This document shows, one piece after another, positions 1-64,000 of a stretch of 64,000 nucleotides of DNA. Each line of letters begins with the position of its first letter. The stretch's first letter is position 1. The notes beneath the pieces are model-generated. The model did no database searches, was not told the DNA's origin, and was given only the letters and a program-made list of their open reading frames with translations. The position numbers and the translations under genes are program-made. Source of the DNA: a virus; the IMG/VR virus record IMGVR_UViG_3300021168_000001, positions 1 to 64,000 of that record; one strand, written 5' to 3'.

Positions 1-50
1 CCCTATACACAGGTCGCAAGCAGTGGTTCGCGACGGAAAGCTGGTATTCG

Positions 51-488
51 ATGGAACACCTTGAAATGGTGACGAAGTGTATTGATCAACTAAAGCGTAA
101 GACCGAAGGCGAGCCGCGAGCACTGGCCGATATCATTGACAACAATTTGCAGGCTGCCCTTTCGGAAACTAGAGCGGAGGCAGGGAAAGACACAGGCAAA
201 TATAAAAGAGCAGCCGACGATCTTCTCTCTGCCCTTGTCGCGATCGAAGAGTTGTTCACCAAAGAACCTTTAATGCTCGTTCGTCCCTTCAATCACAAAT
301 ACCGGATCACCAATGGCGATCAGGAGCGCATTGACGCTGCCTTCGACAAGTCGAAGCGGGCCATACACGACTACCGCACGATTCTGGCGCCCCAGCCAAT
401 ATTGCAGCAACTAGAAGCTGAACGCGATCCCGCTGCCACCTCCGCCTCAATCGATGCCCCTCTTGAATCCCGAGAAAGGCGCTGGTGA
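51..488 (+). CDS. hypothetical protein
   Basis: 145-aa ORF co-oriented with the early arm; no motif recognised. Confidence 0.55.
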   Translation: MEHLEMVTKCIDQLKRKTEGEPRALADIIDNNLQAALSETRAEAGKDTGKYKRAADDLLSALVAIEELFTKEPLMLVRPFNHKYRITNGDQERIDAAFDKSKRAIHDYRTILAPQPILQQLEAERDPAATSASIDAPLESRERRW

Positions 489-538
489 TACACTTCTGTT
501 TTTCCAATCCTTCCAGCCAAACTTGAAAGGCCTTCCAA

Positions 539-2488
539 ATGCGTTTGCCATATCTCAGGATTGTCAATTTTCGGAATATCGCAGAGGCCACTCTCGACAT
601 CGGAGACAATAAACTCGTTGTCGTCCTGGGCCTCAATCATTCTGGCAAATCAGGAATCCGCCAGGCCATCTCCGTCCTCTTCACAGATAGCACCGAAGGT
701 CTCGATCCACTCGGCCGCGGATTTGTGAAGAAGATCCGCCGAGGCACTCCCAAGTCAGAGATTACCGGCGACATCCAGGGTGACGTTCACAAGCTTCGCC
801 GGCGTGTAACACTCAACACGACAGCCACCGGCCGCGAGAGCAAGACCACCTGCATCGACGATCCCGATTGGCATCCATTGCCTTTCGAACGGCTGCTCGA
901 GCTCCACCGCCCCGCCCTATCCGTTATCCTCAACACCGACAACTTTCTGCTGAGTCTAGATGAAGCCAAACAAAAGACATTGCTATCGTCGCTGGTCCTT
1001 CCCGCTGAATATGAGTTTCCGGCTGACAAGATCGCCGAGGTGGAACGTCTTCTTGGCAAGGGCGCGGTTAACTTCACAGGCGAACCATTGCTTGCGATCG
1101 ATACGGCCTACAAGAAGCTGTACAAGGAACGCGAGACGGCCAACCGGAGGGTGAGGGAATTCTCCATCCCGGATCCGCTGCCGCTGCCGAACCTCATACT
1201 GGTGAGCAGCGATACTCCAGCATCCGAATCCCGGTCCACCGATTCGAAAAGACTGCAGGAGGAACTAGAGAGCCTGCGCTCGAAACGGCGGACCATCGCG
1301 CAGGAACGCGATGCAGAACAGAGCAAGGTAGCCAATGCAAACCTCGAAGCGAACAAACTCGACCAGCGTCTCAAAAGTATTGACGACAAAATCGGCGACG
1401 AAGACAAGCGCCTCAAGGAAATCAACACCAAGATCATCGATGACGATAGATTGCAAGGCCTCAGGACCATCATTTCCCAAAAGCCGAAGCGAGAAGCTAT
1501 TCGCGCACAGCGGGCACAGAATGCTGCAACCATCGGCGTATGCGATCCGCAGCTCGTCAAGCTGCAAAACCTACGTGAAGCCGGCAATACAACCTGCCCG
1601 GTATGCGATCAGGCCATCGATCTCGCAAAGCTTGATTCGATCATCGCAGAGCTTCAGAGAGACTTGAACAATCTGAAGCGCAAAGACTCCGAGTTTGTCG
1701 GTGAAGAAGCTATGATCGGCAATATCGAACAGGCCGAGTCGACAGTTCGGGCGCATGAAGAAGCGGCCAGCGACAAGAAGGCCATCCAGAGCAAAATTGC
1801 TGAACTCAACAAACAGCGCACTAAAGCCAAAAAGGATGTGGAGACTAAGCAGGTCCTCACGCTGTCTTCAGACTTTGCGAATCAGATTGCCGGGCTCGAT
1901 GACAGTATCCAGAAGCTAGAAGCTGACATCCGGCCGATCATCGTTGCCGAGAGCCGAGCCATTGAGATCAAGCAGAAGACAGAGGAACTCGAGGTCCTGC
2001 GCACCAAGGCCAAGGATCTCGACAGTATGGTTGAATACTTCGGCAAGGACGGCGTGAAGGCCGAGCTTCTTGGCAAGCACATCGGCAGCTTCACCGAACA
2101 GGTAAACCATGTTCTGGCTGCCTGGGGCTACAAAGGATCGTTCACCATCGAACCGTACGAATTCAGCGTTACCAATTCTCTCGGGGTCACCAGCCCGGTC
2201 GAGGAGCTCTCTGACTCGGAGAAGCTGATTTTCTCGATCGCGATGCAGTGCGCCGTCAGTAAGCAATCCCAGATCGGCCTGGTAGTCTGCGACCGCATGG
2301 ATACGTTTCTTCCCGAGGAGCGAGCCAAGGTCAACGCCTGCCTCTATACGATGCTGGTCGAGGGGTACCTCGATCAAGTATGGCTCATTGCCTCCAATGA
2401 AACATTCGATGTCCCAGAGTGGGCGCGGAAGCCAGAAGCACGCGCAATCTTCTATGTAGTAGAGAACGGAGTCGTTGCGAAACTATGA
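539..2488 (+). CDS. SbcC/Rad50-like (SMC-type) ABC ATPase with coiled coil and zinc hook
   Basis: N-terminal LRIVNFRN, Walker A GLNHSGKS, long coiled coil with central CPVC hook, signature LSDSE, Walker-B-like VVCDRMD. Confidence 0.85.
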   Translation: MRLPYLRIVNFRNIAEATLDIGDNKLVVVLGLNHSGKSGIRQAISVLFTDSTEGLDPLGRGFVKKIRRGTPKSEITGDIQGDVHKLRRRVTLNTTATGRESKTTCIDDPDWHPLPFERLLELHRPALSVILNTDNFLLSLDEAKQKTLLSSLVLPAEYEFPADKIAEVERLLGKGAVNFTGEPLLAIDTAYKKLYKERETANRRVREFSIPDPLPLPNLILVSSDTPASESRSTDSKRLQEELESLRSKRRTIAQERDAEQSKVANANLEANKLDQRLKSIDDKIGDEDKRLKEINTKIIDDDRLQGLRTIISQKPKREAIRAQRAQNAATIGVCDPQLVKLQNLREAGNTTCPVCDQAIDLAKLDSIIAELQRDLNNLKRKDSEFVGEEAMIGNIEQAESTVRAHEEAASDKKAIQSKIAELNKQRTKAKKDVETKQVLTLSSDFANQIAGLDDSIQKLEADIRPIIVAESRAIEIKQKTEELEVLRTKAKDLDSMVEYFGKDGVKAELLGKHIGSFTEQVNHVLAAWGYKGSFTIEPYEFSVTNSLGVTSPVEELSDSEKLIFSIAMQCAVSKQSQIGLVVCDRMDTFLPEERAKVNACLYTMLVEGYLDQVWLIASNETFDVPEWARKPEARAIFYVVENGVVAKL

Positions 2489-2964
2489 TACGCAGAGCCG
2501 CTCCACTTTCACTGGACACGCGACAAAAGATGTTCGCTGTCATGTTCATTCCACGCTCTGGCCTCTTCTATTCCGGAGGCGGCCGGTTTGTAGACGGCGA
2601 TGATAATCCGGTGGCGTGGAATCAAAGCATTTTGGTGAGACGTACATTCGAAGCGGCCGATCAATCTCGCAAAGATCGGCAGGCTAAGTTTGCTGGCCAA
2701 GGCGATCAGATTGTCATAACCGCTTTCATCGAATGTCTCCCAGAGGAGGACGATCCAGTTCCTTCGGATGCGGAATATCAGCGGGCCATCGAAGTGGCCA
2801 AAGACATTCTGAATCGTCCCAGGGCCACAGACTTTATGGAGTGCGACACATGCCGGGCCAAACCCGGGTCGCCTCCGCTCTGCATAGGATGCCTCCACAA
2901 CCGGTCAATGATGAACAACCTGGCTCTGCTAAGCCGGCAACTCCTACGCAGGTCGCCCAAATGA
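2485..2964 (+). CDS. hypothetical protein with C-terminal Cys motif (CDTC..CIGC..H)
   Basis: ATGA overlap with the upstream stop at 2485-2488 and with the next gene at 2961-2964. Confidence 0.6.
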   Translation: MIRRAAPLSLDTRQKMFAVMFIPRSGLFYSGGGRFVDGDDNPVAWNQSILVRRTFEAADQSRKDRQAKFAGQGDQIVITAFIECLPEEDDPVPSDAEYQRAIEVAKDILNRPRATDFMECDTCRAKPGSPPLCIGCLHNRSMMNNLALLSRQLLRRSPK

Positions 2965-3641
2965 TCGAACAGCCAATCACGATGACCGACGAATCCGTAT
3001 CCGCCATCTTCGCCGGCCGCAAGACGCAGACTAGGCGCGCCATCGAACCGCAGCCAGACTGGGACAAAGAAGATGTAACAACTGCGCGGATCACCGGCAT
3101 TTTGGCATTCCCAATTGGCAAAGTCTACGGCCAGCAAAACGGGCCACCGATATTCGTGAACGGATTCAAAGACGGCATCTATGGCATTGTCAACAATTAC
3201 CCGGTCAGCTCTCATGCCTGGGTAAAAGAGACCTTTGCTCTAATTGAGTGCGGCGGGAAGCGCGGAATCGCTTATCGCACTGACGGCATCATTGATCTTG
3301 ATCGCGGAGAGCGGTGGCTCTCGCCGCTGTTTATGGCTCGATATCATTCGCGGCTTACGCTCGAGATTACCGACGTGCGCGTGGAGCGCGTTCAGGCCAT
3401 CAGCGAGGCGGACTGCATCGCCGAAGGTGTTGAACGGGATCGGAGCGGCTTCAAATGCTACCGTCGAATCCTCGAAGGTCCGCACACCGGCCATGCCCAT
3501 CCATACAACGTCATCCCCAACAAATCGGCGATCATCAGCTACCAAGAGATGTGGGATGCGATCAACGGCAAACGCAAAGGCGGCGCCTACGCGTGGGCTA
3601 AGGATCCATGGGTCTTCGCCTACACGTTTAGGAGGCTCTAG
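2961..3641 (+). CDS. ASCH/PUA-like phage protein
   Basis: AIFAGRKTQTRR, WVKETF, SRLTLEITDVRVERVQAISEADCIAEG, W..DPWVFAYTF; start corrected to the ATG at 2961. Confidence 0.8.
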   Translation: MIEQPITMTDESVSAIFAGRKTQTRRAIEPQPDWDKEDVTTARITGILAFPIGKVYGQQNGPPIFVNGFKDGIYGIVNNYPVSSHAWVKETFALIECGGKRGIAYRTDGIIDLDRGERWLSPLFMARYHSRLTLEITDVRVERVQAISEADCIAEGVERDRSGFKCYRRILEGPHTGHAHPYNVIPNKSAIISYQEMWDAINGKRKGGAYAWAKDPWVFAYTFRRL

Positions 3642-3823
3642 TGATCGCCAAAATCTTCCATGGACTGGCTGGGTTGTTTGTAATGCTTCTTTCCGCCATT
3701 GGGTTTGCGGACATAGTTACTCTCATCATTCCTTGGCGGAAAATCTCAACTCATCAGAGAATCGTACTTGCGGTCATCTTTGTTTTGATCTGGGCAGCAT
3801 TTCTGCTCACGGATAGAAGGTAG
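3641..3823 (+). CDS. small two-TM membrane protein
   Basis: 60 aa with two hydrophobic stretches; tightly packed in the operon. Confidence 0.6.
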   Translation: MIAKIFHGLAGLFVMLLSAIGFADIVTLIIPWRKISTHQRIVLAVIFVLIWAAFLLTDRR

Positions 3824-3825
3824 CC

Positions 3826-4224
3826 ATGCCGCTTCTGAACTTCAAACCACAGTTCGTCGAACCCATTAGAGCGACACGGAAGCGTCACACAATCCGCGGT
3901 GATCGCAAGATACCGATAAAAGTCGGCGACAAACTGTACCTCTATTGTGGTGCCAGGACAAAGAGATGCTTCCGCATCCTTCCGAATCCGGTGATATGCA
4001 CTAAGGTCCAGCGCATCACAATCCTGGAAGACCGGAGTCTTCGTCGATACATCGCGATCGAGGGAATACGACTCGACAAAGATGAGCGCGAAGCGCTTGC
4101 TCGCGCAGATGGATTTGATGACTTTACGACAATGATGCGCTTTTGGGACGGCCGGCTTCCGTTCGAAGGCCAGATTATTCACTGGAAAACGCCAACGAGC
4201 ACAATCAGCACCGAAAGTATGTGA
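3826..4224 (+). CDS. ASCH-domain protein
   Basis: LNFKPQFVEPI..RKRHTIR..GDKLYLY..R, ARADGF, IIHW. Confidence 0.75.
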   Translation: MPLLNFKPQFVEPIRATRKRHTIRGDRKIPIKVGDKLYLYCGARTKRCFRILPNPVICTKVQRITILEDRSLRRYIAIEGIRLDKDEREALARADGFDDFTTMMRFWDGRLPFEGQIIHWKTPTSTISTESM

Positions 4225-4233
4225 GGACCGCAA

Positions 4234-4956
4234 ATGTTGATACTCGGTCTGGATTTTGAAACTAGTGGCTTAGATCCGGCGAAAGATCGGATTATTGAAG
4301 CCGGCGCAGTGTTGTGGCATTGGGAAACAAAGACACCATTGCAGCTGCTTTCTGCCTTGATCCTTCCACCAAATCCAATCTCCGAGGAGATCACAAAAAT
4401 CACCGGAATTACTAACGAGATGCTGTCGCGCTATGGTCACAATGAGACCGACGTCATGCGCAGGTTCGACGAGTTTCTCGGCTGGGCTAACTGCGCCATG
4501 GCCCATTCGGCTACTTCAGACTTTGATAAGGTATTTTACGATCACTCATGCGCAAGGACTGCGATCCCAACGCGAGACATTATCTGGGTAAATACGGCGG
4601 TCGACATCGTCTACGATGAGCGAATCACGACGCGCAACCTTCAATATCTCGCGGCGGACCACTCATTCGTGAATCCATGGAGGCACAGAGCGGTATTCGA
4701 CGTTCTGACCATGCTTCGAATTGCGAGTGACTACGACCTTGAGAAGATGATAGCCAGAGCGCGCGAGCCGATGGTATATGTCCAGGCTCTCGTGAGCTAC
4801 GATCAGCGAGAACTCGCCAAGGCCCGCGGCTATTGGTGGCACCCACAACTGAAGATCTGGTGGAAGCCATTGAAACTGTCAGACTCTGTGATCGAGCGAG
4901 AGACCTGCGGGTTCAGGACCTCAATGCTGCTCAACAAACCGGAGGATACGAAATGA
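4234..4956 (+). CDS. DEDDh 3'-5' exonuclease (DnaQ-like) with short C-terminal domain
   Basis: LDFETSG (ExoI), AH..FD (ExoII), HRAVFD (ExoIII); C-terminal SYDQRELAKARGYWW..KIWW. Confidence 0.85.
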   Translation: MLILGLDFETSGLDPAKDRIIEAGAVLWHWETKTPLQLLSALILPPNPISEEITKITGITNEMLSRYGHNETDVMRRFDEFLGWANCAMAHSATSDFDKVFYDHSCARTAIPTRDIIWVNTAVDIVYDERITTRNLQYLAADHSFVNPWRHRAVFDVLTMLRIASDYDLEKMIARAREPMVYVQALVSYDQRELAKARGYWWHPQLKIWWKPLKLSDSVIERETCGFRTSMLLNKPEDTK

Positions 4957-5225
4957 TGCAGATCGATATCCAGGACTGGAAGATAAACCGCGAGGTACGT
5001 CTCATTGAAGAACTGGAAGGATCGAGTCTCGACGCAGGAGAATTTTACACCACGGCCACCGAAGCCGAGATTCGAGAAGCCGCCGGCCTGATCCCTAACG
5101 ACCCACATGAGGCGCGAAGAGGATTTAAAGCGCTCGAAGCAAAATTGCCTCCGCCAAGGATCGGCGGCAACTTGGCCCACATCCATCCCTATTGGGAAGA
5201 GCACGGCTGGAAAGTAGACAAATAA
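4953..5225 (+). CDS. hypothetical protein
   Basis: GGAGG RBS and ATGA overlap with the exonuclease stop. Confidence 0.6.
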   Translation: MMQIDIQDWKINREVRLIEELEGSSLDAGEFYTTATEAEIREAAGLIPNDPHEARRGFKALEAKLPPPRIGGNLAHIHPYWEEHGWKVDK

Positions 5226-5411
5226 ATGAGACCCCGCTCTTTTGTTTTCTGCCTCGAGTGCGCATATCGCGGTTATACGAACGGTGATGCTTCCGAAGCT
5301 CTGGCCAAGCACAAGCGTAATGACTGTCCGTTTCGCTGCAAACACGAACGGCTAAACGAAGAGGGCGTGTGCCGCAGCTGCGGCGAAGATTGCAGAGGCA
5401 TCCATTCATGA
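5226..5411 (+). CDS. small Cys/His-rich protein
   Basis: CLEC, H..C..C.H, CRSC; abuts both neighbours. Confidence 0.55.
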   Translation: MRPRSFVFCLECAYRGYTNGDASEALAKHKRNDCPFRCKHERLNEEGVCRSCGEDCRGIHS

Positions 5412-6016
5412 CGCCACACGACTACATCAAAGCCGCGCGCGTTCCTGAATCTCTGGAGCCTCAGTCCTTCCGCCTCTGGACGATCAGGCGACAGAACTGC
5501 GCAAATGTACTTCCGGTTTTCAAGCGTTGGATAGGATTCGAGTCGATGACGCTTCTCTACCGCTTCACCGATGGCACGATGCACACTGAGTTCGGCGAAG
5601 TGGTGATGGAAGATTCCCTTCGCGAGCTCCGGCGCCATCTTCCAATCTGGCTATGCGCCAAGGGCAAAGTCCTAGTCAGTGGGCTCGGCCTCGGCTGCGT
5701 TGTTCGCGGTTTGCTGGCATCTCCTAGCGTTGAAAACATCACCGTGGTTGAGATTGATCCAGACATCCTTCGTGTGGTTGGTCCGGAGTTCCATGCAAAT
5801 GATCGCGTCACACTTATCGAGGGAGACGCGCTGAAAGTGAAACTTGGCGGCGACTTCGACTACGCGTGGCACGATATCTGTACGAACGGTGACATACATC
5901 TTCAGGTCCTGCACGCCAGACTGATACACCGGTTCCATCCTCGATGCCGCATCCAGGGAGCCTGGCAGCTACCGCGGCCGTTCAAGCGCAAGGCTCCAGA
6001 TTGGGTACTGAGATGA
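5408..6016 (+). CDS. class I SAM-binding protein (methyltransferase/spermidine-synthase-like fold)
   Basis: VLVSGLGLG (motif I), ITVVEID, IEGDA, FDYAWHDI; start corrected to 5408. Confidence 0.75.
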   Translation: MTPHDYIKAARVPESLEPQSFRLWTIRRQNCANVLPVFKRWIGFESMTLLYRFTDGTMHTEFGEVVMEDSLRELRRHLPIWLCAKGKVLVSGLGLGCVVRGLLASPSVENITVVEIDPDILRVVGPEFHANDRVTLIEGDALKVKLGGDFDYAWHDICTNGDIHLQVLHARLIHRFHPRCRIQGAWQLPRPFKRKAPDWVLR

Positions 6017-6363
6017 GCGATCAGAAGACTACCGCCGAGATGGTTGAAGAGATTATGGCTCTCGATTGCGCGCGCTATCCCGAGTGGACTCTGGCAGACA
6101 AATTTGCGCAGCGACAATGGGTAACAAATATCATCGACCGAACAGTGGTGGCATCAATCGATTTGTCTTTTTGCAGCGCCAATCGCGGTGACGACTGGGG
6201 CTGCTTTACATCTGCCCGAATCGCGGCCAACTACGCTTTCATGATCAGGCCTGACCTCCGGGAACCGCGCTCCTGGTCAGCTCCAGAAGCAATGCAGTGG
6301 CGAGGCAGGATCGGCGGAAGATGGTTCCCCGGTTACGAGTGGCCTTCGCGGGAAGTGCAGTGA
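6013..6363 (+). CDS. hypothetical protein
   Basis: ATGA overlap at 6013-6016. Confidence 0.55.
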   Translation: MSDQKTTAEMVEEIMALDCARYPEWTLADKFAQRQWVTNIIDRTVVASIDLSFCSANRGDDWGCFTSARIAANYAFMIRPDLREPRSWSAPEAMQWRGRIGGRWFPGYEWPSREVQ

Positions 6364-6387
6364 ATTTCGTTTTCGCAGACTGAATGC

Positions 6388-6416
6388 TTGACGCGACAAG
6401 GTGCATGGAATAATAT
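6388..6416 (+). promoter_or_regulatory. sigma70-like promoter
   Basis: TTGACG-N17-TAATAT in the only sizeable intergenic gap of the early arm. Confidence 0.6.
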
Positions 6417-6474
6417 TGCCCCAATCTTTGAAGTTGGATTCGGCGACTTTTCCGCAGCCAAGGTGTGTTCCCCG

Positions 6475-7017
6475 ATGTTCTCCTCCGACGATGTTCGTAC
6501 GCGCTGCCGCACTGTGTACGACAGTCAGGTAAAGCGCCACCGCGACAAACTCAACAAGGCAGCTGGTGTCCAACTCGACATTCCTTCAAATCAGGTACTC
6601 CCCTACGAATTTCAGGAATTCTTCGATTGGGTCTGGAACCGCTATCACGCCGACGTTCACAAGTGCCCTTGGTGTGAAGCCCCGATGGATTTTCGTTCCA
6701 TGCAATTCGATCACCCGATCCCGATCGACAGCGGCGGATCGATGGGTCTCGACAACCTTAACGGGATATGCAAAGGATGCAATGAACTTAAAGGCTCGCA
6801 GAATCCTGAGCAGTTCACAAAGCTACTCACTTTCCTGGGCACACTGCATCCTTCTCATCGCACCTATCTCGAGCAGCGCATCCGTGCCGGCGCCGTTGCC
6901 AACCGGATGCGCTGGTTTGATCACAAGAAGAAGGAGGGCGGCAAGGGGAAAACGCCGAAGCCGCTCGCGATCCAGCAACGCATGAACCTGGGCAGCGATG
7001 ATAAGCGCCCATTCTAA
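6475..7017 (+). CDS. HNH endonuclease-family protein
   Basis: CPWC..FDHPIP..GG..NL..CKGCNELKG; the ORF-track TTG start (6388) coincides with the -35 box, so the ATG at 6475 is preferred. Confidence 0.8.
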   Translation: MFSSDDVRTRCRTVYDSQVKRHRDKLNKAAGVQLDIPSNQVLPYEFQEFFDWVWNRYHADVHKCPWCEAPMDFRSMQFDHPIPIDSGGSMGLDNLNGICKGCNELKGSQNPEQFTKLLTFLGTLHPSHRTYLEQRIRAGAVANRMRWFDHKKKEGGKGKTPKPLAIQQRMNLGSDDKRPF

Positions 7018-7029
7018 GAAAGGATTCCG

Positions 7030-7674
7030 ATGGCAAAACAATTGAAAAAGCTGCCCGACTTCTTCAACGGTCACCGCAAAGAATGCCGGCTCATTAACTA
7101 CCAGGCTCTGGTCTCAAAGGGCGACGAGAAGCGCATCAAGCTCAGCGTCGAGATTATATTGTCAAATAAGAACGTCAAGCATTTGGCCGACCGATTCGTG
7201 CCGCTCTTCGGCCTCATGGAGAAGGAAGACAGCACCACCAACCTGGCCAAGGAAGCCGTCACCTGTGAAGAGATGACAGTCGATATTTTCGCTACCCCGG
7301 ACAGTTCGCGTGCCAGCAAAACGATCACGGCCTGCACGTTTCTCGACTTCAAACTGGTGGGAGCCGGTGAAAAGGACAAGCGTGAGGTGGCGCTCGAGTT
7401 CATCATCTACATGCCGGCCGACGCGGTTCTCAACGAGTGGGCTTTCAAGCACCTTCACAAGACATTCTTCATCGAGTCAGTTCCGGCTCAGAGGGAGCTG
7501 CCATTGACCACGTCGAAGCAGACCTCTCTTGCTGTCGTTCCAGCTAACGGAGCTGCGAAGGCCAACGGCAAGCCAGAGCCTGCTAAGAGCGGGCCGAAGG
7601 ATCTCGAGAAGCATCACCAGGCAGAAGTCGCCAAGGGCAATAAATCCAAGCCATCGCCAGCTGCAGTTCAGTAA
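7030..7674 (+). CDS. hypothetical protein
   Basis: AAGGA RBS, 214 aa, low-complexity C-terminal tail. Confidence 0.7.
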   Translation: MAKQLKKLPDFFNGHRKECRLINYQALVSKGDEKRIKLSVEIILSNKNVKHLADRFVPLFGLMEKEDSTTNLAKEAVTCEEMTVDIFATPDSSRASKTITACTFLDFKLVGAGEKDKREVALEFIIYMPADAVLNEWAFKHLHKTFFIESVPAQRELPLTTSKQTSLAVVPANGAAKANGKPEPAKSGPKDLEKHHQAEVAKGNKSKPSPAAVQ

Positions 7675-7682
7675 GGGTCTCA

Positions 7683-7883
7683 ATGCCAACCAAAGAAGTG
7701 ATGGACATCCGGGAAGCTGCCGAGTATCTCGGGATCAGTGCGGATACGCTCTACAAGTATCTCAAAGAGCGTATCCTCCCGGCCTTCAGGATGGGCAACC
7801 GCTGGAAGCTAAAGCGTTCTCTTCTCGATCAATGGATGGCGGAGCAATGCGATAAATATCAGGTAAGGAACGATGGCAAATGA
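7683..7883 (+). CDS. excisionase-like HTH DNA-binding protein
   Basis: MDIREAAEYLGISADTLYKY..LPAFRMGNRW. Confidence 0.85.
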   Translation: MPTKEVMDIREAAEYLGISADTLYKYLKERILPAFRMGNRWKLKRSLLDQWMAEQCDKYQVRNDGK

Positions 7884-8595
7884 CTACACAGCCGTGCCAG
7901 AACGATTGTGTCCGCATTGCGGGCAATCGTCATTGCGCGCACCTTTCTACGTCCGCAAGAATGGTAGGCTCTCGACATATTGCATTGAATGCGAGAAAGA
8001 TAAGGCGGCGGAACGATACACGGATCGAAAGAACAATCTAGCTCATAAAGTAGGGATTCTCTGTCTTTGCGGATGTGGACAGATAACACGAGTCTCAACC
8101 TCATCAGACCGCAATAGAGCAATCAAGGTTGGCGATCCATTGCCATACATCTATGGTCATTCGCGGCGCCTCTCATCCGTCGAATATGTCATTGAAGATC
8201 GTGGTTACAAGACGCCATGCTGGATTTGGCAACTTTCCAAGGACGACGAAGGCTATGGATTCATAACAGTCCCACCAAGGGAAAGCGGGTCTAGGTCTGG
8301 CCGCGCTCATGCTGTTTATTACGAAAGGCGATTTGGTCCCATCCCTGAAGGAATGATCCCGGACCATCTCTGCCGCGTCCATTCTTGCGTAAATCCAGAT
8401 CATATAGAGCCGGTCACTCCTGCGGTTAATACGAGACGCGGACTCTCAGCCAAACTAGATGAACAGGCGGTTGCAGAAATCAGACGCGCATTGCGGCTCG
8501 GTGAAAAGCAATATTCTCTGGCTGAGCGGTTTGGGGTTACCCAAACGATGGTGAGTCGGATAAAACTCAACAAAGCATGGGTTGGTGTGGAGTGA
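7873..8595 (+). CDS. HNH homing endonuclease with Zn motifs and C-terminal HTH
   Basis: CLCGCG, CWIW, GYG, RAH, DHLCRVHSCVNPDH..N, LAERFGVTQTMVSRI. Confidence 0.85.
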   Translation: MANDYTAVPERLCPHCGQSSLRAPFYVRKNGRLSTYCIECEKDKAAERYTDRKNNLAHKVGILCLCGCGQITRVSTSSDRNRAIKVGDPLPYIYGHSRRLSSVEYVIEDRGYKTPCWIWQLSKDDEGYGFITVPPRESGSRSGRAHAVYYERRFGPIPEGMIPDHLCRVHSCVNPDHIEPVTPAVNTRRGLSAKLDEQAVAEIRRALRLGEKQYSLAERFGVTQTMVSRIKLNKAWVGVE

Positions 8596-9980
8596 GCGAC
8601 TACGAATATTCACTTCCAGCAGCGATCGATTCTGAGCGCGCAGTGCTTGGTGCTATTCTCCTGGACGATACATGCATTATCGAAGTCCAGGACAAGCTAG
8701 ATCCAGAAGATCTATATGTTAATTCCCATCAGCGTATCTTGCGACGGATGTATGAGCTTAACCAAGAGAAGATTGCAATCGATATTGTCACACTTTCAAA
8801 TAAACTCTCACAACACAAAGAAGTGGAATCTATAGGGGGTGTTGCTTTCCTCGCTTCACTCACCGAAAATCTCCCACGTCGTCCCGTGATTTCTGACTAT
8901 CTAAAAATAATCAAGGATAAGGCGCAGTTGCGGCGACTGATGTCCATTTGTTCAGCCGCCATCGCGCAAGCCGAGGACCAGAGCGACCCGGCACTGGACG
9001 TGTTGAGTGCTCTCTCCACTAAGATCGAAAACCAACTCACGAATGCCATCTCCGCAACATTTGAGCGTGCCGGCGATTTTCTTCACATCGAATTTCCCAC
9101 GCCGGAAAAGATGGTCGAGAAGAACGCTAGACAGACCGGCGTGGAAACTGGCTTTCGGCGCTTCGATGAAATGACATGCGGACTACAGCGCAAGGAACTC
9201 ATCATCATCGCCGCCAGACCCTCTATGGGAAAGACGTCACTCATGGGGGCGATCGCGGAACACGTGGGCCTGACCTGCGAGTCAATTGTGGGCATCAAGT
9301 CGCTCGAAATGTCGAAAGAGGCTCTGCTTCGCAGAATGATCTGCTCTCGGGCACGCGTCCCATCCCAGGACCACCGTAGCGGAGAAATGATCAATCACCC
9401 ACGCATGATGACCGACTTCGGCGAAGCCTACGAAGAGATCGCGCGTGCGTCGACCATCTACATCGATGACTCGCGCGACACCGCCAAAGGCATCGTTGTC
9501 AAGGCGCGGTCGATGAAGAAGAAACTCGGCCTGGACATTCTGATGATCGACTACCTTGGCCTGTTCCAGCACGATGACCGGAGAGGCGGCCATAACCAGA
9601 CGGCCGAAGTTGGGCTCGACTGCTTGATGATGAAGTGGCTGGCTCAGGAACTCGATATCCCCATAGTGCTCCTCTGCCAGCTCTCCCGTGCTCTTACTAA
9701 GCGTGAAGACAAACGGCCGGTCCTCGCCGATCTGCGCGACAGTGGCAACATCGAAGAGCACGCTGACATGGTGTCGTTCATTCACCGCGAAGGATACTAC
9801 GAACCGAAGGAAGAAAAGCTCAAGAATCAGGCCGAGTGGATCATCGCAAAACAAAGGAATGGCCCGGTGGGAACAATTGATCTTCACTGGGATGCGGAGT
9901 ACACCCGTCTTTCCGATCCGATCACGGCGGAGGACCTCAACACCCAAACTCAATACGACATGTGGAGTGCGATTCGATGA
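8592..9980 (+). CDS. dnaB: replicative DNA helicase
   Basis: ERAVLGAILLD, AARPSMGKT, SLEM, IDYL, QLSR, DLRDSGNIEEHAD, KQRNGPVG; GTG start overlapping the HNH stop. Confidence 0.95.
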   Translation: MSDYEYSLPAAIDSERAVLGAILLDDTCIIEVQDKLDPEDLYVNSHQRILRRMYELNQEKIAIDIVTLSNKLSQHKEVESIGGVAFLASLTENLPRRPVISDYLKIIKDKAQLRRLMSICSAAIAQAEDQSDPALDVLSALSTKIENQLTNAISATFERAGDFLHIEFPTPEKMVEKNARQTGVETGFRRFDEMTCGLQRKELIIIAARPSMGKTSLMGAIAEHVGLTCESIVGIKSLEMSKEALLRRMICSRARVPSQDHRSGEMINHPRMMTDFGEAYEEIARASTIYIDDSRDTAKGIVVKARSMKKKLGLDILMIDYLGLFQHDDRRGGHNQTAEVGLDCLMMKWLAQELDIPIVLLCQLSRALTKREDKRPVLADLRDSGNIEEHADMVSFIHREGYYEPKEEKLKNQAEWIIAKQRNGPVGTIDLHWDAEYTRLSDPITAEDLNTQTQYDMWSAIR

Positions 9981-10129
9981 TCTCTGATGTAACGGAGCAG
10001 GAAGTGGCGGACCTGATAGCCGCCTACAAACTCGAACTCAAAAAGGAGACCATGGCCAGTCCATCAGTGCGTCGCATGTGGCAGATTGTAGTGCTGGCTT
10101 TGGAGAAACTTAAGAAGGATATGCGATGA
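9977..10129 (+). CDS. small hypothetical protein (50 aa, below the ORF-track cutoff)
   Basis: ATGA overlaps at both ends; MISDVTEQEVADLIAAY...KKDMR. Confidence 0.55.
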   Translation: MISDVTEQEVADLIAAYKLELKKETMASPSVRRMWQIVVLALEKLKKDMR

Positions 10130-10482
10130 GTGACAAGCCGATTGTCAGCGATTTGCAGGCGAGGTATTCGACGCTTATGTCTTGGCTGGATGATGTTACA
10201 CTTCGCCCAAGAATGTCTCCAGTATTGAAGGGTTTAACTGAGGATGGCGTCCGTCTAATCGAGCGCACTTCCGCCGCCGAAGCCAAACTCGCCGCTCTCC
10301 AGGCCATCGTCGACGAGCAGGCTGAAGACCACTCGTTATGGTTCACTCTTGACAACCCGCTAGAAAGCCCTCAATTGCAGCGGGCGCTCCGGCGCCTGCA
10401 CGCGGCCATCGAAGGCAAGACTCCAGACCAATGCGCTCTGGAGGCTCTGGACAGAATCGCGAAACACAGAGGTTCCCAATGA
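10126..10482 (+). CDS. hypothetical protein
   Basis: AAGGA RBS; overlapping start and stop. Confidence 0.6.
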   Translation: MSDKPIVSDLQARYSTLMSWLDDVTLRPRMSPVLKGLTEDGVRLIERTSAAEAKLAALQAIVDEQAEDHSLWFTLDNPLESPQLQRALRRLHAAIEGKTPDQCALEALDRIAKHRGSQ

Positions 10483-10799
10483 AGCGCTCCCCACTCAAGA
10501 GGTTCACTCCGCTGCGCCATCGGCGCTCCAAACCACGCCGAGGCGAGCCGACGCCCGAACATAAGGGCTCGGTTCGCCGGCGCGTCTACGCTCGTTCCGG
10601 AGGCCGCTGCGAGTTGAGATTCAAGGGCATTTGCCTCGGCGACGTCATACTGCCATTCGACGGTGGTCTATACGAACGCGGCCACCTCGCCCATCTCAAA
10701 TCACGCGGCGCCGGAGGCGAATTCACTGAAGCCAACACACGCTGGTCGTGCTGGAGATGCCACCTCATTGGTATGCACCAGAAAGGATTGAAGCCATGA
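10479..10799 (+). CDS. small HNH-like nuclease
   Basis: MKRSPLKR..PLR, RSGGRCE..C, HLAHLKSRGAGG..N..CWRCH. Confidence 0.7.
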   Translation: MKRSPLKRFTPLRHRRSKPRRGEPTPEHKGSVRRRVYARSGGRCELRFKGICLGDVILPFDGGLYERGHLAHLKSRGAGGEFTEANTRWSCWRCHLIGMHQKGLKP

Positions 10800-11449
10800 A
10801 GCACAAATGGAAAGGCCAGCAATTAGGCGGCAGCCCGGTCGAAGAAACCTCGACGGAGTGGATCTGCTACTGCGATAACTGCGGAACCGAAAGGAACGAC
10901 GACAACAAAGACGAGGTGTGCATCCCGGTTAGCTGGTCTGATTTCAGGCGCGCGGTTCAACTCCAGGATCCTGCACAAGTACAGCGCGCCGCCACTCTTC
11001 TCAGATCAAACAAGACCATGTTCCTTCATGCATACCGCGAAGAACCGATTGTTTATAGATCGATTCAGGTAGCTCTCGATAATGGCCTGCGCGAAGAGGA
11101 TGCGTGGCTTCTGGCTGTGATCGGGTTGCTAGAAGAAAATCGAAAACTGTTTCAAAACGCGCAAACTCTAACAATGTTGGCGCCTCCGCCAATCTACGCA
11201 CCAGAGCGACGTCCTATTCAATGGAACGAAGAGGCGGCATCCATCCCGTTGCTTACGGAAGAGCACTATTTAACCGATGATGCTATCCTTCCGTCCCTTA
11301 CTCTGCCCAATCCATGCGAGATCCGTATAGCGATCACAGCTAGCCATGTGAGCCTGGCCATCGGACAGCGCGACTTTAGTTGGAAGCGCGGCTGCCCCGA
11401 TCTCTCAGGCGCAGGAACATTTCTCGATTCTGCGGAGCCAGATAGATGA
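10796..11449 (+). CDS. hypothetical protein
   Basis: ATGA overlaps; N-terminal CDNC. Confidence 0.55.
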   Translation: MKHKWKGQQLGGSPVEETSTEWICYCDNCGTERNDDNKDEVCIPVSWSDFRRAVQLQDPAQVQRAATLLRSNKTMFLHAYREEPIVYRSIQVALDNGLREEDAWLLAVIGLLEENRKLFQNAQTLTMLAPPPIYAPERRPIQWNEEAASIPLLTEEHYLTDDAILPSLTLPNPCEIRIAITASHVSLAIGQRDFSWKRGCPDLSGAGTFLDSAEPDR

Positions 11450-13770
11450 GCTGCGACGTTATCATCGGTGACGCTATCGAGAAGCTGCGCACGCTGCCGC
11501 CCGAGTCCGTTCACTGCGTCGTTACGTCTCCTCCCTATTTTGGTTTGAGGGACTACGACATAGACGGACAGATCGGACTCGAGCCGACTATCGCGGAATA
11601 CCTTCGCAAACTGGTCGACGTGTTCCGCGAGATCCGCCGTGTGCTGCGCAGCGACGGAGTCCTTTTTGTTAACATGGGCGATACTTACAACGGTCAGAAC
11701 GAACGGGCCCCAAGCGTCCTGCCAAACGGCCAGTACAGCTTCCGGTCAGGAAGCGGACCCAAGGTACGCGTGGCCGGCCTAAAAGCCAAGGACCTCATCG
11801 GCATGCCCTGGCGCCTCGCGCTAGCCTTGCAGGACGATGGCTGGTACCTCCGCCAAGACATCATATGGTGTCTTTCAGGAGGGACATACGTCTACGCTCG
11901 CACGCAAAATGGCGATATGCCCATAATGGTCCGTGATCTAGCTCGGCTCAAGCCGAGCACGGTCCAGCTGTGGAACGGCCAGAAGTGGACTCGCTTACTC
12001 GGAACTTCCAAGTCGAAGCGTCGCGGTACGGAGTTGGAAATAGTCCTCCGTTCAGGCGAACGCATCTCCTGCACTCCGACTCACAGATTCCCGACTACGC
12101 GCGGGCTTTTGGAGGCACAAGAAATCCGAGCAGGCGACTGTCTAACCTCGTGTCGACTGCCACAACCCAATAATCCCAAAACCAGTGTGATCGATGAGGA
12201 TGCTGCATGGCTTGCAGGTCTCTACGTGGCCGAGGGTTCAATGTCCGGAGACACGATCCAGATAGCAGGACACGCTAGGGAGATTTCGCGGTGGATACGT
12301 CTCGGCTCGATCGCGGCTAAATATGGCGGCGCATGCACTCATTCGATCAAGGGCAACACAATGAACATTCGCCTCTACGGTAAAGTCTTGGTTGCCATCA
12401 TTCGGGAGTTAGTCACCGGGCGCACGGCGCGGGACAAGGGCTTTGCTCCTGTCGTATGGAGGCACTCCGATTCTTTTGTCAGTTCGATGTTGAATGGATA
12501 TTTGTCGGGCGATGGTGCCTATAGCGAAGAGAGGTGGCGTCTCGGATTCACGAGGAATTACAACCTGGAACGGGATCTCCGCACTGCCTGCGCTCGACTC
12601 GGCTACACCATCACTCTCAATCCATCCTCAGTCCTCTACAAAGGGAAGAAGCGTCCCACGTTCAGAGGAGAAATTCGATTCGAGCGAAGCGGCCATCACA
12701 ACGAAAAGGATCGCAACGAAGTAATCGAAGTTCGGAAGGCGCGGTGTCGAGAAGTCTACGACCTCGAGGTAGAGGATGAACCGCATGTCTTCGCGCTCGC
12801 GTCTGGCGTGCTCACTCATAACTCAAAGAAAAATCCGATGCCTGAGAGCGTTCGCGACCGCTGCACCAAGTCCCACGAATATATCTTTCTGCTCTCAAAG
12901 TCGGAGGAGTACTTCTTCGACATCGAAGCCATTAAAGAGAAGGCTAGCGGCACGGCTCACACGCGCGGCGGCGGCGTGAACCCAAAGGCCACCAAACATG
13001 GCCAGAACTCACGCATGCGCGTCGACCGCGATCCGCGGCACGCAAAGAAAGACACCGGAGTTGGCTGGGGCCGACTTTCGAAGCTGGATCCAGATAACAA
13101 TCAGAGAGACCGCAATCGCATCATCGGCCGAAGCAGCAAACAAAACCCATCATTTTCTGCTGCCGTGAATGAGCTCGTTACACACCGCAATAAGCGGAGC
13201 GTCTGGACCTTCGCCACATCGCCCTATCGAGAGGCACATTACTCGACCTTTCCTGTCACTCTTCCCGACATCTGCATTCGCGCCGGCACTAGCGAACATG
13301 GGTGCTGCGCTGTCTGCGGACGGCCGTTCGCGCGGCTCATCGAGGCATTCGACACCGGCTTAACTCAGAAGACTGCCAACGGCTGGGATATCGAGGAAAG
13401 ATCGCACGGATCGTCCCATCGCGATGGAAGAGACGGAAGAACAACAGAACGTCCGATCATTGCAACTCGCACTATCGGATGGGAATCGGACTGCTGCCCT
13501 CTCTTCGGTGGAACTGTGATCCCTTGCGTCGTCCTCGATCCTTTTGGCGGATCAGGAACCACTGGCCTGGCCGCCACGAAGCTGGGACGCAACTGCATTC
13601 TCATCGACTTAGACCCTAAGAACATTCCTTTGATCGAGAAACGACTTCGCTCTGCCGTCCCTGGAACACCCAAGCCTCGCCAGAGGAAGCTTGGCGCAAA
13701 AGAGCCAGTCGACTCTACATCATTGGTAACCAAATGCGGTGACCGTGGACACACCGTCGCGCGGATTTGA
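11446..13770 (+). CDS. DNA amino-methyltransferase (N4C/N6A, beta class) containing an intein
   Basis: VTSPPY near the N-terminus, NMGD, KDLIGMPWRLA, HEYIF, HYSTFP, VLDPFGGSGTT near the C-terminus. Confidence 0.92.
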   Translation: MSCDVIIGDAIEKLRTLPPESVHCVVTSPPYFGLRDYDIDGQIGLEPTIAEYLRKLVDVFREIRRVLRSDGVLFVNMGDTYNGQNERAPSVLPNGQYSFRSGSGPKVRVAGLKAKDLIGMPWRLALALQDDGWYLRQDIIWCLSGGTYVYARTQNGDMPIMVRDLARLKPSTVQLWNGQKWTRLLGTSKSKRRGTELEIVLRSGERISCTPTHRFPTTRGLLEAQEIRAGDCLTSCRLPQPNNPKTSVIDEDAAWLAGLYVAEGSMSGDTIQIAGHAREISRWIRLGSIAAKYGGACTHSIKGNTMNIRLYGKVLVAIIRELVTGRTARDKGFAPVVWRHSDSFVSSMLNGYLSGDGAYSEERWRLGFTRNYNLERDLRTACARLGYTITLNPSSVLYKGKKRPTFRGEIRFERSGHHNEKDRNEVIEVRKARCREVYDLEVEDEPHVFALASGVLTHNSKKNPMPESVRDRCTKSHEYIFLLSKSEEYFFDIEAIKEKASGTAHTRGGGVNPKATKHGQNSRMRVDRDPRHAKKDTGVGWGRLSKLDPDNNQRDRNRIIGRSSKQNPSFSAAVNELVTHRNKRSVWTFATSPYREAHYSTFPVTLPDICIRAGTSEHGCCAVCGRPFARLIEAFDTGLTQKTANGWDIEERSHGSSHRDGRDGRTTERPIIATRTIGWESDCCPLFGGTVIPCVVLDPFGGSGTTGLAATKLGRNCILIDLDPKNIPLIEKRLRSAVPGTPKPRQRKLGAKEPVDSTSLVTKCGDRGHTVARI
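11869..12822 (+). mobile_element. intein with LAGLIDADG homing endonuclease (318 aa)
   Basis: Starts CLSGGT, block B CTPTHRF, WLAGLYVAEGS and LNGYLSGDG, VYDLEV, ends LTHN followed by Ser; excision restores DIIW-SKKNPMPESVRDR. Confidence 0.92.
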
Positions 13771-13816
13771 TGTCACAATAAAGCAAGACTTCACAATATC
13801 TAAAGGGGCCCCCACT

Positions 13817-14035
13817 ATGGAAATTCCTATTCATGATCCGTGGTTTTGCGTTTTCGTTGCTTGGGATATTTTTGGCGCGATCGTTTCTGGCATGCCTGAA
13901 CCAGAACCAGAATCAAGCTTCGGATATATTTGGCTTTACAGGACTTGTCACATTTTGAGTTCTAAAGGAACTGCGTATTTCATTCACCGGAACAAGTGGA
14001 AGCACATCAGCGGCGCTTCTGCATGCGAACCCTAA
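13817..14035 (+). CDS. small hydrophobic hypothetical protein
   Basis: AAGGGG RBS, 72 aa, AT-richer than its flanks. Confidence 0.55.
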   Translation: MEIPIHDPWFCVFVAWDIFGAIVSGMPEPEPESSFGYIWLYRTCHILSSKGTAYFIHRNKWKHISGASACEP

Positions 14036-14042
14036 AAACTCG

Positions 14043-14082
14043 AAAGAGCCCGGCCAGCATTTTCGCTGAACCGGGCTCTTTT
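14043..14082. terminator. bidirectional intrinsic terminator between the converging arms
   Basis: AAAGAGCCCGG...CCGGGCTCTTT inverted repeat with A/T tails. Confidence 0.8.
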
Positions 14083-14124
14083 CTTGTACACTGCCTGCTT
14101 TTGAGGAGTATATCCTCTTTGCGT

Positions 14125-14961
14125 TTACTTCGCGATCGCAGTCACGTTGAGGTGAACTTTGAACTGCCCAAGGTCCGCTTCCAGCTGCGCGAGATCAAGG
14201 AGCGATGGAGACAGCCCATTGGCCTCGATCCAGTCCTGAGAAAGAACCACGAAAGCTTCATCAACGTAATCGGCGAAGAAGTTGTGGCTCGCCTTCAAGA
14301 CACTTCCCCAGGTGAGGCAGGTTTTCGTTATCGGGCTGCTTGCCACGAACGGGATACAATGCCCTCCCCAGCCCCCTGGTTGCCCGGCGCTTCCATAGAT
14401 CCCGCCATCTGGAACCGTCCAATCGTTGGCGCCCTGGCAACTGACCGGAAGGGCCACACCGGTATACAGGTTGCCGAAGATGTCGATCGCATCTTGCACT
14501 TCATCGGCATTGGTCCAGTCCACCGCCATGTACGCAAGGATTTTATGTCCTCCGACTCCGGTCGACTGCCAGTAGTTGAGGAACTGCAGCATGTCCGTGC
14601 CGTTGTCGGTGTTCGGATCTCCAGGAACGTATCCGCCTACGTCCTCATAGGCCTTCAGGATGTCGGCGTCGGCTGGCAGGACTGGCTTGCCAGCATAGAA
14701 ACTCCATTGCTGGATCATATGACCTGCCGCGGCCTCAACACAGCAGCCCAGTTGATCGTTCAAATACATTGGCAGCGCCTGTGCTTCAGCTAATTTCGTG
14801 ATCCACGAAACCTCTGCCGGTGGCGACGTTGGCAGGTTGGGTATCGGCTTACCAAGAGGGCGCAGCCTGTACTTGCCAAATTGAAGGATGGTGGAGTCTT
14901 GCCGGCGATCGAGAACCACCGGCTTTTTCCCCAACTTTGCTAGCGTGCCATTCACAAACAT
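14125..14961 (-). CDS. papain-like (C1-type) cysteine peptidase
   Basis: MYLNDQLGCC..A..GH, GGHCI, TWG. Confidence 0.7.
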   Translation of the reverse strand: MFVNGTLAKLGKKPVVLDRRQDSTILQFGKYRLRPLGKPIPNLPTSPPAEVSWITKLAEAQALPMYLNDQLGCCVEAAAGHMIQQWSFYAGKPVLPADADILKAYEDVGGYVPGDPNTDNGTDMLQFLNYWQSTGVGGHKILAYMAVDWTNADEVQDAIDIFGNLYTGVALPVSCQGANDWTVPDGGIYGSAGQPGGWGGHCIPFVASSPITKTCLTWGSVLKASHNFFADYVDEAFVVLSQDWIEANGLSPSLLDLAQLEADLGQFKVHLNVTAIAK

Positions 14962-15740
14962 TGTCCTTGTTCTCCTCTGTCCTGGTGATTAGTCGCGCCT
15001 TTTCGCATGTTGTCGAGCGCCCACAGCGGTTGAAGGTTACTGTAGTGAAAGCACTGCCTCTGCTGCTGAGCGTCAAGTATGTCGAAAAACGCGCATGGTT
15101 TCTTGTGGTCGACATGCCACTGCCCGTAATTAGACCATGACATTCCTGGCTTAAACTGACTTTCTAGATGAGCTACCAAATCAGCCGTCGTGCAACCGGC
15201 AATCCTCTTGATCGCAAGACTATGGATTGATCTATGCATTAAAGCCTGATGCAATCTGGTACGAAGAATCGTTAACATTCTAAATCTTTCGTCTGTATGG
15301 TAATTCCTCCGATTTCGAGTCGCTGTCTTTTCCTTTCCCCGTTCGCGTGATCTATTCTTTCGATCTTTCGCTGCTCGAACATATGCGCATGACGCGCAGA
15401 TGGCATTAGGTTTGGACGTCATTTTAACTTTACACACGCAGCATGCTATGCGAATCCGATGACGAGTCGAATATGTGCAGTTCCAGCAAATCTTTGTAAC
15501 TCTATTTTTGGTTTCCTTACTGCACTTTATGCAGTGCGGTCTCTTAACCCCAAAACCCTCTTTGTTATATGTCGCCTTATCAATCAATCCCTTTTCTTTT
15601 AAATAGTATGAGGCGCGGTAGGCCTTTACGGCAGCGCGATTAGCGGCCTTCCATTGTTTGGAAACCGCTAATCTGTGATCGCGCTGCTCGGGCGTTTCTC
15701 GCTCAGCTCGCCATTTTCTCGTTTCTCCCGCCGTATTCAT
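14952..15740 (-). CDS. HNH-type homing endonuclease
   Basis: CxxC pairs; HLESQFKPGMSWSNYGQWHVDHKKPC..CFHYSNLQPLW..N..KG; lower GC. Confidence 0.8.
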   Translation of the reverse strand: MNTAGETRKWRAERETPEQRDHRLAVSKQWKAANRAAVKAYRASYYLKEKGLIDKATYNKEGFGVKRPHCIKCSKETKNRVTKICWNCTYSTRHRIRIACCVCKVKMTSKPNAICASCAYVRAAKDRKNRSRERGKEKTATRNRRNYHTDERFRMLTILRTRLHQALMHRSIHSLAIKRIAGCTTADLVAHLESQFKPGMSWSNYGQWHVDHKKPCAFFDILDAQQQRQCFHYSNLQPLWALDNMRKGATNHQDRGEQGQCL

Positions 15741-16864
15741 ATCATTAGCTTCTCATGCGGCGCTACGATATTGGGGTCGTCCTCTCCGCGGGAAATAAAG
15801 TACCGACGTAGATCGTCGCGCAACTCCCATTTCTCGGGATCGAACTGCCAGATGCCCTGATAGTCAGGATGCAGATCGCGATAAGGATCGAACTTATTCT
15901 TGGCTAGGATTACGTCGCGGGAGCTGTAGCCACGACGAGTCTTCGATCCGTGAAACATGTGCATGGCCATCGCGTCGACATATCCCACGTTCCGCTTGAT
16001 CCGCTTTGCCTTTTCGCCCCACGCCAGAACATAGTCTTTATAGGCCGGAGCATATTTCTGCGAGTGAATATCAGGCGGCTCCTGGCCGACAAGCTGGTAG
16101 GCCATGTACCAATCTCCATGTCCAAGGATGCAGCGGTCGAGCATGCCGCCGACAGCTTCATAAGCAGAACGCCGAAAAGCATATGCGCCTCCGGTTGCGC
16201 CGACACCCCGTAGAAACTCTCCTTCGATGTGCGAAGGCTCGCCTGGCAACATCGCTTCCTCGTAGTGATGGTGATGATGGTGATGATGGTGGTGCTTGTT
16301 GAACTTGCCATCCGGACCGACGATTCCGTTGTGGTACTCTTTCGAGACCCGGTATCCGTTGTTTATGTAATTGAACAAAAAGGAGCTATTCACCCTGTAA
16401 GGCGCGTTCGCCTGTCCATATACCCCACCAGTCACATCAAGGTAGCTTGAGAATGGCTGCAGCCAATCGTAATGCTGAAGCTGATGGATCGTTTCGAGAG
16501 CCCACCCGACCGTCACGATGTGAAAATCCGCATCGCACGTCATCCCGTATTTCCAGTTTGGCGGAAACAACCGTTGGACAATAACGGACTGGATATTTTC
16601 CTTGAAAAAGCCTTCATGCGTAGTGCGCAGCTGCAGATCAAGCGGATTGTCCGGCGAGGTCACTTCCCAGGGGCGATCACCAAAAGCCAATTCGCCGACA
16701 TACAACTGCACATTCGCCTGGTGAGCCAGGTGATCGCGCAGTTTGTTCATAGTTTCGCGGCGCGTCCTCCAGCGGAATGGGTTGGTATACGCCACAGCAA
16801 CATGCAATAGAGCGTCGTTTGACCATTGCTGCCAAGGCAGGTGGACGTCTGGATGACGATTCAT
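15737..16864 (-). CDS. GT-A-fold glycosyltransferase-like protein with a His10 tract
   Basis: NP..W..R, ELAFG, LQLRT, KEN, CDAD (DxD), GGAYAFRR, GHGD, HMFHG; start corrected to MNRHPD at 16864. Confidence 0.6.
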   Translation of the reverse strand: MNRHPDVHLPWQQWSNDALLHVAVAYTNPFRWRTRRETMNKLRDHLAHQANVQLYVGELAFGDRPWEVTSPDNPLDLQLRTTHEGFFKENIQSVIVQRLFPPNWKYGMTCDADFHIVTVGWALETIHQLQHYDWLQPFSSYLDVTGGVYGQANAPYRVNSSFLFNYINNGYRVSKEYHNGIVGPDGKFNKHHHHHHHHHHYEEAMLPGEPSHIEGEFLRGVGATGGAYAFRRSAYEAVGGMLDRCILGHGDWYMAYQLVGQEPPDIHSQKYAPAYKDYVLAWGEKAKRIKRNVGYVDAMAMHMFHGSKTRRGYSSRDVILAKNKFDPYRDLHPDYQGIWQFDPEKWELRDDLRRYFISRGEDDPNIVAPHEKLMI

Positions 16865-16943
16865 TGTTTGTCCCCGGAACCTTTCGGAAATGATGCTTGA
16901 GGAGAGTATAAGCCCAAGAATGGAATTATTCGGTTGCAGACAC

Positions 16944-16979
16944 AAAAAAACTCCCGAGCACCGCGAAGGCACCCGGGAG
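16944..16979 (-). terminator. intrinsic terminator
   Basis: - strand CTCCCGGGTGCC..GGTGCTCGGGAG followed by T7, just after the lipoprotein stop. Confidence 0.8.
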
Positions 16980-17015
16980 AATCTGCACCTACAACCTGTG
17001 AAGCCAACTATACCA

Positions 17016-17693
17016 TCAGGCAGCTTCGAGCCGCGGAATACCTGCGAGGATCGCATCGGCCTTTTCGTCCCCGGTCGGTGCGCTGATAATTTCGTTGATC
17101 TTTGCGGCATAGTGCTTCGCATCGAGCGGATGCTGTTCGGTCGGGATCGCCGCCAGCATTGCACGCGCCTCGCCGGCGCCGTTCGTCTCGAGAGAAGTCA
17201 AAGCGGGCAGCACATTCGCCCAGGCCTCGAGCTGCGATAGCACAACCTGTGCGAGATTCTGGATAATGCCAGCCAAGGGAGCGGGAACGCCAATATCACC
17301 GAGCAGCTGCTGCATGGTATCGGTGGCAGCCTTGATCGCCTCTTCGATTTTTCCAAGCAATGTCGTACTCGGATTTGCCTGGTACTCGGCCACCATCGCC
17401 TGGATGTCTTTGATGGCGGCCATGCCCTTGGTAGCAATTTCGGCAATCAACTGAGCTGCCGCTGCCAATGCGGGATCGCCTCCGAGCGCAGCCGCGATAG
17501 CAGTGAGGATAGTTCCAAGGGTTGCCGAGACCAACGGAATCGTTGCCTCGATCGCGTTAAGCCAACCAGGAAGGCCGGCACACCCGGTAGCCATCATGCA
17601 CCCCGCGAAGAGCAGCAAGAGCAGGCCGGACATTTGAATGGCGCGCCGATACGGATAGGCTCGCCGTGCGAGAAGCATGAGGTACAGTTTCAT
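17016..17693 (-). CDS. putative lipoprotein (alpha-helical; spanin-like or envelope accessory)
   Basis: Basic N-terminus, hydrophobic core, lipobox-like FAGC/ATGC; AAGGAG RBS. Confidence 0.6.
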   Translation of the reverse strand: MKLYLMLLARRAYPYRRAIQMSGLLLLLFAGCMMATGCAGLPGWLNAIEATIPLVSATLGTILTAIAAALGGDPALAAAAQLIAEIATKGMAAIKDIQAMVAEYQANPSTTLLGKIEEAIKAATDTMQQLLGDIGVPAPLAGIIQNLAQVVLSQLEAWANVLPALTSLETNGAGEARAMLAAIPTEQHPLDAKHYAAKINEIISAPTGDEKADAILAGIPRLEAA

Positions 17694-17746
17694 TGTTCCA
17701 ATCTCCTTCGGGATGATTCTACTTCGGATTCGGCGGTGGCGCCTGA

Positions 17747-18073
17747 TTATTTTGCTCCCGGTGCCGGACTCCCGCCAGATTTAGACATCGTGCTAACAGT
17801 GCCATGGATACCGGCCGCCGATAGACTGACCGTAATCAATGTGATCAGGGTGTTCGCCGTGTAAAGCTGATCGGCCGGAATTGTAACCAACAACCCGCAG
17901 GCGCTGAAGATTATATTCACCGCCACCGCAACCCATCCAGACAAGATGTTGGAAAGTCCAGGAACCTTCTTCAGTCCCTGAAGAATCACGTAAACGGCTC
18001 CGACAACCGCCAGCACTTTGGCTGCGGGCGGGATTGTCACGGCAAAGAACAACAGCAGCAACGCGAAAATCAT
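17747..18073 (-). CDS. holin-like membrane protein
   Basis: GAGGAAG RBS; 3-4 hydrophobic segments, ILQGLKK, AAGIH; start corrected to 18073. Confidence 0.6.
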   Translation of the reverse strand: MIFALLLLFFAVTIPPAAKVLAVVGAVYVILQGLKKVPGLSNILSGWVAVAVNIIFSACGLLVTIPADQLYTANTLITLITVSLSAAGIHGTVSTMSKSGGSPAPGAK

Positions 18074-18119
18074 TTCTTCCTCCTCTTTCGATTCTTCTGG
18101 TTTCCTGGACCCTCTTCCA

Positions 18120-18359
18120 TCAGGCCAGGTATCGTACGAAAAGCGCGCTCCCATTTGGAGGAGCGACGATGAAGACAATCGTTCTTCCAGTCCGGTTATA
18201 GTCGATGCCAGGAGTCTGAAATACACCATTTAGGTATACGACAACACTTCCTGGAATCGGTCCTTTAGAGATAGAGAATGATTGCTGAACCCCGTCGACA
18301 CCTGTTGGTGTTTCTTCCCTGCAAAAAATTGGGGCATACCAATTACCGGTTAGCGACAT
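18120..18359 (-). CDS. standalone small beta module (VYLNG..Q..G.DY)
   Basis: GAGG RBS; aligns with modules in three structural ORFs. Confidence 0.7.
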   Translation of the reverse strand: MSLTGNWYAPIFCREETPTGVDGVQQSFSISKGPIPGSVVVYLNGVFQTPGIDYNRTGRTIVFIVAPPNGSALFVRYLA

Positions 18360-18439
18360 GGTTTGTACCTCTCTCTCATTTGATAGATTGCAGGAATATA
18401 CAGCAGGGCGAAGGCAATGACCGTTAACATCTCAATTGC

Positions 18440-21109
18440 TCAAAATGCAACCGCTTGCCACGTGATTATGTCGCCGCTCACCGTAGTGCCAGCGATCGCG
18501 CAGGCCGTCGTGCTCGTGGTGGTCTGCACCATGTTGTTCGCGTCGGCTGCGGTAGTAAGGTCGGTTGCCGAGCACCGCCAACCATTCGGGGCGGTAAGAC
18601 CCGGTGTGATGGTCACAGTGCAGGTACCCGTCGTTCCGCTGGCGAACGATCCACCGGATGATCCTCCGACCGCCGCCGTCAGAGAGCACCCCGAGACGTT
18701 CTGCGACCCGCCCGCCACGATGTAGTTCGGCGTGACTTTGGTGGCTGTGACTTGGGGAGTGACGACCGCAGGCGTAAGCGCTTGCGTCGCTGGAAGAGTA
18801 GGGGCGCCAGTCAGCCCGTTGCCGGATGGATTGCTGCTGCGGTAGGTGTCGATGAACGCTGTCACGGCCGCAGGAGACGGAAAGACCGTGGACCCAAGGT
18901 GCGTGCCACCGGCAATCGTGGTAGCGGTGCAGGTCGGCCCTACCGCCGTGCAGAAGTTGGTCGTATCCGTAGGCGGGATAACGGTGTCGGAGCTGCCAAC
19001 GTACATCGAAATGGGGACCTTGGACGCGGTAAATACGGCTGTGTTCAGCGTCGGGTCATATGGCGCGAAGGCCGATGCGGGTCCAGCATATGCGGCTTGC
19101 ACTACCTTGTTCGGCGTGTAGGCGGTTCCAGCGGCGTAGGCTCCCGGCCAGATGTAGAGCGGGTCGTAATAGCCTAGCGCGGGCGCATTGAAGTAGCCAT
19201 TGATGGGTTGCCACGTGGTCGGGCTCGATGCTGGCGTCTGGCCTGTGCCGGGGAAGATGTTCACATAGGAAGGCCCGTAGGCCGCGTTGATGACCGTCGT
19301 CAGGCCAGCCTGATAACCTGCGCCGTCCGTCCATGCGCCGGTGAGGTTAACAGCGCCAGAAATGCACATAATCCCCGCAGATCCCTTATTGGCCATTTCA
19401 TAGCCCAAAGCGTTGAGGCATCCCATGGACATGCCAAAGTGGTACAGTTGCCACGTCGCGGGCAGCAATCTCCTGATCGTTCCAATCTGGTTATCTCTAT
19501 AGACCATTCCCGCAGGGTTGTTCCAGTTGCTTGAGGTCGGCCCTGAGTAATTATTCGCCCCCGACCCATCTCCGGTCATGACAGCCAGCAAGCAATTATC
19601 GGCCAAGACTGCAGAGTAGATCGTGTTGGCATTCACATATCCGAGCGCGGCCGGCGTCGCGTTCGCGTGCCAGATATTGAACAGGCATGTCTTGTTGCTC
19701 GATCCGTAGGTTCCCGGCACGGCGATTGCCGCTTCTTGAGACTGTGCGCTCGGCCCAGGCGTGTCGTTCAGGATCTTGGGCGCGAGCGACATAGGCGGGA
19801 GGAATAAGCCGTCAGTCGGTCCGTGCAACGCTCCGACCGAAGCGTATACGCCGATTACCTTGTTGGTTGCCGAGGTGACCTGGATCCTAACCTTTGAGAG
19901 ATTAGTGAACAGCGGAACCCCGCCGTTGGTGAACGTGGCTGGCTCCTCAAAGGTGTATACGAGGTTGTCGAATGCGGCCTGAAATGCAGGCCCGCTGCCA
20001 AACGTAGGGCCGAAACCTAAAACGTTGGCCGCTACCGGGAATCCGGAGGTCCACACATACTGCCCGTCGCTCTGGATGGTAAACCAGTAGCTCATGGGGT
20101 TGGTGATCCCGCCGCCAAACCCGTATTGGTTGTATTGCGACCCGCTGAACTGCCACCCGCCGCCGATCAGCGCCCCGTTGATGTTGTACTTGATCCCCTT
20201 GTGGAAGTCGTTCCCGGAATCGCTCACGATGACAGTGGCGTTGTTCGTGGTGTCGCCATTCACTTGCGTGAGGAAAGCTACGCGCCAAGGCTGAGCCGGG
20301 TTGATCACCTGCGGGAGATTGATGTCGCATGTCCCCTGCACGCCGTTGGTCGTTGCGACCAGGCCCCCGCCAGAAGCGTTGCTCAGATTCGAAACGGTAT
20401 TACAACTCGCCGTGGTGAGAGACGCGATATACAGGTCGTTCGTCGGCATCACGTAGTGCGTGGCGGGAGTGAGGGAATTATTGGTGATCCCCGAAGCAAT
20501 AGAGGCTATTGCCGCGAAATAATTTGTTCCATCAGACAACACCGTCATCGAAGTTGGAAGCGTAGCCGATCCTGCTGGAAGCGTGAGCGAACCGGATGCG
20601 CCATTGATATTTTGCCCACTCGGCGCAACGGTGACCACCCCGGACCCGTAATTTATGATGTTTATCTGCTGCTTTGCAGCCGGCTGCGATCCACTCGCCA
20701 CCAGCGTGATCGTGAAAGTCCCTGATCCTACCGTTATCGTCTTACACTGGGAAAAATCAGCGGCGACGACTTGGTAAGTCCCGGTCTGCGGATTAATAGC
20801 AGATCCAGCACTGAGTAAGATCGCACCGCTGGACCCGCCTCCAGTTAGGCATGCCCCAGCGGTGACGCCAGTTATCGTTCCGGCATTGCCATCCAATACC
20901 CATCCACCGGGAGTGCACGTATATGGCTTGTTGTTCGTGATGTCAGTGTAAGGCGCGCCATAATTCAGAGCCGTGCAACTCCCACCGCTCGGAGCGCCGG
21001 CGCCGGTACTCCTCGGCCAGTTTATCTGCACCGTTGGGTCGATCTTCGTTTGTCCATGGAGCATCACTGCAAACGCAATCAGACACAACACGCTGACAAT
21101 TCTTTTCAT
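18440..21109 (-). CDS. signal-peptide-bearing fibre/spike-like protein with an alpha/beta-hydrolase domain
   Basis: MKRIVSVLCLIAFAVMLHG-Q signal; G/T/S-rich beta regions; GMSMG, GSSDT, GGTH. Confidence 0.7.
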   Translation of the reverse strand: MKRIVSVLCLIAFAVMLHGQTKIDPTVQINWPRSTGAGAPSGGSCTALNYGAPYTDITNNKPYTCTPGGWVLDGNAGTITGVTAGACLTGGGSSGAILLSAGSAINPQTGTYQVVAADFSQCKTITVGSGTFTITLVASGSQPAAKQQINIINYGSGVVTVAPSGQNINGASGSLTLPAGSATLPTSMTVLSDGTNYFAAIASIASGITNNSLTPATHYVMPTNDLYIASLTTASCNTVSNLSNASGGGLVATTNGVQGTCDINLPQVINPAQPWRVAFLTQVNGDTTNNATVIVSDSGNDFHKGIKYNINGALIGGGWQFSGSQYNQYGFGGGITNPMSYWFTIQSDGQYVWTSGFPVAANVLGFGPTFGSGPAFQAAFDNLVYTFEEPATFTNGGVPLFTNLSKVRIQVTSATNKVIGVYASVGALHGPTDGLFLPPMSLAPKILNDTPGPSAQSQEAAIAVPGTYGSSNKTCLFNIWHANATPAALGYVNANTIYSAVLADNCLLAVMTGDGSGANNYSGPTSSNWNNPAGMVYRDNQIGTIRRLLPATWQLYHFGMSMGCLNALGYEMANKGSAGIMCISGAVNLTGAWTDGAGYQAGLTTVINAAYGPSYVNIFPGTGQTPASSPTTWQPINGYFNAPALGYYDPLYIWPGAYAAGTAYTPNKVVQAAYAGPASAFAPYDPTLNTAVFTASKVPISMYVGSSDTVIPPTDTTNFCTAVGPTCTATTIAGGTHLGSTVFPSPAAVTAFIDTYRSSNPSGNGLTGAPTLPATQALTPAVVTPQVTATKVTPNYIVAGGSQNVSGCSLTAAVGGSSGGSFASGTTGTCTVTITPGLTAPNGWRCSATDLTTAADANNMVQTTTSTTACAIAGTTVSGDIITWQAVAF

Positions 21110-21121
21110 TTTCCAAATCTC

Positions 21122-21517
21122 CTAGGAATGCAGGTAAACAGCAAAGACGGCTGCATCGGTCGCCACCGATGGTGAGAACGTTATAGTCTGTCCAGATATC
21201 GTGAAGTCTATTCCCGGTCTCTGAACGATTCCATTTACGGAAAGTATGAACATCAAAGCATTGGATTGAGATAGCGTATACGTAGTTCCAGGCACCGTCG
21301 CAGTCGGTTGCTCTGACACAGTCCCCGCTATGAGCGCTGCATTTATCAAGGACGAGGCATTTCCAGCGGTAAGCAGCGTTACGCTCAACGCAGGCACTGT
21401 AATGCTGCCTCCGAAAATCAGGTCCAACAGTCCCAGATCGAAATTCAGCGGAACCTGCCAGTTAGCCTGATTGAAGTCGGGGATCTGCAACCCGATATTG
21501 GGAGTCTGTGTTGGCAT
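21122..21517 (-). CDS. tail fibre adaptor-like protein
   Basis: TPNIGLQIP..W..LN..LD fibre-type N-terminus plus C-terminal NG..Q..G.DF module. Confidence 0.65.
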   Translation of the reverse strand: MPTQTPNIGLQIPDFNQANWQVPLNFDLGLLDLIFGGSITVPALSVTLLTAGNASSLINAALIAGTVSEQPTATVPGTTYTLSQSNALMFILSVNGIVQRPGIDFTISGQTITFSPSVATDAAVFAVYLHS

Positions 21518-21519
21518 CT

Positions 21520-22092
21520 TTAGCTCACCGTCATGGGCCCGAGGGGATGAAGTTTAAGGTCGGCCAGAGCCTTGAACTTTTGCATACTCGTGGCATTTGG
21601 AGTTGGATCTACCGTTCCGGGACTCAACACATACGATGGGAAGGCTACAGTCCTTCCACCCGTACCGTCCTGCGTGAACGCCAGTGTGATCTCCTGTCCA
21701 AAAGAAAAGCCAAAGATCCCGATCGCCGTTATATTTCCAGTCATCGATGGCACATGAAATCCATCGGCCACGGTCGCACTGAAAGATATGGATGGAGTGA
21801 ACGCGATGTTCTGCATGGGAGTGCGAAGGTCGGCTTGCGTAAGGATGTTGTTCAAAACGCTCGCGAGCGTACCCACGTTCACATCTGAAGTGCTGTATCC
21901 CTTGTTCTTCAGCATCAATGCGAATGCCGTTACAAACGCGTTCGCCTGCCTATATATTTTATTGAGCCACGCTGATGGAAGGATGTTGTTTGTCTGTATT
22001 CCTCCCGTTGTCAACGCATTCGAATCGTAAGTAGCATCGCTCTGCTGATTCGATTGAGTCGGGTTGAACTCCACAAAATTTGTTGTCGGCAT
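21520..22092 (-). CDS. short proximal tail fibre protein
   Basis: TNF..F, SAWLNKIYRQ baseplate-anchor-like motif; TQDGTGGRTV; follows the baseplate genes. Confidence 0.7.
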   Translation of the reverse strand: MPTTNFVEFNPTQSNQQSDATYDSNALTTGGIQTNNILPSAWLNKIYRQANAFVTAFALMLKNKGYSTSDVNVGTLASVLNNILTQADLRTPMQNIAFTPSISFSATVADGFHVPSMTGNITAIGIFGFSFGQEITLAFTQDGTGGRTVAFPSYVLSPGTVDPTPNATSMQKFKALADLKLHPLGPMTVS

Positions 22093-22105
22093 TTTCTTTC
22101 CTCAC

Positions 22106-22744
22106 CTATGCTGCGTGGCCCAGATCGGCGCCAGCGATGAAAGCGTTGTCGAGGTCAGCACCAAATATCGGCAGCACTGGATACAGGTAGGTGTAGAGAA
22201 CACCCTCTGGACGTGGAACGATCATGTCGTTGTTAATCATGTCTTGGATTATTGATGTGAAACTTCCGCTCAAAATGATGATCGCGGTCATGTCCTGCTG
22301 GTCAGCAATGATGATCTGACCGCCAGGGAATAGCGTCTGCCATATTCCATACAGGCTATCGATTGTTCCATCCCATTGGTTCTGAGCGATCTTGGACTTT
22401 ATGTAAATCCGGTACGTCGCATCATTCAGCACCGGGCTAACGCCCCCACTCGGCTGAAATGGAACTGTTCTCGAGGCTCCGGCGATCGCACCGAGCTGAT
22501 CGAGTTGCGCCCCGACAGCATCGTCGATGTCGATCGCCGTATCCAATTTGACAAGCACGCGACTGACATCGTCCAACTTAACGAGGATCGCATAGAGCAA
22601 TGCATTCAGCTTTGGCGATCTGCGGTATTGAGATGTGAGAAGCGCGATGTAGTAACCGAGGGGAAGATTCTCGATCGGCTGATTGCCATATCGCCCCAGC
22701 CCATATCCGCTTGTTCCATAGTGTGGATTTGGAATTGAGCTCAA
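22106..22744 (-). CDS. baseplate wedge protein (DUF2612-like)
   Basis: SQY..SP, DIDDAVGAQLD..G, LND..YR..I, WDGT, PRPEGV. Confidence 0.85.
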   Translation of the reverse strand: MSSIPNPHYGTSGYGLGRYGNQPIENLPLGYYIALLTSQYRRSPKLNALLYAILVKLDDVSRVLVKLDTAIDIDDAVGAQLDQLGAIAGASRTVPFQPSGGVSPVLNDATYRIYIKSKIAQNQWDGTIDSLYGIWQTLFPGGQIIIADQQDMTAIIILSGSFTSIIQDMINNDMIVPRPEGVLYTYLYPVLPIFGADLDNAFIAGADLGHAA

Positions 22745-24213
22745 AATTGCACCACCACCACATCCGCAGTTAGACCCTGTGCGGCGGAATAGAAATGAGG
22801 CATTGCAACGTCGTTTATCGGCGGTGTCGTCCCCGTGAAGAACACGGCATCATTTACGCCGGTGTTCTGATTGGCGACATTCGACATTGTGAGTGTGCTT
22901 CCTGAAATGCCAATTATCGTCGTACCTGGTGGGAACGGTGAAATGCCGTTGCCACCGTTAGACGGTGGCTGAGAACCGTAAAACGTCTGTCCTATCGATG
23001 GTGACGGTCCAAATTCCAGTGGCCCAAATACAGCCAAGTTGGATCCATTCGTGGCCGATAGTCCTCCGACCGTAAATTGCACCGTGCTTACAAACAAGAA
23101 TTGCACGCCGAATCTCGGCGCGGTCTGCTGCGCATTCAGCGCCATGATCGCGTAAATCAGAGCTCCGACAGATACCAGTTCTCCGATTTGCAAACTGTTC
23201 AAATAGGCCACAATCGCAGCCTGGATCGCAGTCAAAGTGGCAGTCGGAAGATTACTCGTATATCCAGTCACCACTGCATACACGAAGATAGGCGTATACG
23301 TCGGCCGATAGAAGCTCATGGTCTCGATGTTCCCTGTCACCGGGTCCGTTACAGATACGCTCGTTGTTCCATGCGTCAGGCATCCTATCGTCTTCTTCAA
23401 GTAGATTGCCAAACCAACGGCTGCATCGGCCCCGCCATCGGCGACGATCGAAATAGAATGAGCCGGATTCCCCCACGAGTCCGTCGCTCCTGTGGGATTC
23501 TCGATCGACGATCCAGGACCTCCGGGAGTCGGCAGAGGAGGAGCTACCCTGACTACTCCCGGCACTGCCAGAACAGCAGCTACCGTCGACGCAAGCGGCG
23601 TCAGCGCGGGCAGGGCAACCGAAATAGCCTGACGTCCACGCAATTCAGAATCGGTTTCAACCGGGTTACCAGCCCTAGCCGCCGCCGCATTGGTCACTGA
23701 AGTCCACCCAAGAACAGTCGACGATATGATCGCAATTTGCCCAGCCGAAGCAGGAACGGATCCTGGAGTCGTGCAGGTCGCGGTCACGTTGATAGTCCCG
23801 CCGCCCGGGATCACAGTCGGCGACGGAAGGGCCCACAGATTTCCGTTCGTGTCCTGCGCGAATCCATTTGTGATGGTTGTGCCAGCGACGCCGCCCACCG
23901 TCAGAACCGCAGTCGAAAATGTGTACGCCATCCTCGCCAAACCGTTCATCTTCACTACGCGGTCGAGGCCGGCACCAACAGCCGTCTGCGGCGAGCTCTG
24001 GTTGTAAGCAAATTGGACGGCCAGGTTCACATCCGAAATCTTCAGCGCGAAAATTGACAGCAATTGATAGATTGCCGAATCCGGAGCGACATACTGATTT
24101 TGCCCATAGATGTTCAAGAAAGAACTGAGTAGATCCTGGAAAATCGACTGGTACGTAGGAATTGTCAGCCCAGCGGGACCGATTGAAGGAGGTGCATAGG
24201 GCGGCGCGCTCAT
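22741..24213 (-). CDS. baseplate J-like protein
   Basis: P.TAVGAGLD, ETDSELR.R, ENPTG..D, HSI..V..GG, F.RP. Confidence 0.9.
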   Translation of the reverse strand: MSAPPYAPPSIGPAGLTIPTYQSIFQDLLSSFLNIYGQNQYVAPDSAIYQLLSIFALKISDVNLAVQFAYNQSSPQTAVGAGLDRVVKMNGLARMAYTFSTAVLTVGGVAGTTITNGFAQDTNGNLWALPSPTVIPGGGTINVTATCTTPGSVPASAGQIAIISSTVLGWTSVTNAAAARAGNPVETDSELRGRQAISVALPALTPLASTVAAVLAVPGVVRVAPPLPTPGGPGSSIENPTGATDSWGNPAHSISIVADGGADAAVGLAIYLKKTIGCLTHGTTSVSVTDPVTGNIETMSFYRPTYTPIFVYAVVTGYTSNLPTATLTAIQAAIVAYLNSLQIGELVSVGALIYAIMALNAQQTAPRFGVQFLFVSTVQFTVGGLSATNGSNLAVFGPLEFGPSPSIGQTFYGSQPPSNGGNGISPFPPGTTIIGISGSTLTMSNVANQNTGVNDAVFFTGTTPPINDVAMPHFYSAAQGLTADVVVVQF

Positions 24214-24228
24214 TGTTCTATGATCTCC

Positions 24229-24618
24229 TTATCCCAACGAAGCATTGATGCCGGGAACATTTGATACTGTCACCTGTCCGAATACTGTCTGCACAGTGCA
24301 TGTGAAAGTGAAAGCTCCTCCATTGAACGACGCATTCAGATCGACAATCGCTGTCACAAGCGGAGCCAGGCTTTCTATCTGTTGCTGCACCAACAGCTGC
24401 ATCGCCTGCAGCGATCGCTGTGTTTCCAACTGCCCGAGCATCGATTGAAAAACTGGCAAACCCAACGTCAGGTTTTCCCACCATTCGCCATAGAACAGAT
24501 TCAATCTTGTGAGGATCGCTTGCGCTACAGCATAGGTGTCGACAAGTGAGGACTGCGAATCGAATATCGGATCATAGCTCAAATCGAGAGCAATATAAGA
24601 AATCGTGGGGCTCGCCAT
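24229..24618 (-). CDS. baseplate wedge/sheath initiator (gp25-like)
   Basis: AVAQAILTRL.LFYGEWW...GLP, TVFG. Confidence 0.8.
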   Translation of the reverse strand: MASPTISYIALDLSYDPIFDSQSSLVDTYAVAQAILTRLNLFYGEWWENLTLGLPVFQSMLGQLETQRSLQAMQLLVQQQIESLAPLVTAIVDLNASFNGGAFTFTCTVQTVFGQVTVSNVPGINASLG

Positions 24619-24622
24619 CGGC

Positions 24623-25357
24623 TCATTGCCCTTTCAAAACGGAGGTTTCTGATCCTGTCGGAATTCCGGGCCCAGCGTATCCCTTGGAAACAAGAAAGGG
24701 CTGGATATTAGCTACGTACCACTGGTAAAACGTATCGTTCATCAAAGCCAGCGGCGTGCCTCCGGAGCTCTCGACATTTACGTGCGCGGCAGTCACTGTC
24801 ACTGCTGTCTCAGCGACGTCGATTATCGTGTTGCCATCATCACTTCGTATCTGCAACGAGGTCGTTGAATAGTTCGACAGTTTGTTGGGCTGGCTGAACA
24901 TTCCAGGGATGAATCCGCAGTCCCAGAAGTCGTGGCGAACAACCCCACACTGGATTTGCGATCCACTCGGCAACGATTGGCCAGGATCGAGGTTCTGCGC
25001 TCGTGGAGCATCGTTCTTTCCATTCAGCCACCAGAAATCAAAGCACGCATCACAAAACACCAGGAGGCCTTCATCTCCCTTCTTCAGCGGCAGGGTGACA
25101 CTGAATCCACCACCTCGAGGAATGACGATCGGCACTTTCTGGATCGGCGGAAGATCCCACCACTGAGCTCCGGCCGGGGTGCGGACTCGCTCTTGAATTG
25201 CGATCTGAACAGTGACCGTCTGATCAGCGGCTAGGTCTTCGGCAAGGAATGCAGGGATTGACACACGTAGCTCCGCGCCGTGCTGTCGCACGATCTGGCG
25301 GAACTGTTCTGCCTCTGAGTAATTGAGTTGAAATGGTGTGAGGCCGGCGGCCATCAT
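24623..25357 (-). CDS. baseplate spike (Gp138 N-terminal-like)
   Basis: VPIVIPRGGGF.VTLP...GDEGLLVF.D..D.WW, RH...D..FIPG. Confidence 0.85.
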   Translation of the reverse strand: MMAAGLTPFQLNYSEAEQFRQIVRQHGAELRVSIPAFLAEDLAADQTVTVQIAIQERVRTPAGAQWWDLPPIQKVPIVIPRGGGFSVTLPLKKGDEGLLVFCDACFDFWWLNGKNDAPRAQNLDPGQSLPSGSQIQCGVVRHDFWDCGFIPGMFSQPNKLSNYSTTSLQIRSDDGNTIIDVAETAVTVTAAHVNVESSGGTPLALMNDTFYQWYVANIQPFLVSKGYAGPGIPTGSETSVLKGQ

Positions 25358-26397
25358 CCCCCCGATTTAGCTGCAAAAATTCCATTGAGAAGCGAATCGG
25401 CATAGGTCGTAGACCAGCCTGTCACTTCTGTCTGCCAGTCGTTTCCTCGAGTGTCGCCAACATGCCGCACCTGTCCGACCAGAAAACTCAGGTTGTTTGA
25501 GAACGGAGTGAACATACCTGAGTTGGGATTAGGAAACACCGGCAGTTGCGATATCACTGTTTGCGTCAACTGCACCACCAGCGGCGGAAGCTGCACCTTC
25601 AACCGCGGATCGAGCAGCACCGTGAAGATGACTCCAGTCGGCGTCTGCCGAGGTGTCCCGATAATGCTTGCTGTTACTCCGTTCGGCACTGGGCTCCCAT
25701 CAACGGGCGGCGGCGAATAGATCAAGTCCGGAGTGTAGTCCGTCTTGGTCATCTCAGAAATGTAGGCCTTCGATCCATCCATGAAAGTGTTCATGAAATG
25801 CTCGTCGGCTATCTGTTGAAGGTATTTGGCCACACTTCCGAATGCTCCGCGTCCTCGCGGATATTGCGTCGAAGTGAGTGCGTCTTCAGCTTTAGGTCCG
25901 AGGTTTCCTCCGGCAGATTGAGTGAACTGCGGAAGGTTCACCTGTTTGGCCATGCGATTTACAAATTGCAACTGACTAGAATATGGTCCCATTCCAAAAC
26001 TTACGATCTCCGCGTTCAACAGTGGATTCGCGATGCAGCGTAGCACCACCCTCTGATCGACCACGCGGTCACGGTCATAAAGGACCTGGAACACAGGGCC
26101 ATCCCAGATTATCGAGTAGAAGTTTGGGCCCGTCTGGAAACCGGCCTTCAGCGTCGCCCACGTCGCGTTGAAGAGGATATTTTGGATCGAATCGTCATTG
26201 AGATTAAATATCGTGATGTCAGCCGACCAGTAGGGACTCCTCACCGTCCTCTGCCACACGTCGAATGTCATGCGCAGAGATTCAGGCTCCCATTTATCTC
26301 GAGTGATCGTATAGATTTGCGCATCGCCGTTGGAGGCAACATATTTTATTTCTAATTCCCACGCCTGCCCCCACAGGTTGATCGTCGACGAACTCAC
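25354..26397 (-). CDS. baseplate hub protein
   Basis: ADITIFNL, LKAG, IIWDG, IGTP, LLDP, H.GDTRGNDW; GTG start near 26397. Confidence 0.8.
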   Translation of the reverse strand: MSSSTINLWGQAWELEIKYVASNGDAQIYTITRDKWEPESLRMTFDVWQRTVRSPYWSADITIFNLNDDSIQNILFNATWATLKAGFQTGPNFYSIIWDGPVFQVLYDRDRVVDQRVVLRCIANPLLNAEIVSFGMGPYSSQLQFVNRMAKQVNLPQFTQSAGGNLGPKAEDALTSTQYPRGRGAFGSVAKYLQQIADEHFMNTFMDGSKAYISEMTKTDYTPDLIYSPPPVDGSPVPNGVTASIIGTPRQTPTGVIFTVLLDPRLKVQLPPLVVQLTQTVISQLPVFPNPNSGMFTPFSNNLSFLVGQVRHVGDTRGNDWQTEVTGWSTTYADSLLNGIFAAKSGG

Positions 26398-26732
26398 GGT
26401 GCGGTGTCTCCCCAAAGCAACGAAAACTGTGGCAAATTGTCGGGTCCAGGATAGTCAGTTTCCGCATTAGCTGTGTTCAGCAGGTAGGCGCTTCCGATTT
26501 TCAAATAACCATACTGGCTGAGCATATTTGCTGCAGGATACCAACCCGTGACCAGAGGTACGGAGGCGATCAAAAGGTTGGTGATCGCGTCGAATATCGC
26601 CATCTGCCAATAGCCAGCCATTTCCGAAAAACTCAGATCCAGATTCAACGTCAGCGCATTCCCGTCAACAATCAATTGCACCGAGAACGATTGATTTGGA
26701 GCCGAGGTCAACGGGATTATCTGGTTGCTCAT
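26394..26732 (-). CDS. baseplate plug-like protein
   Basis: IPL...PNQSF, PLVTG..N.L.QY.YL.IG. Confidence 0.75.
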   Translation of the reverse strand: MSNQIIPLTSAPNQSFSVQLIVDGNALTLNLDLSFSEMAGYWQMAIFDAITNLLIASVPLVTGWYPAANMLSQYGYLKIGSAYLLNTANAETDYPGPDNLPQFSLLWGDTAP

Positions 26733-27556
26733 GGCAGGATCTTTTGCAGGCTGTTCACATTGATGCTTGACCAGGTTCCGGCGCCGGGTACCTGCACTGT
26801 CGACGGGGTATCCAAAAGCGAAGGCGGCTGCAAGGTATTCGACACGTTGAATTGCGAGGTGGTCGCCGAATTTGGCGCCTGAGTGTTAACGCCACCAAGC
26901 CCGGTGGCTCCGGTATCTTGTGGCCTCGCGCTGGCCGAGGTAGTAGAAATCGAAGCCGTGAATATCTGTTCGAACTCGACTCTCATTTTCAGCCCGGCGA
27001 TCGTCCGGCTGTCCTCACGCGGCGATACGCTGGTCACAATCATGTTCCGGTAGGTCCGCAGCCTCGTTCCTATTGTCAGTGGCTGACGAGACGCCTGCAG
27101 AGCGATCATCTGCTGGTATGCTGACACACTCTTCGACGGGTTGCCGGAGAATGGCGTGATGTAAGGCGGTTTAGTGGGATTCGATCCACTCGAGAACGCA
27201 GCCATGCAATCGGACATTCCCACATAGAGCACCAAACGGGCCGGCATCAAGTACGCGTGACTCGATATGTTGGCTCCGTTCTGAATTGGATGTTGCGTCT
27301 TCTCGAGCCGCTGATCGTGTTCAAGCGACAGAACCGTATCGAACACATAGGTGGTTTGCCCTATGTTGTTTGACCGGAGAATGAATCCGCCATCAGCATC
27401 ATTGCTCGATTGGGTGTTGCTCTGCTGATTGGGAACGGTGATCGTGACCATCGGCGGCTTGTTCCATTGCGGCGGCCGATACGGTCCCAGGCGCAGGTTC
27501 TCGAGAGCATCGAAAGTTGCTGGCAGCCCAAGCACCGTATTGATGATCGTTCCCAT
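26729..27556 (-). CDS. distal-tail/tube-initiator (Dit-like) protein
   Basis: EH...TQHPIQNGANISSHAY..P, AYQ, T.LRTY.NM. Confidence 0.8.
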   Translation of the reverse strand: MGTIINTVLGLPATFDALENLRLGPYRPPQWNKPPMVTITVPNQQSNTQSSNDADGGFILRSNNIGQTTYVFDTVLSLEHDQRLEKTQHPIQNGANISSHAYLMPARLVLYVGMSDCMAAFSSGSNPTKPPYITPFSGNPSKSVSAYQQMIALQASRQPLTIGTRLRTYRNMIVTSVSPREDSRTIAGLKMRVEFEQIFTASISTTSASARPQDTGATGLGGVNTQAPNSATTSQFNVSNTLQPPSLLDTPSTVQVPGAGTWSSINVNSLQKILP

Positions 27557-27563
27557 AGCTCCC

Positions 27564-29207
27564 TCAGTAGCTGTAGCTCAGGCTCTGAAACTCGGATAGA
27601 TTACGCTGTACCTTGGAATCTGCGGCGTCCTTGATGGCGTCCTTCACAGCAGAGTGAATATCCTCTGGCTGGGCATTGGTTTTGCCGATGTTTATCGTCA
27701 CGCTGCCAATTTGCAGCGGACCGGATTTACCCATCGAAGACATCACCCGCGCGATCTCGTTGCGCGTTTCATTTGGCAGCGTAGCTTTTCCGGAAAGGAC
27801 CTTTTCCATCCCGCCAGGCCCCATGTTGTAAGCACCAACGGCGCCGGCATCACTTCCAAATTGAGATTGCAGATCGCGAAGGTAAAGCGCTCCGCCCATC
27901 AGATTGCTCATTGGATCGCGCGGATTCACCATGTACTTGGCGGCGATATCGGGGCTCAGCTGCATCAGTCCCATGTGCGGCACGCCCTTCGCCCACTGAT
28001 CAGGAACATTCTGATTGCCACTCGATTCCGCCATCATGACGCCGCGCAGGAGCTGCGGGCTGATGCCGGCAAGTCTGGCGACCTGTTCCACCATATCGCC
28101 GCCAGGACCGCCCGATCCACCGACGCCTGCGACCATTGCGCCGAATCCGCGCGCGACATTGTTAGGCCCTCCGATTTTTTGAAGGTTAGACGCGATCGAC
28201 ATTCCGCCCGCGGACCCTACTAACGCTCCACCGGGACCGCCGAATACCCCACCAACTATTCCACCGGCGATCATCCCAATCGACTGCGCTGTTACATCGT
28301 GCCAGGCGGAAGACAGTTCAGCGCCGGCCTCTTTGAATTTGCCACTCATCGCAAGGTCGAGAGCATTCAAAAGATGGCCGAGGAGCTTCTCGACATTTGC
28401 AATTGATTCCGCCCAGGTCGCGAATCCTTGTGCGACGTGATGTACAGCAGTCAGCATCTTGTCCAGGCTTAGGCTCGTCCCCTCGATCGATTCGTCGCCA
28501 CTGAGCAAGCCAACTACATTCGTAAATAGGATGGCGAACTGCCTTAGCGCATCGCCAGTCGCATAGGCGATGTCCTTGATGTCTTTCCAAATCGGCATGA
28601 ACTCGGTGACGATCCGGTGCGCTATCGCCGGCATGTCGCTTATCACCCAGTCGTTGAACTTTCGCAGCTTCTCAAGCAGTTCGTCCGGTCCCGTACCAAG
28701 CGCATGCAGGAAGTCCAACACTGTGTGCATGGCTAGATATTGCAATTCAACTTCCATGCGCGTGAATTCGAAACGGATGTCCCTCACCTTGCGCATCTGC
28801 AAATCGAAGTCGCCGCCAGGAGCCATCCGGCGCTGGTCCTCGATCAACCGCCTCGTACGGTCGCGCAGCTCCGCATCCCATGTGAGGTTCTCGAGCGGCT
28901 GCCCTAATGCGTCCATCGCTATCTTCAGCGAGCGCGCAGCGTCCTTTCCCATATACATGTGAAGAGCAAACAGCCGAAAATCTTGATCGGCCATGGCCAC
29001 CTTGTCGACCATTCCCAAGGCAGCAGCTCCGATTGAGGCGAAGCCTCCAACGATTGCCGTTTGCACTCCCAGAAATGATCCGGCCATCGATCCAGAGCGC
29101 TGCTCAACCATCCGTTCGGCATCGCGAAGAATCGCGGCAAAGCGGTGGTAAGAGGCGTTGTCCACGCCGAATCCTAAACGAACCAAATACTCATCGATGA
29201 ATGGCAT
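27564..29207 (-). CDS. tape measure protein with C-terminal lytic transglycosylase (SLT)
   Basis: EYLVRLGF.VD N-terminus, helical body, AESSG, GLMQL, AYNMG. Confidence 0.9.
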   Translation of the reverse strand: MPFIDEYLVRLGFGVDNASYHRFAAILRDAERMVEQRSGSMAGSFLGVQTAIVGGFASIGAAALGMVDKVAMADQDFRLFALHMYMGKDAARSLKIAMDALGQPLENLTWDAELRDRTRRLIEDQRRMAPGGDFDLQMRKVRDIRFEFTRMEVELQYLAMHTVLDFLHALGTGPDELLEKLRKFNDWVISDMPAIAHRIVTEFMPIWKDIKDIAYATGDALRQFAILFTNVVGLLSGDESIEGTSLSLDKMLTAVHHVAQGFATWAESIANVEKLLGHLLNALDLAMSGKFKEAGAELSSAWHDVTAQSIGMIAGGIVGGVFGGPGGALVGSAGGMSIASNLQKIGGPNNVARGFGAMVAGVGGSGGPGGDMVEQVARLAGISPQLLRGVMMAESSGNQNVPDQWAKGVPHMGLMQLSPDIAAKYMVNPRDPMSNLMGGALYLRDLQSQFGSDAGAVGAYNMGPGGMEKVLSGKATLPNETRNEIARVMSSMGKSGPLQIGSVTINIGKTNAQPEDIHSAVKDAIKDAADSKVQRNLSEFQSLSYSY

Positions 29208-29236
29208 ATCGGTCTGGGTTGTGCTATCGTCCTCTC

Positions 29237-29899
29237 ATGCGGTTAATCGATCTTTCTGGCCGTCGATTCGGTCGTCTTACGGTTCTGTCTCAAGACCGAA
29301 CAAATCTCATTCTTCGCTGGCTCTGTCAGTGCGACTGTGGCAACACGAAGATTGTCTCACCCGATGTTCTCAGAAGTGGGCGTGTTGTAAGTTGCGGTTG
29401 CCGAATGCGAGAAACAATTGCGGATCGAATTCGCGCAAATACAACACATGGTCACGCTGCGAATGGCGGCACTCGGACGCACCATATATGGAACGGCATG
29501 AGGGCCCGATGTAGCAACCCGAACGCGCAATATTACAAAGACTATGGAGGCCGGGGAATCATAGTCTGTCAACGATGGATAGACAGCTTTGAAAACTTCC
29601 TCGCTGACATGGGAGAGTGCCCTCCAGGCAAGAGCATTGATCGCTATCCTAACAAGGATGGCAACTACGAGCCCGGCAACTGCCGCTGGGCCAACGCCAA
29701 AGAGCAAGCCGAGAATCGCCGACCGCGTTCGGTTCAGAACCGCAACGCCTTTCAGATCACTCACAACGGTAAAACGATGACCATAAAAGACTGGTCTAAA
29801 GAGATTGGAATCAAACCGCAAACAATTCATGCTCGCCTTGCTGCAGGCTACACCATTGCTCAAGCCTTAGATATGCCAGCTAACGCGAAGCGCCACTAA
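29237..29899 (+). CDS. HNH-type homing endonuclease, antisense to the tail operon
   Basis: DLSGRRFGRLTV, CQCDCG, SCGC, YGGRGI.VC.RW, SIDR..N.DGNYEPGNCRWA..EQ..N. Confidence 0.9.
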   Translation: MRLIDLSGRRFGRLTVLSQDRTNLILRWLCQCDCGNTKIVSPDVLRSGRVVSCGCRMRETIADRIRANTTHGHAANGGTRTHHIWNGMRARCSNPNAQYYKDYGGRGIIVCQRWIDSFENFLADMGECPPGKSIDRYPNKDGNYEPGNCRWANAKEQAENRRPRSVQNRNAFQITHNGKTMTIKDWSKEIGIKPQTIHARLAAGYTIAQALDMPANAKRH

Positions 29900-30132
29900 C
29901 GTTTCCTCATTGCCTCTTCCCACTCGGCTTTGCGTTTCTGGTTTTCTTCGCGTACATCTAGGAACTCGTGAGCGTCGATCAGATCGGCAACGGTGTAGGT
30001 TCCATCGTGCATTTCATGTTGTCTCCACAGGCCGGCGCCGACCGGCCGCCACAGGAAAGGATCAATCGTAGGAAACGGAACTGGATCGAATCCTAAGGAA
30101 TCGGTTCCCCAGTTCCGGTCTCGGAAAAAAAA
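29896..30132 (-). CDS. tail assembly chaperone, frameshift extension (GT part)
   Basis: FLWRPV..G....E..DGTY...DL....E.LD; reachable by a -1 shift from the upstream ORF. Confidence 0.75.
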   Translation of the reverse strand, partial: FFFRDRNWGTDSLGFDPVPFPTIDPFLWRPVGAGLWRQHEMHDGTYTVADLIDAHEFLDVREENQKRKAEWEEAMRKR

Positions 30133-30536
30133 CTCGCGAAGTTGAATACACACACCTCGATCATCAACTTTACGATCAACGAATGATTTGCGGCGATCTG
30201 CCTATCTGCCCACCGCCCATCATCGCTCATGAACGGCATTGGCAACTCATTCTCCATCTTCCGGGTCACCATCATGCAGTGCCGCTGAATGAACTGGAAG
30301 AGATCGAAAGTCATCGTTCCGGAAAAGACGACGAAGCACAAAGCCCGGATACGGTCTTCTGGCGTAATCTCCTTTTTCGGTTCCTTCGGCTCCTCCGATA
30401 TCTGAGGCGCGTTCTGCGCGGCCTTCGCGGCCTCGCCCATCAAACGCATAAGAATAAAGCTGCCCACGTCAGCGGGCAGCCTGTTGATCTGGAAATTGTG
30501 GCCATTTAGCGGCACGACTTTCGATTGTTCGATCAT
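30093..30536 (-). CDS. tail assembly chaperone (G)
   Basis: Lies between tube and tape measure; ends NFASFF over a T8 run. Confidence 0.8.
   Translation of the reverse strand: MIEQSKVVPLNGHNFQINRLPADVGSFILMRLMGEAAKAAQNAPQISEEPKEPKKEITPEDRIRALCFVVFSGTMTFDLFQFIQRHCMMVTRKMENELPMPFMSDDGRWADRQIAANHSLIVKLMIEVCVFNFASFFSETGTGEPIP
30124..30133 (-). other. -1 programmed frameshift slippery site (T TTT TTT)
   Basis: AGT TTT TTT TCC (frame 0) versus TTT TTT TTC CGA (-1 frame, open to 29896). Confidence 0.75.
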
Positions 30537-30549
30537 TGAATCCTCGGGT

Positions 30550-31005
30550 TTAGCTGTTGTCGACGTCGGCGGCCATGAGGGACCACGTTACGCGTTGGCC
30601 CTGCGCCTGGTAGGGCTTATCAGGAACCTTCGTGAAACTGACCCCAGCGAGAATGTGGGTTGACCCATCGAGGAGGGTGCGGAAAGAGATGATGGTCGCA
30701 GCCCATCCAGAAATGTCATCGGCATTGGCCGCAGTCTCGAGCAGATTATAGAGCGCCAGCATCTCGTGATGCAGCAACGATGTTTGCTGTATCTCTATTG
30801 ACACTGCTCCGTTGCGCCCGGCGATGTAGGACGGCATCACCGTTCCATCTGAACCCACGTCATGAGAGGTGCGTTCAGTCGCCATCGTTATCGTGATCGA
30901 ACCATTGCCGATGTTTCCGCCAGTGAGCGGAATTGTCGTTCCGGCAACGGTGTTTACGAGAACGCCGACCAGGTCTTTGAACGAATAGGTTGTGCTGATT
31001 CCCAT
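30550..31005 (-). CDS. tail tube protein (DUF3277-like)
   Basis: TYSFKD, VGSDG, G.VSI...QTS, K.PD..Y, W; follows the sheath. Confidence 0.85.
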   Translation of the reverse strand: MGISTTYSFKDLVGVLVNTVAGTTIPLTGGNIGNGSITITMATERTSHDVGSDGTVMPSYIAGRNGAVSIEIQQTSLLHHEMLALYNLLETAANADDISGWAATIISFRTLLDGSTHILAGVSFTKVPDKPYQAQGQRVTWSLMAADVDNS

Positions 31006-31021
31006 TGTGTCCTCTCAAAAG

Positions 31022-32422
31022 TTACAGCTGGGTGTAGACACCAATCACCAGGCTCAAGGTCGCCCCTGAGGTGATGATGAAAACGTAGAGTGGCATCGCT
31101 CTTCCGGCCGCGCGATCGGAATCCAGTTGCTGCGAATAAGGCTGCGCAAGAACCAGATATCCAAGCGGAATGGCTTGCCCGTTCGTGACCTGCACTCCAG
31201 GAATATTGAAGGACAGACCCTCCCAGGTACCTCCCGACAAGAACCCAATCGTCGCCAACAGCGCACAGGCCTGCTGCGCAGCCTGAATGAGAAGATGCTC
31301 ACCGGCATTGGTTTGCGGAACAGCCGGCGTGCTTTGCAACACATTCATCTCGTTGATCTGCATGTTGTTGACGAGGATTGCCAGATAGAGCCAGAGATAG
31401 GACGGAGCTCCATTTGACATGATGCCCGGTTCGTAAAGTTTGAACGGCGCGAAATTGCAGTACACATTCCCACCGGCAGACTTGATGTTCGTGAATTGCG
31501 TCTCGGTCAACTGCTCCGGCGCGACTCCCGGCAACACCTTGTGCGCGCTGGTGAAGAAGCTGTTTGCCAGACCGGTCTGGAGTCCCATCTCTACACCCAT
31601 GACCGCGGCGGCAGCATAGACGTTGTTTGGGAACAAACCTCCCTGATTCGTCGCGTAAGTCATCAGCACGCGCAGCGCGAGGGTCTGGATTTGGAGGAAT
31701 AGATTGTTCGCCGTGCCTGCCGGGATCGCGGCATCGTTCGACCACCCGTAGTAGCGGGTACTCATCCAAAGTGGATCGGCCCATTCAGCGAGCGCGAGAT
31801 TATCGGCATCGACCGGGTTGCACACCATGACACCGTAAAATGCATTGCTCGCAATCCGGCATGCTTCCGTGGCTTGCAGCAGGCTCTCACCGATCGCAGT
31901 GATGTCAACTTGCAGCCCGGTTCCCGTGCCGCCAGTAGTGCTCAGGCTGGCCGCAACCGAATAGCCGGTTCCTTGACCGCCAATGATATTGGCCACCAGT
32001 GCTGTGACAGCTCCTCCTGTAACGGCCGTCACCGTCGCCTGTCCGTGCGAGGCGCCACCCTGGACAATATTCACGATGTCGCCGACGACATATCCAGTGC
32101 CACCAGCTCCTGAATGCGGGATCAGCGATTGGATGGCGGTCAGGTCCTGACGACCGATCCATACAAAGGCAGCAGCCGGCGTCGGCGAGAAATATAGTTG
32201 CGCGGAAATTAATTCCGGATCGGTATTCAGAAACCCATCGCTCTGCATCGCCGTCGTGCTGGCATACTTGCGCAGCCGCGCGTTGGCTCCATAGGAAGGG
32301 ATGTGCGTGCTCGACCCGACAATGAGCCCCTGATTGAACGAATTAGCCGAGGCCGCGCTGGGAGCCACTTGAACAGTGAGATCGACAATGTCTTGAAGCG
32401 ATAGAGGAGGCGTAGTGCTCAT
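31022..32422 (-). CDS. contractile tail sheath (DUF3383-like) with inserted beta domain
   Basis: LSL.DIV, DGF...PE...A..YFS..P....IGR, K.L.GV, N.Y, G.M.NG, PQT..G, DR..R. Confidence 0.85.
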   Translation of the reverse strand: MSTTPPLSLQDIVDLTVQVAPSAASANSFNQGLIVGSSTHIPSYGANARLRKYASTTAMQSDGFLNTDPELISAQLYFSPTPAAAFVWIGRQDLTAIQSLIPHSGAGGTGYVVGDIVNIVQGGASHGQATVTAVTGGAVTALVANIIGGQGTGYSVAASLSTTGGTGTGLQVDITAIGESLLQATEACRIASNAFYGVMVCNPVDADNLALAEWADPLWMSTRYYGWSNDAAIPAGTANNLFLQIQTLALRVLMTYATNQGGLFPNNVYAAAAVMGVEMGLQTGLANSFFTSAHKVLPGVAPEQLTETQFTNIKSAGGNVYCNFAPFKLYEPGIMSNGAPSYLWLYLAILVNNMQINEMNVLQSTPAVPQTNAGEHLLIQAAQQACALLATIGFLSGGTWEGLSFNIPGVQVTNGQAIPLGYLVLAQPYSQQLDSDRAAGRAMPLYVFIITSGATLSLVIGVYTQL

Positions 32423-32436
32423 AGATTCGTTTGCTC

Positions 32437-33060
32437 CTAGCTTGAAATGGTTACGTCGGCTTGTTCGCCGTCCTTGTCGTACACCTTCACCTCGACGCTG
32501 GTAACGATGCCATCGTTGATGGTTTCGGCAATCTGTTCATACATCTCAACGTGGAAGTCGGCACGGTCCCACCACTGGGCATTGCGCTCCTCTTTCATCC
32601 TGGTCGGCTCCGGAGCGTCGGGTACTGGAAACAGATTCTGCAGCGCCAGTTGATCGCTAAAGTAGTCGACGAATAAAACAGCAGTATTTACCATCCGCGC
32701 GCGATCGATGCAGTTCGGCCCATAAAACGTCCAAGCGATCTCCCAGGCTCTGGTGTACAACCAGTTCTCAGTGAGGATCTTGACAGGAGGAGATCCGGAT
32801 GTGCTCTGCGTCAACTGTCTATCGCGTACCTGCGAATATGGATTGTGATGAGTCGTGCACTTCAAATAACAGATGTCGGCCTCGATGTCCTGAAATGGCT
32901 GCCCCTCTTCAGGCCAATCTAGTCGCACCATGAATGGATTATCTGGAACAATTCCCAGCATTCCGCACGTCAACGACTGCATCAATTTATCGATTGCATT
33001 TTGCGTCAGCGCCGAACTTATCAGTTGCTGCCCACTCGGGTATTTAGCTGTCGTTGTCAT
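32437..33060 (-). CDS. neck/tail terminator protein
   Basis: VR..W...GQP, TFYGPN, E...QWW.R.D; position upstream of the sheath. Confidence 0.75.
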   Translation of the reverse strand: MTTTAKYPSGQQLISSALTQNAIDKLMQSLTCGMLGIVPDNPFMVRLDWPEEGQPFQDIEADICYLKCTTHHNPYSQVRDRQLTQSTSGSPPVKILTENWLYTRAWEIAWTFYGPNCIDRARMVNTAVLFVDYFSDQLALQNLFPVPDAPEPTRMKEERNAQWWDRADFHVEMYEQIAETINDGIVTSVEVKVYDKDGEQADVTISS

Positions 33061-33647
33061 GTCGCATTCATCCGCGTGCCGATAGCTTTGAAGTATCCAC
33101 TTCCCGGATAGTGCTTTACTGCCAGCACGCGATACTGTTCGCCCTTCGGTGGGTACACAATGATGTCAGCTGCATTGATTCCAACTTGCTGAATCGCCGG
33201 CCACGTCACATATAAGGGATCTTTGGCCGTAAACATCAAAGTTACCGTCTGACCGCTGATCGTGTAATCAACTCCTGGCTCTTGTAGAAGACCGTCGTAA
33301 AACAAATTGATATTTCCATTCGGAGGAAGCGACGAAAGGACAAACACACTACCGGGTAGCGTTCCTTCCGGAACCTCTCCATGCGTCGTCAGCACCGGTG
33401 CTTTGCCACGTGTCGTGAATATCGGTTGCGTAGCCCAGAATGCAAACAGTTGCGACAGGCGGTCGGCTTCAGGAACCATTTGCGCGTCGAGATCCGTCGC
33501 CGGCTGCACTGGCCCCACATCTGGAATCTCTATCTTCTGATCCGTGAAACCTCCAGCCACAAATTCAGCCTGGATCGATCGAAGAATAGTGAATGGCTGC
33601 GGCGCCTGTAAGTCTACGTCCGCTACGACTTCAGATACGTCGATCAT
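33057..33647 (-). CDS. head closure protein with inserted beta module
   Basis: IDVSEVV.D.D, VQPA...D...VPE.DR, D.I.Y....YRV....Y...GY. Confidence 0.7.
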   Translation of the reverse strand: MIDVSEVVADVDLQAPQPFTILRSIQAEFVAGGFTDQKIEIPDVGPVQPATDLDAQMVPEADRLSQLFAFWATQPIFTTRGKAPVLTTHGEVPEGTLPGSVFVLSSLPPNGNINLFYDGLLQEPGVDYTISGQTVTLMFTAKDPLYVTWPAIQQVGINAADIIVYPPKGEQYRVLAVKHYPGSGYFKAIGTRMNAT

Positions 33648-33648
33648 T

Positions 33649-34146
33649 CTAATTCCCCAGCGCGATAAAGAATGCGGACGCTCCCGCTCCGTTCGCCAGG
33701 ATCGTGCATTGACTTCTGCTCACAACCGTCGTTCCCATGGTGCGAGGGTTACCGGAGGTCGCAAAAGAGCTGTTGTCATTCGCGACGACACCAAAACACT
33801 GGGTCGGGAAAGCGGGCGAAAAGTTTACGGTGGTTGGTGTGTTATTCCCAAGCCCAGAAGCAGTTCCCCATTGGATCATGAATCCGCCAAGCCATTGCGG
33901 AAGCTGGAAATATCCGTTCGCTCCAAAGGAAAAGGCGAGCCCGAACTTGGCCCAGAAAGTATTGACGATGGCCGTGCTACTGTCTCCTTGCGACACGGAC
34001 GGGCCATTCATGCTACTGGTGGCTGTGAATTCAGCGCACTGCAAATTCGAAATGTTGCCCGTCGCTGGCGGCGTTGTCCCGCCTATCGTCACACCATCAA
34101 AAGAAGAATCACCGACGATCGCAACGCTCCGCAATTTGGTGGTCAT
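33649..34146 (-). CDS. short fibre-tip protein (gp53-like C-terminal domain)
   Basis: GDSST.I.NT.W, NGY..LP..GG..IQWG, F..AFP..CF, FIALG; start at MTTKLR with AGGA RBS. Confidence 0.75.
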   Translation of the reverse strand: MTTKLRSVAIVGDSSFDGVTIGGTTPPATGNISNLQCAEFTATSSMNGPSVSQGDSSTAIVNTFWAKFGLAFSFGANGYFQLPQWLGGFMIQWGTASGLGNNTPTTVNFSPAFPTQCFGVVANDNSSFATSGNPRTMGTTVVSRSQCTILANGAGASAFFIALGN

Positions 34147-34189
34147 TTCAGTCCTTTCGAGATGCCAACGATCGCGTTGCGAACACAAG

Positions 34190-34840
34190 TCACATCACGA
34201 ATAGCATCCCTATTCTTCGTGCCCACTCTGTCTCATCACGATCATACTTTTCAAGGTTGTGACGCCGACAAAGTAACTGCAAGTTCCAGATTCCGTCTGA
34301 CCCGCCCTTGGATAAGGGCGTTACATGGTCGATGTGGTACTTGTTCTTTCCCTTTGAAGCTATTTTGTAGATACATCCAGGAACCGCGCACTTATGCTTC
34401 TGTCGCTCCCACAACGCCTCGACCTCGGCAACGGTATGGTGCTCATCCGACCCAGCTTTACGTGCACGCCTGATCCGCGCATTGAGCTTGTGCTGCTCTC
34501 TATTCTCATTTCTCCATCGACGTTGCTTATCGAGCCGGGCCTGATGGTCTCGTTCGTAGCGATGCTTGGCGTTTTCAGATAGCCTCTCGCGGTTGGCTTG
34601 GTTCCAGGCACTCTGGCGGCGAGTAATCGATTCCCTGTTTCTCTTTGCTCGATCTTTCGCTTGTGCAGCAATCGTCGCGGCGTTCCTACGGCGATATTCC
34701 TTGTCACTTTCTGACTTGCGCGCTTTGTTCTCTTTTCTCCACGCGCGCTGATATTCGAGATTCTTCTCGCGATTAAGCACGTACCAGTCATGGTACTTTT
34801 CGGCACGCGTTCTCTTGTCGGATAGAATTCGCTCAGGCAT
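34190..34840 (-). CDS. HNH homing endonuclease
   Basis: Basic N-terminal repeats, RRARK, Q..KC..C, HIDHVTPLSKGG...NLQLLC..HN..K. Confidence 0.88.
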   Translation of the reverse strand: MPERILSDKRTRAEKYHDWYVLNREKNLEYQRAWRKENKARKSESDKEYRRRNAATIAAQAKDRAKRNRESITRRQSAWNQANRERLSENAKHRYERDHQARLDKQRRWRNENREQHKLNARIRRARKAGSDEHHTVAEVEALWERQKHKCAVPGCIYKIASKGKNKYHIDHVTPLSKGGSDGIWNLQLLCRRHNLEKYDRDETEWARRIGMLFVM

Positions 34841-34904
34841 CCTCGATCTCCAATCCAGATCGGATGTTCAGGCTCGCTGGGATGTATCAGCATCCCAGTG
34901 AGCC
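34838..34904 (-). promoter_or_regulatory. tandem hairpins upstream of, and overlapping, the HNH start
   Basis: 14-bp stem at 34871-34904; CATCCGATC pairs with GATCGAGGATG, which contains the ATG. Confidence 0.55.
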
Positions 34905-34917
34905 GCTGAAACCAAGT

Positions 34918-35487
34918 TTAATCCTTGCTCACGATACCCACAATCGCAGATCTCAAGATTCCCATATCGATTAGCGGGCGGTCCGATCCTTTCCTTTTGA
35001 TGGTCTCCGGCTTGTTAGCTGGCCATCCGTTCCGAGGGTCAACGAACCAGCGCCTGGCAGCATTCTGCCCGGCCAGGGCTGCACGTTGCAGCCGCCTTTC
35101 CGCTCCCGCCTGGTCTCCGGCCAATGCTAGCTTTCCAGTCTCGGCAAGCTCGTGAGCGATCGCCTGACGATTTCCATCGGCCATCACAGCGGGTTCCACA
35201 ATCGGACGCGCTGGCAATCTTCTGATCGGCGATCCCTTCGAATGGAGGAACAGCAATTCAGCATTGTTGACGCCTCTTTTTGACTGACTGATCGCCCGTT
35301 CCCGCTTCGACTTAGCTTTTGCGGAGCTTCCCGCGGTGGCTCCGGCGATTGCCAGCAGCGAAGACTGCCGGGAACTCTTATCGGCCGGCACGCCAACATA
35401 GGCCGCCATCTTCTGCATGTTCACGACGGCTTTATAGAAGGACTTTTGATTGCTTTTGCGCGCAACCGTGATCTTGGGTCCCATCAT
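34918..35487 (-). CDS. neck/tail-completion (virion morphogenesis) protein
   Basis: VGVP, NNA.L..LH..GSP...PARP, N.P.TI.RKG...PLID.G.LR.AI. Confidence 0.8.
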   Translation of the reverse strand: MMGPKITVARKSNQKSFYKAVVNMQKMAAYVGVPADKSSRQSSLLAIAGATAGSSAKAKSKRERAISQSKRGVNNAELLFLHSKGSPIRRLPARPIVEPAVMADGNRQAIAHELAETGKLALAGDQAGAERRLQRAALAGQNAARRWFVDPRNGWPANKPETIKRKGSDRPLIDMGILRSAIVGIVSKD

Positions 35488-35490
35488 GAT

Positions 35491-35655
35491 TCAATCCAGT
35501 CGCGCTGCCTGTTGATAGTGGGTCTTCAGGTTGTTCAGCTTATCTTGAATTGCTGCGCCTTGCGTTCCCTGAGTGTGCAGTTCCTGAAGACATCCAATCA
35601 CCTCGCCCAACAATTCGAAGATGTCTTCGAGGTGCTCTTTCAACCTTGGATCCAT
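35491..35655 (-). CDS. small hypothetical protein (54 aa, below the ORF-track cutoff)
   Basis: AAAGGA RBS; MDPRLKEHLEDIFELL...; fills the gap exactly. Confidence 0.6.
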   Translation of the reverse strand: MDPRLKEHLEDIFELLGEVIGCLQELHTQGTQGAAIQDKLNNLKTHYQQAARLD

Positions 35656-35667
35656 CGTGGTTTCCTT

Positions 35668-35961
35668 TCAAACTCTCACCCATTTTCCGTTCTGAACAAA
35701 CCCATGGTCTGCGCAGTGACAAAGGAACGACGGCACCAGCGTCGGCGCTTCTGGTGTTCCGCTCAACTGCCACACATGGTGCATAGTTCCACAGGCTTCG
35801 TTATAGCGATTATCCGTCCAGAAACTTCCGGCGCATAATCCCGTTTCACTCGTTGATCTCGTGTGGTGAATGATGCCGCCGCATCGCTGACCCTGGAACT
35901 CAGTCCATCGAATCCAGTGACCATCTCCGAGATCGACATCGAAACGTTCCGGAATCACCAT
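35668..35961 (-). CDS. small Zn-binding protein (DUF6527-like)
   Basis: W...G....PTL.PS...C..HG.V.NG.W. Confidence 0.65.
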   Translation of the reverse strand: MVIPERFDVDLGDGHWIRWTEFQGQRCGGIIHHTRSTSETGLCAGSFWTDNRYNEACGTMHHVWQLSGTPEAPTLVPSFLCHCADHGFVQNGKWVRV

Positions 35962-36938
35962 ATGAGCGCGGGCCCCGATCCGATCACTCGCGCCATGTCC
36001 GCCAACTGCTGGCCATAGATAGTCAAATTGAACTGGCCCCAGTCCTCTAATGCGACAAGAGGCGTGAAGCTCTCACTGACATCACCGACGCTCTTCGAAA
36101 CCTGAATACCATTGGCGATGCCCTGTGCGGCGAGCTGCGCGGCATTCGGATATCCAGTGCTCTGCACTGCGATCTGCGTTGTCCAGGTAGCGCGTAACTT
36201 GTCGCCTGTTTGAACAGTGGTCGCCATCGTTATGGTGGCGCCGTTTAGCACATAGTCTGCGCCGACACCGGGCGTCTGGAATGCGCCATTCCAAAACAGG
36301 TCAATGATTCCTCCAGGTGGAATCATACTCAGCATGAAGACTGTTGCCGGCAGGCCTCCTGTCGGAACCGGTACCTCACCATGCAGCGCGGCCTGAAGGA
36401 TCGTCGTTACTTTTGAGGCTGACTTCGCGAACAGCGTGCAATAGTGCGCCACAAACCATGAGATCGCGATAAACCAGGCATCCTGCCATCGTGCCTGCAC
36501 CAGCGAAGCAACCGCGAGGTTGATGTAGATCTGGATCACTGTCGTTGGTATCGGCGGCGTCTCGTAGACCGTCAGCGGAATGTTCGACTGCGTGGCTGTG
36601 GCCTGATTTGAAACGGTTATCTGGTTATTGCCGATTGCCGTGATCACTGTGCCCTTCGGCAGCCCAGCAGCCTGCAAAAACTGATTGATGGATAGGCCTG
36701 ATGTGCTCGGCACGGTGACCGTCTGCGATCCGTTCGTGGTCCCGGCTCCTGGAACCAGCGTAGGAGCTCCGAAAAAGTTCGGATATATGCTCAGAAAGTC
36801 ATCGAGGTAGTAAGGCGGATTCTGTCCGAATACGAAGTTTATTGCGACTGGGAACCCTGGCGTCCCGCCCACTTCCCAACTCCATCCCCAACACTCATTG
36901 ACGAATTGGTTGAAGTCGGGCCATCGCATAGTTCCCAT
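35955..36938 (-). CDS. head-tail adaptor (DUF4054-like) with two inserted domains
   Basis: DF...YP.F, RW, W.......FVAHY, SKSVGDVS.S, WG..N.T.YGQQ. Confidence 0.8.
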   Translation of the reverse strand: MGTMRWPDFNQFVNECWGWSWEVGGTPGFPVAINFVFGQNPPYYLDDFLSIYPNFFGAPTLVPGAGTTNGSQTVTVPSTSGLSINQFLQAAGLPKGTVITAIGNNQITVSNQATATQSNIPLTVYETPPIPTTVIQIYINLAVASLVQARWQDAWFIAISWFVAHYCTLFAKSASKVTTILQAALHGEVPVPTGGLPATVFMLSMIPPGGIIDLFWNGAFQTPGVGADYVLNGATITMATTVQTGDKLRATWTTQIAVQSTGYPNAAQLAAQGIANGIQVSKSVGDVSESFTPLVALEDWGQFNLTIYGQQLADMARVIGSGPALIW

Positions 36939-36968
36939 CGCAATTATTCCTCGATTCGTTCCCTTTTT

Positions 36969-37394
36969 CTACTTTGTGCCCTGATCGGCAGGCGGCTTTC
37001 CCTGTCCTGGATCCGCAGGCTTGCCACCATCCGGAGCCTTGTTACCCTGGCCTTGTGTTAGACCCTCTGGCGGCTTCGGTCCCTGAGGCTTTTTGCCTTT
37101 GTCGTCATCGCCAGCGGCCAGAGATGCTGCCGCAACAGGTATTGCCGGCGTCATGTCGACGATGCTTTTATCACGGATGCCAACCTTGTAAGTTAGCGTG
37201 TTGGTGATCCAGTCAGGCACCTCAATGACTCTGGGGGGATTTTCGGCCGCGGCGTAGAAACGAAGCTCCTTCTCTACCGATACCTTCTCGCCAGTTGCAA
37301 GCTCGTGTTCCTCGACGACTTCGGATGCCATGAAAATCTTCGAGCGCGTTACATAGATCATCTTCATTTGAAGAACGATCCTTTCTCCCTTCAA
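36969..37394 (-). CDS. hypothetical head-associated protein with disordered tail
   Basis: EVPDWI; Pro/Gly/Lys tail; position after the capsid gene; start uncertain. Confidence 0.6.
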   Translation of the reverse strand: MKGERIVLQMKMIYVTRSKIFMASEVVEEHELATGEKVSVEKELRFYAAAENPPRVIEVPDWITNTLTYKVGIRDKSIVDMTPAIPVAAASLAAGDDDKGKKPQGPKPPEGLTQGQGNKAPDGGKPADPGQGKPPADQGTK

Positions 37395-37403
37395 CGGGGC
37401 GGG

Positions 37404-38066
37404 TTAGATTGTCAGCTTATTGCACTTCCGGCTGTTCTCCGACCCCGTCAATATCTGTAGGTTCCAGGGAACATGCAGGCCGCACACCACATCGCTCTTC
37501 AGCGGGACGATGTGGTCGACATGATGTTCAATGCCGGTTGCTTGCGTCCTGCTCCGGGCCTCGCGATAAAACCCGGCAATCTTTTGTTCGAGCTCTTTCG
37601 AAAGCCACGGCGGAGTCGCATTGAGCTTCGCACTTCGACGCCTGGCATTCTTAGCGTTCATAACTTCCGGGTGATCCCGGTACCACTGTCGGCTGCGTTC
37701 GGCCCATACACCTTTATTGCGCTGATATTGCTGGGACGACATTGCTGCCACTTTACTGCGATTCTTGTCGTACCACTTACGAATGGATCGTTTGTTCGGC
37801 AGCGGATTCTTGGCATAATTTCTGCGTTGCCGCGCTAGAATTTGTATCTTTTCTTCTGCGCTCAGTGAATCGTAATAAGTTTTGCAGTGCCTCCTCGCGA
37901 CCTCTGGTTTTCTCTTTTTGTACTTTCCAGCTGCGATCCGGAGGCATTCATTACAGCTATTATTTGAAACCTGACGTTCTGAAATATGGCCATATGGGCA
38001 GGGCTTGCCAGTGAAATACCGCTTCAGCCCTGCCTCTACAGCCTGTTTACGAGATACGATTTTCAC
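37404..38066 (-). CDS. HNH homing endonuclease
   Basis: RYFTGKPC..GH..ER, ATP.W, HVDHIVPL....VCGLHVPWNLQ....N..K.N. Confidence 0.9.
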   Translation of the reverse strand: MKIVSRKQAVEAGLKRYFTGKPCPYGHISERQVSNNSCNECLRIAAGKYKKRKPEVARRHCKTYYDSLSAEEKIQILARQRRNYAKNPLPNKRSIRKWYDKNRSKVAAMSSQQYQRNKGVWAERSRQWYRDHPEVMNAKNARRRSAKLNATPPWLSKELEQKIAGFYREARSRTQATGIEHHVDHIVPLKSDVVCGLHVPWNLQILTGSENSRKCNKLTI

Positions 38067-38073
38067 ACCTTAG

Positions 38074-38101
38074 ATCATATCGCGTAAGTTGTTGAATGCA
38101 A
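38074..38101 (-). promoter_or_regulatory. sigma70-like promoter, probably giving a leaderless HNH mRNA
   Basis: TTGCAT-N16-TATGAT-N7-GTG. Confidence 0.55.
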
Positions 38102-38109
38102 AAGAATTT

Positions 38110-39177
38110 TCAAATACCATCCGCGTATATCATCGTTTGGTTGCGCTTGAAGATCACCTGTGAGATGCAACCAACGAAGCCGGTCTGGTAGGCGCCGCCA
38201 GCCTGCATCGTCGGGACTGTGATGGATGTCTTCTTCGGCTGCGGAATCTTGAGGTAGAGCGACTTCTTCGAATTCTTGTAGAAGACCGCGCGATCAAGAC
38301 CGCCCGCGCCCGTTCCAGAAATCCACGGGTTGGGAAGGGAGTTGATTTTGAAGTTGATGCCGTTCTTGGCCGCCACACACTCACGCTCGATGTACGCGAT
38401 TGTCGAGAGCGCCACGGCCGATCCACCGATCGCCATCGGTTCGCTGAGAGTGGCGAACTGGCTATACGGAAGCAGGAGAGAATCCGGCATCGCCTCGGTG
38501 ATGTCATATCCGGAGTTCTGTACGACCTGGTTGAGCGCATTGTTGACGTCAAACAGGATCTCGGTCGGCGATTTCTTCACCCATGTGGTCGATCCGCCAG
38601 CGCCAGCTGGCACCACGAATTCAACGACGTTCGGGTTGTTGATGAGTCCCGGGTCGCCGAGGAATCCCTTATAGGTGACATAATCGAGAGCCTTCACCCA
38701 GTTGATGTCGACAGACTCCTCATACATCTCCTGAAGGGAGATAGGAGGAGGCATGCCGCTACGCTTTGCCGTCGCCAGTCGCTCGAGGTCGATGTAGGTG
38801 ATGGTCATGGCCATCGCCCACGGGTAGGTCTTCCAGAGCGACTTCTGGATATCAGCCTGCGCCTCGGGGATATCCGTGTTGTTGGTTCCCTGCAACCCAA
38901 AGAACTGGGTTCCAGTGGTACCGTAGTTGGTTGCGAAAGCTGCGAGATACTGCGGGAACCCTCCGCCTACATCCACGGAAATATCCCGAGCATGAGTCGT
39001 TGCCTGGAGAGGCCGGACAACGTCAGTATCGATGAGTTCCAATTGGCTTTGAAGGAACGCAAATCCAGATGCGCCGGCCGCGTCGAACGCCCTGCCACGC
39101 CCTCTTGGAGTTCCATCGAAGCCACGAGCGCGTCTAATCAATTCCCGATCGCGCTGACGAGAAGCGAATGTATTCAT
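38110..39177 (-). CDS. major capsid protein (DUF2184-like, HK97 fold)
   Basis: AFL..QLE.ID, DI....GGG, GL.NNP.V, W..K...EI..D.N, P..LLLP, Y.DGI. Confidence 0.92.
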   Translation of the reverse strand: MNTFASRQRDRELIRRARGFDGTPRGRGRAFDAAGASGFAFLQSQLELIDTDVVRPLQATTHARDISVDVGGGFPQYLAAFATNYGTTGTQFFGLQGTNNTDIPEAQADIQKSLWKTYPWAMAMTITYIDLERLATAKRSGMPPPISLQEMYEESVDINWVKALDYVTYKGFLGDPGLINNPNVVEFVVPAGAGGSTTWVKKSPTEILFDVNNALNQVVQNSGYDITEAMPDSLLLPYSQFATLSEPMAIGGSAVALSTIAYIERECVAAKNGINFKINSLPNPWISGTGAGGLDRAVFYKNSKKSLYLKIPQPKKTSITVPTMQAGGAYQTGFVGCISQVIFKRNQTMIYADGI

Positions 39178-39227
39178 GGTCTTCTTGTCTCCCTAATTGA
39201 ATTCGGGTTTCGAATTCGGGTCGTGGG

Positions 39228-40019
39228 TTAGGCTGCGTTGCGGATCTTGAGCGTAATTTCCACCTTGTTATTCGCATCGACAAAGCCGGTGCGGAACACG
39301 CAATTTGGAAGCGCCACTACGTTGGAGAAGACTACCGGAGTTGCTGACAGCGCGGCAGTGGTGGCAAGAGAAAGTGTGACCGCCGTGCCTGTAACCGCGG
39401 CGATCGATGTGCCTGGAGCGATTCCGGCGCCGGAGACCGACTGACCGGCCTTGAGGCCAGTTCCGGAAGCCACAGTGAGCGCGGTCGATCCGGAGCTGGC
39501 GGTTCCGGTGGTGGATATGGTGTCCGAAGAAGGCGGAGCCGCTTCGATGTCTCCGACCGTGCCGCCTGGAACGGCCGAGTTCAGCGCGAGGCGAGTATAA
39601 ACCTGCCCTTGCGATAGCGGCACGCCGGCTGCCAATGGCACCGTCATGCTGCCACGCTCGAGGATTTCACCCATCTCACCGGGCACATAGTAGCCGACCT
39701 GCTGGATGCCAGGAGTTACGCCAGCTGGGTAGGTCACCTGTGTCTTCACTTCGCGGACCGCGAAGCCGCCGAACTGAGCGGCCACCAAGCCAGCATTTGC
39801 GAAGGATGTTGCGATGAAATCCGCAATGGAGTCCATCGTGTCGCCGCCACCAGAACTGTTTGGGATGATCACGCAAGGTGCAGCAAAAGCCACGTTGCTC
39901 AATCCGGTGGGCAGCACTTGCCGGGCGGTAATAACGCGCTCGTCCAGCCTCGAAACGGAACCGTCAAAGCCGATATTCGGCCCGGTAACCGGAATTACCT
40001 GTCCAAAGGAAGTCCCCAT
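39228..40019 (-). CDS. capsid decoration/cement protein with inserted beta domain
   Basis: GF.G.VSR, G.AVREVK, Y..GE...L.RG, VY.R, D.N..VE; position between scaffold and MCP. Confidence 0.78.
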   Translation of the reverse strand: MGTSFGQVIPVTGPNIGFDGSVSRLDERVITARQVLPTGLSNVAFAAPCVIIPNSSGGGDTMDSIADFIATSFANAGLVAAQFGGFAVREVKTQVTYPAGVTPGIQQVGYYVPGEMGEILERGSMTVPLAAGVPLSQGQVYTRLALNSAVPGGTVGDIEAAPPSSDTISTTGTASSGSTALTVASGTGLKAGQSVSGAGIAPGTSIAAVTGTAVTLSLATTAALSATPVVFSNVVALPNCVFRTGFVDANNKVEITLKIRNAA

Positions 40020-40023
40020 GGCT

Positions 40024-41733
40024 TTACTTCACCTCCGCTGTGATCTTTTTACCGTGGCGATTGTTGTAAAACTCCTGGAGCTTCGTGATGTCGTCGCCGC
40101 CAGTCGCTCCACCACCGGCATCGGCTGCCCTCGCACGGCTCGCACCCGCGAAGCGCGCATATCCATTGCCGCTTGTTGAGAATGAATTCCCACTCACGCG
40201 GCGCATCTGCGCGTTGAACGCCTTGATGAGCGCCGAATCACCGCTACGCGCGATCAGCGGCTTGATGGCGCGCAATGCTTCTCGGGCCGCGGCGTCGGCT
40301 GCCCTCGCGAACTCTGCCGTATCCCGCGCGCGCTTCTTGCGTGGATCACCACCCTTGGTTCGCTTATAGCCTTCAGAGCCGCGAATCGGATGGAAGTTTC
40401 CACCTTCCGAATAGCCCTCGACGTCATCGGCGCGCTTGCGATCGCCAGCGTGGACGACTTCAGGCTCATCCTCTTCGTCGTACTCATCCTCATCGTCAGG
40501 ATCGGCGTCGTCGCCCTCTGCGCCCTCTTCGGGAATCAGGTCAGGATTGTCGGCATCGCCGCTTTCTCCGCCTCCCTCACCTTCGTGCATCGGCTCGTGC
40601 TGTTCTTCCTGAAGGTAGTTGTCCATCAATTTGCGGAGCTCGGCGATATCGGCATCTTCGGACCGGCGAGACTTGGCGTCCATCATCTTGTCAAGTGCCG
40701 AATGCAGCCTTTCACGCTCTTCGTCAGGTTCACCATCGCCAGCCTTACGATCATCTGCGCGGCGGTCATCGGAACGGCGACTATCGTCCGCTTTCCTGTC
40801 GTCGCTGCGGTGGCTATCGTCAGCGCGACGGTCATCGCTCTTTCGATCAGCGGCCTGCACAATTTTCGGCTCGGGTGGAATGTCCATCTGCGCTCCCTCA
40901 TCGTTGGCTCGCGCGGTTCCGGTTCTGGTGACTTTGCTCAGCTCCAGAGCGGCATCGGCCAACGATTCAGGATCCACACTCTCATCTTTGGCCGCATGCT
41001 GCAGCCCGTGGCCAAAGATACTCTTAAGCGTGAGTTTCATCAGCTTTTTCTCCTGTGGTGGATCGTTCTTTGTTGACGTTGAGGTTGAGTTACTGGCTGG
41101 GGTTTGTGGCTCAGGCTCAACCGCAGCCTGTTCCTCAACCGTGGCCACTTCTGGAGCGGCATCCATAATGCGTGCTTCGGGGCCCGCCCTACCCTTTGTA
41201 ACCACGGCCACATGATTGCCGACCATGGAGACTTGGAGAACGACATCGCCATCGCGATCAATGCTGTAGTCGTAGCCGCACGATACTTCGCGTTTGCGAT
41301 TCTTGAGAATCTCGGATATCAGGGGCTCCGCGGTAACAACCAGATCTCCGATGAGCGGCCACTCGCCATCATCCAAAACGTCTTTACCTTTGCGAACGTT
41401 TTGCACATGGCCACGCGCCAGATCATTGAAGTTTTCTGGCGTCACGAATTCCATGTTTGGCGGGTGATTGTCGGTGACAGTGGCGGCTTCGAAGCTATGG
41501 ATTGTGTCCGGATGAAATACCTCCTCCGGCGACCGATATAGACGCACCATCGCATTAGGATTTGAAGTGTCTATGCCGAGATCGTTGGCTCGCTCCTCGG
41601 GAAGCTCCGATACTTTGTAATCCTGAAATCCAGTTCTAGCTATTGTTACATCGTGGCAGACAATAGATCCGTTAGGCATCTGCGTGATGTTGTCGCTGAG
41701 CCGGCTTCCGAAGTACCCGATTCCTGTTTTCAT
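40024..41733 (-). CDS. capsid maturation protease-scaffold fusion (DUF2213-like)
   Basis: IARTG.Q.Y, R.PEEVF....SFE...VT..HP, GH..NVR, REVSCGY, NHVA.V..GRAG; acidic scaffold tail. Confidence 0.9.
   Translation of the reverse strand: MKTGIGYFGSRLSDNITQMPNGSIVCHDVTIARTGFQDYKVSELPEERANDLGIDTSNPNAMVRLYRSPEEVFHPDTIHSFEAATVTDNHPPNMEFVTPENFNDLARGHVQNVRKGKDVLDDGEWPLIGDLVVTAEPLISEILKNRKREVSCGYDYSIDRDGDVVLQVSMVGNHVAVVTKGRAGPEARIMDAAPEVATVEEQAAVEPEPQTPASNSTSTSTKNDPPQEKKLMKLTLKSIFGHGLQHAAKDESVDPESLADAALELSKVTRTGTARANDEGAQMDIPPEPKIVQAADRKSDDRRADDSHRSDDRKADDSRRSDDRRADDRKAGDGEPDEERERLHSALDKMMDAKSRRSEDADIAELRKLMDNYLQEEQHEPMHEGEGGGESGDADNPDLIPEEGAEGDDADPDDEDEYDEEDEPEVVHAGDRKRADDVEGYSEGGNFHPIRGSEGYKRTKGGDPRKKRARDTAEFARAADAAAREALRAIKPLIARSGDSALIKAFNAQMRRVSGNSFSTSGNGYARFAGASRARAADAGGGATGGDDITKLQEFYNNRHGKKITAEVK
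40735..40856 (-). repeat. degenerate tandem peptide repeat (R/K-x-[AS]-D-D) in the scaffold
   Basis: AADRKSDDRRADDSHRSDDRKADDSRRSDDRRADDRKAGD. Confidence 0.75.
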
Positions 41734-42528
41734 TTACCGAGTATCTCTTTCCCGTGGATCACGTTTCACGCCCATCTTGACTGCGCACGTTTCGCAGACT
41801 CGGCCCTGAGGGGTCGATATCATCCGCGAGGTTTCCTTTCCGCATCGTGCGCATTCGCTTTTCGCGTCGCCAGCCTTGCGCCCACGCACCGCATCGATAC
41901 AGCGATCGAGCGTGGCATGCAGGCGAGCGCGGATCGCGGCACGTCCGGTCTTTGATTGCGCTGGGTCGTACATCTCGGCTGGCGCGTCCTTGCTACGCAC
42001 GTCATCGTATGGCTGTAGCGGACGCGAGCGATGCTCAGAATGCTCGAAACCGCCTTCGCCTTCGAAGTCGTCCTTCATTCGCCGTTTGCGGTCCATCACC
42101 CGATCGAGCGCAGAGTGCATCCGTGCGCGGTGGTCCATGCAGTCGTTCGCCCTCACCATCTCATAGCTCCCTTCACCGCTCGGACTGCCGCGCGTGATCA
42201 CATCGTCTTCTTCGAATTCGGGGAGATTCTCTTCTACTTCAAATCGATCCGCACCATCGCCATCGATCGAGAATCCGCAGGTTGTCGAATGCCCCACTCC
42301 AGCACACCACTGCACCAAAGCGAGGAACCTTTCGAAGCGCTCGAGCACCTCGGCTGGCGCCGTGATTGTATAGGTCCGCGTTTCACCGGGATCCGCATCG
42401 GCGGTCATGCCTCTCGCATTCGCGGTCGCATAAAATACGGATTTCGCCTTTTTGGGGTCGGAGTAGGTTTTGCGCATTGCTCGCATCACCTTGTTGCCCT
42501 CGCCTTTGAAGTACGCTCCTATTGGCAT
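41734..42528 (-). CDS. modular hypothetical protein, candidate internal head cargo
   Basis: Start MPIGAYF; two copies of R.R[ML]H..LDR..D; A-x-D motifs; C-terminal CARC..CETC. Confidence 0.7.
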   Translation of the reverse strand: MPIGAYFKGEGNKVMRAMRKTYSDPKKAKSVFYATANARGMTADADPGETRTYTITAPAEVLERFERFLALVQWCAGVGHSTTCGFSIDGDGADRFEVEENLPEFEEDDVITRGSPSGEGSYEMVRANDCMDHRARMHSALDRVMDRKRRMKDDFEGEGGFEHSEHRSRPLQPYDDVRSKDAPAEMYDPAQSKTGRAAIRARLHATLDRCIDAVRGRKAGDAKSECARCGKETSRMISTPQGRVCETCAVKMGVKRDPRERDTR

Positions 42529-42533
42529 CGCAA

Positions 42534-42836
42534 TTAGTTCCCTGTGCAAATATTCAGGATTGCCTTCTTGCCGATTGAAATGGCCGCAATGTAAGTAGCG
42601 GCCCCAAGCACCAGGTATTGCGTGTCGCCGGCATTCACCATGAGGCTCGTGTTATTTACCGCAACCACAGTGACATCGCCCAACTGGACGGCGGCCGGGT
42701 CCGGACCAATATTCACCACGCGCACGACGGTATCGCCGCCGAGCGTTCCAGGCAATGCGACTCTGGATGATGTGGAACCGGCGCCCATCCCGATACAGGC
42801 GTCTGGGGCGAATGCAGATTGCGGCGTGGCTGGCAT
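42534..42836 (-). CDS. small beta-rich protein (possible virion decoration)
   Basis: VRVVN.G......LG; 100 aa in the head module. Confidence 0.6.
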   Translation of the reverse strand: MPATPQSAFAPDACIGMGAGSTSSRVALPGTLGGDTVVRVVNIGPDPAAVQLGDVTVVAVNNTSLMVNAGDTQYLVLGAATYIAAISIGKKAILNICTGN

Positions 42837-43271
42837 CTACTCAAGTCCTTTCCGGAAGTTCACGATCCACGGTGCACCTAGCAGCTCCATGTGCGCCTTC
42901 ATTGATACTTCGTTGTGTCCATGCACAGCTGCCGAAATGTGCTTCAGGCCGCGTGCCCGACATTCCTGTTCAAGCCGCTCGATCAATTTCCCATATAGAC
43001 CGCGGCGCCGGTGGCGGAGGTCGGTCCATGCAAGGCCGATGAATGCACCATCACACCACTCCTGCCAAATGATCATCGATATCGGCTCACCATCCTCATT
43101 GCGCATGAGGATCAGCGAATTGTCTTTTACGGGAAGATAGGAACCTCCGACATTTCCCATTTCGATCTTCAGGTCATGCGCTATGCCGTGGGCGATGCTG
43201 ACACAGAATTCGAGGATGTTGGTATCCTCGATCGTTCCCATTACTTCGATCGTTTCGGTCACCGCGCGCAT
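42837..43271 (-). CDS. GNAT-family acetyltransferase
   Basis: HRRRGLYGKL acetyl-CoA motif, V...N..S. Confidence 0.75.
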   Translation of the reverse strand: MRAVTETIEVMGTIEDTNILEFCVSIAHGIAHDLKIEMGNVGGSYLPVKDNSLILMRNEDGEPISMIIWQEWCDGAFIGLAWTDLRHRRRGLYGKLIERLEQECRARGLKHISAAVHGHNEVSMKAHMELLGAPWIVNFRKGLE

Positions 43272-43630
43272 AGGATTCCGAAGCAATCGACGCGCACCAG
43301 GCCGCGTCCGGTTCCATCCTGCGGGTGCGGATCCCAGGCCATCTGTCCGTTCAATCCGACTACCGCATGCAAGTGCCCGCGTGGGCTCTTGCCCTCGATC
43401 GTGTGATACACGGGCCCATTCTTGAATGCCTGTTTCAACCCAGGCGAATCGATGTCAACCTGAATGTAATAGAGGTTGAATTGCTTTAAAAAATCCTGAG
43501 TTTGACTTAGAAACAAATCGTCGGTAGCGAATTCAGGGACATCGGCTTCTTTTATTTCGAGGATCGATGCCAGACATGCCTGAAAACAGCGGCCATTTTT
43601 CCCGGTGCGGCTTTGCGTCTGTGGGATCAC
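43259..43630 (-). CDS. small papain/C39-like protein
   Basis: Q......G.CF.ACLASIL, G.SPRG..HAVV......WDP (Cys-His-Asp). Confidence 0.55.
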   Translation of the reverse strand: MIPQTQSRTGKNGRCFQACLASILEIKEADVPEFATDDLFLSQTQDFLKQFNLYYIQVDIDSPGLKQAFKNGPVYHTIEGKSPRGHLHAVVGLNGQMAWDPHPQDGTGRGLVRVDCFGILCAR

Positions 43631-46600
43631 GCTTTCACCGCTCCGGCTGGTCTGTTGAGGTTTGCCGTCGCGAGCCAGTACTTGAAGTCATCGATTTGCA
43701 TCGGCGAGATGTCCATCATCACTTCATCGGCACGGTGATGAGCTTTAGGATAGGCTCGTTTCACCTCGCCAAGCGTATCGAATCCCAGGAACACCTTGTG
43801 CTCATCGAATCCCTTAGAAGTATGCAGATGGCGCTGGTCAACGATATAAACCCAATCGCTCTCAGGGTCCGGCCCGATGTAACAATCGAGCGAATCACCA
43901 TCGGCTCCGGTGAACCCTTCGATATATCCATAGTGTGCCGGCATCCGGACCGACCATCCTTTGCCCGATCGAATATGGCCCTTGGGTGTCTCGACCACAC
44001 ACGTAAGACCATGAATGTTGAACTCCATCACGCCCGGGTCATCGGCGTCGGCGGCGCGCCCTGGCTCGTCCATTTCAAGCGGATCGAAGCCAAGCATGTC
44101 GATCACCGACCGCGGCGTGCGCTCGAGCTCTGCATCATCATCGACGTCGTCGAAGTCGCCTTCGTATTGGCGCCAGTCGTCATCGGTCCGCTGCGCCGAT
44201 CCATAGTGCACTTCGGGCAATTCCACACCAAATGCCTTATCGAAGGCCTCTTTGAAGAAATTGAGTTTGGTATCTCCGGCCCTCGCCGGCTCGGCGCTGC
44301 CCTCGCTCGCAGATTTCCATCCCGAGAAGATCTGCGGAGGAATATAGGACTGCAACGCGACGATTGGTGTGTTGCCGAGTTTCTCGGAAACAGCCTTCGC
44401 AACCTCCATTACCGCTTTCTTGTACTCCTTCGGATTGGTCGGGGCTTTCACTTTCTCGACAAGGCCGTTCGCGGTCTCGGCCGCCAGCGCGGTGCGAAAG
44501 TCCTTTGTCTTGAAGCCGCCGTGATCGAGGTTGTCCTTCGTGAAGTCGCGCAGGCTCGCATCGCTCACGGACGGAAAGAGATTGCCTTTCTCACCGGCCT
44601 TGGCACGCAGCTCTTTCAGCATCGATCCAAGCTGTGCGTCCTCGACCGGCAACGATATAGTCACGCCCTTCTTCCCAACGAAGCGCAGTCGCACGCTGTT
44701 GCCAAGCTGCCATACATGATGCCCCTGCAAGGTCGACGCACCATAGGCCTTTACCGCGCCTCCCGTGTCCGAATCGCTGCCGGGCCGGATCCCAGTCTTG
44801 CGCACCAGGTACATGCAGTCGGCATGATCCCGTACCTTGGCGTCCTTACTCTTGCGGAAGCCGTCCAGCTGCTTGTCGATCAGGCTCATGTTCTTTTGCA
44901 GTGCCTGGACGCGCTGGAACTTCAGGTCCGCCTGGCTGTTCTTGAACGTAGGCGAGTAGACATATTGCTTGCGACCTTTCGAATCGAGACCGGTTGCCAA
45001 CAGGTCGGCCTTTGGCATCGGCGAGATTCGAACATCCTTCCACGCTGGCGGGATCTTCAGCGACTTGGCATGCTCCGGCCAGTCCTCGCGACTGGAGTAG
45101 GACTGAAGGTGCGCGGTCTTTGTCGATTCCTCGCCCCCCGAACCGCCAGTGCTTTCTTTATCGGGATCGCTGGACCCTTCGCCACCACCGGGCTCCTCAC
45201 GCGGTCCCATGCCCTTCCGCCGACGCTCCCAGGCCTTCTTTGAAGCTTTTGAATCATCGGTCGCCCTAGCCACCGCAGATAGCGCTCGCTTCTCGGCGCG
45301 CTGCGGCCCGAACAGCTTCTGCATCGTCGCAAGGCGCTTGTCGTCCTGCTCCCCTTCAGGATCGCCGCCCGGCTCTTTGCCGCTCTCGCCCTTGCTCCCT
45401 TGTCCCTCTTCTTCTCCACCCTCGCCTGTAAGCGATTCAAGACCACCCTCGCCGCCGCCCTGCTCGCCCATGCTCATGACGTCATCGGACAGAGCCGCGA
45501 TCCGCTCATCGGTAAGATTCGTTCCGAAGCCAGTTGCGTCGGAGGCCTGCTTCACCTCTTCGGCGCCAGCCCGCGGCGACATGATGCCGAGGTTGATGGC
45601 GACCGCCACCGTATCAAGAGTGGCCTTGGCAAGCTCCGACTTTTCCTTTTCATCCAATACGCGGACGGATGGGAAGTTGAGGTCCAGATCGTCGGGGATC
45701 TCACCGAGCTCCGACATGCAAAGCACCGGGTACAGTTTCTCGAGCTGTGGCCGCAGTTCAACGTCCTGGTCGGTGGCGATCTTCTCCTCGTAGATTCGCT
45801 CATCGGCATCGTTCGATTGCCCAAGTCCGCTGATCGTGCGCCCCCAAAGACGCGTGACCGGGATTTGTGTCGCACCTGAGATGTCCAACTGAAACTGCTG
45901 ATAAACATCGCTGAGGCCGGTGAAGGTATAGTTCACGGCCTCGATCCCGCCATCGGCCGGAAGCGGCACCAGGCTCTGGTTTGACAGCAAGTGGTTCAGG
46001 GTTGTCATGCGCTGCTGAAACTGTATCGCGGCTTGCTGGTTCATGCCGACGCCAGAAAGAACCTTTGCCAGTTCCGGAAACTTCATACCAAGAATGCAGG
46101 CGCGGAACGTGAGCGATAGTATGTTCCAACTCATGTTGTCGCGCTTGCGAATCTCTTCATAGGCCGGCTCGATCACCGATATGCCCCAGTAAGTCTGCGC
46201 CTCATACTCCGGCGTCGGCACCTCTGGCCCGCTGAAGCGCAGTATTCGCGACGAGTGCACTAGAAAACTCTCGGCATCCGGCGCAGTGACCCGGTACATC
46301 TCCGGCTTGTTGAAGTCGGTCGGCCGATTGATGTCCGTGCAGATATCGCCGTGCGGCTGAATGCCTGTCCAGCGATCGAACGGGATCAGGCCTTTGTAAT
46401 CGCCGACGCCGATCGTGTCAGGATCCAGCGGCTCCTCGAGATTATCCTCTTGACCATCGATCACCATGAGTGCGCCGCCGCCCCCGAAAAGCCTCGCCCA
46501 CTTCAGCGCACGGAGAAGCGTCGATTTGGTCTGCGTGCGGCGAATCTTGCGATCGATCTTTGTCAGATCTTCGGGAGGGATATCGCTCGTCAGCTTCGGC

Positions 46601-46893
46601 CAGGCCCTCACCATATCCTGCGCTGGCGTATCAACGATGCGCCGAGAAATCCAGTGGTTCCGATAGAGAGTTATCAGGAGCCAGTAGTTGAAGCTCAGCC
46701 TATCGAGTTCATACGTCGCTGCCTCGGCAAGATTTGGTGTGCCGTATCCCATGCGAGCCGGCACATTTGAAAAATAGTCGAATGCCTGCGCATCGAATCC
46801 TTGTCCGAAACCCATCCTCTGGAGCTGCGCCTGCCGCTCCATATCCGGATTGGTCCCAGCCCTGATCCTACGGCGCTGCTGCAATTCAGGCAT
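43627..46893 (-). CDS. portal protein (DUF1073-like) fused to type IB topoisomerase and InPase-like domains
   Basis: Portal: LYR..W..RRIVD.PA.DM, WARL.GG, H.SR, WG.S, IP.TRL.G...G. TopIB: IPPAW, GRKQY.Y, GIRPG, FVGKKG, KDFRT, LGNT....SYI. InPase: ETPKG..R, YGYI....GADGD..D, FDEHKV.LGF. Confidence 0.9.
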   Translation of the reverse strand: MPELQQRRRIRAGTNPDMERQAQLQRMGFGQGFDAQAFDYFSNVPARMGYGTPNLAEAATYELDRLSFNYWLLITLYRNHWISRRIVDTPAQDMVRAWPKLTSDIPPEDLTKIDRKIRRTQTKSTLLRALKWARLFGGGGALMVIDGQEDNLEEPLDPDTIGVGDYKGLIPFDRWTGIQPHGDICTDINRPTDFNKPEMYRVTAPDAESFLVHSSRILRFSGPEVPTPEYEAQTYWGISVIEPAYEEIRKRDNMSWNILSLTFRACILGMKFPELAKVLSGVGMNQQAAIQFQQRMTTLNHLLSNQSLVPLPADGGIEAVNYTFTGLSDVYQQFQLDISGATQIPVTRLWGRTISGLGQSNDADERIYEEKIATDQDVELRPQLEKLYPVLCMSELGEIPDDLDLNFPSVRVLDEKEKSELAKATLDTVAVAINLGIMSPRAGAEEVKQASDATGFGTNLTDERIAALSDDVMSMGEQGGGEGGLESLTGEGGEEEGQGSKGESGKEPGGDPEGEQDDKRLATMQKLFGPQRAEKRALSAVARATDDSKASKKAWERRRKGMGPREEPGGGEGSSDPDKESTGGSGGEESTKTAHLQSYSSREDWPEHAKSLKIPPAWKDVRISPMPKADLLATGLDSKGRKQYVYSPTFKNSQADLKFQRVQALQKNMSLIDKQLDGFRKSKDAKVRDHADCMYLVRKTGIRPGSDSDTGGAVKAYGASTLQGHHVWQLGNSVRLRFVGKKGVTISLPVEDAQLGSMLKELRAKAGEKGNLFPSVSDASLRDFTKDNLDHGGFKTKDFRTALAAETANGLVEKVKAPTNPKEYKKAVMEVAKAVSEKLGNTPIVALQSYIPPQIFSGWKSASEGSAEPARAGDTKLNFFKEAFDKAFGVELPEVHYGSAQRTDDDWRQYEGDFDDVDDDAELERTPRSVIDMLGFDPLEMDEPGRAADADDPGVMEFNIHGLTCVVETPKGHIRSGKGWSVRMPAHYGYIEGFTGADGDSLDCYIGPDPESDWVYIVDQRHLHTSKGFDEHKVFLGFDTLGEVKRAYPKAHHRADEVMMDISPMQIDDFKYWLATANLNRPAGAVKA

Positions 46894-46909
46894 TTATGCT
46901 CGACTCCGT

Positions 46910-47152
46910 TCATTCAGGCTTGTCCAGCCAGATCACTTTGCTTTCGTCGTAAGGCAGCGCTTGAATTCGTTTTCCATTTCGAATGAAAGCCCAGAGTACA
47001 CGGCTGTCTGGATTCACAATGGCCAAAAGAACTGCGAGATCGATCTCGAATCCGTTGACTTTCATCACACATCGATCCTGATCGACGAGGACCTTCGTGA
47101 GTTTTCGCACGGCGATCACCGCCTTTGTATTTACCCCAAAAAGAAGGGCGCG
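46910..47152 (-). CDS. hypothetical protein
   Basis: MRALLFG...WLD; fits the gap. Confidence 0.55.
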   Translation of the reverse strand, partial: RALLFGVNTKAVIAVRKLTKVLVDQDRCVMKVNGFEIDLAVLLAIVNPDSRVLWAFIRNGKRIQALPYDESKVIWLDKPE

Positions 47153-47200
47153 CATTGGGTACGCGCCCTGGCCTAAGTGATGCAACTCCTCTTTGGGAGC

Positions 47201-48001
47201 TTACTGTTGAACAAAAGTTAGAACGCCGTTGATGCCGCCTGTTCCGGTCGACAGCACGCAGAGTGCATTTCCAGCTGGAGTCGCGAACCTGCTTCCCTCG
47301 CCGCTCAGTCCCAGCACTGCGCCCGTCGCCGGTGCGAATGCGCCTGTCAATACCGTTGTCCCTGTCCCGCAGGTGGTGCCAGTTCCATATTCGAATTGGG
47401 CGGTCGTTGTAGCACCAACGCTGGCAGTAAATCCGCAGGCATAGACTACTTTGCCGGCGCTCAGTGCCACTAGCTGTGTGGTCGTAGCCGTGCTGATCGC
47501 GACTGACACACTGGACTTTGTTACCGATGGATTCTCGCATGGATCACCAATATTGGCCAGAATCATTGACGCCGATGGACTGAACGTTATGTTCAACAAT
47601 CCGGCAGTCGGGTAGGTGCTCGAGCAAGCATAGGTGGCCACATACTGATCGCCCGTGCTGACCCCGGGAAACACCTGAAAGCTCTGTACACCGGTCGACG
47701 GCGTAAAGCTCACGGTCGCTACAGTTGATCCTGCCGTATTCACATTGTTTGACTGATAAGCTAGCGTGACGGTGCAGCCGCTCGGCGATCCGGTGATTCC
47801 AGATTCAACAATCGTCAGCGTGCCCACGCCAGAAAAGTTCGGCAACCGCGATGCAGGGCTGGTCTGCGTGGCCGTGGCGGATACTGCCGTAAACAGGCTC
47901 ACCCCGGACTGAGATGTATAGGTGGTCTGGGCGATTGACGGAATGACAGCTGCCGCAAGCAGAGCCAGGATCGAAGTAATAACCGAAAACTTGAGTTTCA
48001 T
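47201..48001 (-). CDS. signal-peptide-bearing Ser/Thr/Cys-rich beta protein
   Basis: MKLKFSVITSILALLAAAVIPSIA-Q; six Cys. Confidence 0.75.
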   Translation of the reverse strand: MKLKFSVITSILALLAAAVIPSIAQTTYTSQSGVSLFTAVSATATQTSPASRLPNFSGVGTLTIVESGITGSPSGCTVTLAYQSNNVNTAGSTVATVSFTPSTGVQSFQVFPGVSTGDQYVATYACSSTYPTAGLLNITFSPSASMILANIGDPCENPSVTKSSVSVAISTATTTQLVALSAGKVVYACGFTASVGATTTAQFEYGTGTTCGTGTTVLTGAFAPATGAVLGLSGEGSRFATPAGNALCVLSTGTGGINGVLTFVQQ

Positions 48002-48031
48002 GTGCTTTTCCCTTCTGCCTTGCGGCGTTGG

Positions 48032-48679
48032 TTAGGTTGTGGTTCGTACTGCATCGATTACTCGATCGAGCGCGATGTGCATCCGTTGCCGATAAACGGA
48101 ATCGCTATCCGTAGCCTTGGCCGCGGCACGCTTCGCACGCATCGTCTCCCAGGCTTTCTTGGCCGCCGCGCTGCGTCCACCACCGCTTCCAGCTGCTGGC
48201 TTCTCCGCAGTCTTCGGCCGTTCGCTGCTTGAAGACGATGGCTGCTTTCGAGCTTCGCGCTTCTGTTGTTGCTCCTGCTCCCGTTTTCCGGCCCGCTGCC
48301 GAGACCGTTCGTGCGCTTGGCGCATAAAGTCTTCCCACGCGGATCGCGCAGCCGGTCGCGGCGAATGCTGGGATCCTTGCTGCTGATGCTGGCCGCGTTG
48401 CCGTGCAGCATTCGGGCCTAGCGTTTCGTAATTGTGAGACCCGGCCTGGTAGGAAGGCTCGTACTGATGGACCTTCTCGAGAAAGGCATTGGCCTCGGCA
48501 GTGTTACCAACCTTGCGGCTCGACGTCTCCATCGCCTTGAGTTTATTCAAGATCTCGGGAGATACATCTTTGCCGATCGCGTCCATCGCGCGAAAGATCT
48601 TCTGGATGTCGTTGGCACGGCGCACATTAGGTCTGCGTTCGTACAAATGTTCCATCCTTGTCTTCGCTCGGTCGCTCAT
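48032..48679 (-). CDS. candidate internal head cargo (DUF2786-like helical hairpin, KKAWE motif)
   Basis: ILNKLKAM....GNTAEA.AF; AAKKAWETMR; C-terminal RQRMHIALDRVID. Confidence 0.65.
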   Translation of the reverse strand: MSDRAKTRMEHLYERRPNVRRANDIQKIFRAMDAIGKDVSPEILNKLKAMETSSRKVGNTAEANAFLEKVHQYEPSYQAGSHNYETLGPNAARQRGQHQQQGSQHSPRPAARSAWEDFMRQAHERSRQRAGKREQEQQQKREARKQPSSSSSERPKTAEKPAAGSGGGRSAAAKKAWETMRAKRAAAKATDSDSVYRQRMHIALDRVIDAVRTTT

Positions 48680-49047
48680 TGCGGCCTTGTCACGGCTGGC
48701 GCGTCAGCTGGATATTGTGCGTTCTCAAGCCTCTGCACTTTCGGAATTACATAGGAGTCCTGAGTCTGCGATACCTGCTGCAATTGAGACCGCATCGAGA
48801 GCACCTGTTCAACAAGATCACGCTGCCTCTGCGAGTCGTTCATTACCGATGCACGCACGGCCAACTCGAGGCGCCCCAGACGCTGGTCGATCTCTTCATC
48901 ATGCCTCTCGTGCTCGAGAATCTGCCTGAGCGCCTGTGTCTGCCGGTCATCGGCATATTTATTTATCTTCGCCAGACCGCCAAAGATCGATCCGACAATC
49001 GTTAGAGCCGTGGCCACCGTCGCGAGAGTGATGTGTTTCGGCGTCAT
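48676..49047 (-). CDS. N-anchored membrane coiled-coil protein
   Basis: AAGGAG RBS, ATGA overlap with the MuF stop, one TM then coiled coil. Confidence 0.65.
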   Translation of the reverse strand: MTPKHITLATVATALTIVGSIFGGLAKINKYADDRQTQALRQILEHERHDEEIDQRLGRLELAVRASVMNDSQRQRDLVEQVLSMRSQLQQVSQTQDSYVIPKVQRLENAQYPADAPAVTRPQ

Positions 49048-49892
49048 GCCGCTGTGCGCTCCTTCATCCCGCTCAGGTTCCTGAAAGCGATTCGAGTCAT
49101 GCTCATGATCCGGCCGTTCCGATGAACGCGGTGTGGCCATTTCACATCATCGAGTGTGAGCAGCGGAGATTGAGGACAACGACAATTTGGAAAAGTTCCT
49201 CCGTGCCCACGTCCCAATGTGCTTTTCTCTCCAATTAAAGCCTCTGGCGATGGCGGGTCATCATAGAACACGATCACACCTTCCATATTTTTATGACTCG
49301 GCCTCACCCTCGTATCTTCCGACGTCAACCATTCGTAGCACGGTAGCCCGAGATGCTCGGCGCGCGCCTGCGTGAGAGCCGCGCTTGCCTTCATCGTTTC
49401 GGTCCGCGCGATCAGATTAATCCTGGTTCGCGTGAGTTGCGGAAACCGGTGTCGCATCATCTTGGCGATCGCTTCCGGCCGGGCCCCTGCCTGCTGCGCC
49501 TCCGCGATCTCGCCCGTCAACTGCTGAGCGACCTTTCGCGGAATACTCGAGATATAGGCCGCATTCTCATCAACTATCCTGCGAAGTGCAATCCCGACCG
49601 GCCCGGCCATTTCCCGCTGCAGGAGCCGATGTAACATTGAGCTCCGTTGCGCCCGCGTCGCCGCTTCACGCCAGGTTCTCGCGTTCAGCACGTTGACCCA
49701 CCGGCCCATCTCGCCGGCGACATAGGCTGCGGCATCAGCAACGTCTCGCCGCTCGCTCACCGCCGCCAGTTCTGCAATCCACTGCTCGAAGCTTACATCC
49801 GGCTTGCGTTGGGGGATGCTCGACAACATGAGTCTGCGGATCAGCCGCTGATACTCGAGTTCGATCCGTCGCGTAACCGTAAAGTCACTCAT
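49044..49892 (-). CDS. MuF/SPP1 gp7-like head morphogenesis protein (short form)
   Basis: N...I.SIP, LIARTE..KA, Y.W.TS.D.RVR.SH, PNCRC. Confidence 0.92.
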   Translation of the reverse strand: MSDFTVTRRIELEYQRLIRRLMLSSIPQRKPDVSFEQWIAELAAVSERRDVADAAAYVAGEMGRWVNVLNARTWREAATRAQRSSMLHRLLQREMAGPVGIALRRIVDENAAYISSIPRKVAQQLTGEIAEAQQAGARPEAIAKMMRHRFPQLTRTRINLIARTETMKASAALTQARAEHLGLPCYEWLTSEDTRVRPSHKNMEGVIVFYDDPPSPEALIGEKSTLGRGHGGTFPNCRCPQSPLLTLDDVKWPHRVHRNGRIMSMTRIAFRNLSGMKERTAA

Positions 49893-50047
49893 TCGATCGT
49901 TGTGCCATGCGATTCTTTGAACTTGCGCAGCATTTCGTCTAGCTCTCGCTGCTCTTTTTCCGTCAATGGCTTGTAATTTGGCGGCAGCTTCGGCGGCAGC
50001 TTCGGTTGCGGTGGTTCGGTCTGCGGCTTCTTAGTCGGCTTCTTCAT
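49889..50047 (-). CDS. small Pro/Lys-rich protein (52 aa, below the ORF-track cutoff)
   Basis: ATGA overlaps at both ends. Confidence 0.5.
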   Translation of the reverse strand: MKKPTKKPQTEPPQPKLPPKLPPNYKPLTEKEQRELDEMLRKFKESHGTTIE

Positions 50048-50562
50048 TTTTTCATCAGAGCTACGGCTGTGATGATCAGCGACAAGATCGCGATGATTGC
50101 AAAAATAATCTGAAAAACATTAGCGCCGCTTTTTTCTTTACCTGAACCTTGGCCCTCGATCAAGGCTATGCGCGATTTCAAATCTCCTATCTGCACATCG
50201 AAGCCTGAGGCCCTGGTGCTCAAAAGCGCTCCCAACTGGTCAATCTGCTTGCTGGTTGCCGTCTCACTCTTGGCAATGGCGAGGTCGGAAGACTTGTTCT
50301 GCTCCCCAACCGCTTCCTTGGCCGCCTGCAATGCCGCCTGCACAGCCTTGTCGCTGTCACGGAATTGCGTCTGTACGCCTATAAACTTCTCGCCGTGAAG
50401 CTCTCGCAGGCCGTTCATCTCCGCTTTCAGCAATTCTTTGAGCGCCGCGAGTTCTCCTTTGAACTGCGTCTCGAGTCGCTGGCCCATCTCGGTTGTAAGC
50501 GTGGTTGGGTCAGGCCTGGGAAACGTGTCTTCGTTGCTTCTACGCCCCGCTACTCTATCCAT
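50044..50562 (-). CDS. coiled-coil protein with C-terminal TM helix
   Basis: GAGGA RBS; AVQAALQAAKEAV heptads; hydrophobic C-terminus. Confidence 0.7.
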   Translation of the reverse strand: MDRVAGRRSNEDTFPRPDPTTLTTEMGQRLETQFKGELAALKELLKAEMNGLRELHGEKFIGVQTQFRDSDKAVQAALQAAKEAVGEQNKSSDLAIAKSETATSKQIDQLGALLSTRASGFDVQIGDLKSRIALIEGQGSGKEKSGANVFQIIFAIIAILSLIITAVALMKK

Positions 50563-50624
50563 TCCTCAAATCCGTCCCAATGGGATATAATTCCAATCAT
50601 TCGCTTACCACTGAAAGGAAAGCA

Positions 50625-51914
50625 ATGCAATCCCTCTTTACCAACGCTGAAGCAATCCGCCGAGCTCGATCTGCCTTTGAGATTCTGTCGAAGGCTGGCA
50701 TCCGCAAGAATGTGGCCGTGGCCATGCTTGTGATGCGGAATAATCTCACCTACGACCAGGCTCGCGATCGAATCGCGTCCCTCGAAACGGCCACAGGAAG
50801 GATGCTTACGGAATGACTACCGATATCGAAGTTTGTTGCTGCGATGCAATGCTTCGTCGCCAACGCGATAACAACAATATGCTTGGCGGTTCTCTTTTCA
50901 GTTGGACCTGCCCGGTTCACAAAAAGGTTTCGATGGATACGCGTCCGTTGCCGCCATCGACTATCCATCATCACCCAGCGGCACCATTTCCGAGACCGTT
51001 CCCGCAAAGGAAGATGGTCGACGGTTTCTAATCCGGCGCATACTGTTGAAAAGGAGGTCTAAACCAATGAAGCCATCAACGAATGCCTTGTTCATGGCCC
51101 TCATTCGCCATGAGAACTCAACGAAGGAAGAGAAACAGGCTGAATGCCAACGGATTTGCCGAGAGGCCGCGCTCCGCGGTTTGCATTCAGTCCTGTGCCC
51201 AGTCCTTCACGACCAGTGGAAGCAGACGCCACAAAGAATCCGAAAGGCCGCATGACCGGAGACGATATGGTTCGTGAAGTCTTTTCGGTGGTTAGCGGCT
51301 GCAACCTCGATGTCCTGCATGCCACCTTCGGCGCTGATTTCCTGTTTTGTAATCGACCTTTCGTGCTCATCGTCGAATGTCCTGCGAACCTGCGCGACGT
51401 GATCCGCCAGCACATCGCGCAGTCTCTTCCGAAGCACTGGACCCTTGAGTTCCGATAGCCGGAGTTTGATGCCTGATGCGTACGCCAGTTCACAACAGCG
51501 AAGCTTTGAGGTTACTCGCCCGGTTGAAATACCGCATGGAAGGCTTTGTTCTTCAAATTAGCCATAGCCCAACCGGATCGTCTCTTTGCCTGCCGCCACG
51601 ATCAGCCGATTCATTAACGATTAGCCGCTGGCTCGACGAATTGGACAAGATCGAAGCCGAGCTCAAAAAGGACTGAAATGAAAGCCGAAGAGATCCAAGA
51701 GATAATCAGCCGCTGCGCCGAGATCTGCAAGGCAGCCAACCCGATCGTTGCGGCCGGTACCATGCAAATCACCAACATCATGATCCAGGGCGAGATTGCC
51801 ATCCGTCTTGGCGAGATAGCAGAACACCTCGGCGATATTTCCAATCGCCTGGACAACATATGTAATCCGAACAATGGCGATTCGCTGAATGTTACGACAT
51901 TTTCCCCGATCTAG
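50625..51914 (+). other. counter-oriented cassette of six small ORFs (50625-50816, 50813-51031, 51067-51255, 51252-51458, 51476-51676, 51678-51914)
   Basis: RBSs (AAAGGA, AGGAGG), ATGA overlaps, TATAAT at 50586-50591. Confidence 0.65.
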
Positions 51915-52528
51915 GGCAAGCTCTTGTAGCCGATCCCGCTGAACTCCACACTATAGGCGCCGGCAACCGATGCAATGCACAGCTGCAGCTGCGTCACAAT
52001 TGTGTTCGGAGCCCATCCGTGATTCTGTGCCGGGATCGCCGGCATCGCGATAGGCTTGCCATTCGCGCTGGCGAACCTGATGTTTTTGTTCACATAATCG
52101 AATCCATACCGAATTGCTACACCGTTCTCGATGTCAATCTCCAGCGGAATCGGTACGCCTGTGTTGACCCAAGGATTGTTGATCTGCGTCATCCACCCGT
52201 TGGCAACATTGAACTGAAAACTTCCATCGTAGGTGAATCCAGATGCGTCGGTGAACTTGCTGTCCATCTCGATGACCTGCGCATACTGGATGTCGTCGCC
52301 GAACTTTACCGTACAGCCGAACTCGACACTCGCCGAAGGGTTGAGCCACTGGCTCGTGCATTTCCCCAATGCGCCTGAATCGGGCTGACCATCGCAAACG
52401 ATCACCAGGCCGCTTGCAGTTTTCTCTACCGCAAAGCCGGTCGGCTGCTTCGGGTTGATTGTCGGGTCCCACTCTGGCGTCCACAGTCCATCACGTTCCA
52501 GATTAGTAATCTGCCAGGAATAACTCAC
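51911..52528 (-). CDS. hypothetical beta-rich protein
   Basis: GGAGG RBS, GTGA overlap with the HNH stop; 205 aa. Confidence 0.65.
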   Translation of the reverse strand: MSYSWQITNLERDGLWTPEWDPTINPKQPTGFAVEKTASGLVIVCDGQPDSGALGKCTSQWLNPSASVEFGCTVKFGDDIQYAQVIEMDSKFTDASGFTYDGSFQFNVANGWMTQINNPWVNTGVPIPLEIDIENGVAIRYGFDYVNKNIRFASANGKPIAMPAIPAQNHGWAPNTIVTQLQLCIASVAGAYSVEFSGIGYKSLP

Positions 52529-53200
52529 TCCATCCTCCGATAAAGAACGCCTCGTTCAATCTCCCAATACCGGTTTCCCTTGCGAGAATTGCACGGTTTA
52601 CACGCGCCGACGACGTTCGCCCTTGTATGCTGTCCTTCCTTGGAAAGAGGCACAACATGGTCCATGGTCAATTCACACTCAATTCCGCACCACCAACAGC
52701 AACTACGCTGTTCAGCGATAATCGCAATCCACTGGCAGGGAGTTAAATCCCCTCTCCGTGAAGCAGCCCTCCTTTTGTGTCCACGGCTTCTGTTGATTGC
52801 CTTGTAAAGATCAGGCTTTTTCGCCATCGATCGCCTGACATAAACCTTGCATTTTTCCTTATTGTCCCTCGCCCACCTTACGGCGCGGGCGATTGCGATA
52901 GCGGCCTCTTTACGATAGCTCAATTTTTTGCTGCATCTTGTCGAGCAAGTCCGAGCTTCAGGATGGAAAGTGGAAGGTACGAATACATTGCCGCAAATCT
53001 CGCAATTCTTGGCAGAATGCTCTTGGTAGCCTATTTTCTTTCGATTCCATGATCTTTTCAGGCAATTTTTGCTGCAATATGTTTTTCTTGGACATTTCTG
53101 CGGTACCTCGAAATTGACATCGCAGGCCGCGCATTTACGCGTTCTGGATTTGGTCCCAGATCTTTTCAATTCCTCCGCTTGCAAGCTGCCGGACTTCATC
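52525..53200 (-). CDS. HNH homing endonuclease
   Basis: Two C..C..F...CS..C repeats; CWWCG..TMDHVVPLS..G.H...N...C..CN..KG; start uncertain, overlaps the endolysin 3' end. Confidence 0.88.
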
Positions 53201-53641
53201 GTTAGGCTCCGCCACCGGGAACTGACCATTCATCTGAAAATGATCATAATCCTTGAAGTGTTCCCATAGGGCACCGCATTGCAATCCAAGCGAAGAAGCT
53301 ACAGTAACCATCCGAATGTAGGAACTGGTTAGACTCTTTCCACCGTTACTTTCTACTGCTTTCCAGTCTGGCTGCCATGGATCTAATCCGATCACACCTG
53401 GTACTAAATCCACGGCGAGGCCGAAATTGTGCCAAGAAAATCCGCCACGTACATTTGTGACGATGGACCCTGGTGCGGTCCGGCCCTTCGCGTAGAGCTC
53501 ATCCTGTTCGGCCACCGTGCGAAGGCCAGCAGTCACACGAATGTAGATGTCCTCGGCAGCAAGCATCGAGGCCATCTGACGAACCTTGTCCGCGAGGCCC
53601 GGGTAGAGATCCGCGAGCCTCGCTTCGGAAACTTCATCCAT
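53135..53641 (-). CDS. endolysin, peptidase M15 family (L-Ala-D-Glu peptidase-like)
   Basis: GLRT..EQ..LYAKGRT.PG.IVTN..GG.SWHNFGLAVD, D..HFQ. Confidence 0.92.
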   Translation of the reverse strand: MDEVSEARLADLYPGLADKVRQMASMLAAEDIYIRVTAGLRTVAEQDELYAKGRTAPGSIVTNVRGGFSWHNFGLAVDLVPGVIGLDPWQPDWKAVESNGGKSLTSSYIRMVTVASSLGLQCGALWEHFKDYDHFQMNGQFPVAEPNDEVRQLASGGIEKIWDQIQNA

Positions 53642-53988
53642 TACCGCCTCTTCCCTGGAATTCTTCCCACCGGCGATTCGTGAATCAGGCGCTTGCCTTG
53701 CGGCGGTGAGACGTTTCCTTCTATGCCCATGAAGTTCGGCAGCTTCCTTGCTGGACTATCAGGAGCCTTGTCGCCAATTGACGACTTAAATTCCGAATGC
53801 CGCTCCACGAGTTCTGGATCACAAACGTGCGGATGCCATTCGGTATTTGGATAAATGGGCCCCTCGGGATAGCTGAATGCTGTGCCTCCCCATTCGTTCC
53901 CCATTTTGCAGATGGTTGCGCCGCAATTCTCGCAGCTATGCGGACCATAGTAGACGATTCGCGAACTTCTGAATGTGATTGGTGACAT
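53641..53988 (-). CDS. hypothetical Zn-binding protein
   Basis: AAGGAG RBS; CENCG, H.C. Confidence 0.6.
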   Translation of the reverse strand: MSPITFRSSRIVYYGPHSCENCGATICKMGNEWGGTAFSYPEGPIYPNTEWHPHVCDPELVERHSEFKSSIGDKAPDSPARKLPNFMGIEGNVSPPQGKRLIHESPVGRIPGKRR

Positions 53989-54017
53989 TTTGTTTTCTCC
54001 TTACGTAAGTAGGTATT

Positions 54018-54326
54018 TCATTGTCCGCTTCGCTTTCGATAGTTTTCGATCTCGGCGAGGCAGATCTTCATTCCCACCTCATCCTCGAGGCAGGAGTGGA
54101 TCCGGATATTCGGCGTCGGCCGCCCATCGAGAGACTGCTTCCATCGCAGCCATTGCTCAGCGTCCATATGCGTCTCGACGATCTCGATATCGTAAAAGTT
54201 GTTTTGGAATTTAGCCTGTTGGTGACGAATGTCTATCACTCCAACGTGGCTCAAATCCATTATGCGAATGATCGATCTTGCCGGGCACTCGCATGTCACC
54301 AGGAGCACGCGCGGCTTGGCGCTCAC
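54018..54326 (-). CDS. hypothetical protein
   Basis: 102-aa ORF within the operon. Confidence 0.5.
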   Translation of the reverse strand: MSAKPRVLLVTCECPARSIIRIMDLSHVGVIDIRHQQAKFQNNFYDIEIVETHMDAEQWLRWKQSLDGRPTPNIRIHSCLEDEVGMKICLAEIENYRKRSGQ

Positions 54327-54420
54327 AGTTGCCGCGCTCTCCTTCGCCGGATCCAGTTCTGGCCGCAGAACGGTGGATACCAGATGGTCACCATTTTCTT
54401 AATCATCTTGCTCGCTCCCC

Positions 54421-57381
54421 TCAGTTCGGAATCCCGTAATTATAGGTGCTCGTGTCTCCCGTCGCGCATATCACAGAAAATCCCACGCCGGGATTAGGTG
54501 TGGTCTGCGCCAGCGCGCCAGGCGTTCCGCCGACCGTCTTTATGCCGAACCATACGGTAGACGTCGCTGAGAAGTTACCATTTGTAACTCCGATCGTTCC
54601 ACCGCTGGTGCAGGTAAATGTTCCCACACGAGACGATGAAAGCGGCACAGTTGTGAATGGCTGGCGCGGTGTTATCCCATTGCTAAGAATATCAAGGCAG
54701 TCGGATACCGAGCCGTTACCACACTGGATCTCTACCCCATTAGCTTGTGCATTAATGCGGCCATTTAGAAGCTGAGCTGATGTATGGTATAGGTCGATAT
54801 GCGGATCAGTACTAGAACCCGGTAGCGATAGCCCTTGCGGAAAGGGTATCTGCGCCGTAAAGGCTGGATTTTCCTGAGGCTGTGAATTTGAAGCGTTGTC
54901 CTGCAGGGCATCATGATATCGGGTGCATACAGGGTCGCCTTGATTAAAGATCGACCAAATTATTCTATTCACGGTCCCACCGCTCCAGCCGATGATATCC
55001 AGAGTGGGTACACGCGGACCACAAAATATATCGCTACTTTTCACAGCGCCTTCTAACTGCGTCGCATTTCTATAAGGATCGTTGGTCCCAGTAATCGGTG
55101 TCGCACCCTCCGCTGATAGCGTGTGCATTGTTAAAGATCCTGCAACACAGCAGAATATGTTTCTACTGATCCCTTTAGCTAGTATCGTATCTATGGTCCC
55201 GCCTCCGGTCTCGCCGGAATCACGAGCAAAGATTCCCAGACCCAAAGAGCTGACTCCGGGGTAAGTGTGAGTGTTGGCGCCCTGCGGGATATTCATGGGA
55301 TGCCCTGTTTGCCGCTGGCTTATAGTTGCAGGGAACTTAGCTATCTCAAGAAAATCTGGGCTATTCCCGGAGCAGCCGGAACACCAAAAATACTTGTCAA
55401 ACCAATCATCCAACTTCTGTGAACCGCTTCCGGGTCCTCCATACGCCGGTAAACGTGGAATGATGTTGCGAGCACTAGTCGCATCAAAGAATCCGCCGCA
55501 TCCCAGGGGTTGATCGATGCGATGGCACCACTGCCCGCCGTTGATCCAGCTACCAAGGCTATTGAATACAAGATCAGAAGCAGTAAATCCTATATCCGTA
55601 GACTGGGTCCACATCCCCAGTCCACCATTAAATGTAATGCCTCCGATGTGGGAATAATTCGCATTGTTGATTACTCCGATGTCAAGAATGGCGTTACTAG
55701 CCGTGAAATACTGAAGATCTAGACCCACCACATAGCCACCGTAAATCCACGGTTGCAAGTTATCAAAGGTCTGGCCATCCCAAGTGCCAATGTCGGAAGT
55801 GGCGTTTCCCAATGTAGAGGATTCACCAACAAAGCTAACTTCCGATCCAAGGTAAACATTGACGGGGAATTGAGTCGGTGCGAGCGGAGTCATGTTGCTG
55901 CACTGCACCCATACCGGACTACCGGCTGTGTTACTGTTGCAGGCTCCGTGGTCACCGAAGACAATGGTAGGTGCCGTTACTCCGCAACCCGTAGCGTTGG
56001 TGCCGATCGTCATCGATGTGATTTGCCCGGCAGCGTTCGATGCCGCTGTTCCTTTGGCGACGATCGGCACCCAGCCGGTGCCGATAAACCCGATGGTATT
56101 GCAAGTGCTGCTGCCTTTAACCGCATAAAAATTAATGGCTGACCCAGAGCTTGGCACGTATCCCGAGCCGCCAGCACCGACGCTTGGCGTTGTAATCGCC
56201 CCGCCTGATGTCGTCGTGGTAGCGGTCGCGCCGTCTCCTCCGACAGTTACTATGGTCGCAGTTGGCGGAGATGAGTAGTTGTATCCGCCAAAGACCACGG
56301 AGCACGACGCAATATGACCACCGCTGTCGCTCGTGGCTGTAATGTAAGCCTGATTTCCGCACTGAGCGCTGCCGTTGCATCCCCCGGTGACAATGGTGCG
56401 CATCGTTGAATTGATGGTGTAACCAGAGCCGGAAGATGTCACAGCGCAAGACGAAATTACGCCATTTGTACCTAGTGTAGTTGATAGTGTTCCTCCGGTC
56501 CCTCCTCCTGCCTGGCCATAGCCGCCATCATCAGAGGCACCAGTGAGAACGTAATAAGGAGCCGTCGCCATCAAATACTGCCCCGGTGGCTTTATGCATA
56601 TGCCACCGGTCGCCGGAGAAACAAACGTTGCCTGCGCACATGCAGCGAATGCTGGGGAGTTATCCGTGCCGTACCAGAGATTGCCAGTGAAAGAGTTGAG
56701 GGCGGTTTTGTTCAGGACGACGTGAGTAGCATCTGTGACCGACACTATTTGCGCCGTGTTGTTCGTGGTCCATCCTGAAAGCGGAGTAAATGCTATATTC
56801 GCGAATGGCTGCGCGGTTGGAGCACCGATTGTTGCGAATTTCCCGATGTCTGTTAAGCCGCTGAAGTTCGTGTTGGTGCATGTGAGCGTAGTTCCCCCCA
56901 CGGTCATAGAGCACGTGAAGTAACCCGACGCGCTCCGCTGAAGCGCGTCGCCAACCGCTCCATAGGCGGTGACCAGCTGGGTGGCCTTGCATGCGTTGGC
57001 ACTACAGGCTTGATGGACCGTAGGGAGGTCGCTCCCCAGGTTAAGTTGATGAGTCGATGGGTTGATCGTGATGCTGGGATCGCCCTGGAACGAAGTCACC
57101 GCATTGTTGGCGAAGTTCACGGCAAACGCTGGCCCGGCAGGATTAGATGCTGTACCTCCATTCGAAGTCCATCCAGAACTCGAACAGAAATAGCTCAGAT
57201 TGTTCGTAGTATCCGCATATGGCTCACCATAATTTACTGATGTGCAAGGTATCGTCGGCGCACCGCTACCACTCACCTTGACCCACTTTACCTGTGTGTG
57301 CGGATTGATGGCCTGCTGGCCTACGCCATCAATCCACGAATTCCAACACACCAACAGGATCAGTATTAACGCTCGACGCAT
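54421..57381 (-). CDS. large signal-peptide-bearing, Cys-rich fibre/spike-like protein with pectin-lyase-like beta-helix start
   Basis: MRRALILILLVCW.. signal; AYGAVGD..GTDNSPAF..PPG.Y; G.GY..P repeats. Confidence 0.72.
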   Translation of the reverse strand: MRRALILILLVCWNSWIDGVGQQAINPHTQVKWVKVSGSGAPTIPCTSVNYGEPYADTTNNLSYFCSSSGWTSNGGTASNPAGPAFAVNFANNAVTSFQGDPSITINPSTHQLNLGSDLPTVHQACSANACKATQLVTAYGAVGDALQRSASGYFTCSMTVGGTTLTCTNTNFSGLTDIGKFATIGAPTAQPFANIAFTPLSGWTTNNTAQIVSVTDATHVVLNKTALNSFTGNLWYGTDNSPAFAACAQATFVSPATGGICIKPPGQYLMATAPYYVLTGASDDGGYGQAGGGTGGTLSTTLGTNGVISSCAVTSSGSGYTINSTMRTIVTGGCNGSAQCGNQAYITATSDSGGHIASCSVVFGGYNYSSPPTATIVTVGGDGATATTTTSGGAITTPSVGAGGSGYVPSSGSAINFYAVKGSSTCNTIGFIGTGWVPIVAKGTAASNAAGQITSMTIGTNATGCGVTAPTIVFGDHGACNSNTAGSPVWVQCSNMTPLAPTQFPVNVYLGSEVSFVGESSTLGNATSDIGTWDGQTFDNLQPWIYGGYVVGLDLQYFTASNAILDIGVINNANYSHIGGITFNGGLGMWTQSTDIGFTASDLVFNSLGSWINGGQWCHRIDQPLGCGGFFDATSARNIIPRLPAYGGPGSGSQKLDDWFDKYFWCSGCSGNSPDFLEIAKFPATISQRQTGHPMNIPQGANTHTYPGVSSLGLGIFARDSGETGGGTIDTILAKGISRNIFCCVAGSLTMHTLSAEGATPITGTNDPYRNATQLEGAVKSSDIFCGPRVPTLDIIGWSGGTVNRIIWSIFNQGDPVCTRYHDALQDNASNSQPQENPAFTAQIPFPQGLSLPGSSTDPHIDLYHTSAQLLNGRINAQANGVEIQCGNGSVSDCLDILSNGITPRQPFTTVPLSSSRVGTFTCTSGGTIGVTNGNFSATSTVWFGIKTVGGTPGALAQTTPNPGVGFSVICATGDTSTYNYGIPN

Positions 57382-57399
57382 TCGATTCGATTCCTCGTT

Positions 57400-57945
57400 T
57401 TAGTTGTTGTATTTTATTGAGATCGTTCCGCCAGTGCAGATGAGGCGCCACCCGGCCGCTGCGCCGCCGCGGCCACCTCCGCCTGACGAATAGTAGTATG
57501 TGAAGTTCAGCGACATGGAGCCGGAATAGCTCCCGCCATCGCCATCGTTCGTGTCTCCGGAGAACGTCGTCACCACCGTCGCCGGCGCACTGATGCTTAC
57601 CGGTCGCCCATTATTGGTGCCTGTAAAAGTCGCATAGGTCTCGGAGTCTCCGGTTACATGCGCTTCGTCCAGGTCAGCGACATTGTTCCAGACGATGAAT
57701 CCGGTACCGGCGTTATAGCCAGTCAGGTATGTGTCGATCCAGAATGTTCCGCTGGGCTGCCCATTGATCGCGACCGGGATCCCATAGCAGTAGAGCGGGC
57801 TGCTGTCACGGCCGCAGTTGAAACCACCCTGTCCAACGTTGAGTGTGATTGGAAGTTGCTGCCCAGGAACCTCATCCTGCGCCAAAACTAAAGTTGGAAG
57901 CATACACAGAATTGAAGCGAGTGCTGCAAAGCGTAGCAGTTTCAT
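57400..57945 (-). CDS. secreted beta-rich protein
   Basis: GGAG RBS; MKLLRFAALASILCMLPTLVLA-Q; start corrected to 57945. Confidence 0.7.
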   Translation of the reverse strand: MKLLRFAALASILCMLPTLVLAQDEVPGQQLPITLNVGQGGFNCGRDSSPLYCYGIPVAINGQPSGTFWIDTYLTGYNAGTGFIVWNNVADLDEAHVTGDSETYATFTGTNNGRPVSISAPATVVTTFSGDTNDGDGGSYSGSMSLNFTYYYSSGGGGRGGAAAGWRLICTGGTISIKYNN

Positions 57946-58056
57946 TTGGTTCTTTCTCCCGATTGAAATTTTGAATCCGGTTTGAATAAAGCATGCGCCA
58001 AATGCGCGATATCGCCACAAACTATGGTCATGATTCCAGTTAATCGATCATTCGTT

Positions 58057-59391
58057 TCACGCCGCCAAGAGTCGATAATCCGAAAACACTTCTTCAACCC
58101 CGTACCGCAGCGCATCGCACCCATGGTCGTTCGTTTTTATCGGTGCCTCTTCGCCGCGCTTAATCGCGTCCGGATCCCACATATACGACGGCAGTTCGCG
58201 AATCAGCTCTTCGCATTCGGCACTGATCCGAATCCGTCTTTGAGTAAGCACGCTCGAGGTCTTGCGGATCCCATCGAGCACATCGTTGTTGGCATCCACT
58301 ACCCAGAGATTTGCAGCTGACAACTCATTGCGAAAGCTGGCGGCCGAAGGATCGAGAACGATGCGCGGCTGGCTGCGCCGTTGCACGCGCGATACACTCA
58401 CAATGCCGGCTGTGTTCTTGTAGCCGTCTGGACTAAGCCAGCAAACGATGTCGTCTTTGTACTGCGAGTCTGTCTTTTGACGCATCTCCTTCGCGGAGTC
58501 CCACCAATACTGACGATCGATCCAAAGCGTCTTGCCGTCGTCAATTGCCTCGAGCGCCGTGCACGGGTTGGCCGTGCCATAGTCCATGAAGACGATGTGG
58601 TCGACATAACCGCCAAATCCATAGAGCCCTGGCCCGATCTCTTCAGGGTGGTAAATCAGATCGGATGACCAGGCACTGCCATAGATTGCGCCTTCGGCTG
58701 CGACCCATCGGCCGAGAATGTAACGCAGAAAGAAGACGCCGCTTTGCGAAGCTTTGATCGTTCGCTTTGAATTCGGGTCCAGGTTCGGATTGTCGTCCAG
58801 CGTGAACTCGATGTGCGTTAGGTCCGGCTTGAAGCTTTTGCCATCGATGACTTCGGTCTTCAGGTAGTGCGTCGGCGGGCCCGGGTTTGTGGTTCCGTAG
58901 AACCGCGATCCTTTTGGCGAAAGCCGCTGCATCAGAACAAAGAAGAAGGACCGCGGCCACTCGATCACCTCATCCCCGATCGCAACACCAATCGTCATTC
59001 CCAGAATGTTCGTGTATGACGCCTCATCGTTGGCGCCAATCACGAACCATTGAACTCCGGCGCCGTTCTCACCCAGAAACAGCCAGAGCTCACCGGTTGA
59101 CTGATTGTAGGAGTACTTGTCTTTACCGATGATTTCGAACAGGTCGATGAGAATGTTCTTGTGAACCTTGCCCTTCGACTTGCCGATAATGACGCGCCGG
59201 CCCTCCACCTTGTATCGGCAGAGGTGAAGAATCACCTTCGCTGTAACGGCCCAGGTCTTGGCGGACCGGACGGACCCGACAAGAATGTTGTACTTTCTGT
59301 CGAGCTCGGGCGGGTGCATGATGAACGCGTGCGCCTTGCGTCCGAACTGTTTAACTTTTTGTACAGGAGCAATCGACGTCCCGGTTGCCAA
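58057..59391 (-). CDS. terL: terminase large subunit (PBSX-like)
   Basis: GSVRSAKT, AIGDE, GTTNPG.P.HYLK, F...DNP.L, G.WV.AEG..Y, DYG..NP, DPSAASF, DH..DALRY. Confidence 0.95.
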   Translation of the reverse strand: MATGTSIAPVQKVKQFGRKAHAFIMHPPELDRKYNILVGSVRSAKTWAVTAKVILHLCRYKVEGRRVIIGKSKGKVHKNILIDLFEIIGKDKYSYNQSTGELWLFLGENGAGVQWFVIGANDEASYTNILGMTIGVAIGDEVIEWPRSFFFVLMQRLSPKGSRFYGTTNPGPPTHYLKTEVIDGKSFKPDLTHIEFTLDDNPNLDPNSKRTIKASQSGVFFLRYILGRWVAAEGAIYGSAWSSDLIYHPEEIGPGLYGFGGYVDHIVFMDYGTANPCTALEAIDDGKTLWIDRQYWWDSAKEMRQKTDSQYKDDIVCWLSPDGYKNTAGIVSVSRVQRRSQPRIVLDPSAASFRNELSAANLWVVDANNDVLDGIRKTSSVLTQRRIRISAECEELIRELPSYMWDPDAIKRGEEAPIKTNDHGCDALRYGVEEVFSDYRLLAA

Positions 59392-59399
59392 CGGTCAGC

Positions 59400-59558
59400 C
59401 TACAATCCTTTGTGCCAGCGCATGCGCCGCTTGAATTCGCGATCCTCGCGAGCTTCTTTAATCCAGTTGGATATCCCTTTTGCGACTAGCCAGACAATGT
59501 ATCCAGCCGCGACCGAAGCGATCGCATAGCCAGCCAGCCGGATATCGCCGATCGACAT
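59400..59558 (-). CDS. small membrane protein (52 aa, below the ORF-track cutoff)
   Basis: One TM then a basic tail. Confidence 0.45.
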   Translation of the reverse strand: MSIGDIRLAGYAIASVAAGYIVWLVAKGISNWIKEAREDREFKRRMRWHKGL

Positions 59559-59576
59559 TCAGAAAATGTAAATGAT

Positions 59577-59996
59577 TTATCGTGGTTGCGTTAGTAGTTG
59601 TCCGAGCGAAGTACCTGAAGCCGGATTGATATACGGTATGCTACAGCCGAACATCGCAGGCTTTTGATTCGAGTCGACAACAGGAACGATGAAGCGGAAA
59701 TCCTCGGAGTATTGGAATCGGCCTCCATCCCATCCATCGATAAGTGGCATGAACTTTCCATTGATCATGATGGCTGAGGCTGAGCCTGTCGTTTCGGTAG
59801 CCGCAAGATGCCTCGTCCTGATGGTGTCGTTGAATTTCCTGATCTGCTCAGCTATCTCGATCTGCTGCTCATAGAGACGTTTGGCTTCGGCCGCCTCGGC
59901 TGGCGTCAATTGAATCACCTTCGCCGACTGCGCTATGACTGTGGCCACAAGCATGCACAGAAACATGAGTGCAACGATCCGACGTAGTTCTTTCAT
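59577..59996 (-). CDS. secreted hypothetical protein
   Basis: MKELRRIVALMFLCMLVATVIA-Q signal peptide. Confidence 0.65.
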   Translation of the reverse strand: MKELRRIVALMFLCMLVATVIAQSAKVIQLTPAEAAEAKRLYEQQIEIAEQIRKFNDTIRTRHLAATETTGSASAIMINGKFMPLIDGWDGGRFQYSEDFRFIVPVVDSNQKPAMFGCSIPYINPASGTSLGQLLTQPR

Positions 59997-60136
59997 TGGA
60001 CAGTCCCACCTATCGCTTCAAGCGATGGCGCGCGCTCCACGTATGTTGATTGACGAGGATCGTAGCCATACGCGTTGTTGTAGGCGAGAACTTCGATGTC
60101 GCCTGAACCGTCTGAAGTTTCGCGCCACGCCAAGAA

Positions 60137-60915
60137 CTATTGCCTACCGCAATTCCAAGTGATCCTGTGCCATGCATGCATTTCCTCGGCGGCCTTGGGG
60201 AACACTGGCTTAGGCAAGGCCACCGGAGCGAGTGTTACATGGATGAGGTCCTGGCACTGGTCGCACTGGTAAGTGTTCGGGTCCTCATTGTTCACGACCT
60301 TCGTCAAATTAAGATGTTCGCATTCCATCCCGGCGCGCTCCGATCAGAGTCCCAATGTTTTGCCGGCGCTGTCGGCCATTGGCTTTTCATCTTCATTGTC
60401 GCTTTCGGGCCAAAAGTTCCCGAGGCAAGCGCGAGCAAGTTTAACCACCAGCGCCATGAATGCAACGAAGCCTACGATACAGCAGAGAGTAACTGGAACC
60501 ACGAAGTTGATCTCCAGGTACTCCTCCCACGTCATCGGGTGGCCGGTCATTTGCGATCCAGAGCTAAAAGCTCTTTGTCAGATCCACGAAATTCGACCAG
60601 TTCACCAAGTGCAACGACCGTATCGTTGAATGCTTTGGCCGCTTCCTCACTCACGCCTATCATGAGTTTGGTATTTTCTCCATGGAGACAAATCAGTTCG
60701 CGTACCCTTTTCATCGCTGATTATCATTGCCTGCATCCTTCGGCGACTTCTGCTTTCTTGCTATGACAGCTGCATGTGCAGAACGGTCCAGGAACTCCAT
60801 GCCTTGCTCTGAGGTGCCCGCTGCACTTCTTGTGTTCACTGCGCTTGCAGGTTGAGCTCGGATTGCTGCCGGGTCGGAATTGCTTTCTTAATCCCGGATA
60901 CGGTCCAGGCTTCAT
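60137..60915 (-). other. run of small ORFs (60137-60328, 60344-60550, 60547-60714, 60724-60915)
   Basis: Packed or overlapping small ORFs, two Cys-rich and one with a TM. Confidence 0.5.
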
Positions 60916-61460
60916 CCTGCCATTCTTTCCAGCTGCTCGATCGGATAGTTCTGCTCACACACCGTGCAGCGCATCATTGTCGGGCCCCACCGCTTCAGTT
61001 TACTGCGACACCGAGGACAGGCGTTCACTGGTTTAGCCTTCTTCGGGATCGGCGGCGGAACGAGCGGGGCAACCTTCGGCGATCGGTGGAGGTTAGGTCC
61101 GATTCGAGTCTGCTGCCCCGTGCGCTCGATCGACTGCACTCGCCGCTCGTGGCCAGCAGCAGCGCGGTCGATTTTTGGCTTCATGGGCCGGGATCCACCA
61201 CGACTCCCGGCCCGGCGTACTGCTTTTGTGCGGGATGGGCTGGTAGTCCCCAACGCGATACTGCTGCGCCCAGCCTCGAGGGATGGCTTCCGGCCGGTGG
61301 CCGGCTTTAACCTGCGCGCGATCTTCGTTACTCGCGCTTTTGAAAGAACCCCGATGCAATAGTCCCGCAACGTCAGGCCCTTCTTCGTGGCGTTGGACTT
61401 CAGCTTCTCCATCAAAGCTGGTGAGACATTGCGAATGTTCAGAGCACGATCGCCGCCCAT
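60912..61460 (-). CDS. ribbon-helix-helix protein with basic linker and C-terminal Zn ribbon
   Basis: LNIRNV...LM.KLK..A...G.TLRDY; CPRC..CTVC. Confidence 0.7.
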   Translation of the reverse strand: MGGDRALNIRNVSPALMEKLKSNATKKGLTLRDYCIGVLSKARVTKIARRLKPATGRKPSLEAGRSSIALGTTSPSRTKAVRRAGSRGGSRPMKPKIDRAAAGHERRVQSIERTGQQTRIGPNLHRSPKVAPLVPPPIPKKAKPVNACPRCRSKLKRWGPTMMRCTVCEQNYPIEQLERMAG

Positions 61461-61486
61461 GCCAAAGATGTTACATCATCACGAAC

Positions 61487-61514
61487 AAAAGGCGCTCCAG
61501 AAAAGAGCGCCTTT
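61487..61514. terminator. intrinsic terminator (bidirectional shape)
   Basis: AAAGGCGCTC-CAGAAAA-GAGCGCCTTT. Confidence 0.75.
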
Positions 61515-61612
61515 CATTCTGCCTGTTGCGTTGTAACGTACCTATCAGAGGTGTCCCGAGGCCGGATGCCTCACTCGTTTGTCTGAGTGCTGGGTCCGGC
61601 TTGCTCACGATT

Positions 61613-61873
61613 TTAGCTTATGTTGATGTTCACCGTGTTGGAGAATCGCTGCTCGCCTCCCTCACCAGTCCAGGTGTTCATTGATCCAAAGGCGCTAACA
61701 GTCACCTCGCGAACCGGGCTGTTGCCTGCGAGAGAGTCGGCGATCAGTGCGCGTGCCTTTTGCTTGATCGTCTCTTCCGGCTCCAGGAGCGTGCTCATCG
61801 ATTCGAACTGCCGCTCGATCTGCGTGGCCGCTTCGTCCGACTTCATCCCGTTACAACTTACGCTCCAACTCAT
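61613..61873 (-). CDS. hypothetical protein
   Basis: GGAGG RBS, ATGA overlap with terS. Confidence 0.6.
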   Translation of the reverse strand: MSWSVSCNGMKSDEAATQIERQFESMSTLLEPEETIKQKARALIADSLAGNSPVREVTVSAFGSMNTWTGEGGEQRFSNTVNINIS

Positions 61874-62316
61874 TCCGAACCTCCCGAGCCACCGGTACCA
61901 TCGGCCGGCTCACTGGTTGTTACATCCGTTTGTGCCTCGCCAGATTCCGCTGCTGGCGCCTCTTCGTCCTTCGGCGGCTCCGCGGCCGGCCCGGCCATCA
62001 ATGCCTTGAAGAATCCCTCGAGCTGGTCTCCCAGGCCCGTCTGCTTCCGCCCACCCTCATCACTCTGCCCCAGGTGCTGCTTCCCCAACCAGATCAGCAT
62101 CGTCGGGTTCTTCTTGTTCACACCCACATCGTACTGAGCTCGCTTGATGCTGGACTTCATTGTCGACCAGCCGCGCTCAACCTGCTTTTTGTATTTTCGG
62201 TGCAGCGTGTCTGCCGAGCAATCCAGCAGTTGGCCAATTTCCTCGAGGGTCAGACCGATCGAGGCAGCGGCTTCAACTTGCTTGGGATCGATGTTTGGTG
62301 TTGGTCGGCGACCCAT
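61870..62316 (-). CDS. terS: terminase small subunit (HTH type)
   Basis: GR.P, G.T.EEI...L..S..TL, N.TMLIWLGKQ.LGQ.D; upstream of terL. Confidence 0.75.
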   Translation of the reverse strand: MGRRPTPNIDPKQVEAAASIGLTLEEIGQLLDCSADTLHRKYKKQVERGWSTMKSSIKRAQYDVGVNKKNPTMLIWLGKQHLGQSDEGGRKQTGLGDQLEGFFKALMAGPAAEPPKDEEAPAAESGEAQTDVTTSEPADGTGGSGGSE

Positions 62317-62553
62317 TCACGTAGCAACTCGTTCCTTTCCGCATTTGAATATTGGGGTTTAAGTTGAGCGGGGAAGCGAGTTTGAAAAGAAGAAATGGGG
62401 AGAGAAGAGGTGTTATGGGGCTAAATTTTCAATTGCTTATCGCTAAATCCGCTGAGGTTTTGAGAGGTGATTGTTACATCAGGAAGGAATCTAAGTTGTT
62501 GTTTTCATTGTTATTTGTTTTTTGTGAAGACGCGCGAGCGGTCTCACCGCACA

Positions 62554-62910
62554 CTACGCGTGCGCTGGCCGTCGAACGAGTAGTCCGTAACCGGACCAAC
62601 GTTCAATCTGGAAACGAGATGTCTGGGAGTCTGGGAAGTTCATTCCTGCCAGGCCCAAAGAATCGTTGCGCGTCAGAGAACACGCTGAGTCCGGCGAATT
62701 GGAAGGATCTGGATGTAGTTTAGGTAGGGCGCTGTATTGATCGCCCATGAGTTTGAAAATCAGTATGGTCTGGCCTTTGCGCGGCACCGCCGACCGTTTA
62801 ACAAGCCCTTGTTCTGCAAGCACTTCGTAGACTTCCACGTCGGCTTCAGATAGACGCATCATGAACTCGCCCGCGGCGTTACGCAGGACAGCAGAAGCTA
62901 TTTTTGGCAA
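62554..62910 (-). CDS. hypothetical protein
   Basis: GGAG RBS, TTG start, downstream of a promoter. Confidence 0.55.
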   Translation of the reverse strand: MPKIASAVLRNAAGEFMMRLSEADVEVYEVLAEQGLVKRSAVPRKGQTILIFKLMGDQYSALPKLHPDPSNSPDSACSLTRNDSLGLAGMNFPDSQTSRFQIERWSGYGLLVRRPAHA

Positions 62911-62985
62911 TGGGTCTCTCCAGTTCTGGCGCGGTGGAATCGCTCCGCGAGTGCGCTATTTAGGGAAGGACGACAACTGCATGAA

Positions 62986-63013
62986 AGAATAGCGGTTTTG
63001 TTCCCTTTGTCAA
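62986..63013 (-). promoter_or_regulatory. sigma70-like promoter facing the late arm
   Basis: TTGACA-N16-TATTCT. Confidence 0.65.
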
Positions 63014-63448
63014 TGCACTGTTCGCGCGACAGGTTCTCAAGAAGGAAACTGGTTACCAGCCTCTACCGGGATTTACCGGAGATGGAAGCGGTATCTGGCA
63101 ATGGAATTAAGTGTATTTAACATCAATAGTTTGAATATAGATATCCATTAAATTTCCACAGATTTATAAACCGACATTTACCGGGGAATTCCAGGATGTA
63201 ACATCATGTGACGATAGTCACATCTGGCAAGAACAAGTTAGCATCACTTTACATGGCCCACCCGTGCGGAGAATGAAGGGCACGTCGATCCACTGGCGTG
63301 CCGTGCCCTTCTTCTCATCGCGGATCGTCACAAGGCTAGAGCAAGGAGTTGCAATCGCCCGGAGAGCAAGGAGCTCGCAAGCCGCTCTCGCGTTCCTGCC
63401 CATCTTCGCTCCTCGAGTGGGCAGCATCCCTCGATCCGCGAATTCCCT

Positions 63449-63688
63449 TTATAATCCCATTTCAATGGGTACCAAAACAGAGCGGTTGTGGATCTCACCA
63501 TCTTCCACCGGTTCCAGCCTTTCCAGATTCCTGTGGTGACAGCACGACACGACTCCATCACGCAACCGCTTGACCTTGACAGAATCGCAGTAACCCAGAT
63601 TGTTATAGATCCGCAGCACCTGGACCTCGAACGGGTCTGGTCCTCCTCTGTAAATCAGGATATCGCCGACATTTGGAAAGTCGATCAT
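63449..63688 (-). CDS. hypothetical protein
   Basis: GAGGA RBS before MIDFPNVGD. Confidence 0.45.
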   Translation of the reverse strand: MIDFPNVGDILIYRGGPDPFEVQVLRIYNNLGYCDSVKVKRLRDGVVSCCHHRNLERLEPVEDGEIHNRSVLVPIEMGL

Positions 63689-64000
63689 GAGCCATTCCTC
63701 AGCAAGCGCGGCCGCACTTGGTTGCGAATCACCTCTCCTGCGCTTGTCAGTTGATCGGCAACGAATGAGTTCCATTCAGATACCTTGGCCGGCATCGCAG
63801 ATAGTGGAATCTCGATGGACACATCAATGCGCTGAACCCGTTGCGGATGCAGCTGCATCGCAGGACCTATATCGATCTTCGTTCCATTTGGGATGCGCGG
63901 CTTGCATCGTGTAAGAGTTCCATGCGTCATTGCGAACTGTCACCAAACACCTCTGAAGGGATTTCGCTTGCCTTGTTCGTTACCAATTTTTACAGGGGAC

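Follow-up and report, generated by a model that had tools for sequence, protein, structure and literature searches.

The window analyzed here, a 64,000-nt stretch, comes from an uncultured, contractile-tailed soil phage whose 103-kb genome is rated 100% complete. As shown in Table 1, the portal gene lies within a canonical TerL-MuF-portal-protease-MCP module and encodes far more than a portal. The initial annotation had described this ORF as a portal, a Gly/Glu linker, a type IB topoisomerase (TopIB) and an inorganic pyrophosphatase-like (InPase) domain, and each part was recovered where it had been placed. The fusion is real, and its portal, TopIB and InPase all look intact. Because this is the sole portal gene across the complete genome, each portal subunit should be made as a 1088-aa precursor.

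Table 1. Features of the portal fusion ORF and of the surrounding head module (coordinates in the window).
Feature	Residues	Coordinates	Strand	Basis or remark
Whole fusion ORF, stop-free: portal, linker, TopIB, acidic module, InPase	1-1088	43627..46893	-	Pfam profile search
Portal domain proper (Phage_portal_3 / TIGR01555)	1-470	45484..46893	-	Pfam and NCBIfam
Gly/Glu-rich acidic linker	471-541	45271..45483	-	composition
ARATD, candidate cut site 1, preceding the TopIB unit	542-546	45256..45270	-	motif
Basic tag SKASKKAWERRRKG	548-561	45211..45252	-	occupies the place of the homologues' HPR tag
Type IB topoisomerase domain	600-866	44296..45096	-	Pfam, 2f4q alignment, AF2, Foldseek
ARAGD, candidate cut site 2	870-874	44272..44286	-	in the bridge joining two genes of relatives
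Acidic partner module (putative)	875-949	44047..44271	-	similar to small ORFs that immediately follow TopIB genes
GRAAD, candidate cut site 3, before InPase	945-949	44047..44061	-	motif
InPase (PF18823) pyrophosphatase-like domain	950-1088	43630..44046	-	Pfam, AF2, Foldseek
C39-like papain-fold peptidase candidate, 123 aa		43259..43630	-	atlas structural matches, TM 0.65-0.69, Peptidase_C39 clusters
DUF2213 prohead protease fused to scaffold, 569 aa		40024..41733	-	PF09979, E 3.8e-39; PHROG head maturation protease
Major capsid protein (MCP)		38110..39177	-	Pfam PF09950
MuF-like head morphogenesis protein		49044..49892	-	Pfam PF04233, PHROG 324
Terminase large subunit		58057..59391	-	PHROG 2, E 4e-34; heads the same-strand head module

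The Phage_portal_3 profile matched residues 73-430 (Pfam E 2.6e-93; profile positions 3-356 of 357), and a PDB sequence search matched the portal domain to the portals of Pam3, E217 and Pa193. Portal C-termini face the capsid interior. No Pfam domain was found in the Gly/Glu linker, residues 471-600 being 21% Gly and 15% Glu. Where the fusion ORF has its basic tag, most homologues show [FW]xExxHPR...GxF, and this HPR tag lies 26-76 aa upstream of TopIB in 75 of 117 TopIB homologues. Both orf215 and the end of ORF 79906-80775 likewise carry KAW-type tags; because a replication-type AAA+ protein also ends in one, such tags are not specific to capsid cargo.

The enzymes and the acidic module

Pfam assigned Top1B_N_bact to residues 610-637 and Topoisom_I to residues 649-845 (E 2.5e-19). 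The five TopIB motifs aligned residue for residue with the catalytic pentad of the Deinococcus radiodurans enzyme (PDB 2f4q), identifying it as R703, K741, R800, N841 and Y850. All five were invariant in 30 of 30 aligned homologues, which upholds the earlier claim of an intact catalytic set. Structure models agreed with the profile assignments of both enzymes: AF2 gave a pLDDT above 90 for each, and the best Foldseek matches of the TopIB model were the bacterial (D. radiodurans) and variola enzymes. The InPase profile matched residues 957-1074 (Pfam E 3.8e-33), the family-conserved E968, R975, Y988, D998, D1000, D1003, E1031 and K1033 were all kept, and the top 50 of 50 Foldseek matches of the model were family I pyrophosphatases, at E 1.5e-3 and weaker. 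InPase domains have no experimentally established substrate (PMC5512222).

Three R-A-x-D motifs had been described as bracketing the two enzymes. Their positions held, but the stretch from ARAGD to GRAAD is more than a boundary: sequence comparison identifies residues 875-949 as a separate conserved acidic module rather than linker. Its conserved core (residues 891-943) reads LPxVHFG..DWR..acidic run..TPxxVIxMLGFDP. The family comprised 158 representative clusters with a median length of 71.5 aa and a mean net charge of about -0.17 per residue, and searches of Pfam, the PDB and a structure atlas gave no match to it. At IMG/VR loci seeded with the acidic module, a TopIB ended -60 to +90 nt upstream in 45 of 52; all but one of these 45 pairs (44) were separate ORFs, mostly with an ATG overlapping the stop codon and GGAGG upstream. 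In the reverse test, MAG loci seeded with TopIB had the module downstream in 9 of 9, as did all loci of a further TopIB set. Given this gene linkage, the module most likely binds TopIB. It may instead be a general docking or leader element and not a TopIB regulator, because four fragmentary loci encode a portal-acid fusion on a fragment without TopIB, and because the module is also found N-terminally on other cargo proteins.

Recurrence of the architecture and the in-frame join

A search for other portal-TopIB architectures, suggested in the initial annotation, was productive. Among the best 120 TopIB homologues, 64 were also portal fusions (PF06381 plus PF01028), and 16 of the 64 added PF18823. 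Portal-TopIB ORFs were present in complete IMG/VR genomes of 70.6, 109 and 72.7 kb. The architecture is common in metagenomes, although our literature search found no paper describing a portal-TopIB fusion, in keeping with the earlier remark that no characterized example was known. The same TopIB was also fused to three other portal families and to MuF, DUF2213 protease, NUDIX and ADP-ribosyltransferase domains, and it occurred as a separate gene; as judged from domain arrangement, this pattern is the syntax of ejected effectors. TopIB was absent from the closest complete relative (G005, 100 kb; portal 63% and MCP 68% identity), so that it is accessory cargo, unneeded for packaging. Most portals of the Phage_portal_3 family also lacked it.

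In the nearest TopIB-bearing relatives, portal-TopIB and acid-InPase are adjacent, overlapping genes in different frames, and in L029 and L030 the portal-TopIB gene is followed by the acid-InPase gene. Comparison with these relatives indicates that the 1088-aa ORF is an in-frame join of the two. With parts arranged in this way a single indel could mimic a fusion, and the two genes might have been merged by an assembly or sequencing error. We find this scarcely credible. An independent Logan contig of 25,651 nt, from a run that may be the source sample, spanned the ORF with 0 differences over positions 43000-47500 (4.5 kb) at a depth of about 12. The bridge between TopIB and the acidic module is about 30 aa long, in frame and new in sequence, and contains an R-A-G-D site of its own, unlike a simple frame slip; other natural in-frame TopIB-acid fusions are known in L075, P0140 and P0235.

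Candidate cut sites and the proposed fate of the cargo

The portal contains 3 R-A-x-D motifs compared to 0.45 expected (p about 0.01). Five head proteins (2,498 aa) together held 15, compared to 6 in the remaining 28,971 aa of the proteome, a density about 29-fold higher; when the five were shuffled, 1.55 were expected, the maximum was 8, and 15 were reached in 0 of 20,000 shuffles. The enrichment extends over the scaffold-protease, the MCP N-terminus and neighboring head proteins. Eight sites lie in the 569-aa protease-scaffold, four of them positionally conserved in L002 and L005. Part of the R-A-x-D excess stems from two RADD sites in an Arg/Asp-rich scaffold repeat, and one site falls inside the protease domain and may stay uncut. 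In the MCP, residues 28-32 read G-R-A-F-D and come ahead of the conserved AAGASG with which the fold starts, and relatives show R-G-F-D or R-A-F-D near their N-termini followed by A-[AS]-G.

Within the fusion, the sites fall at conserved places. The four closest portal-TopIB proteins (P0002-P0005) have [MV]-A-R-A-x-D-[DA] at the homologous pre-TopIB junction, while their flanks differ. An alignment of 14 acid-InPase and portal-InPase proteins showed Asp949 in all 14 and mostly Ala at P3, and this conserved Asp lies about 15-25 aa ahead of the first InPase strand. All three portal sites fall in low-pLDDT linkers of the AF2 model, the ARAGD stretch being below 50 and the GRAAD region predicted to be disordered. 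The initial annotation had proposed release of the enzymes by the maturation protease. Enrichment, positional conservation and the invariant Asp949 support release by this protease as the likely course, and cleavage itself is a step that we infer. Our literature search found no paper documenting the cleavage specificity of DUF2213 proteases.

On balance we favor a reading in which portal-borne cargo is loaded in the capsid and probably ejected as effectors. The C-terminal extension would form a string of cargo inside the capsid, consisting of the basic tag, TopIB, the acidic module and InPase. With every portal subunit made as a precursor, the prohead would receive up to 12 copies of each module at the portal vertex. 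The DUF2213 prohead protease most likely cuts after D546, D874 and D949, as proposed because R-A-x-D sites recur in the scaffold-protease and at the MCP N-terminus. Cleavage would leave a mature portal of residues 1-546 and set free TopIB of about 328 aa, an acidic peptide of 75 aa and InPase of 139 aa. Bound to TopIB, the acidic module would keep it inactive or escort it during synthesis and packing beside phage DNA. The freed enzymes would leave the capsid with the genome, like the presumed fate of other portal- and MuF-fused effectors. At the start of infection TopIB might then relax supercoils in incoming DNA, host DNA or both, favoring early phage events, and InPase might hydrolyze pyrophosphate or a nucleotide-like signal, its candidate substrates. 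Like cleavage, TopIB binding by the acidic module is something we infer, as are ejection and the target. If the reading is true, the virus carries a DNA-relaxing enzyme in its head, for which our literature search turned up no paper.

Alternatively, the enzymes could stay tethered to the portal, with twelve TopIB domains at the inner channel mouth relieving packaging twist and InPase serving a local role. Inward-pointing portal C-termini, an enzyme that works without ATP, and a long flexible Gly/Glu linker that lets the domains reach incoming DNA would all suit this arrangement, and the occurrence of TopIB on four different portal families could be read as a recurrent portal preference. We think it improbable, and the torsion relief during packaging entertained in the initial annotation was not borne out. 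TopIB is missing from a complete close relative that has the same portal and MCP and the same genome size, and from most portals of the family, and the same TopIB rides on MuF, protease-scaffold, NUDIX and ADP-ribosyltransferase proteins or stands alone. Moreover, conserved cut-site motifs flank TopIB, and an obligate acidic partner is easier to understand as the control of a dangerous enzyme than as a packaging aid.

TopIB and the acidic protein could also be a toxin-immunity-like pair, in which injected TopIB would relax or nick the host chromosome and shut host expression off, while the acidic protein would be the antidote that guards the producing cell and phage DNA; TopIB would help phage DNA transactions secondarily, if at all. 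In MuF-borne and polymorphic toxins, the carrier ends in an enzymatic domain and a small immunity gene comes next. TopIB is placed likewise, at the C-terminus of a portal or MuF carrier and ahead of a small gene coupled to it in translation; it is found together with ADP-ribosyltransferase, HipA-like kinase and NUDIX modules, and its partner is strongly acidic, a property of DNA mimics. In this phage, however, the acidic module is fused and would be packed together with TopIB, and in many proteins other cargo domains follow the module, which a docking element fits equally well; we regard a toxin-immunity role as rather unlikely. Finally, the cargo might be freed in the Gly-rich linkers by the C39-like cysteine peptidase, R-A-x-D then being a scaffold-type interaction motif. 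The ORF for this peptidase, with its predicted papain/C39-like fold, lies directly 3' of the portal gene and keeps this position in relatives; the linkers contain several Gly-Gly pairs, and polyvalent proteins often bring their own processing peptidase (PMC5512222). This seems very improbable to us, as the invariant Asp and predominant P3 Ala fall right at the borders of domains and at the N-terminus of the MCP, as for a maturation-protease site, whereas Gly-Gly positions vary among relatives. Phage C39-like domains are also commonly cell-wall peptidases.

Comparison with known systems

Capsid loading followed by ejection, the reading we favor, has a parallel in T4, whose internal proteins and Alt, an ADP-ribosyltransferase, are packed in the capsid, cut at a short motif by the prohead protease and ejected along with the DNA. 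These carry an N-terminal capsid-targeting sequence in place of a portal fusion, and their protease family and cut motif differ. Poxvirus TopIB, a component of the virion core that supports early transcription, is by analogy the closest functional counterpart. The vaccinia and variola enzymes (PDB 3igc, 2h7g) share the minimal fold and catalytic set with the phage domain, but are free proteins of eukaryotic viruses without a portal or acidic partner, and their sequence identity to that domain is low, about 19-22%.

The best sequence and fold match (E 2e-20) was to bacterial TopIB (D. radiodurans 2f4q/3m4a; Pseudomonas aeruginosa, PMC2666729), which has the same Asn-containing version of the pentad and likewise carries the N-terminal Top1B_N_bact domain. 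At about 300-350 aa, the bacterial proteins are standalone, chromosomally encoded enzymes found outside virions, and no acidic partner of theirs was seen in a PDB profile search. The jumbo phages PaBG, Lu11, phiRSL1 and Motura also encode a TopIB-like fold (Iyer et al. 2021, PMC7824862), and we obtained BFVD matches to Motura and PaBG proteins and a weak phrog_23460 match. Their topoisomerase I proteins are standalone (540-560 aa), lack a portal fusion, are too divergent for tblastn detection at E 1e-5 and have been discussed as replication and recombination genes (PMC7824862).

Portal-InPase fusions are known from Burkholderia phage BcepF1 (gp124; Iyer et al. 2017, PMC5512222) and from PB1-like Pseudomonas phages, whose portal gp19 carries InPase (Pa193, PDB 9b41, PMC11456595). 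Both share the portal family and the C-terminal InPase with the 1088-aa ORF, and 9b41, like many PB1-like phages, matched both of these parts. In the Pa193 structure the C-terminal InPase part (residues 529-765) has no density (PMC11456595), which would fit flexible or detached cargo. These portals lack TopIB and the acidic module; here a TopIB-acid cassette lies between portal and InPase. Polyvalent proteins and portal- or MuF-fused effectors (Iyer, Burroughs, Anand, de Souza, Aravind 2017, PMC5512222) likewise place several enzymatic domains on a virion-associated head-module carrier and are proposed to be packed and injected; InPase, NUDIX, ADP-ribosyltransferase and 2H domains are shared partners, whereas TopIB is absent from the domains described. 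Unlike polyvalent proteins, the fusion ORF has no internal MPTase-type processing peptidase, and release would use prohead-protease sites. The fusion would be a new form of the known portal- and MuF-fused effectors.

Domains and reading frame of the portal gene

The portal gene lies within a terminase-portal-protease-major capsid protein (MCP) module, and the initial annotation had read it as a single 1088-aa fusion of a portal, a type IB topoisomerase (TopIB) and an inorganic pyrophosphatase-like (InPase) domain. The open ORF, its Pfam domains and a Logan contig without a single difference all bear this out. Profile and AlphaFold analysis of the segments, proposed at that stage as a check, placed Phage_portal_3 at residues 73-430 (E 2.6e-93, 313 bits, profile positions 3-356 of 357), Top1B_N_bact (PF21338) at 610-637 (36.6 bits, cut-off 27), Topoisom_I (PF01028) at 649-845 (E 2.5e-19, 70 bits, cut-off 23.7) and InPase (PF18823) at 957-1074 (E 3.8e-33, 114.6 bits, cut-off 26.8). 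The portal part also matched TIGR01555 (202.6 bits, cut-off 196.25) and the PDB portals of Pam3, E217 and Pa193. Residues 471-600 are 21% Gly and 15% Glu. TIGR01555 (HI1409 family) was the only NCBIfam match to the ORF. The NCBI record of P0015, a partial portal-TopIB homologue, is titled 'anti-CBASS Acb1 family protein', a name that looks like annotation carry-over onto PF06381 portals.

The TopIB catalytic set noted from the sequence is retained. R703, K741, R800, N841 and Y850 align with R137, K174, R239, N280 and Y289 of the Deinococcus radiodurans TopIB, 2f4q (HMMER, E 2e-20), and the five columns are invariant in all 30 homologues aligned. The AF2 model of residues 592-866 (pLDDT >90) has the two-domain C-clamp fold, and its top Foldseek matches were the bacterial and variola TopIB structures 2f4q, 3m4a, 3igc and 2h7g (E 2e-12 to 6e-11). 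In the InPase domain every residue that is at least 90% conserved in 27 family members is present (E968, R975, Y988, D998, D1000, D1003, E1031 and K1033), including the conserved metal-binding acidic residues E968, D998, D1000, D1003 and E1031. Its model (pLDDT >90) is an OB-fold pyrophosphatase whose 50 best Foldseek matches were all family I pyrophosphatases, at weak scores (best E 1.5e-3, TM 0.3-0.46). Judged from conserved residues and models, the TopIB and InPase-like domains look functional. Poxvirus-type CCCTT cleavage sites were neither depleted nor enriched in the genome (135 observed, 121 expected).

Like polyvalent or portal-fused effectors, the ORF, which lies among head genes, combines at least two effector domains with a virion carrier. 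Profile searches found no peptidase domain (MPTase or similar) within it; the candidate processing enzymes, a DUF2213 protease and a C39-like protein, are separate genes. In the latter, a Cys in GRCFQAC and a His in HLHAVVG form a possible catalytic pair of the predicted papain fold, and in relatives the C39-like domain is the N-terminal part of ORFs of 143-345 aa after the portal gene (some truncated by the contig end).

The IMG/VR record, of which the window is the first 64 kb, is 103,269 bp long (CheckV completeness 100%) and carries a terminal repeat of exactly 127 bp (genome 1-127 and 103143-103269). A repeat of this length is a typical assembler k-mer overlap, so the record is probably a circular assembly, and the repeat does not prove that direct terminal repeats exist physically. 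The phage has genes for a tail sheath and a baseplate, which show a contractile tail, and megablast of the 40-50 kb region against GenBank phages returned no match. PF06381 matches the complete genome once, PF04860 and PF05133 not at all. With this as the sole portal gene, every portal subunit must be translated as the 1088-aa precursor. Other features include a queuine tRNA-ribosyltransferase (DpdA-like) and at least two large DNA methyltransferase-like ORFs (genome 75696-76643, window 11446-13770 and genome 84148-86340, all on the plus strand), from which the phage DNA may be heavily modified. The first 240 residues of a 645-aa ORF weakly match a terminase-large-subunit PHROG (E 5e-10), in addition to the terminase of the head module. 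InPase-GNAT and InPase-NUDIX gene neighbourhoods were noted by Iyer et al. 2017 (PMC5512222).

Features of the head module and of other genes discussed in the text (window positions unless marked genome)
Feature	Position	Strand	Remark
Terminase large subunit	58057-59391		same-strand head module
MuF-like protein	49044-49892		same-strand head module
orf215	48032-48679	-	
Portal ORF	43627..46893	-	one open frame, 1088 codons
Basic peptide after first candidate cut site of portal	45211-45252	-	
Predicted C39-like 123-aa protein	43259-43630	-	directly after portal gene
GNAT acetyltransferase	42837-43286	-	two genes after InPase-bearing portal
orf271	41734-42549	-	
DUF2213 prohead protease fused to scaffold	40024-41733	-	
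Decoration-like protein			same-strand head module, listed between protease-scaffold and MCP
Major capsid protein	38110-39177	-	
AAA+ protein, clamp-loader-like	genome 79906-80775	+	
645-aa ORF	genome 100561-102498	+	

The Logan contig of 25,651 nt comes from a soil-metagenome run of 2018, which may be the source sample, and covers 43000-47500 with 0 differences at a depth of about 12. A second soil run, X2, gave four short identical contigs (share 0.13), one of which runs from the end of the portal domain into the linker, a match too small to count as independent support of the whole fusion or of a habitat range.

TopIB and its acidic partner in uncultured phages

In a collection of 5.8 billion proteins, 319 proteins of 598-1904 aa matched the TopIB part. 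The search for other portal-TopIB architectures, suggested in the initial annotation, was productive: PF06381 and PF01028 occur together in 64 of the 120 best of these 319 matches, 16 of the 64 having InPase as well. Portal-TopIB ORFs of 1154, 1016 and 901 aa are present in three further complete or near-complete IMG/VR genomes (70.6, 109 and 72.7 kb, respectively). Three other portal families (PF06074, PF04860 and PF05136) likewise carry fused TopIB, which beyond portals is joined to MuF, DUF2213 protease, NUDIX and ADP-ribosyltransferase domains. The architecture is thus common in uncultured phages and not unique to this genome. By tblastn only 1 of 50,697 GenBank phage records matched, distantly, at a standalone 254-aa gene of a Bacteroides phage. 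The family is nearly absent from cultured phages and common in soil and other metagenomes, which is why it has been overlooked until now.

The initial annotation missed a further component. Residues 875-949, between the TopIB and the InPase, match small ORFs that immediately follow TopIB genes on other viral contigs. A full HMMER search across 1.84 billion representatives yielded 158 clusters (median 71.5 aa), and 116 of the 150 clusters listed do not exceed 110 aa. They share the consensus LPDVHFG..DWR..acidic run..TPxDV..LGFDP, and their net charge averages about -0.17 per residue. No family in Pfam or PHROGs corresponds to this module, the ESM atlas gave no usable match, and a profile search of the PDB returned nothing significant (best colicin S4, E 0.05).

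Gene contexts were taken from IMG/VR and GTDB loci. When IMG/VR was scanned with the acidic module alone, a TopIB ended -60 to +90 nt upstream on the same strand in 45 of 52 loci. In 44 of these 45 the module formed a separate ORF, whose ATG usually overlapped the TopIB stop and had a GGAGG upstream. The L009 pair is one example of a standalone acidic protein with a TopIB of its own. In the reverse test it lay immediately downstream in 9 of 9 TopIB-seeded loci of GTDB genome bins, and a profile search showed that all TopIB loci of the first IMG/VR scan have it too. One locus, L086 in a Castellaniella MAG, resembles a prophage. The module is also found at the N-terminus of larger proteins with InPase plus ADP-ribosyltransferase, NUDIX, HipA-like kinase or DUF2213 protease domains. 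Four fragmentary loci have it fused to a portal, and the absence of TopIB from these fragments is uninformative, the records being 10-25% complete.

This universal linkage suggests that the acidic module binds TopIB, and so constant a pairing points to a protein that naturally regulates type IB topoisomerases. The module may silence TopIB beside the phage DNA, or may dock it. Residues 932-941 of the module were modelled at a pLDDT of about 82 with TopIB versus about 55 without it, a difference that is a weak hint and not evidence of docking.

R-A-x-D motifs and predicted processing

ARATD (542-546), ARAGD (870-874) and GRAAD (945-949) are exactly where the initial annotation placed them, and all three lie in low-pLDDT stretches that are presumably exposed. 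R-A-x-D occurs 21 times in the predicted proteome (144 ORFs, 31,469 aa), and 15 of these are within five head-module proteins totalling 2,498 aa: eight in the scaffold-protease, three in the portal, two in orf215 and one each in orf271 and the MCP. Composition-preserving shuffles of the five proteins gave a mean of 1.55 and a maximum of 8 in 20,000 trials. Two of the scaffold sites derive from an Arg/Asp-rich repeat; with the scaffold excluded, 7 motifs were observed versus 0.99 expected.

The positions of the motifs are conserved as well. In the MCP, G-R-A-F-D (28-32) directly precedes the conserved AAGASG start, and the equivalent stretch of relatives reads R-G-F-D or R-A-F-D and then A-[AS]-G. 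Four scaffold sites keep their positions in relatives that share only 35-37% identity. A-R-A-x-D before TopIB is kept in the homologous proteins P0002-P0005 despite a non-conserved surrounding linker, and all 14 proteins aligned have the Asp in front of InPase. One short motif is common to the scaffold and the MCP propeptide and recurs at presumably exposed inter-domain positions, as looked for in a prohead-protease substrate. This is the pattern expected for maturation-protease sites with Asp at P1, and is not proof of cleavage. A literature search found no paper on the cleavage specificity of DUF2213 proteases; the conserved Ala-x-Asp junctions offer a testable rule for cargo release by head proteases of this type.

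Two further short elements were seen among these proteins. Three of the proteins share a helix motif, R-x-R-[LM]-H-x-A-L-D-[RK]-x-[IM]-D, of which orf271 has two copies and the scaffold one, and which orf215 has at its C-terminus; this motif may serve for capsid targeting or for interaction with the scaffold. A basic A-A-K-K-A-W-E-T-R-R-type peptide follows the first candidate cut site of the portal and recurs in orf215 and at the end of the AAA+ protein. The equivalent place holds a [FW]xExxHPRx(2-14)GxF tag in 75 of 117 TopIB homologues, and neither the peptide nor the tag has a Pfam family.

Origin, proposed role and known systems

The nearest TopIB-bearing relatives, loci L029 and L030 (proteins P0002 and P0005; TopIB identity 67-69%), have a portal-TopIB gene followed by an overlapping, out-of-frame gene for the acidic module and InPase. 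By this comparison the ORF corresponds to two such genes joined in frame through about 30 new residues that include ARAGD. A split version, with InPase, portal, TopIB and the small acidic gene as four adjacent ORFs, is found at L028:4370-7880. The nearest relatives by portal (L002-L008 and L010; 58-65% identity) combine the portal with InPase and with small linker modules of other kinds but lack TopIB, which is absent throughout the complete 100,317-bp genome behind L002. On both comparisons TopIB and the acidic module form a mobile accessory cassette and not a part of the packaging machine. In the portal-InPase interval of the L002-L008 portal ORFs (e.g. L002:941-3517) there is a conserved module of about 60 aa, ..NGKLLTVRKVTTGT.DLFGEPTVQV.F.TGE.VAY.., with A-P-A-M-D before it and R-A-E-D after it, then variable modules that each end in x-A-T-D. 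The tail of the portal is an array of cassettes.

On its capsid-facing end the sole portal is made with an intact TopIB, the partner module of TopIB and an InPase. The prohead would receive up to 12 copies of each, and the DUF2213 protease would probably cut after D546, D874 and D949, leaving a portal of 546 aa and releasing TopIB (about 328 aa), the acidic peptide (75 aa) and InPase (139 aa). The added mass (about 60 kDa x 12, or about 0.7 MDa) is roughly 1% of that of 103 kb of DNA, so space would be no obstacle. The initial annotation had offered two roles for the enzyme, relief of torsion during packaging or co-ejection. Its picture of a capsid-facing, enzyme-bearing portal with motifs of the kind expected for maturation-protease sites stands, while a need for TopIB in packaging does not, given the complete relative that lacks it. 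Dispensability for packaging, together with the company TopIB keeps in other proteins (MuF, ADP-ribosyltransferase, NUDIX and kinase), favours a TopIB that is ejected along with the genome and acts early in infection, on either the incoming genome or the host nucleoid.

A broader reading is that TopIB forms, with an obligate acidic partner of about 55 aa, an undescribed two-part, virion-delivered DNA-topology effector, widespread in uncultured phages. The acidic protein would be a regulator (a DNA-mimic inhibitor or a docking peptide) that silences the enzyme until maturation and ejection, after which the enzyme would relax incoming or host DNA so as to promote early phage transcription or to blunt supercoiling-dependent defences. 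We put this forward tentatively, as a possibility that is less likely than not. With a TopIB on the portal, many uncultured phages would carry their own tool for supercoiling control into the cell, with a bearing on early transcription, genome entry and defence evasion; the architecture is experimentally tractable.

Tailed phages inject a few proteins with their DNA, and our literature search found no report of a packaged topoisomerase among them. To our knowledge, poxviruses have the only virion TopIB that is well known. It supports early transcription, and would be the closest analogy to the role proposed here. Nor did the literature search turn up a paper describing a phage TopIB carried by a portal or virion, or the acidic partner. 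A divergent standalone 'phage-specific topoisomerase I' of a few jumbo phages has been mentioned as a replication gene (PMC7824862), and the BFVD matches to Motura and PaBG belong to that group. Portal-InPase fusions were described in 2017 for BcepF1 gp124 (PMC5512222) and are shared by PB1-like phages; in the portal of the PB1-like phage Pa193 the C-terminal 237 residues are without density (PMC11456595). Portal- and MuF-fused effectors and polyvalent proteins are likewise an established concept, with TopIB outside the domains treated (PMC5512222). The portal-fused virion effector is thus known, and what appears to be new is the TopIB cargo, the obligate partner module and the apparent grammar of protease sites that separates them.
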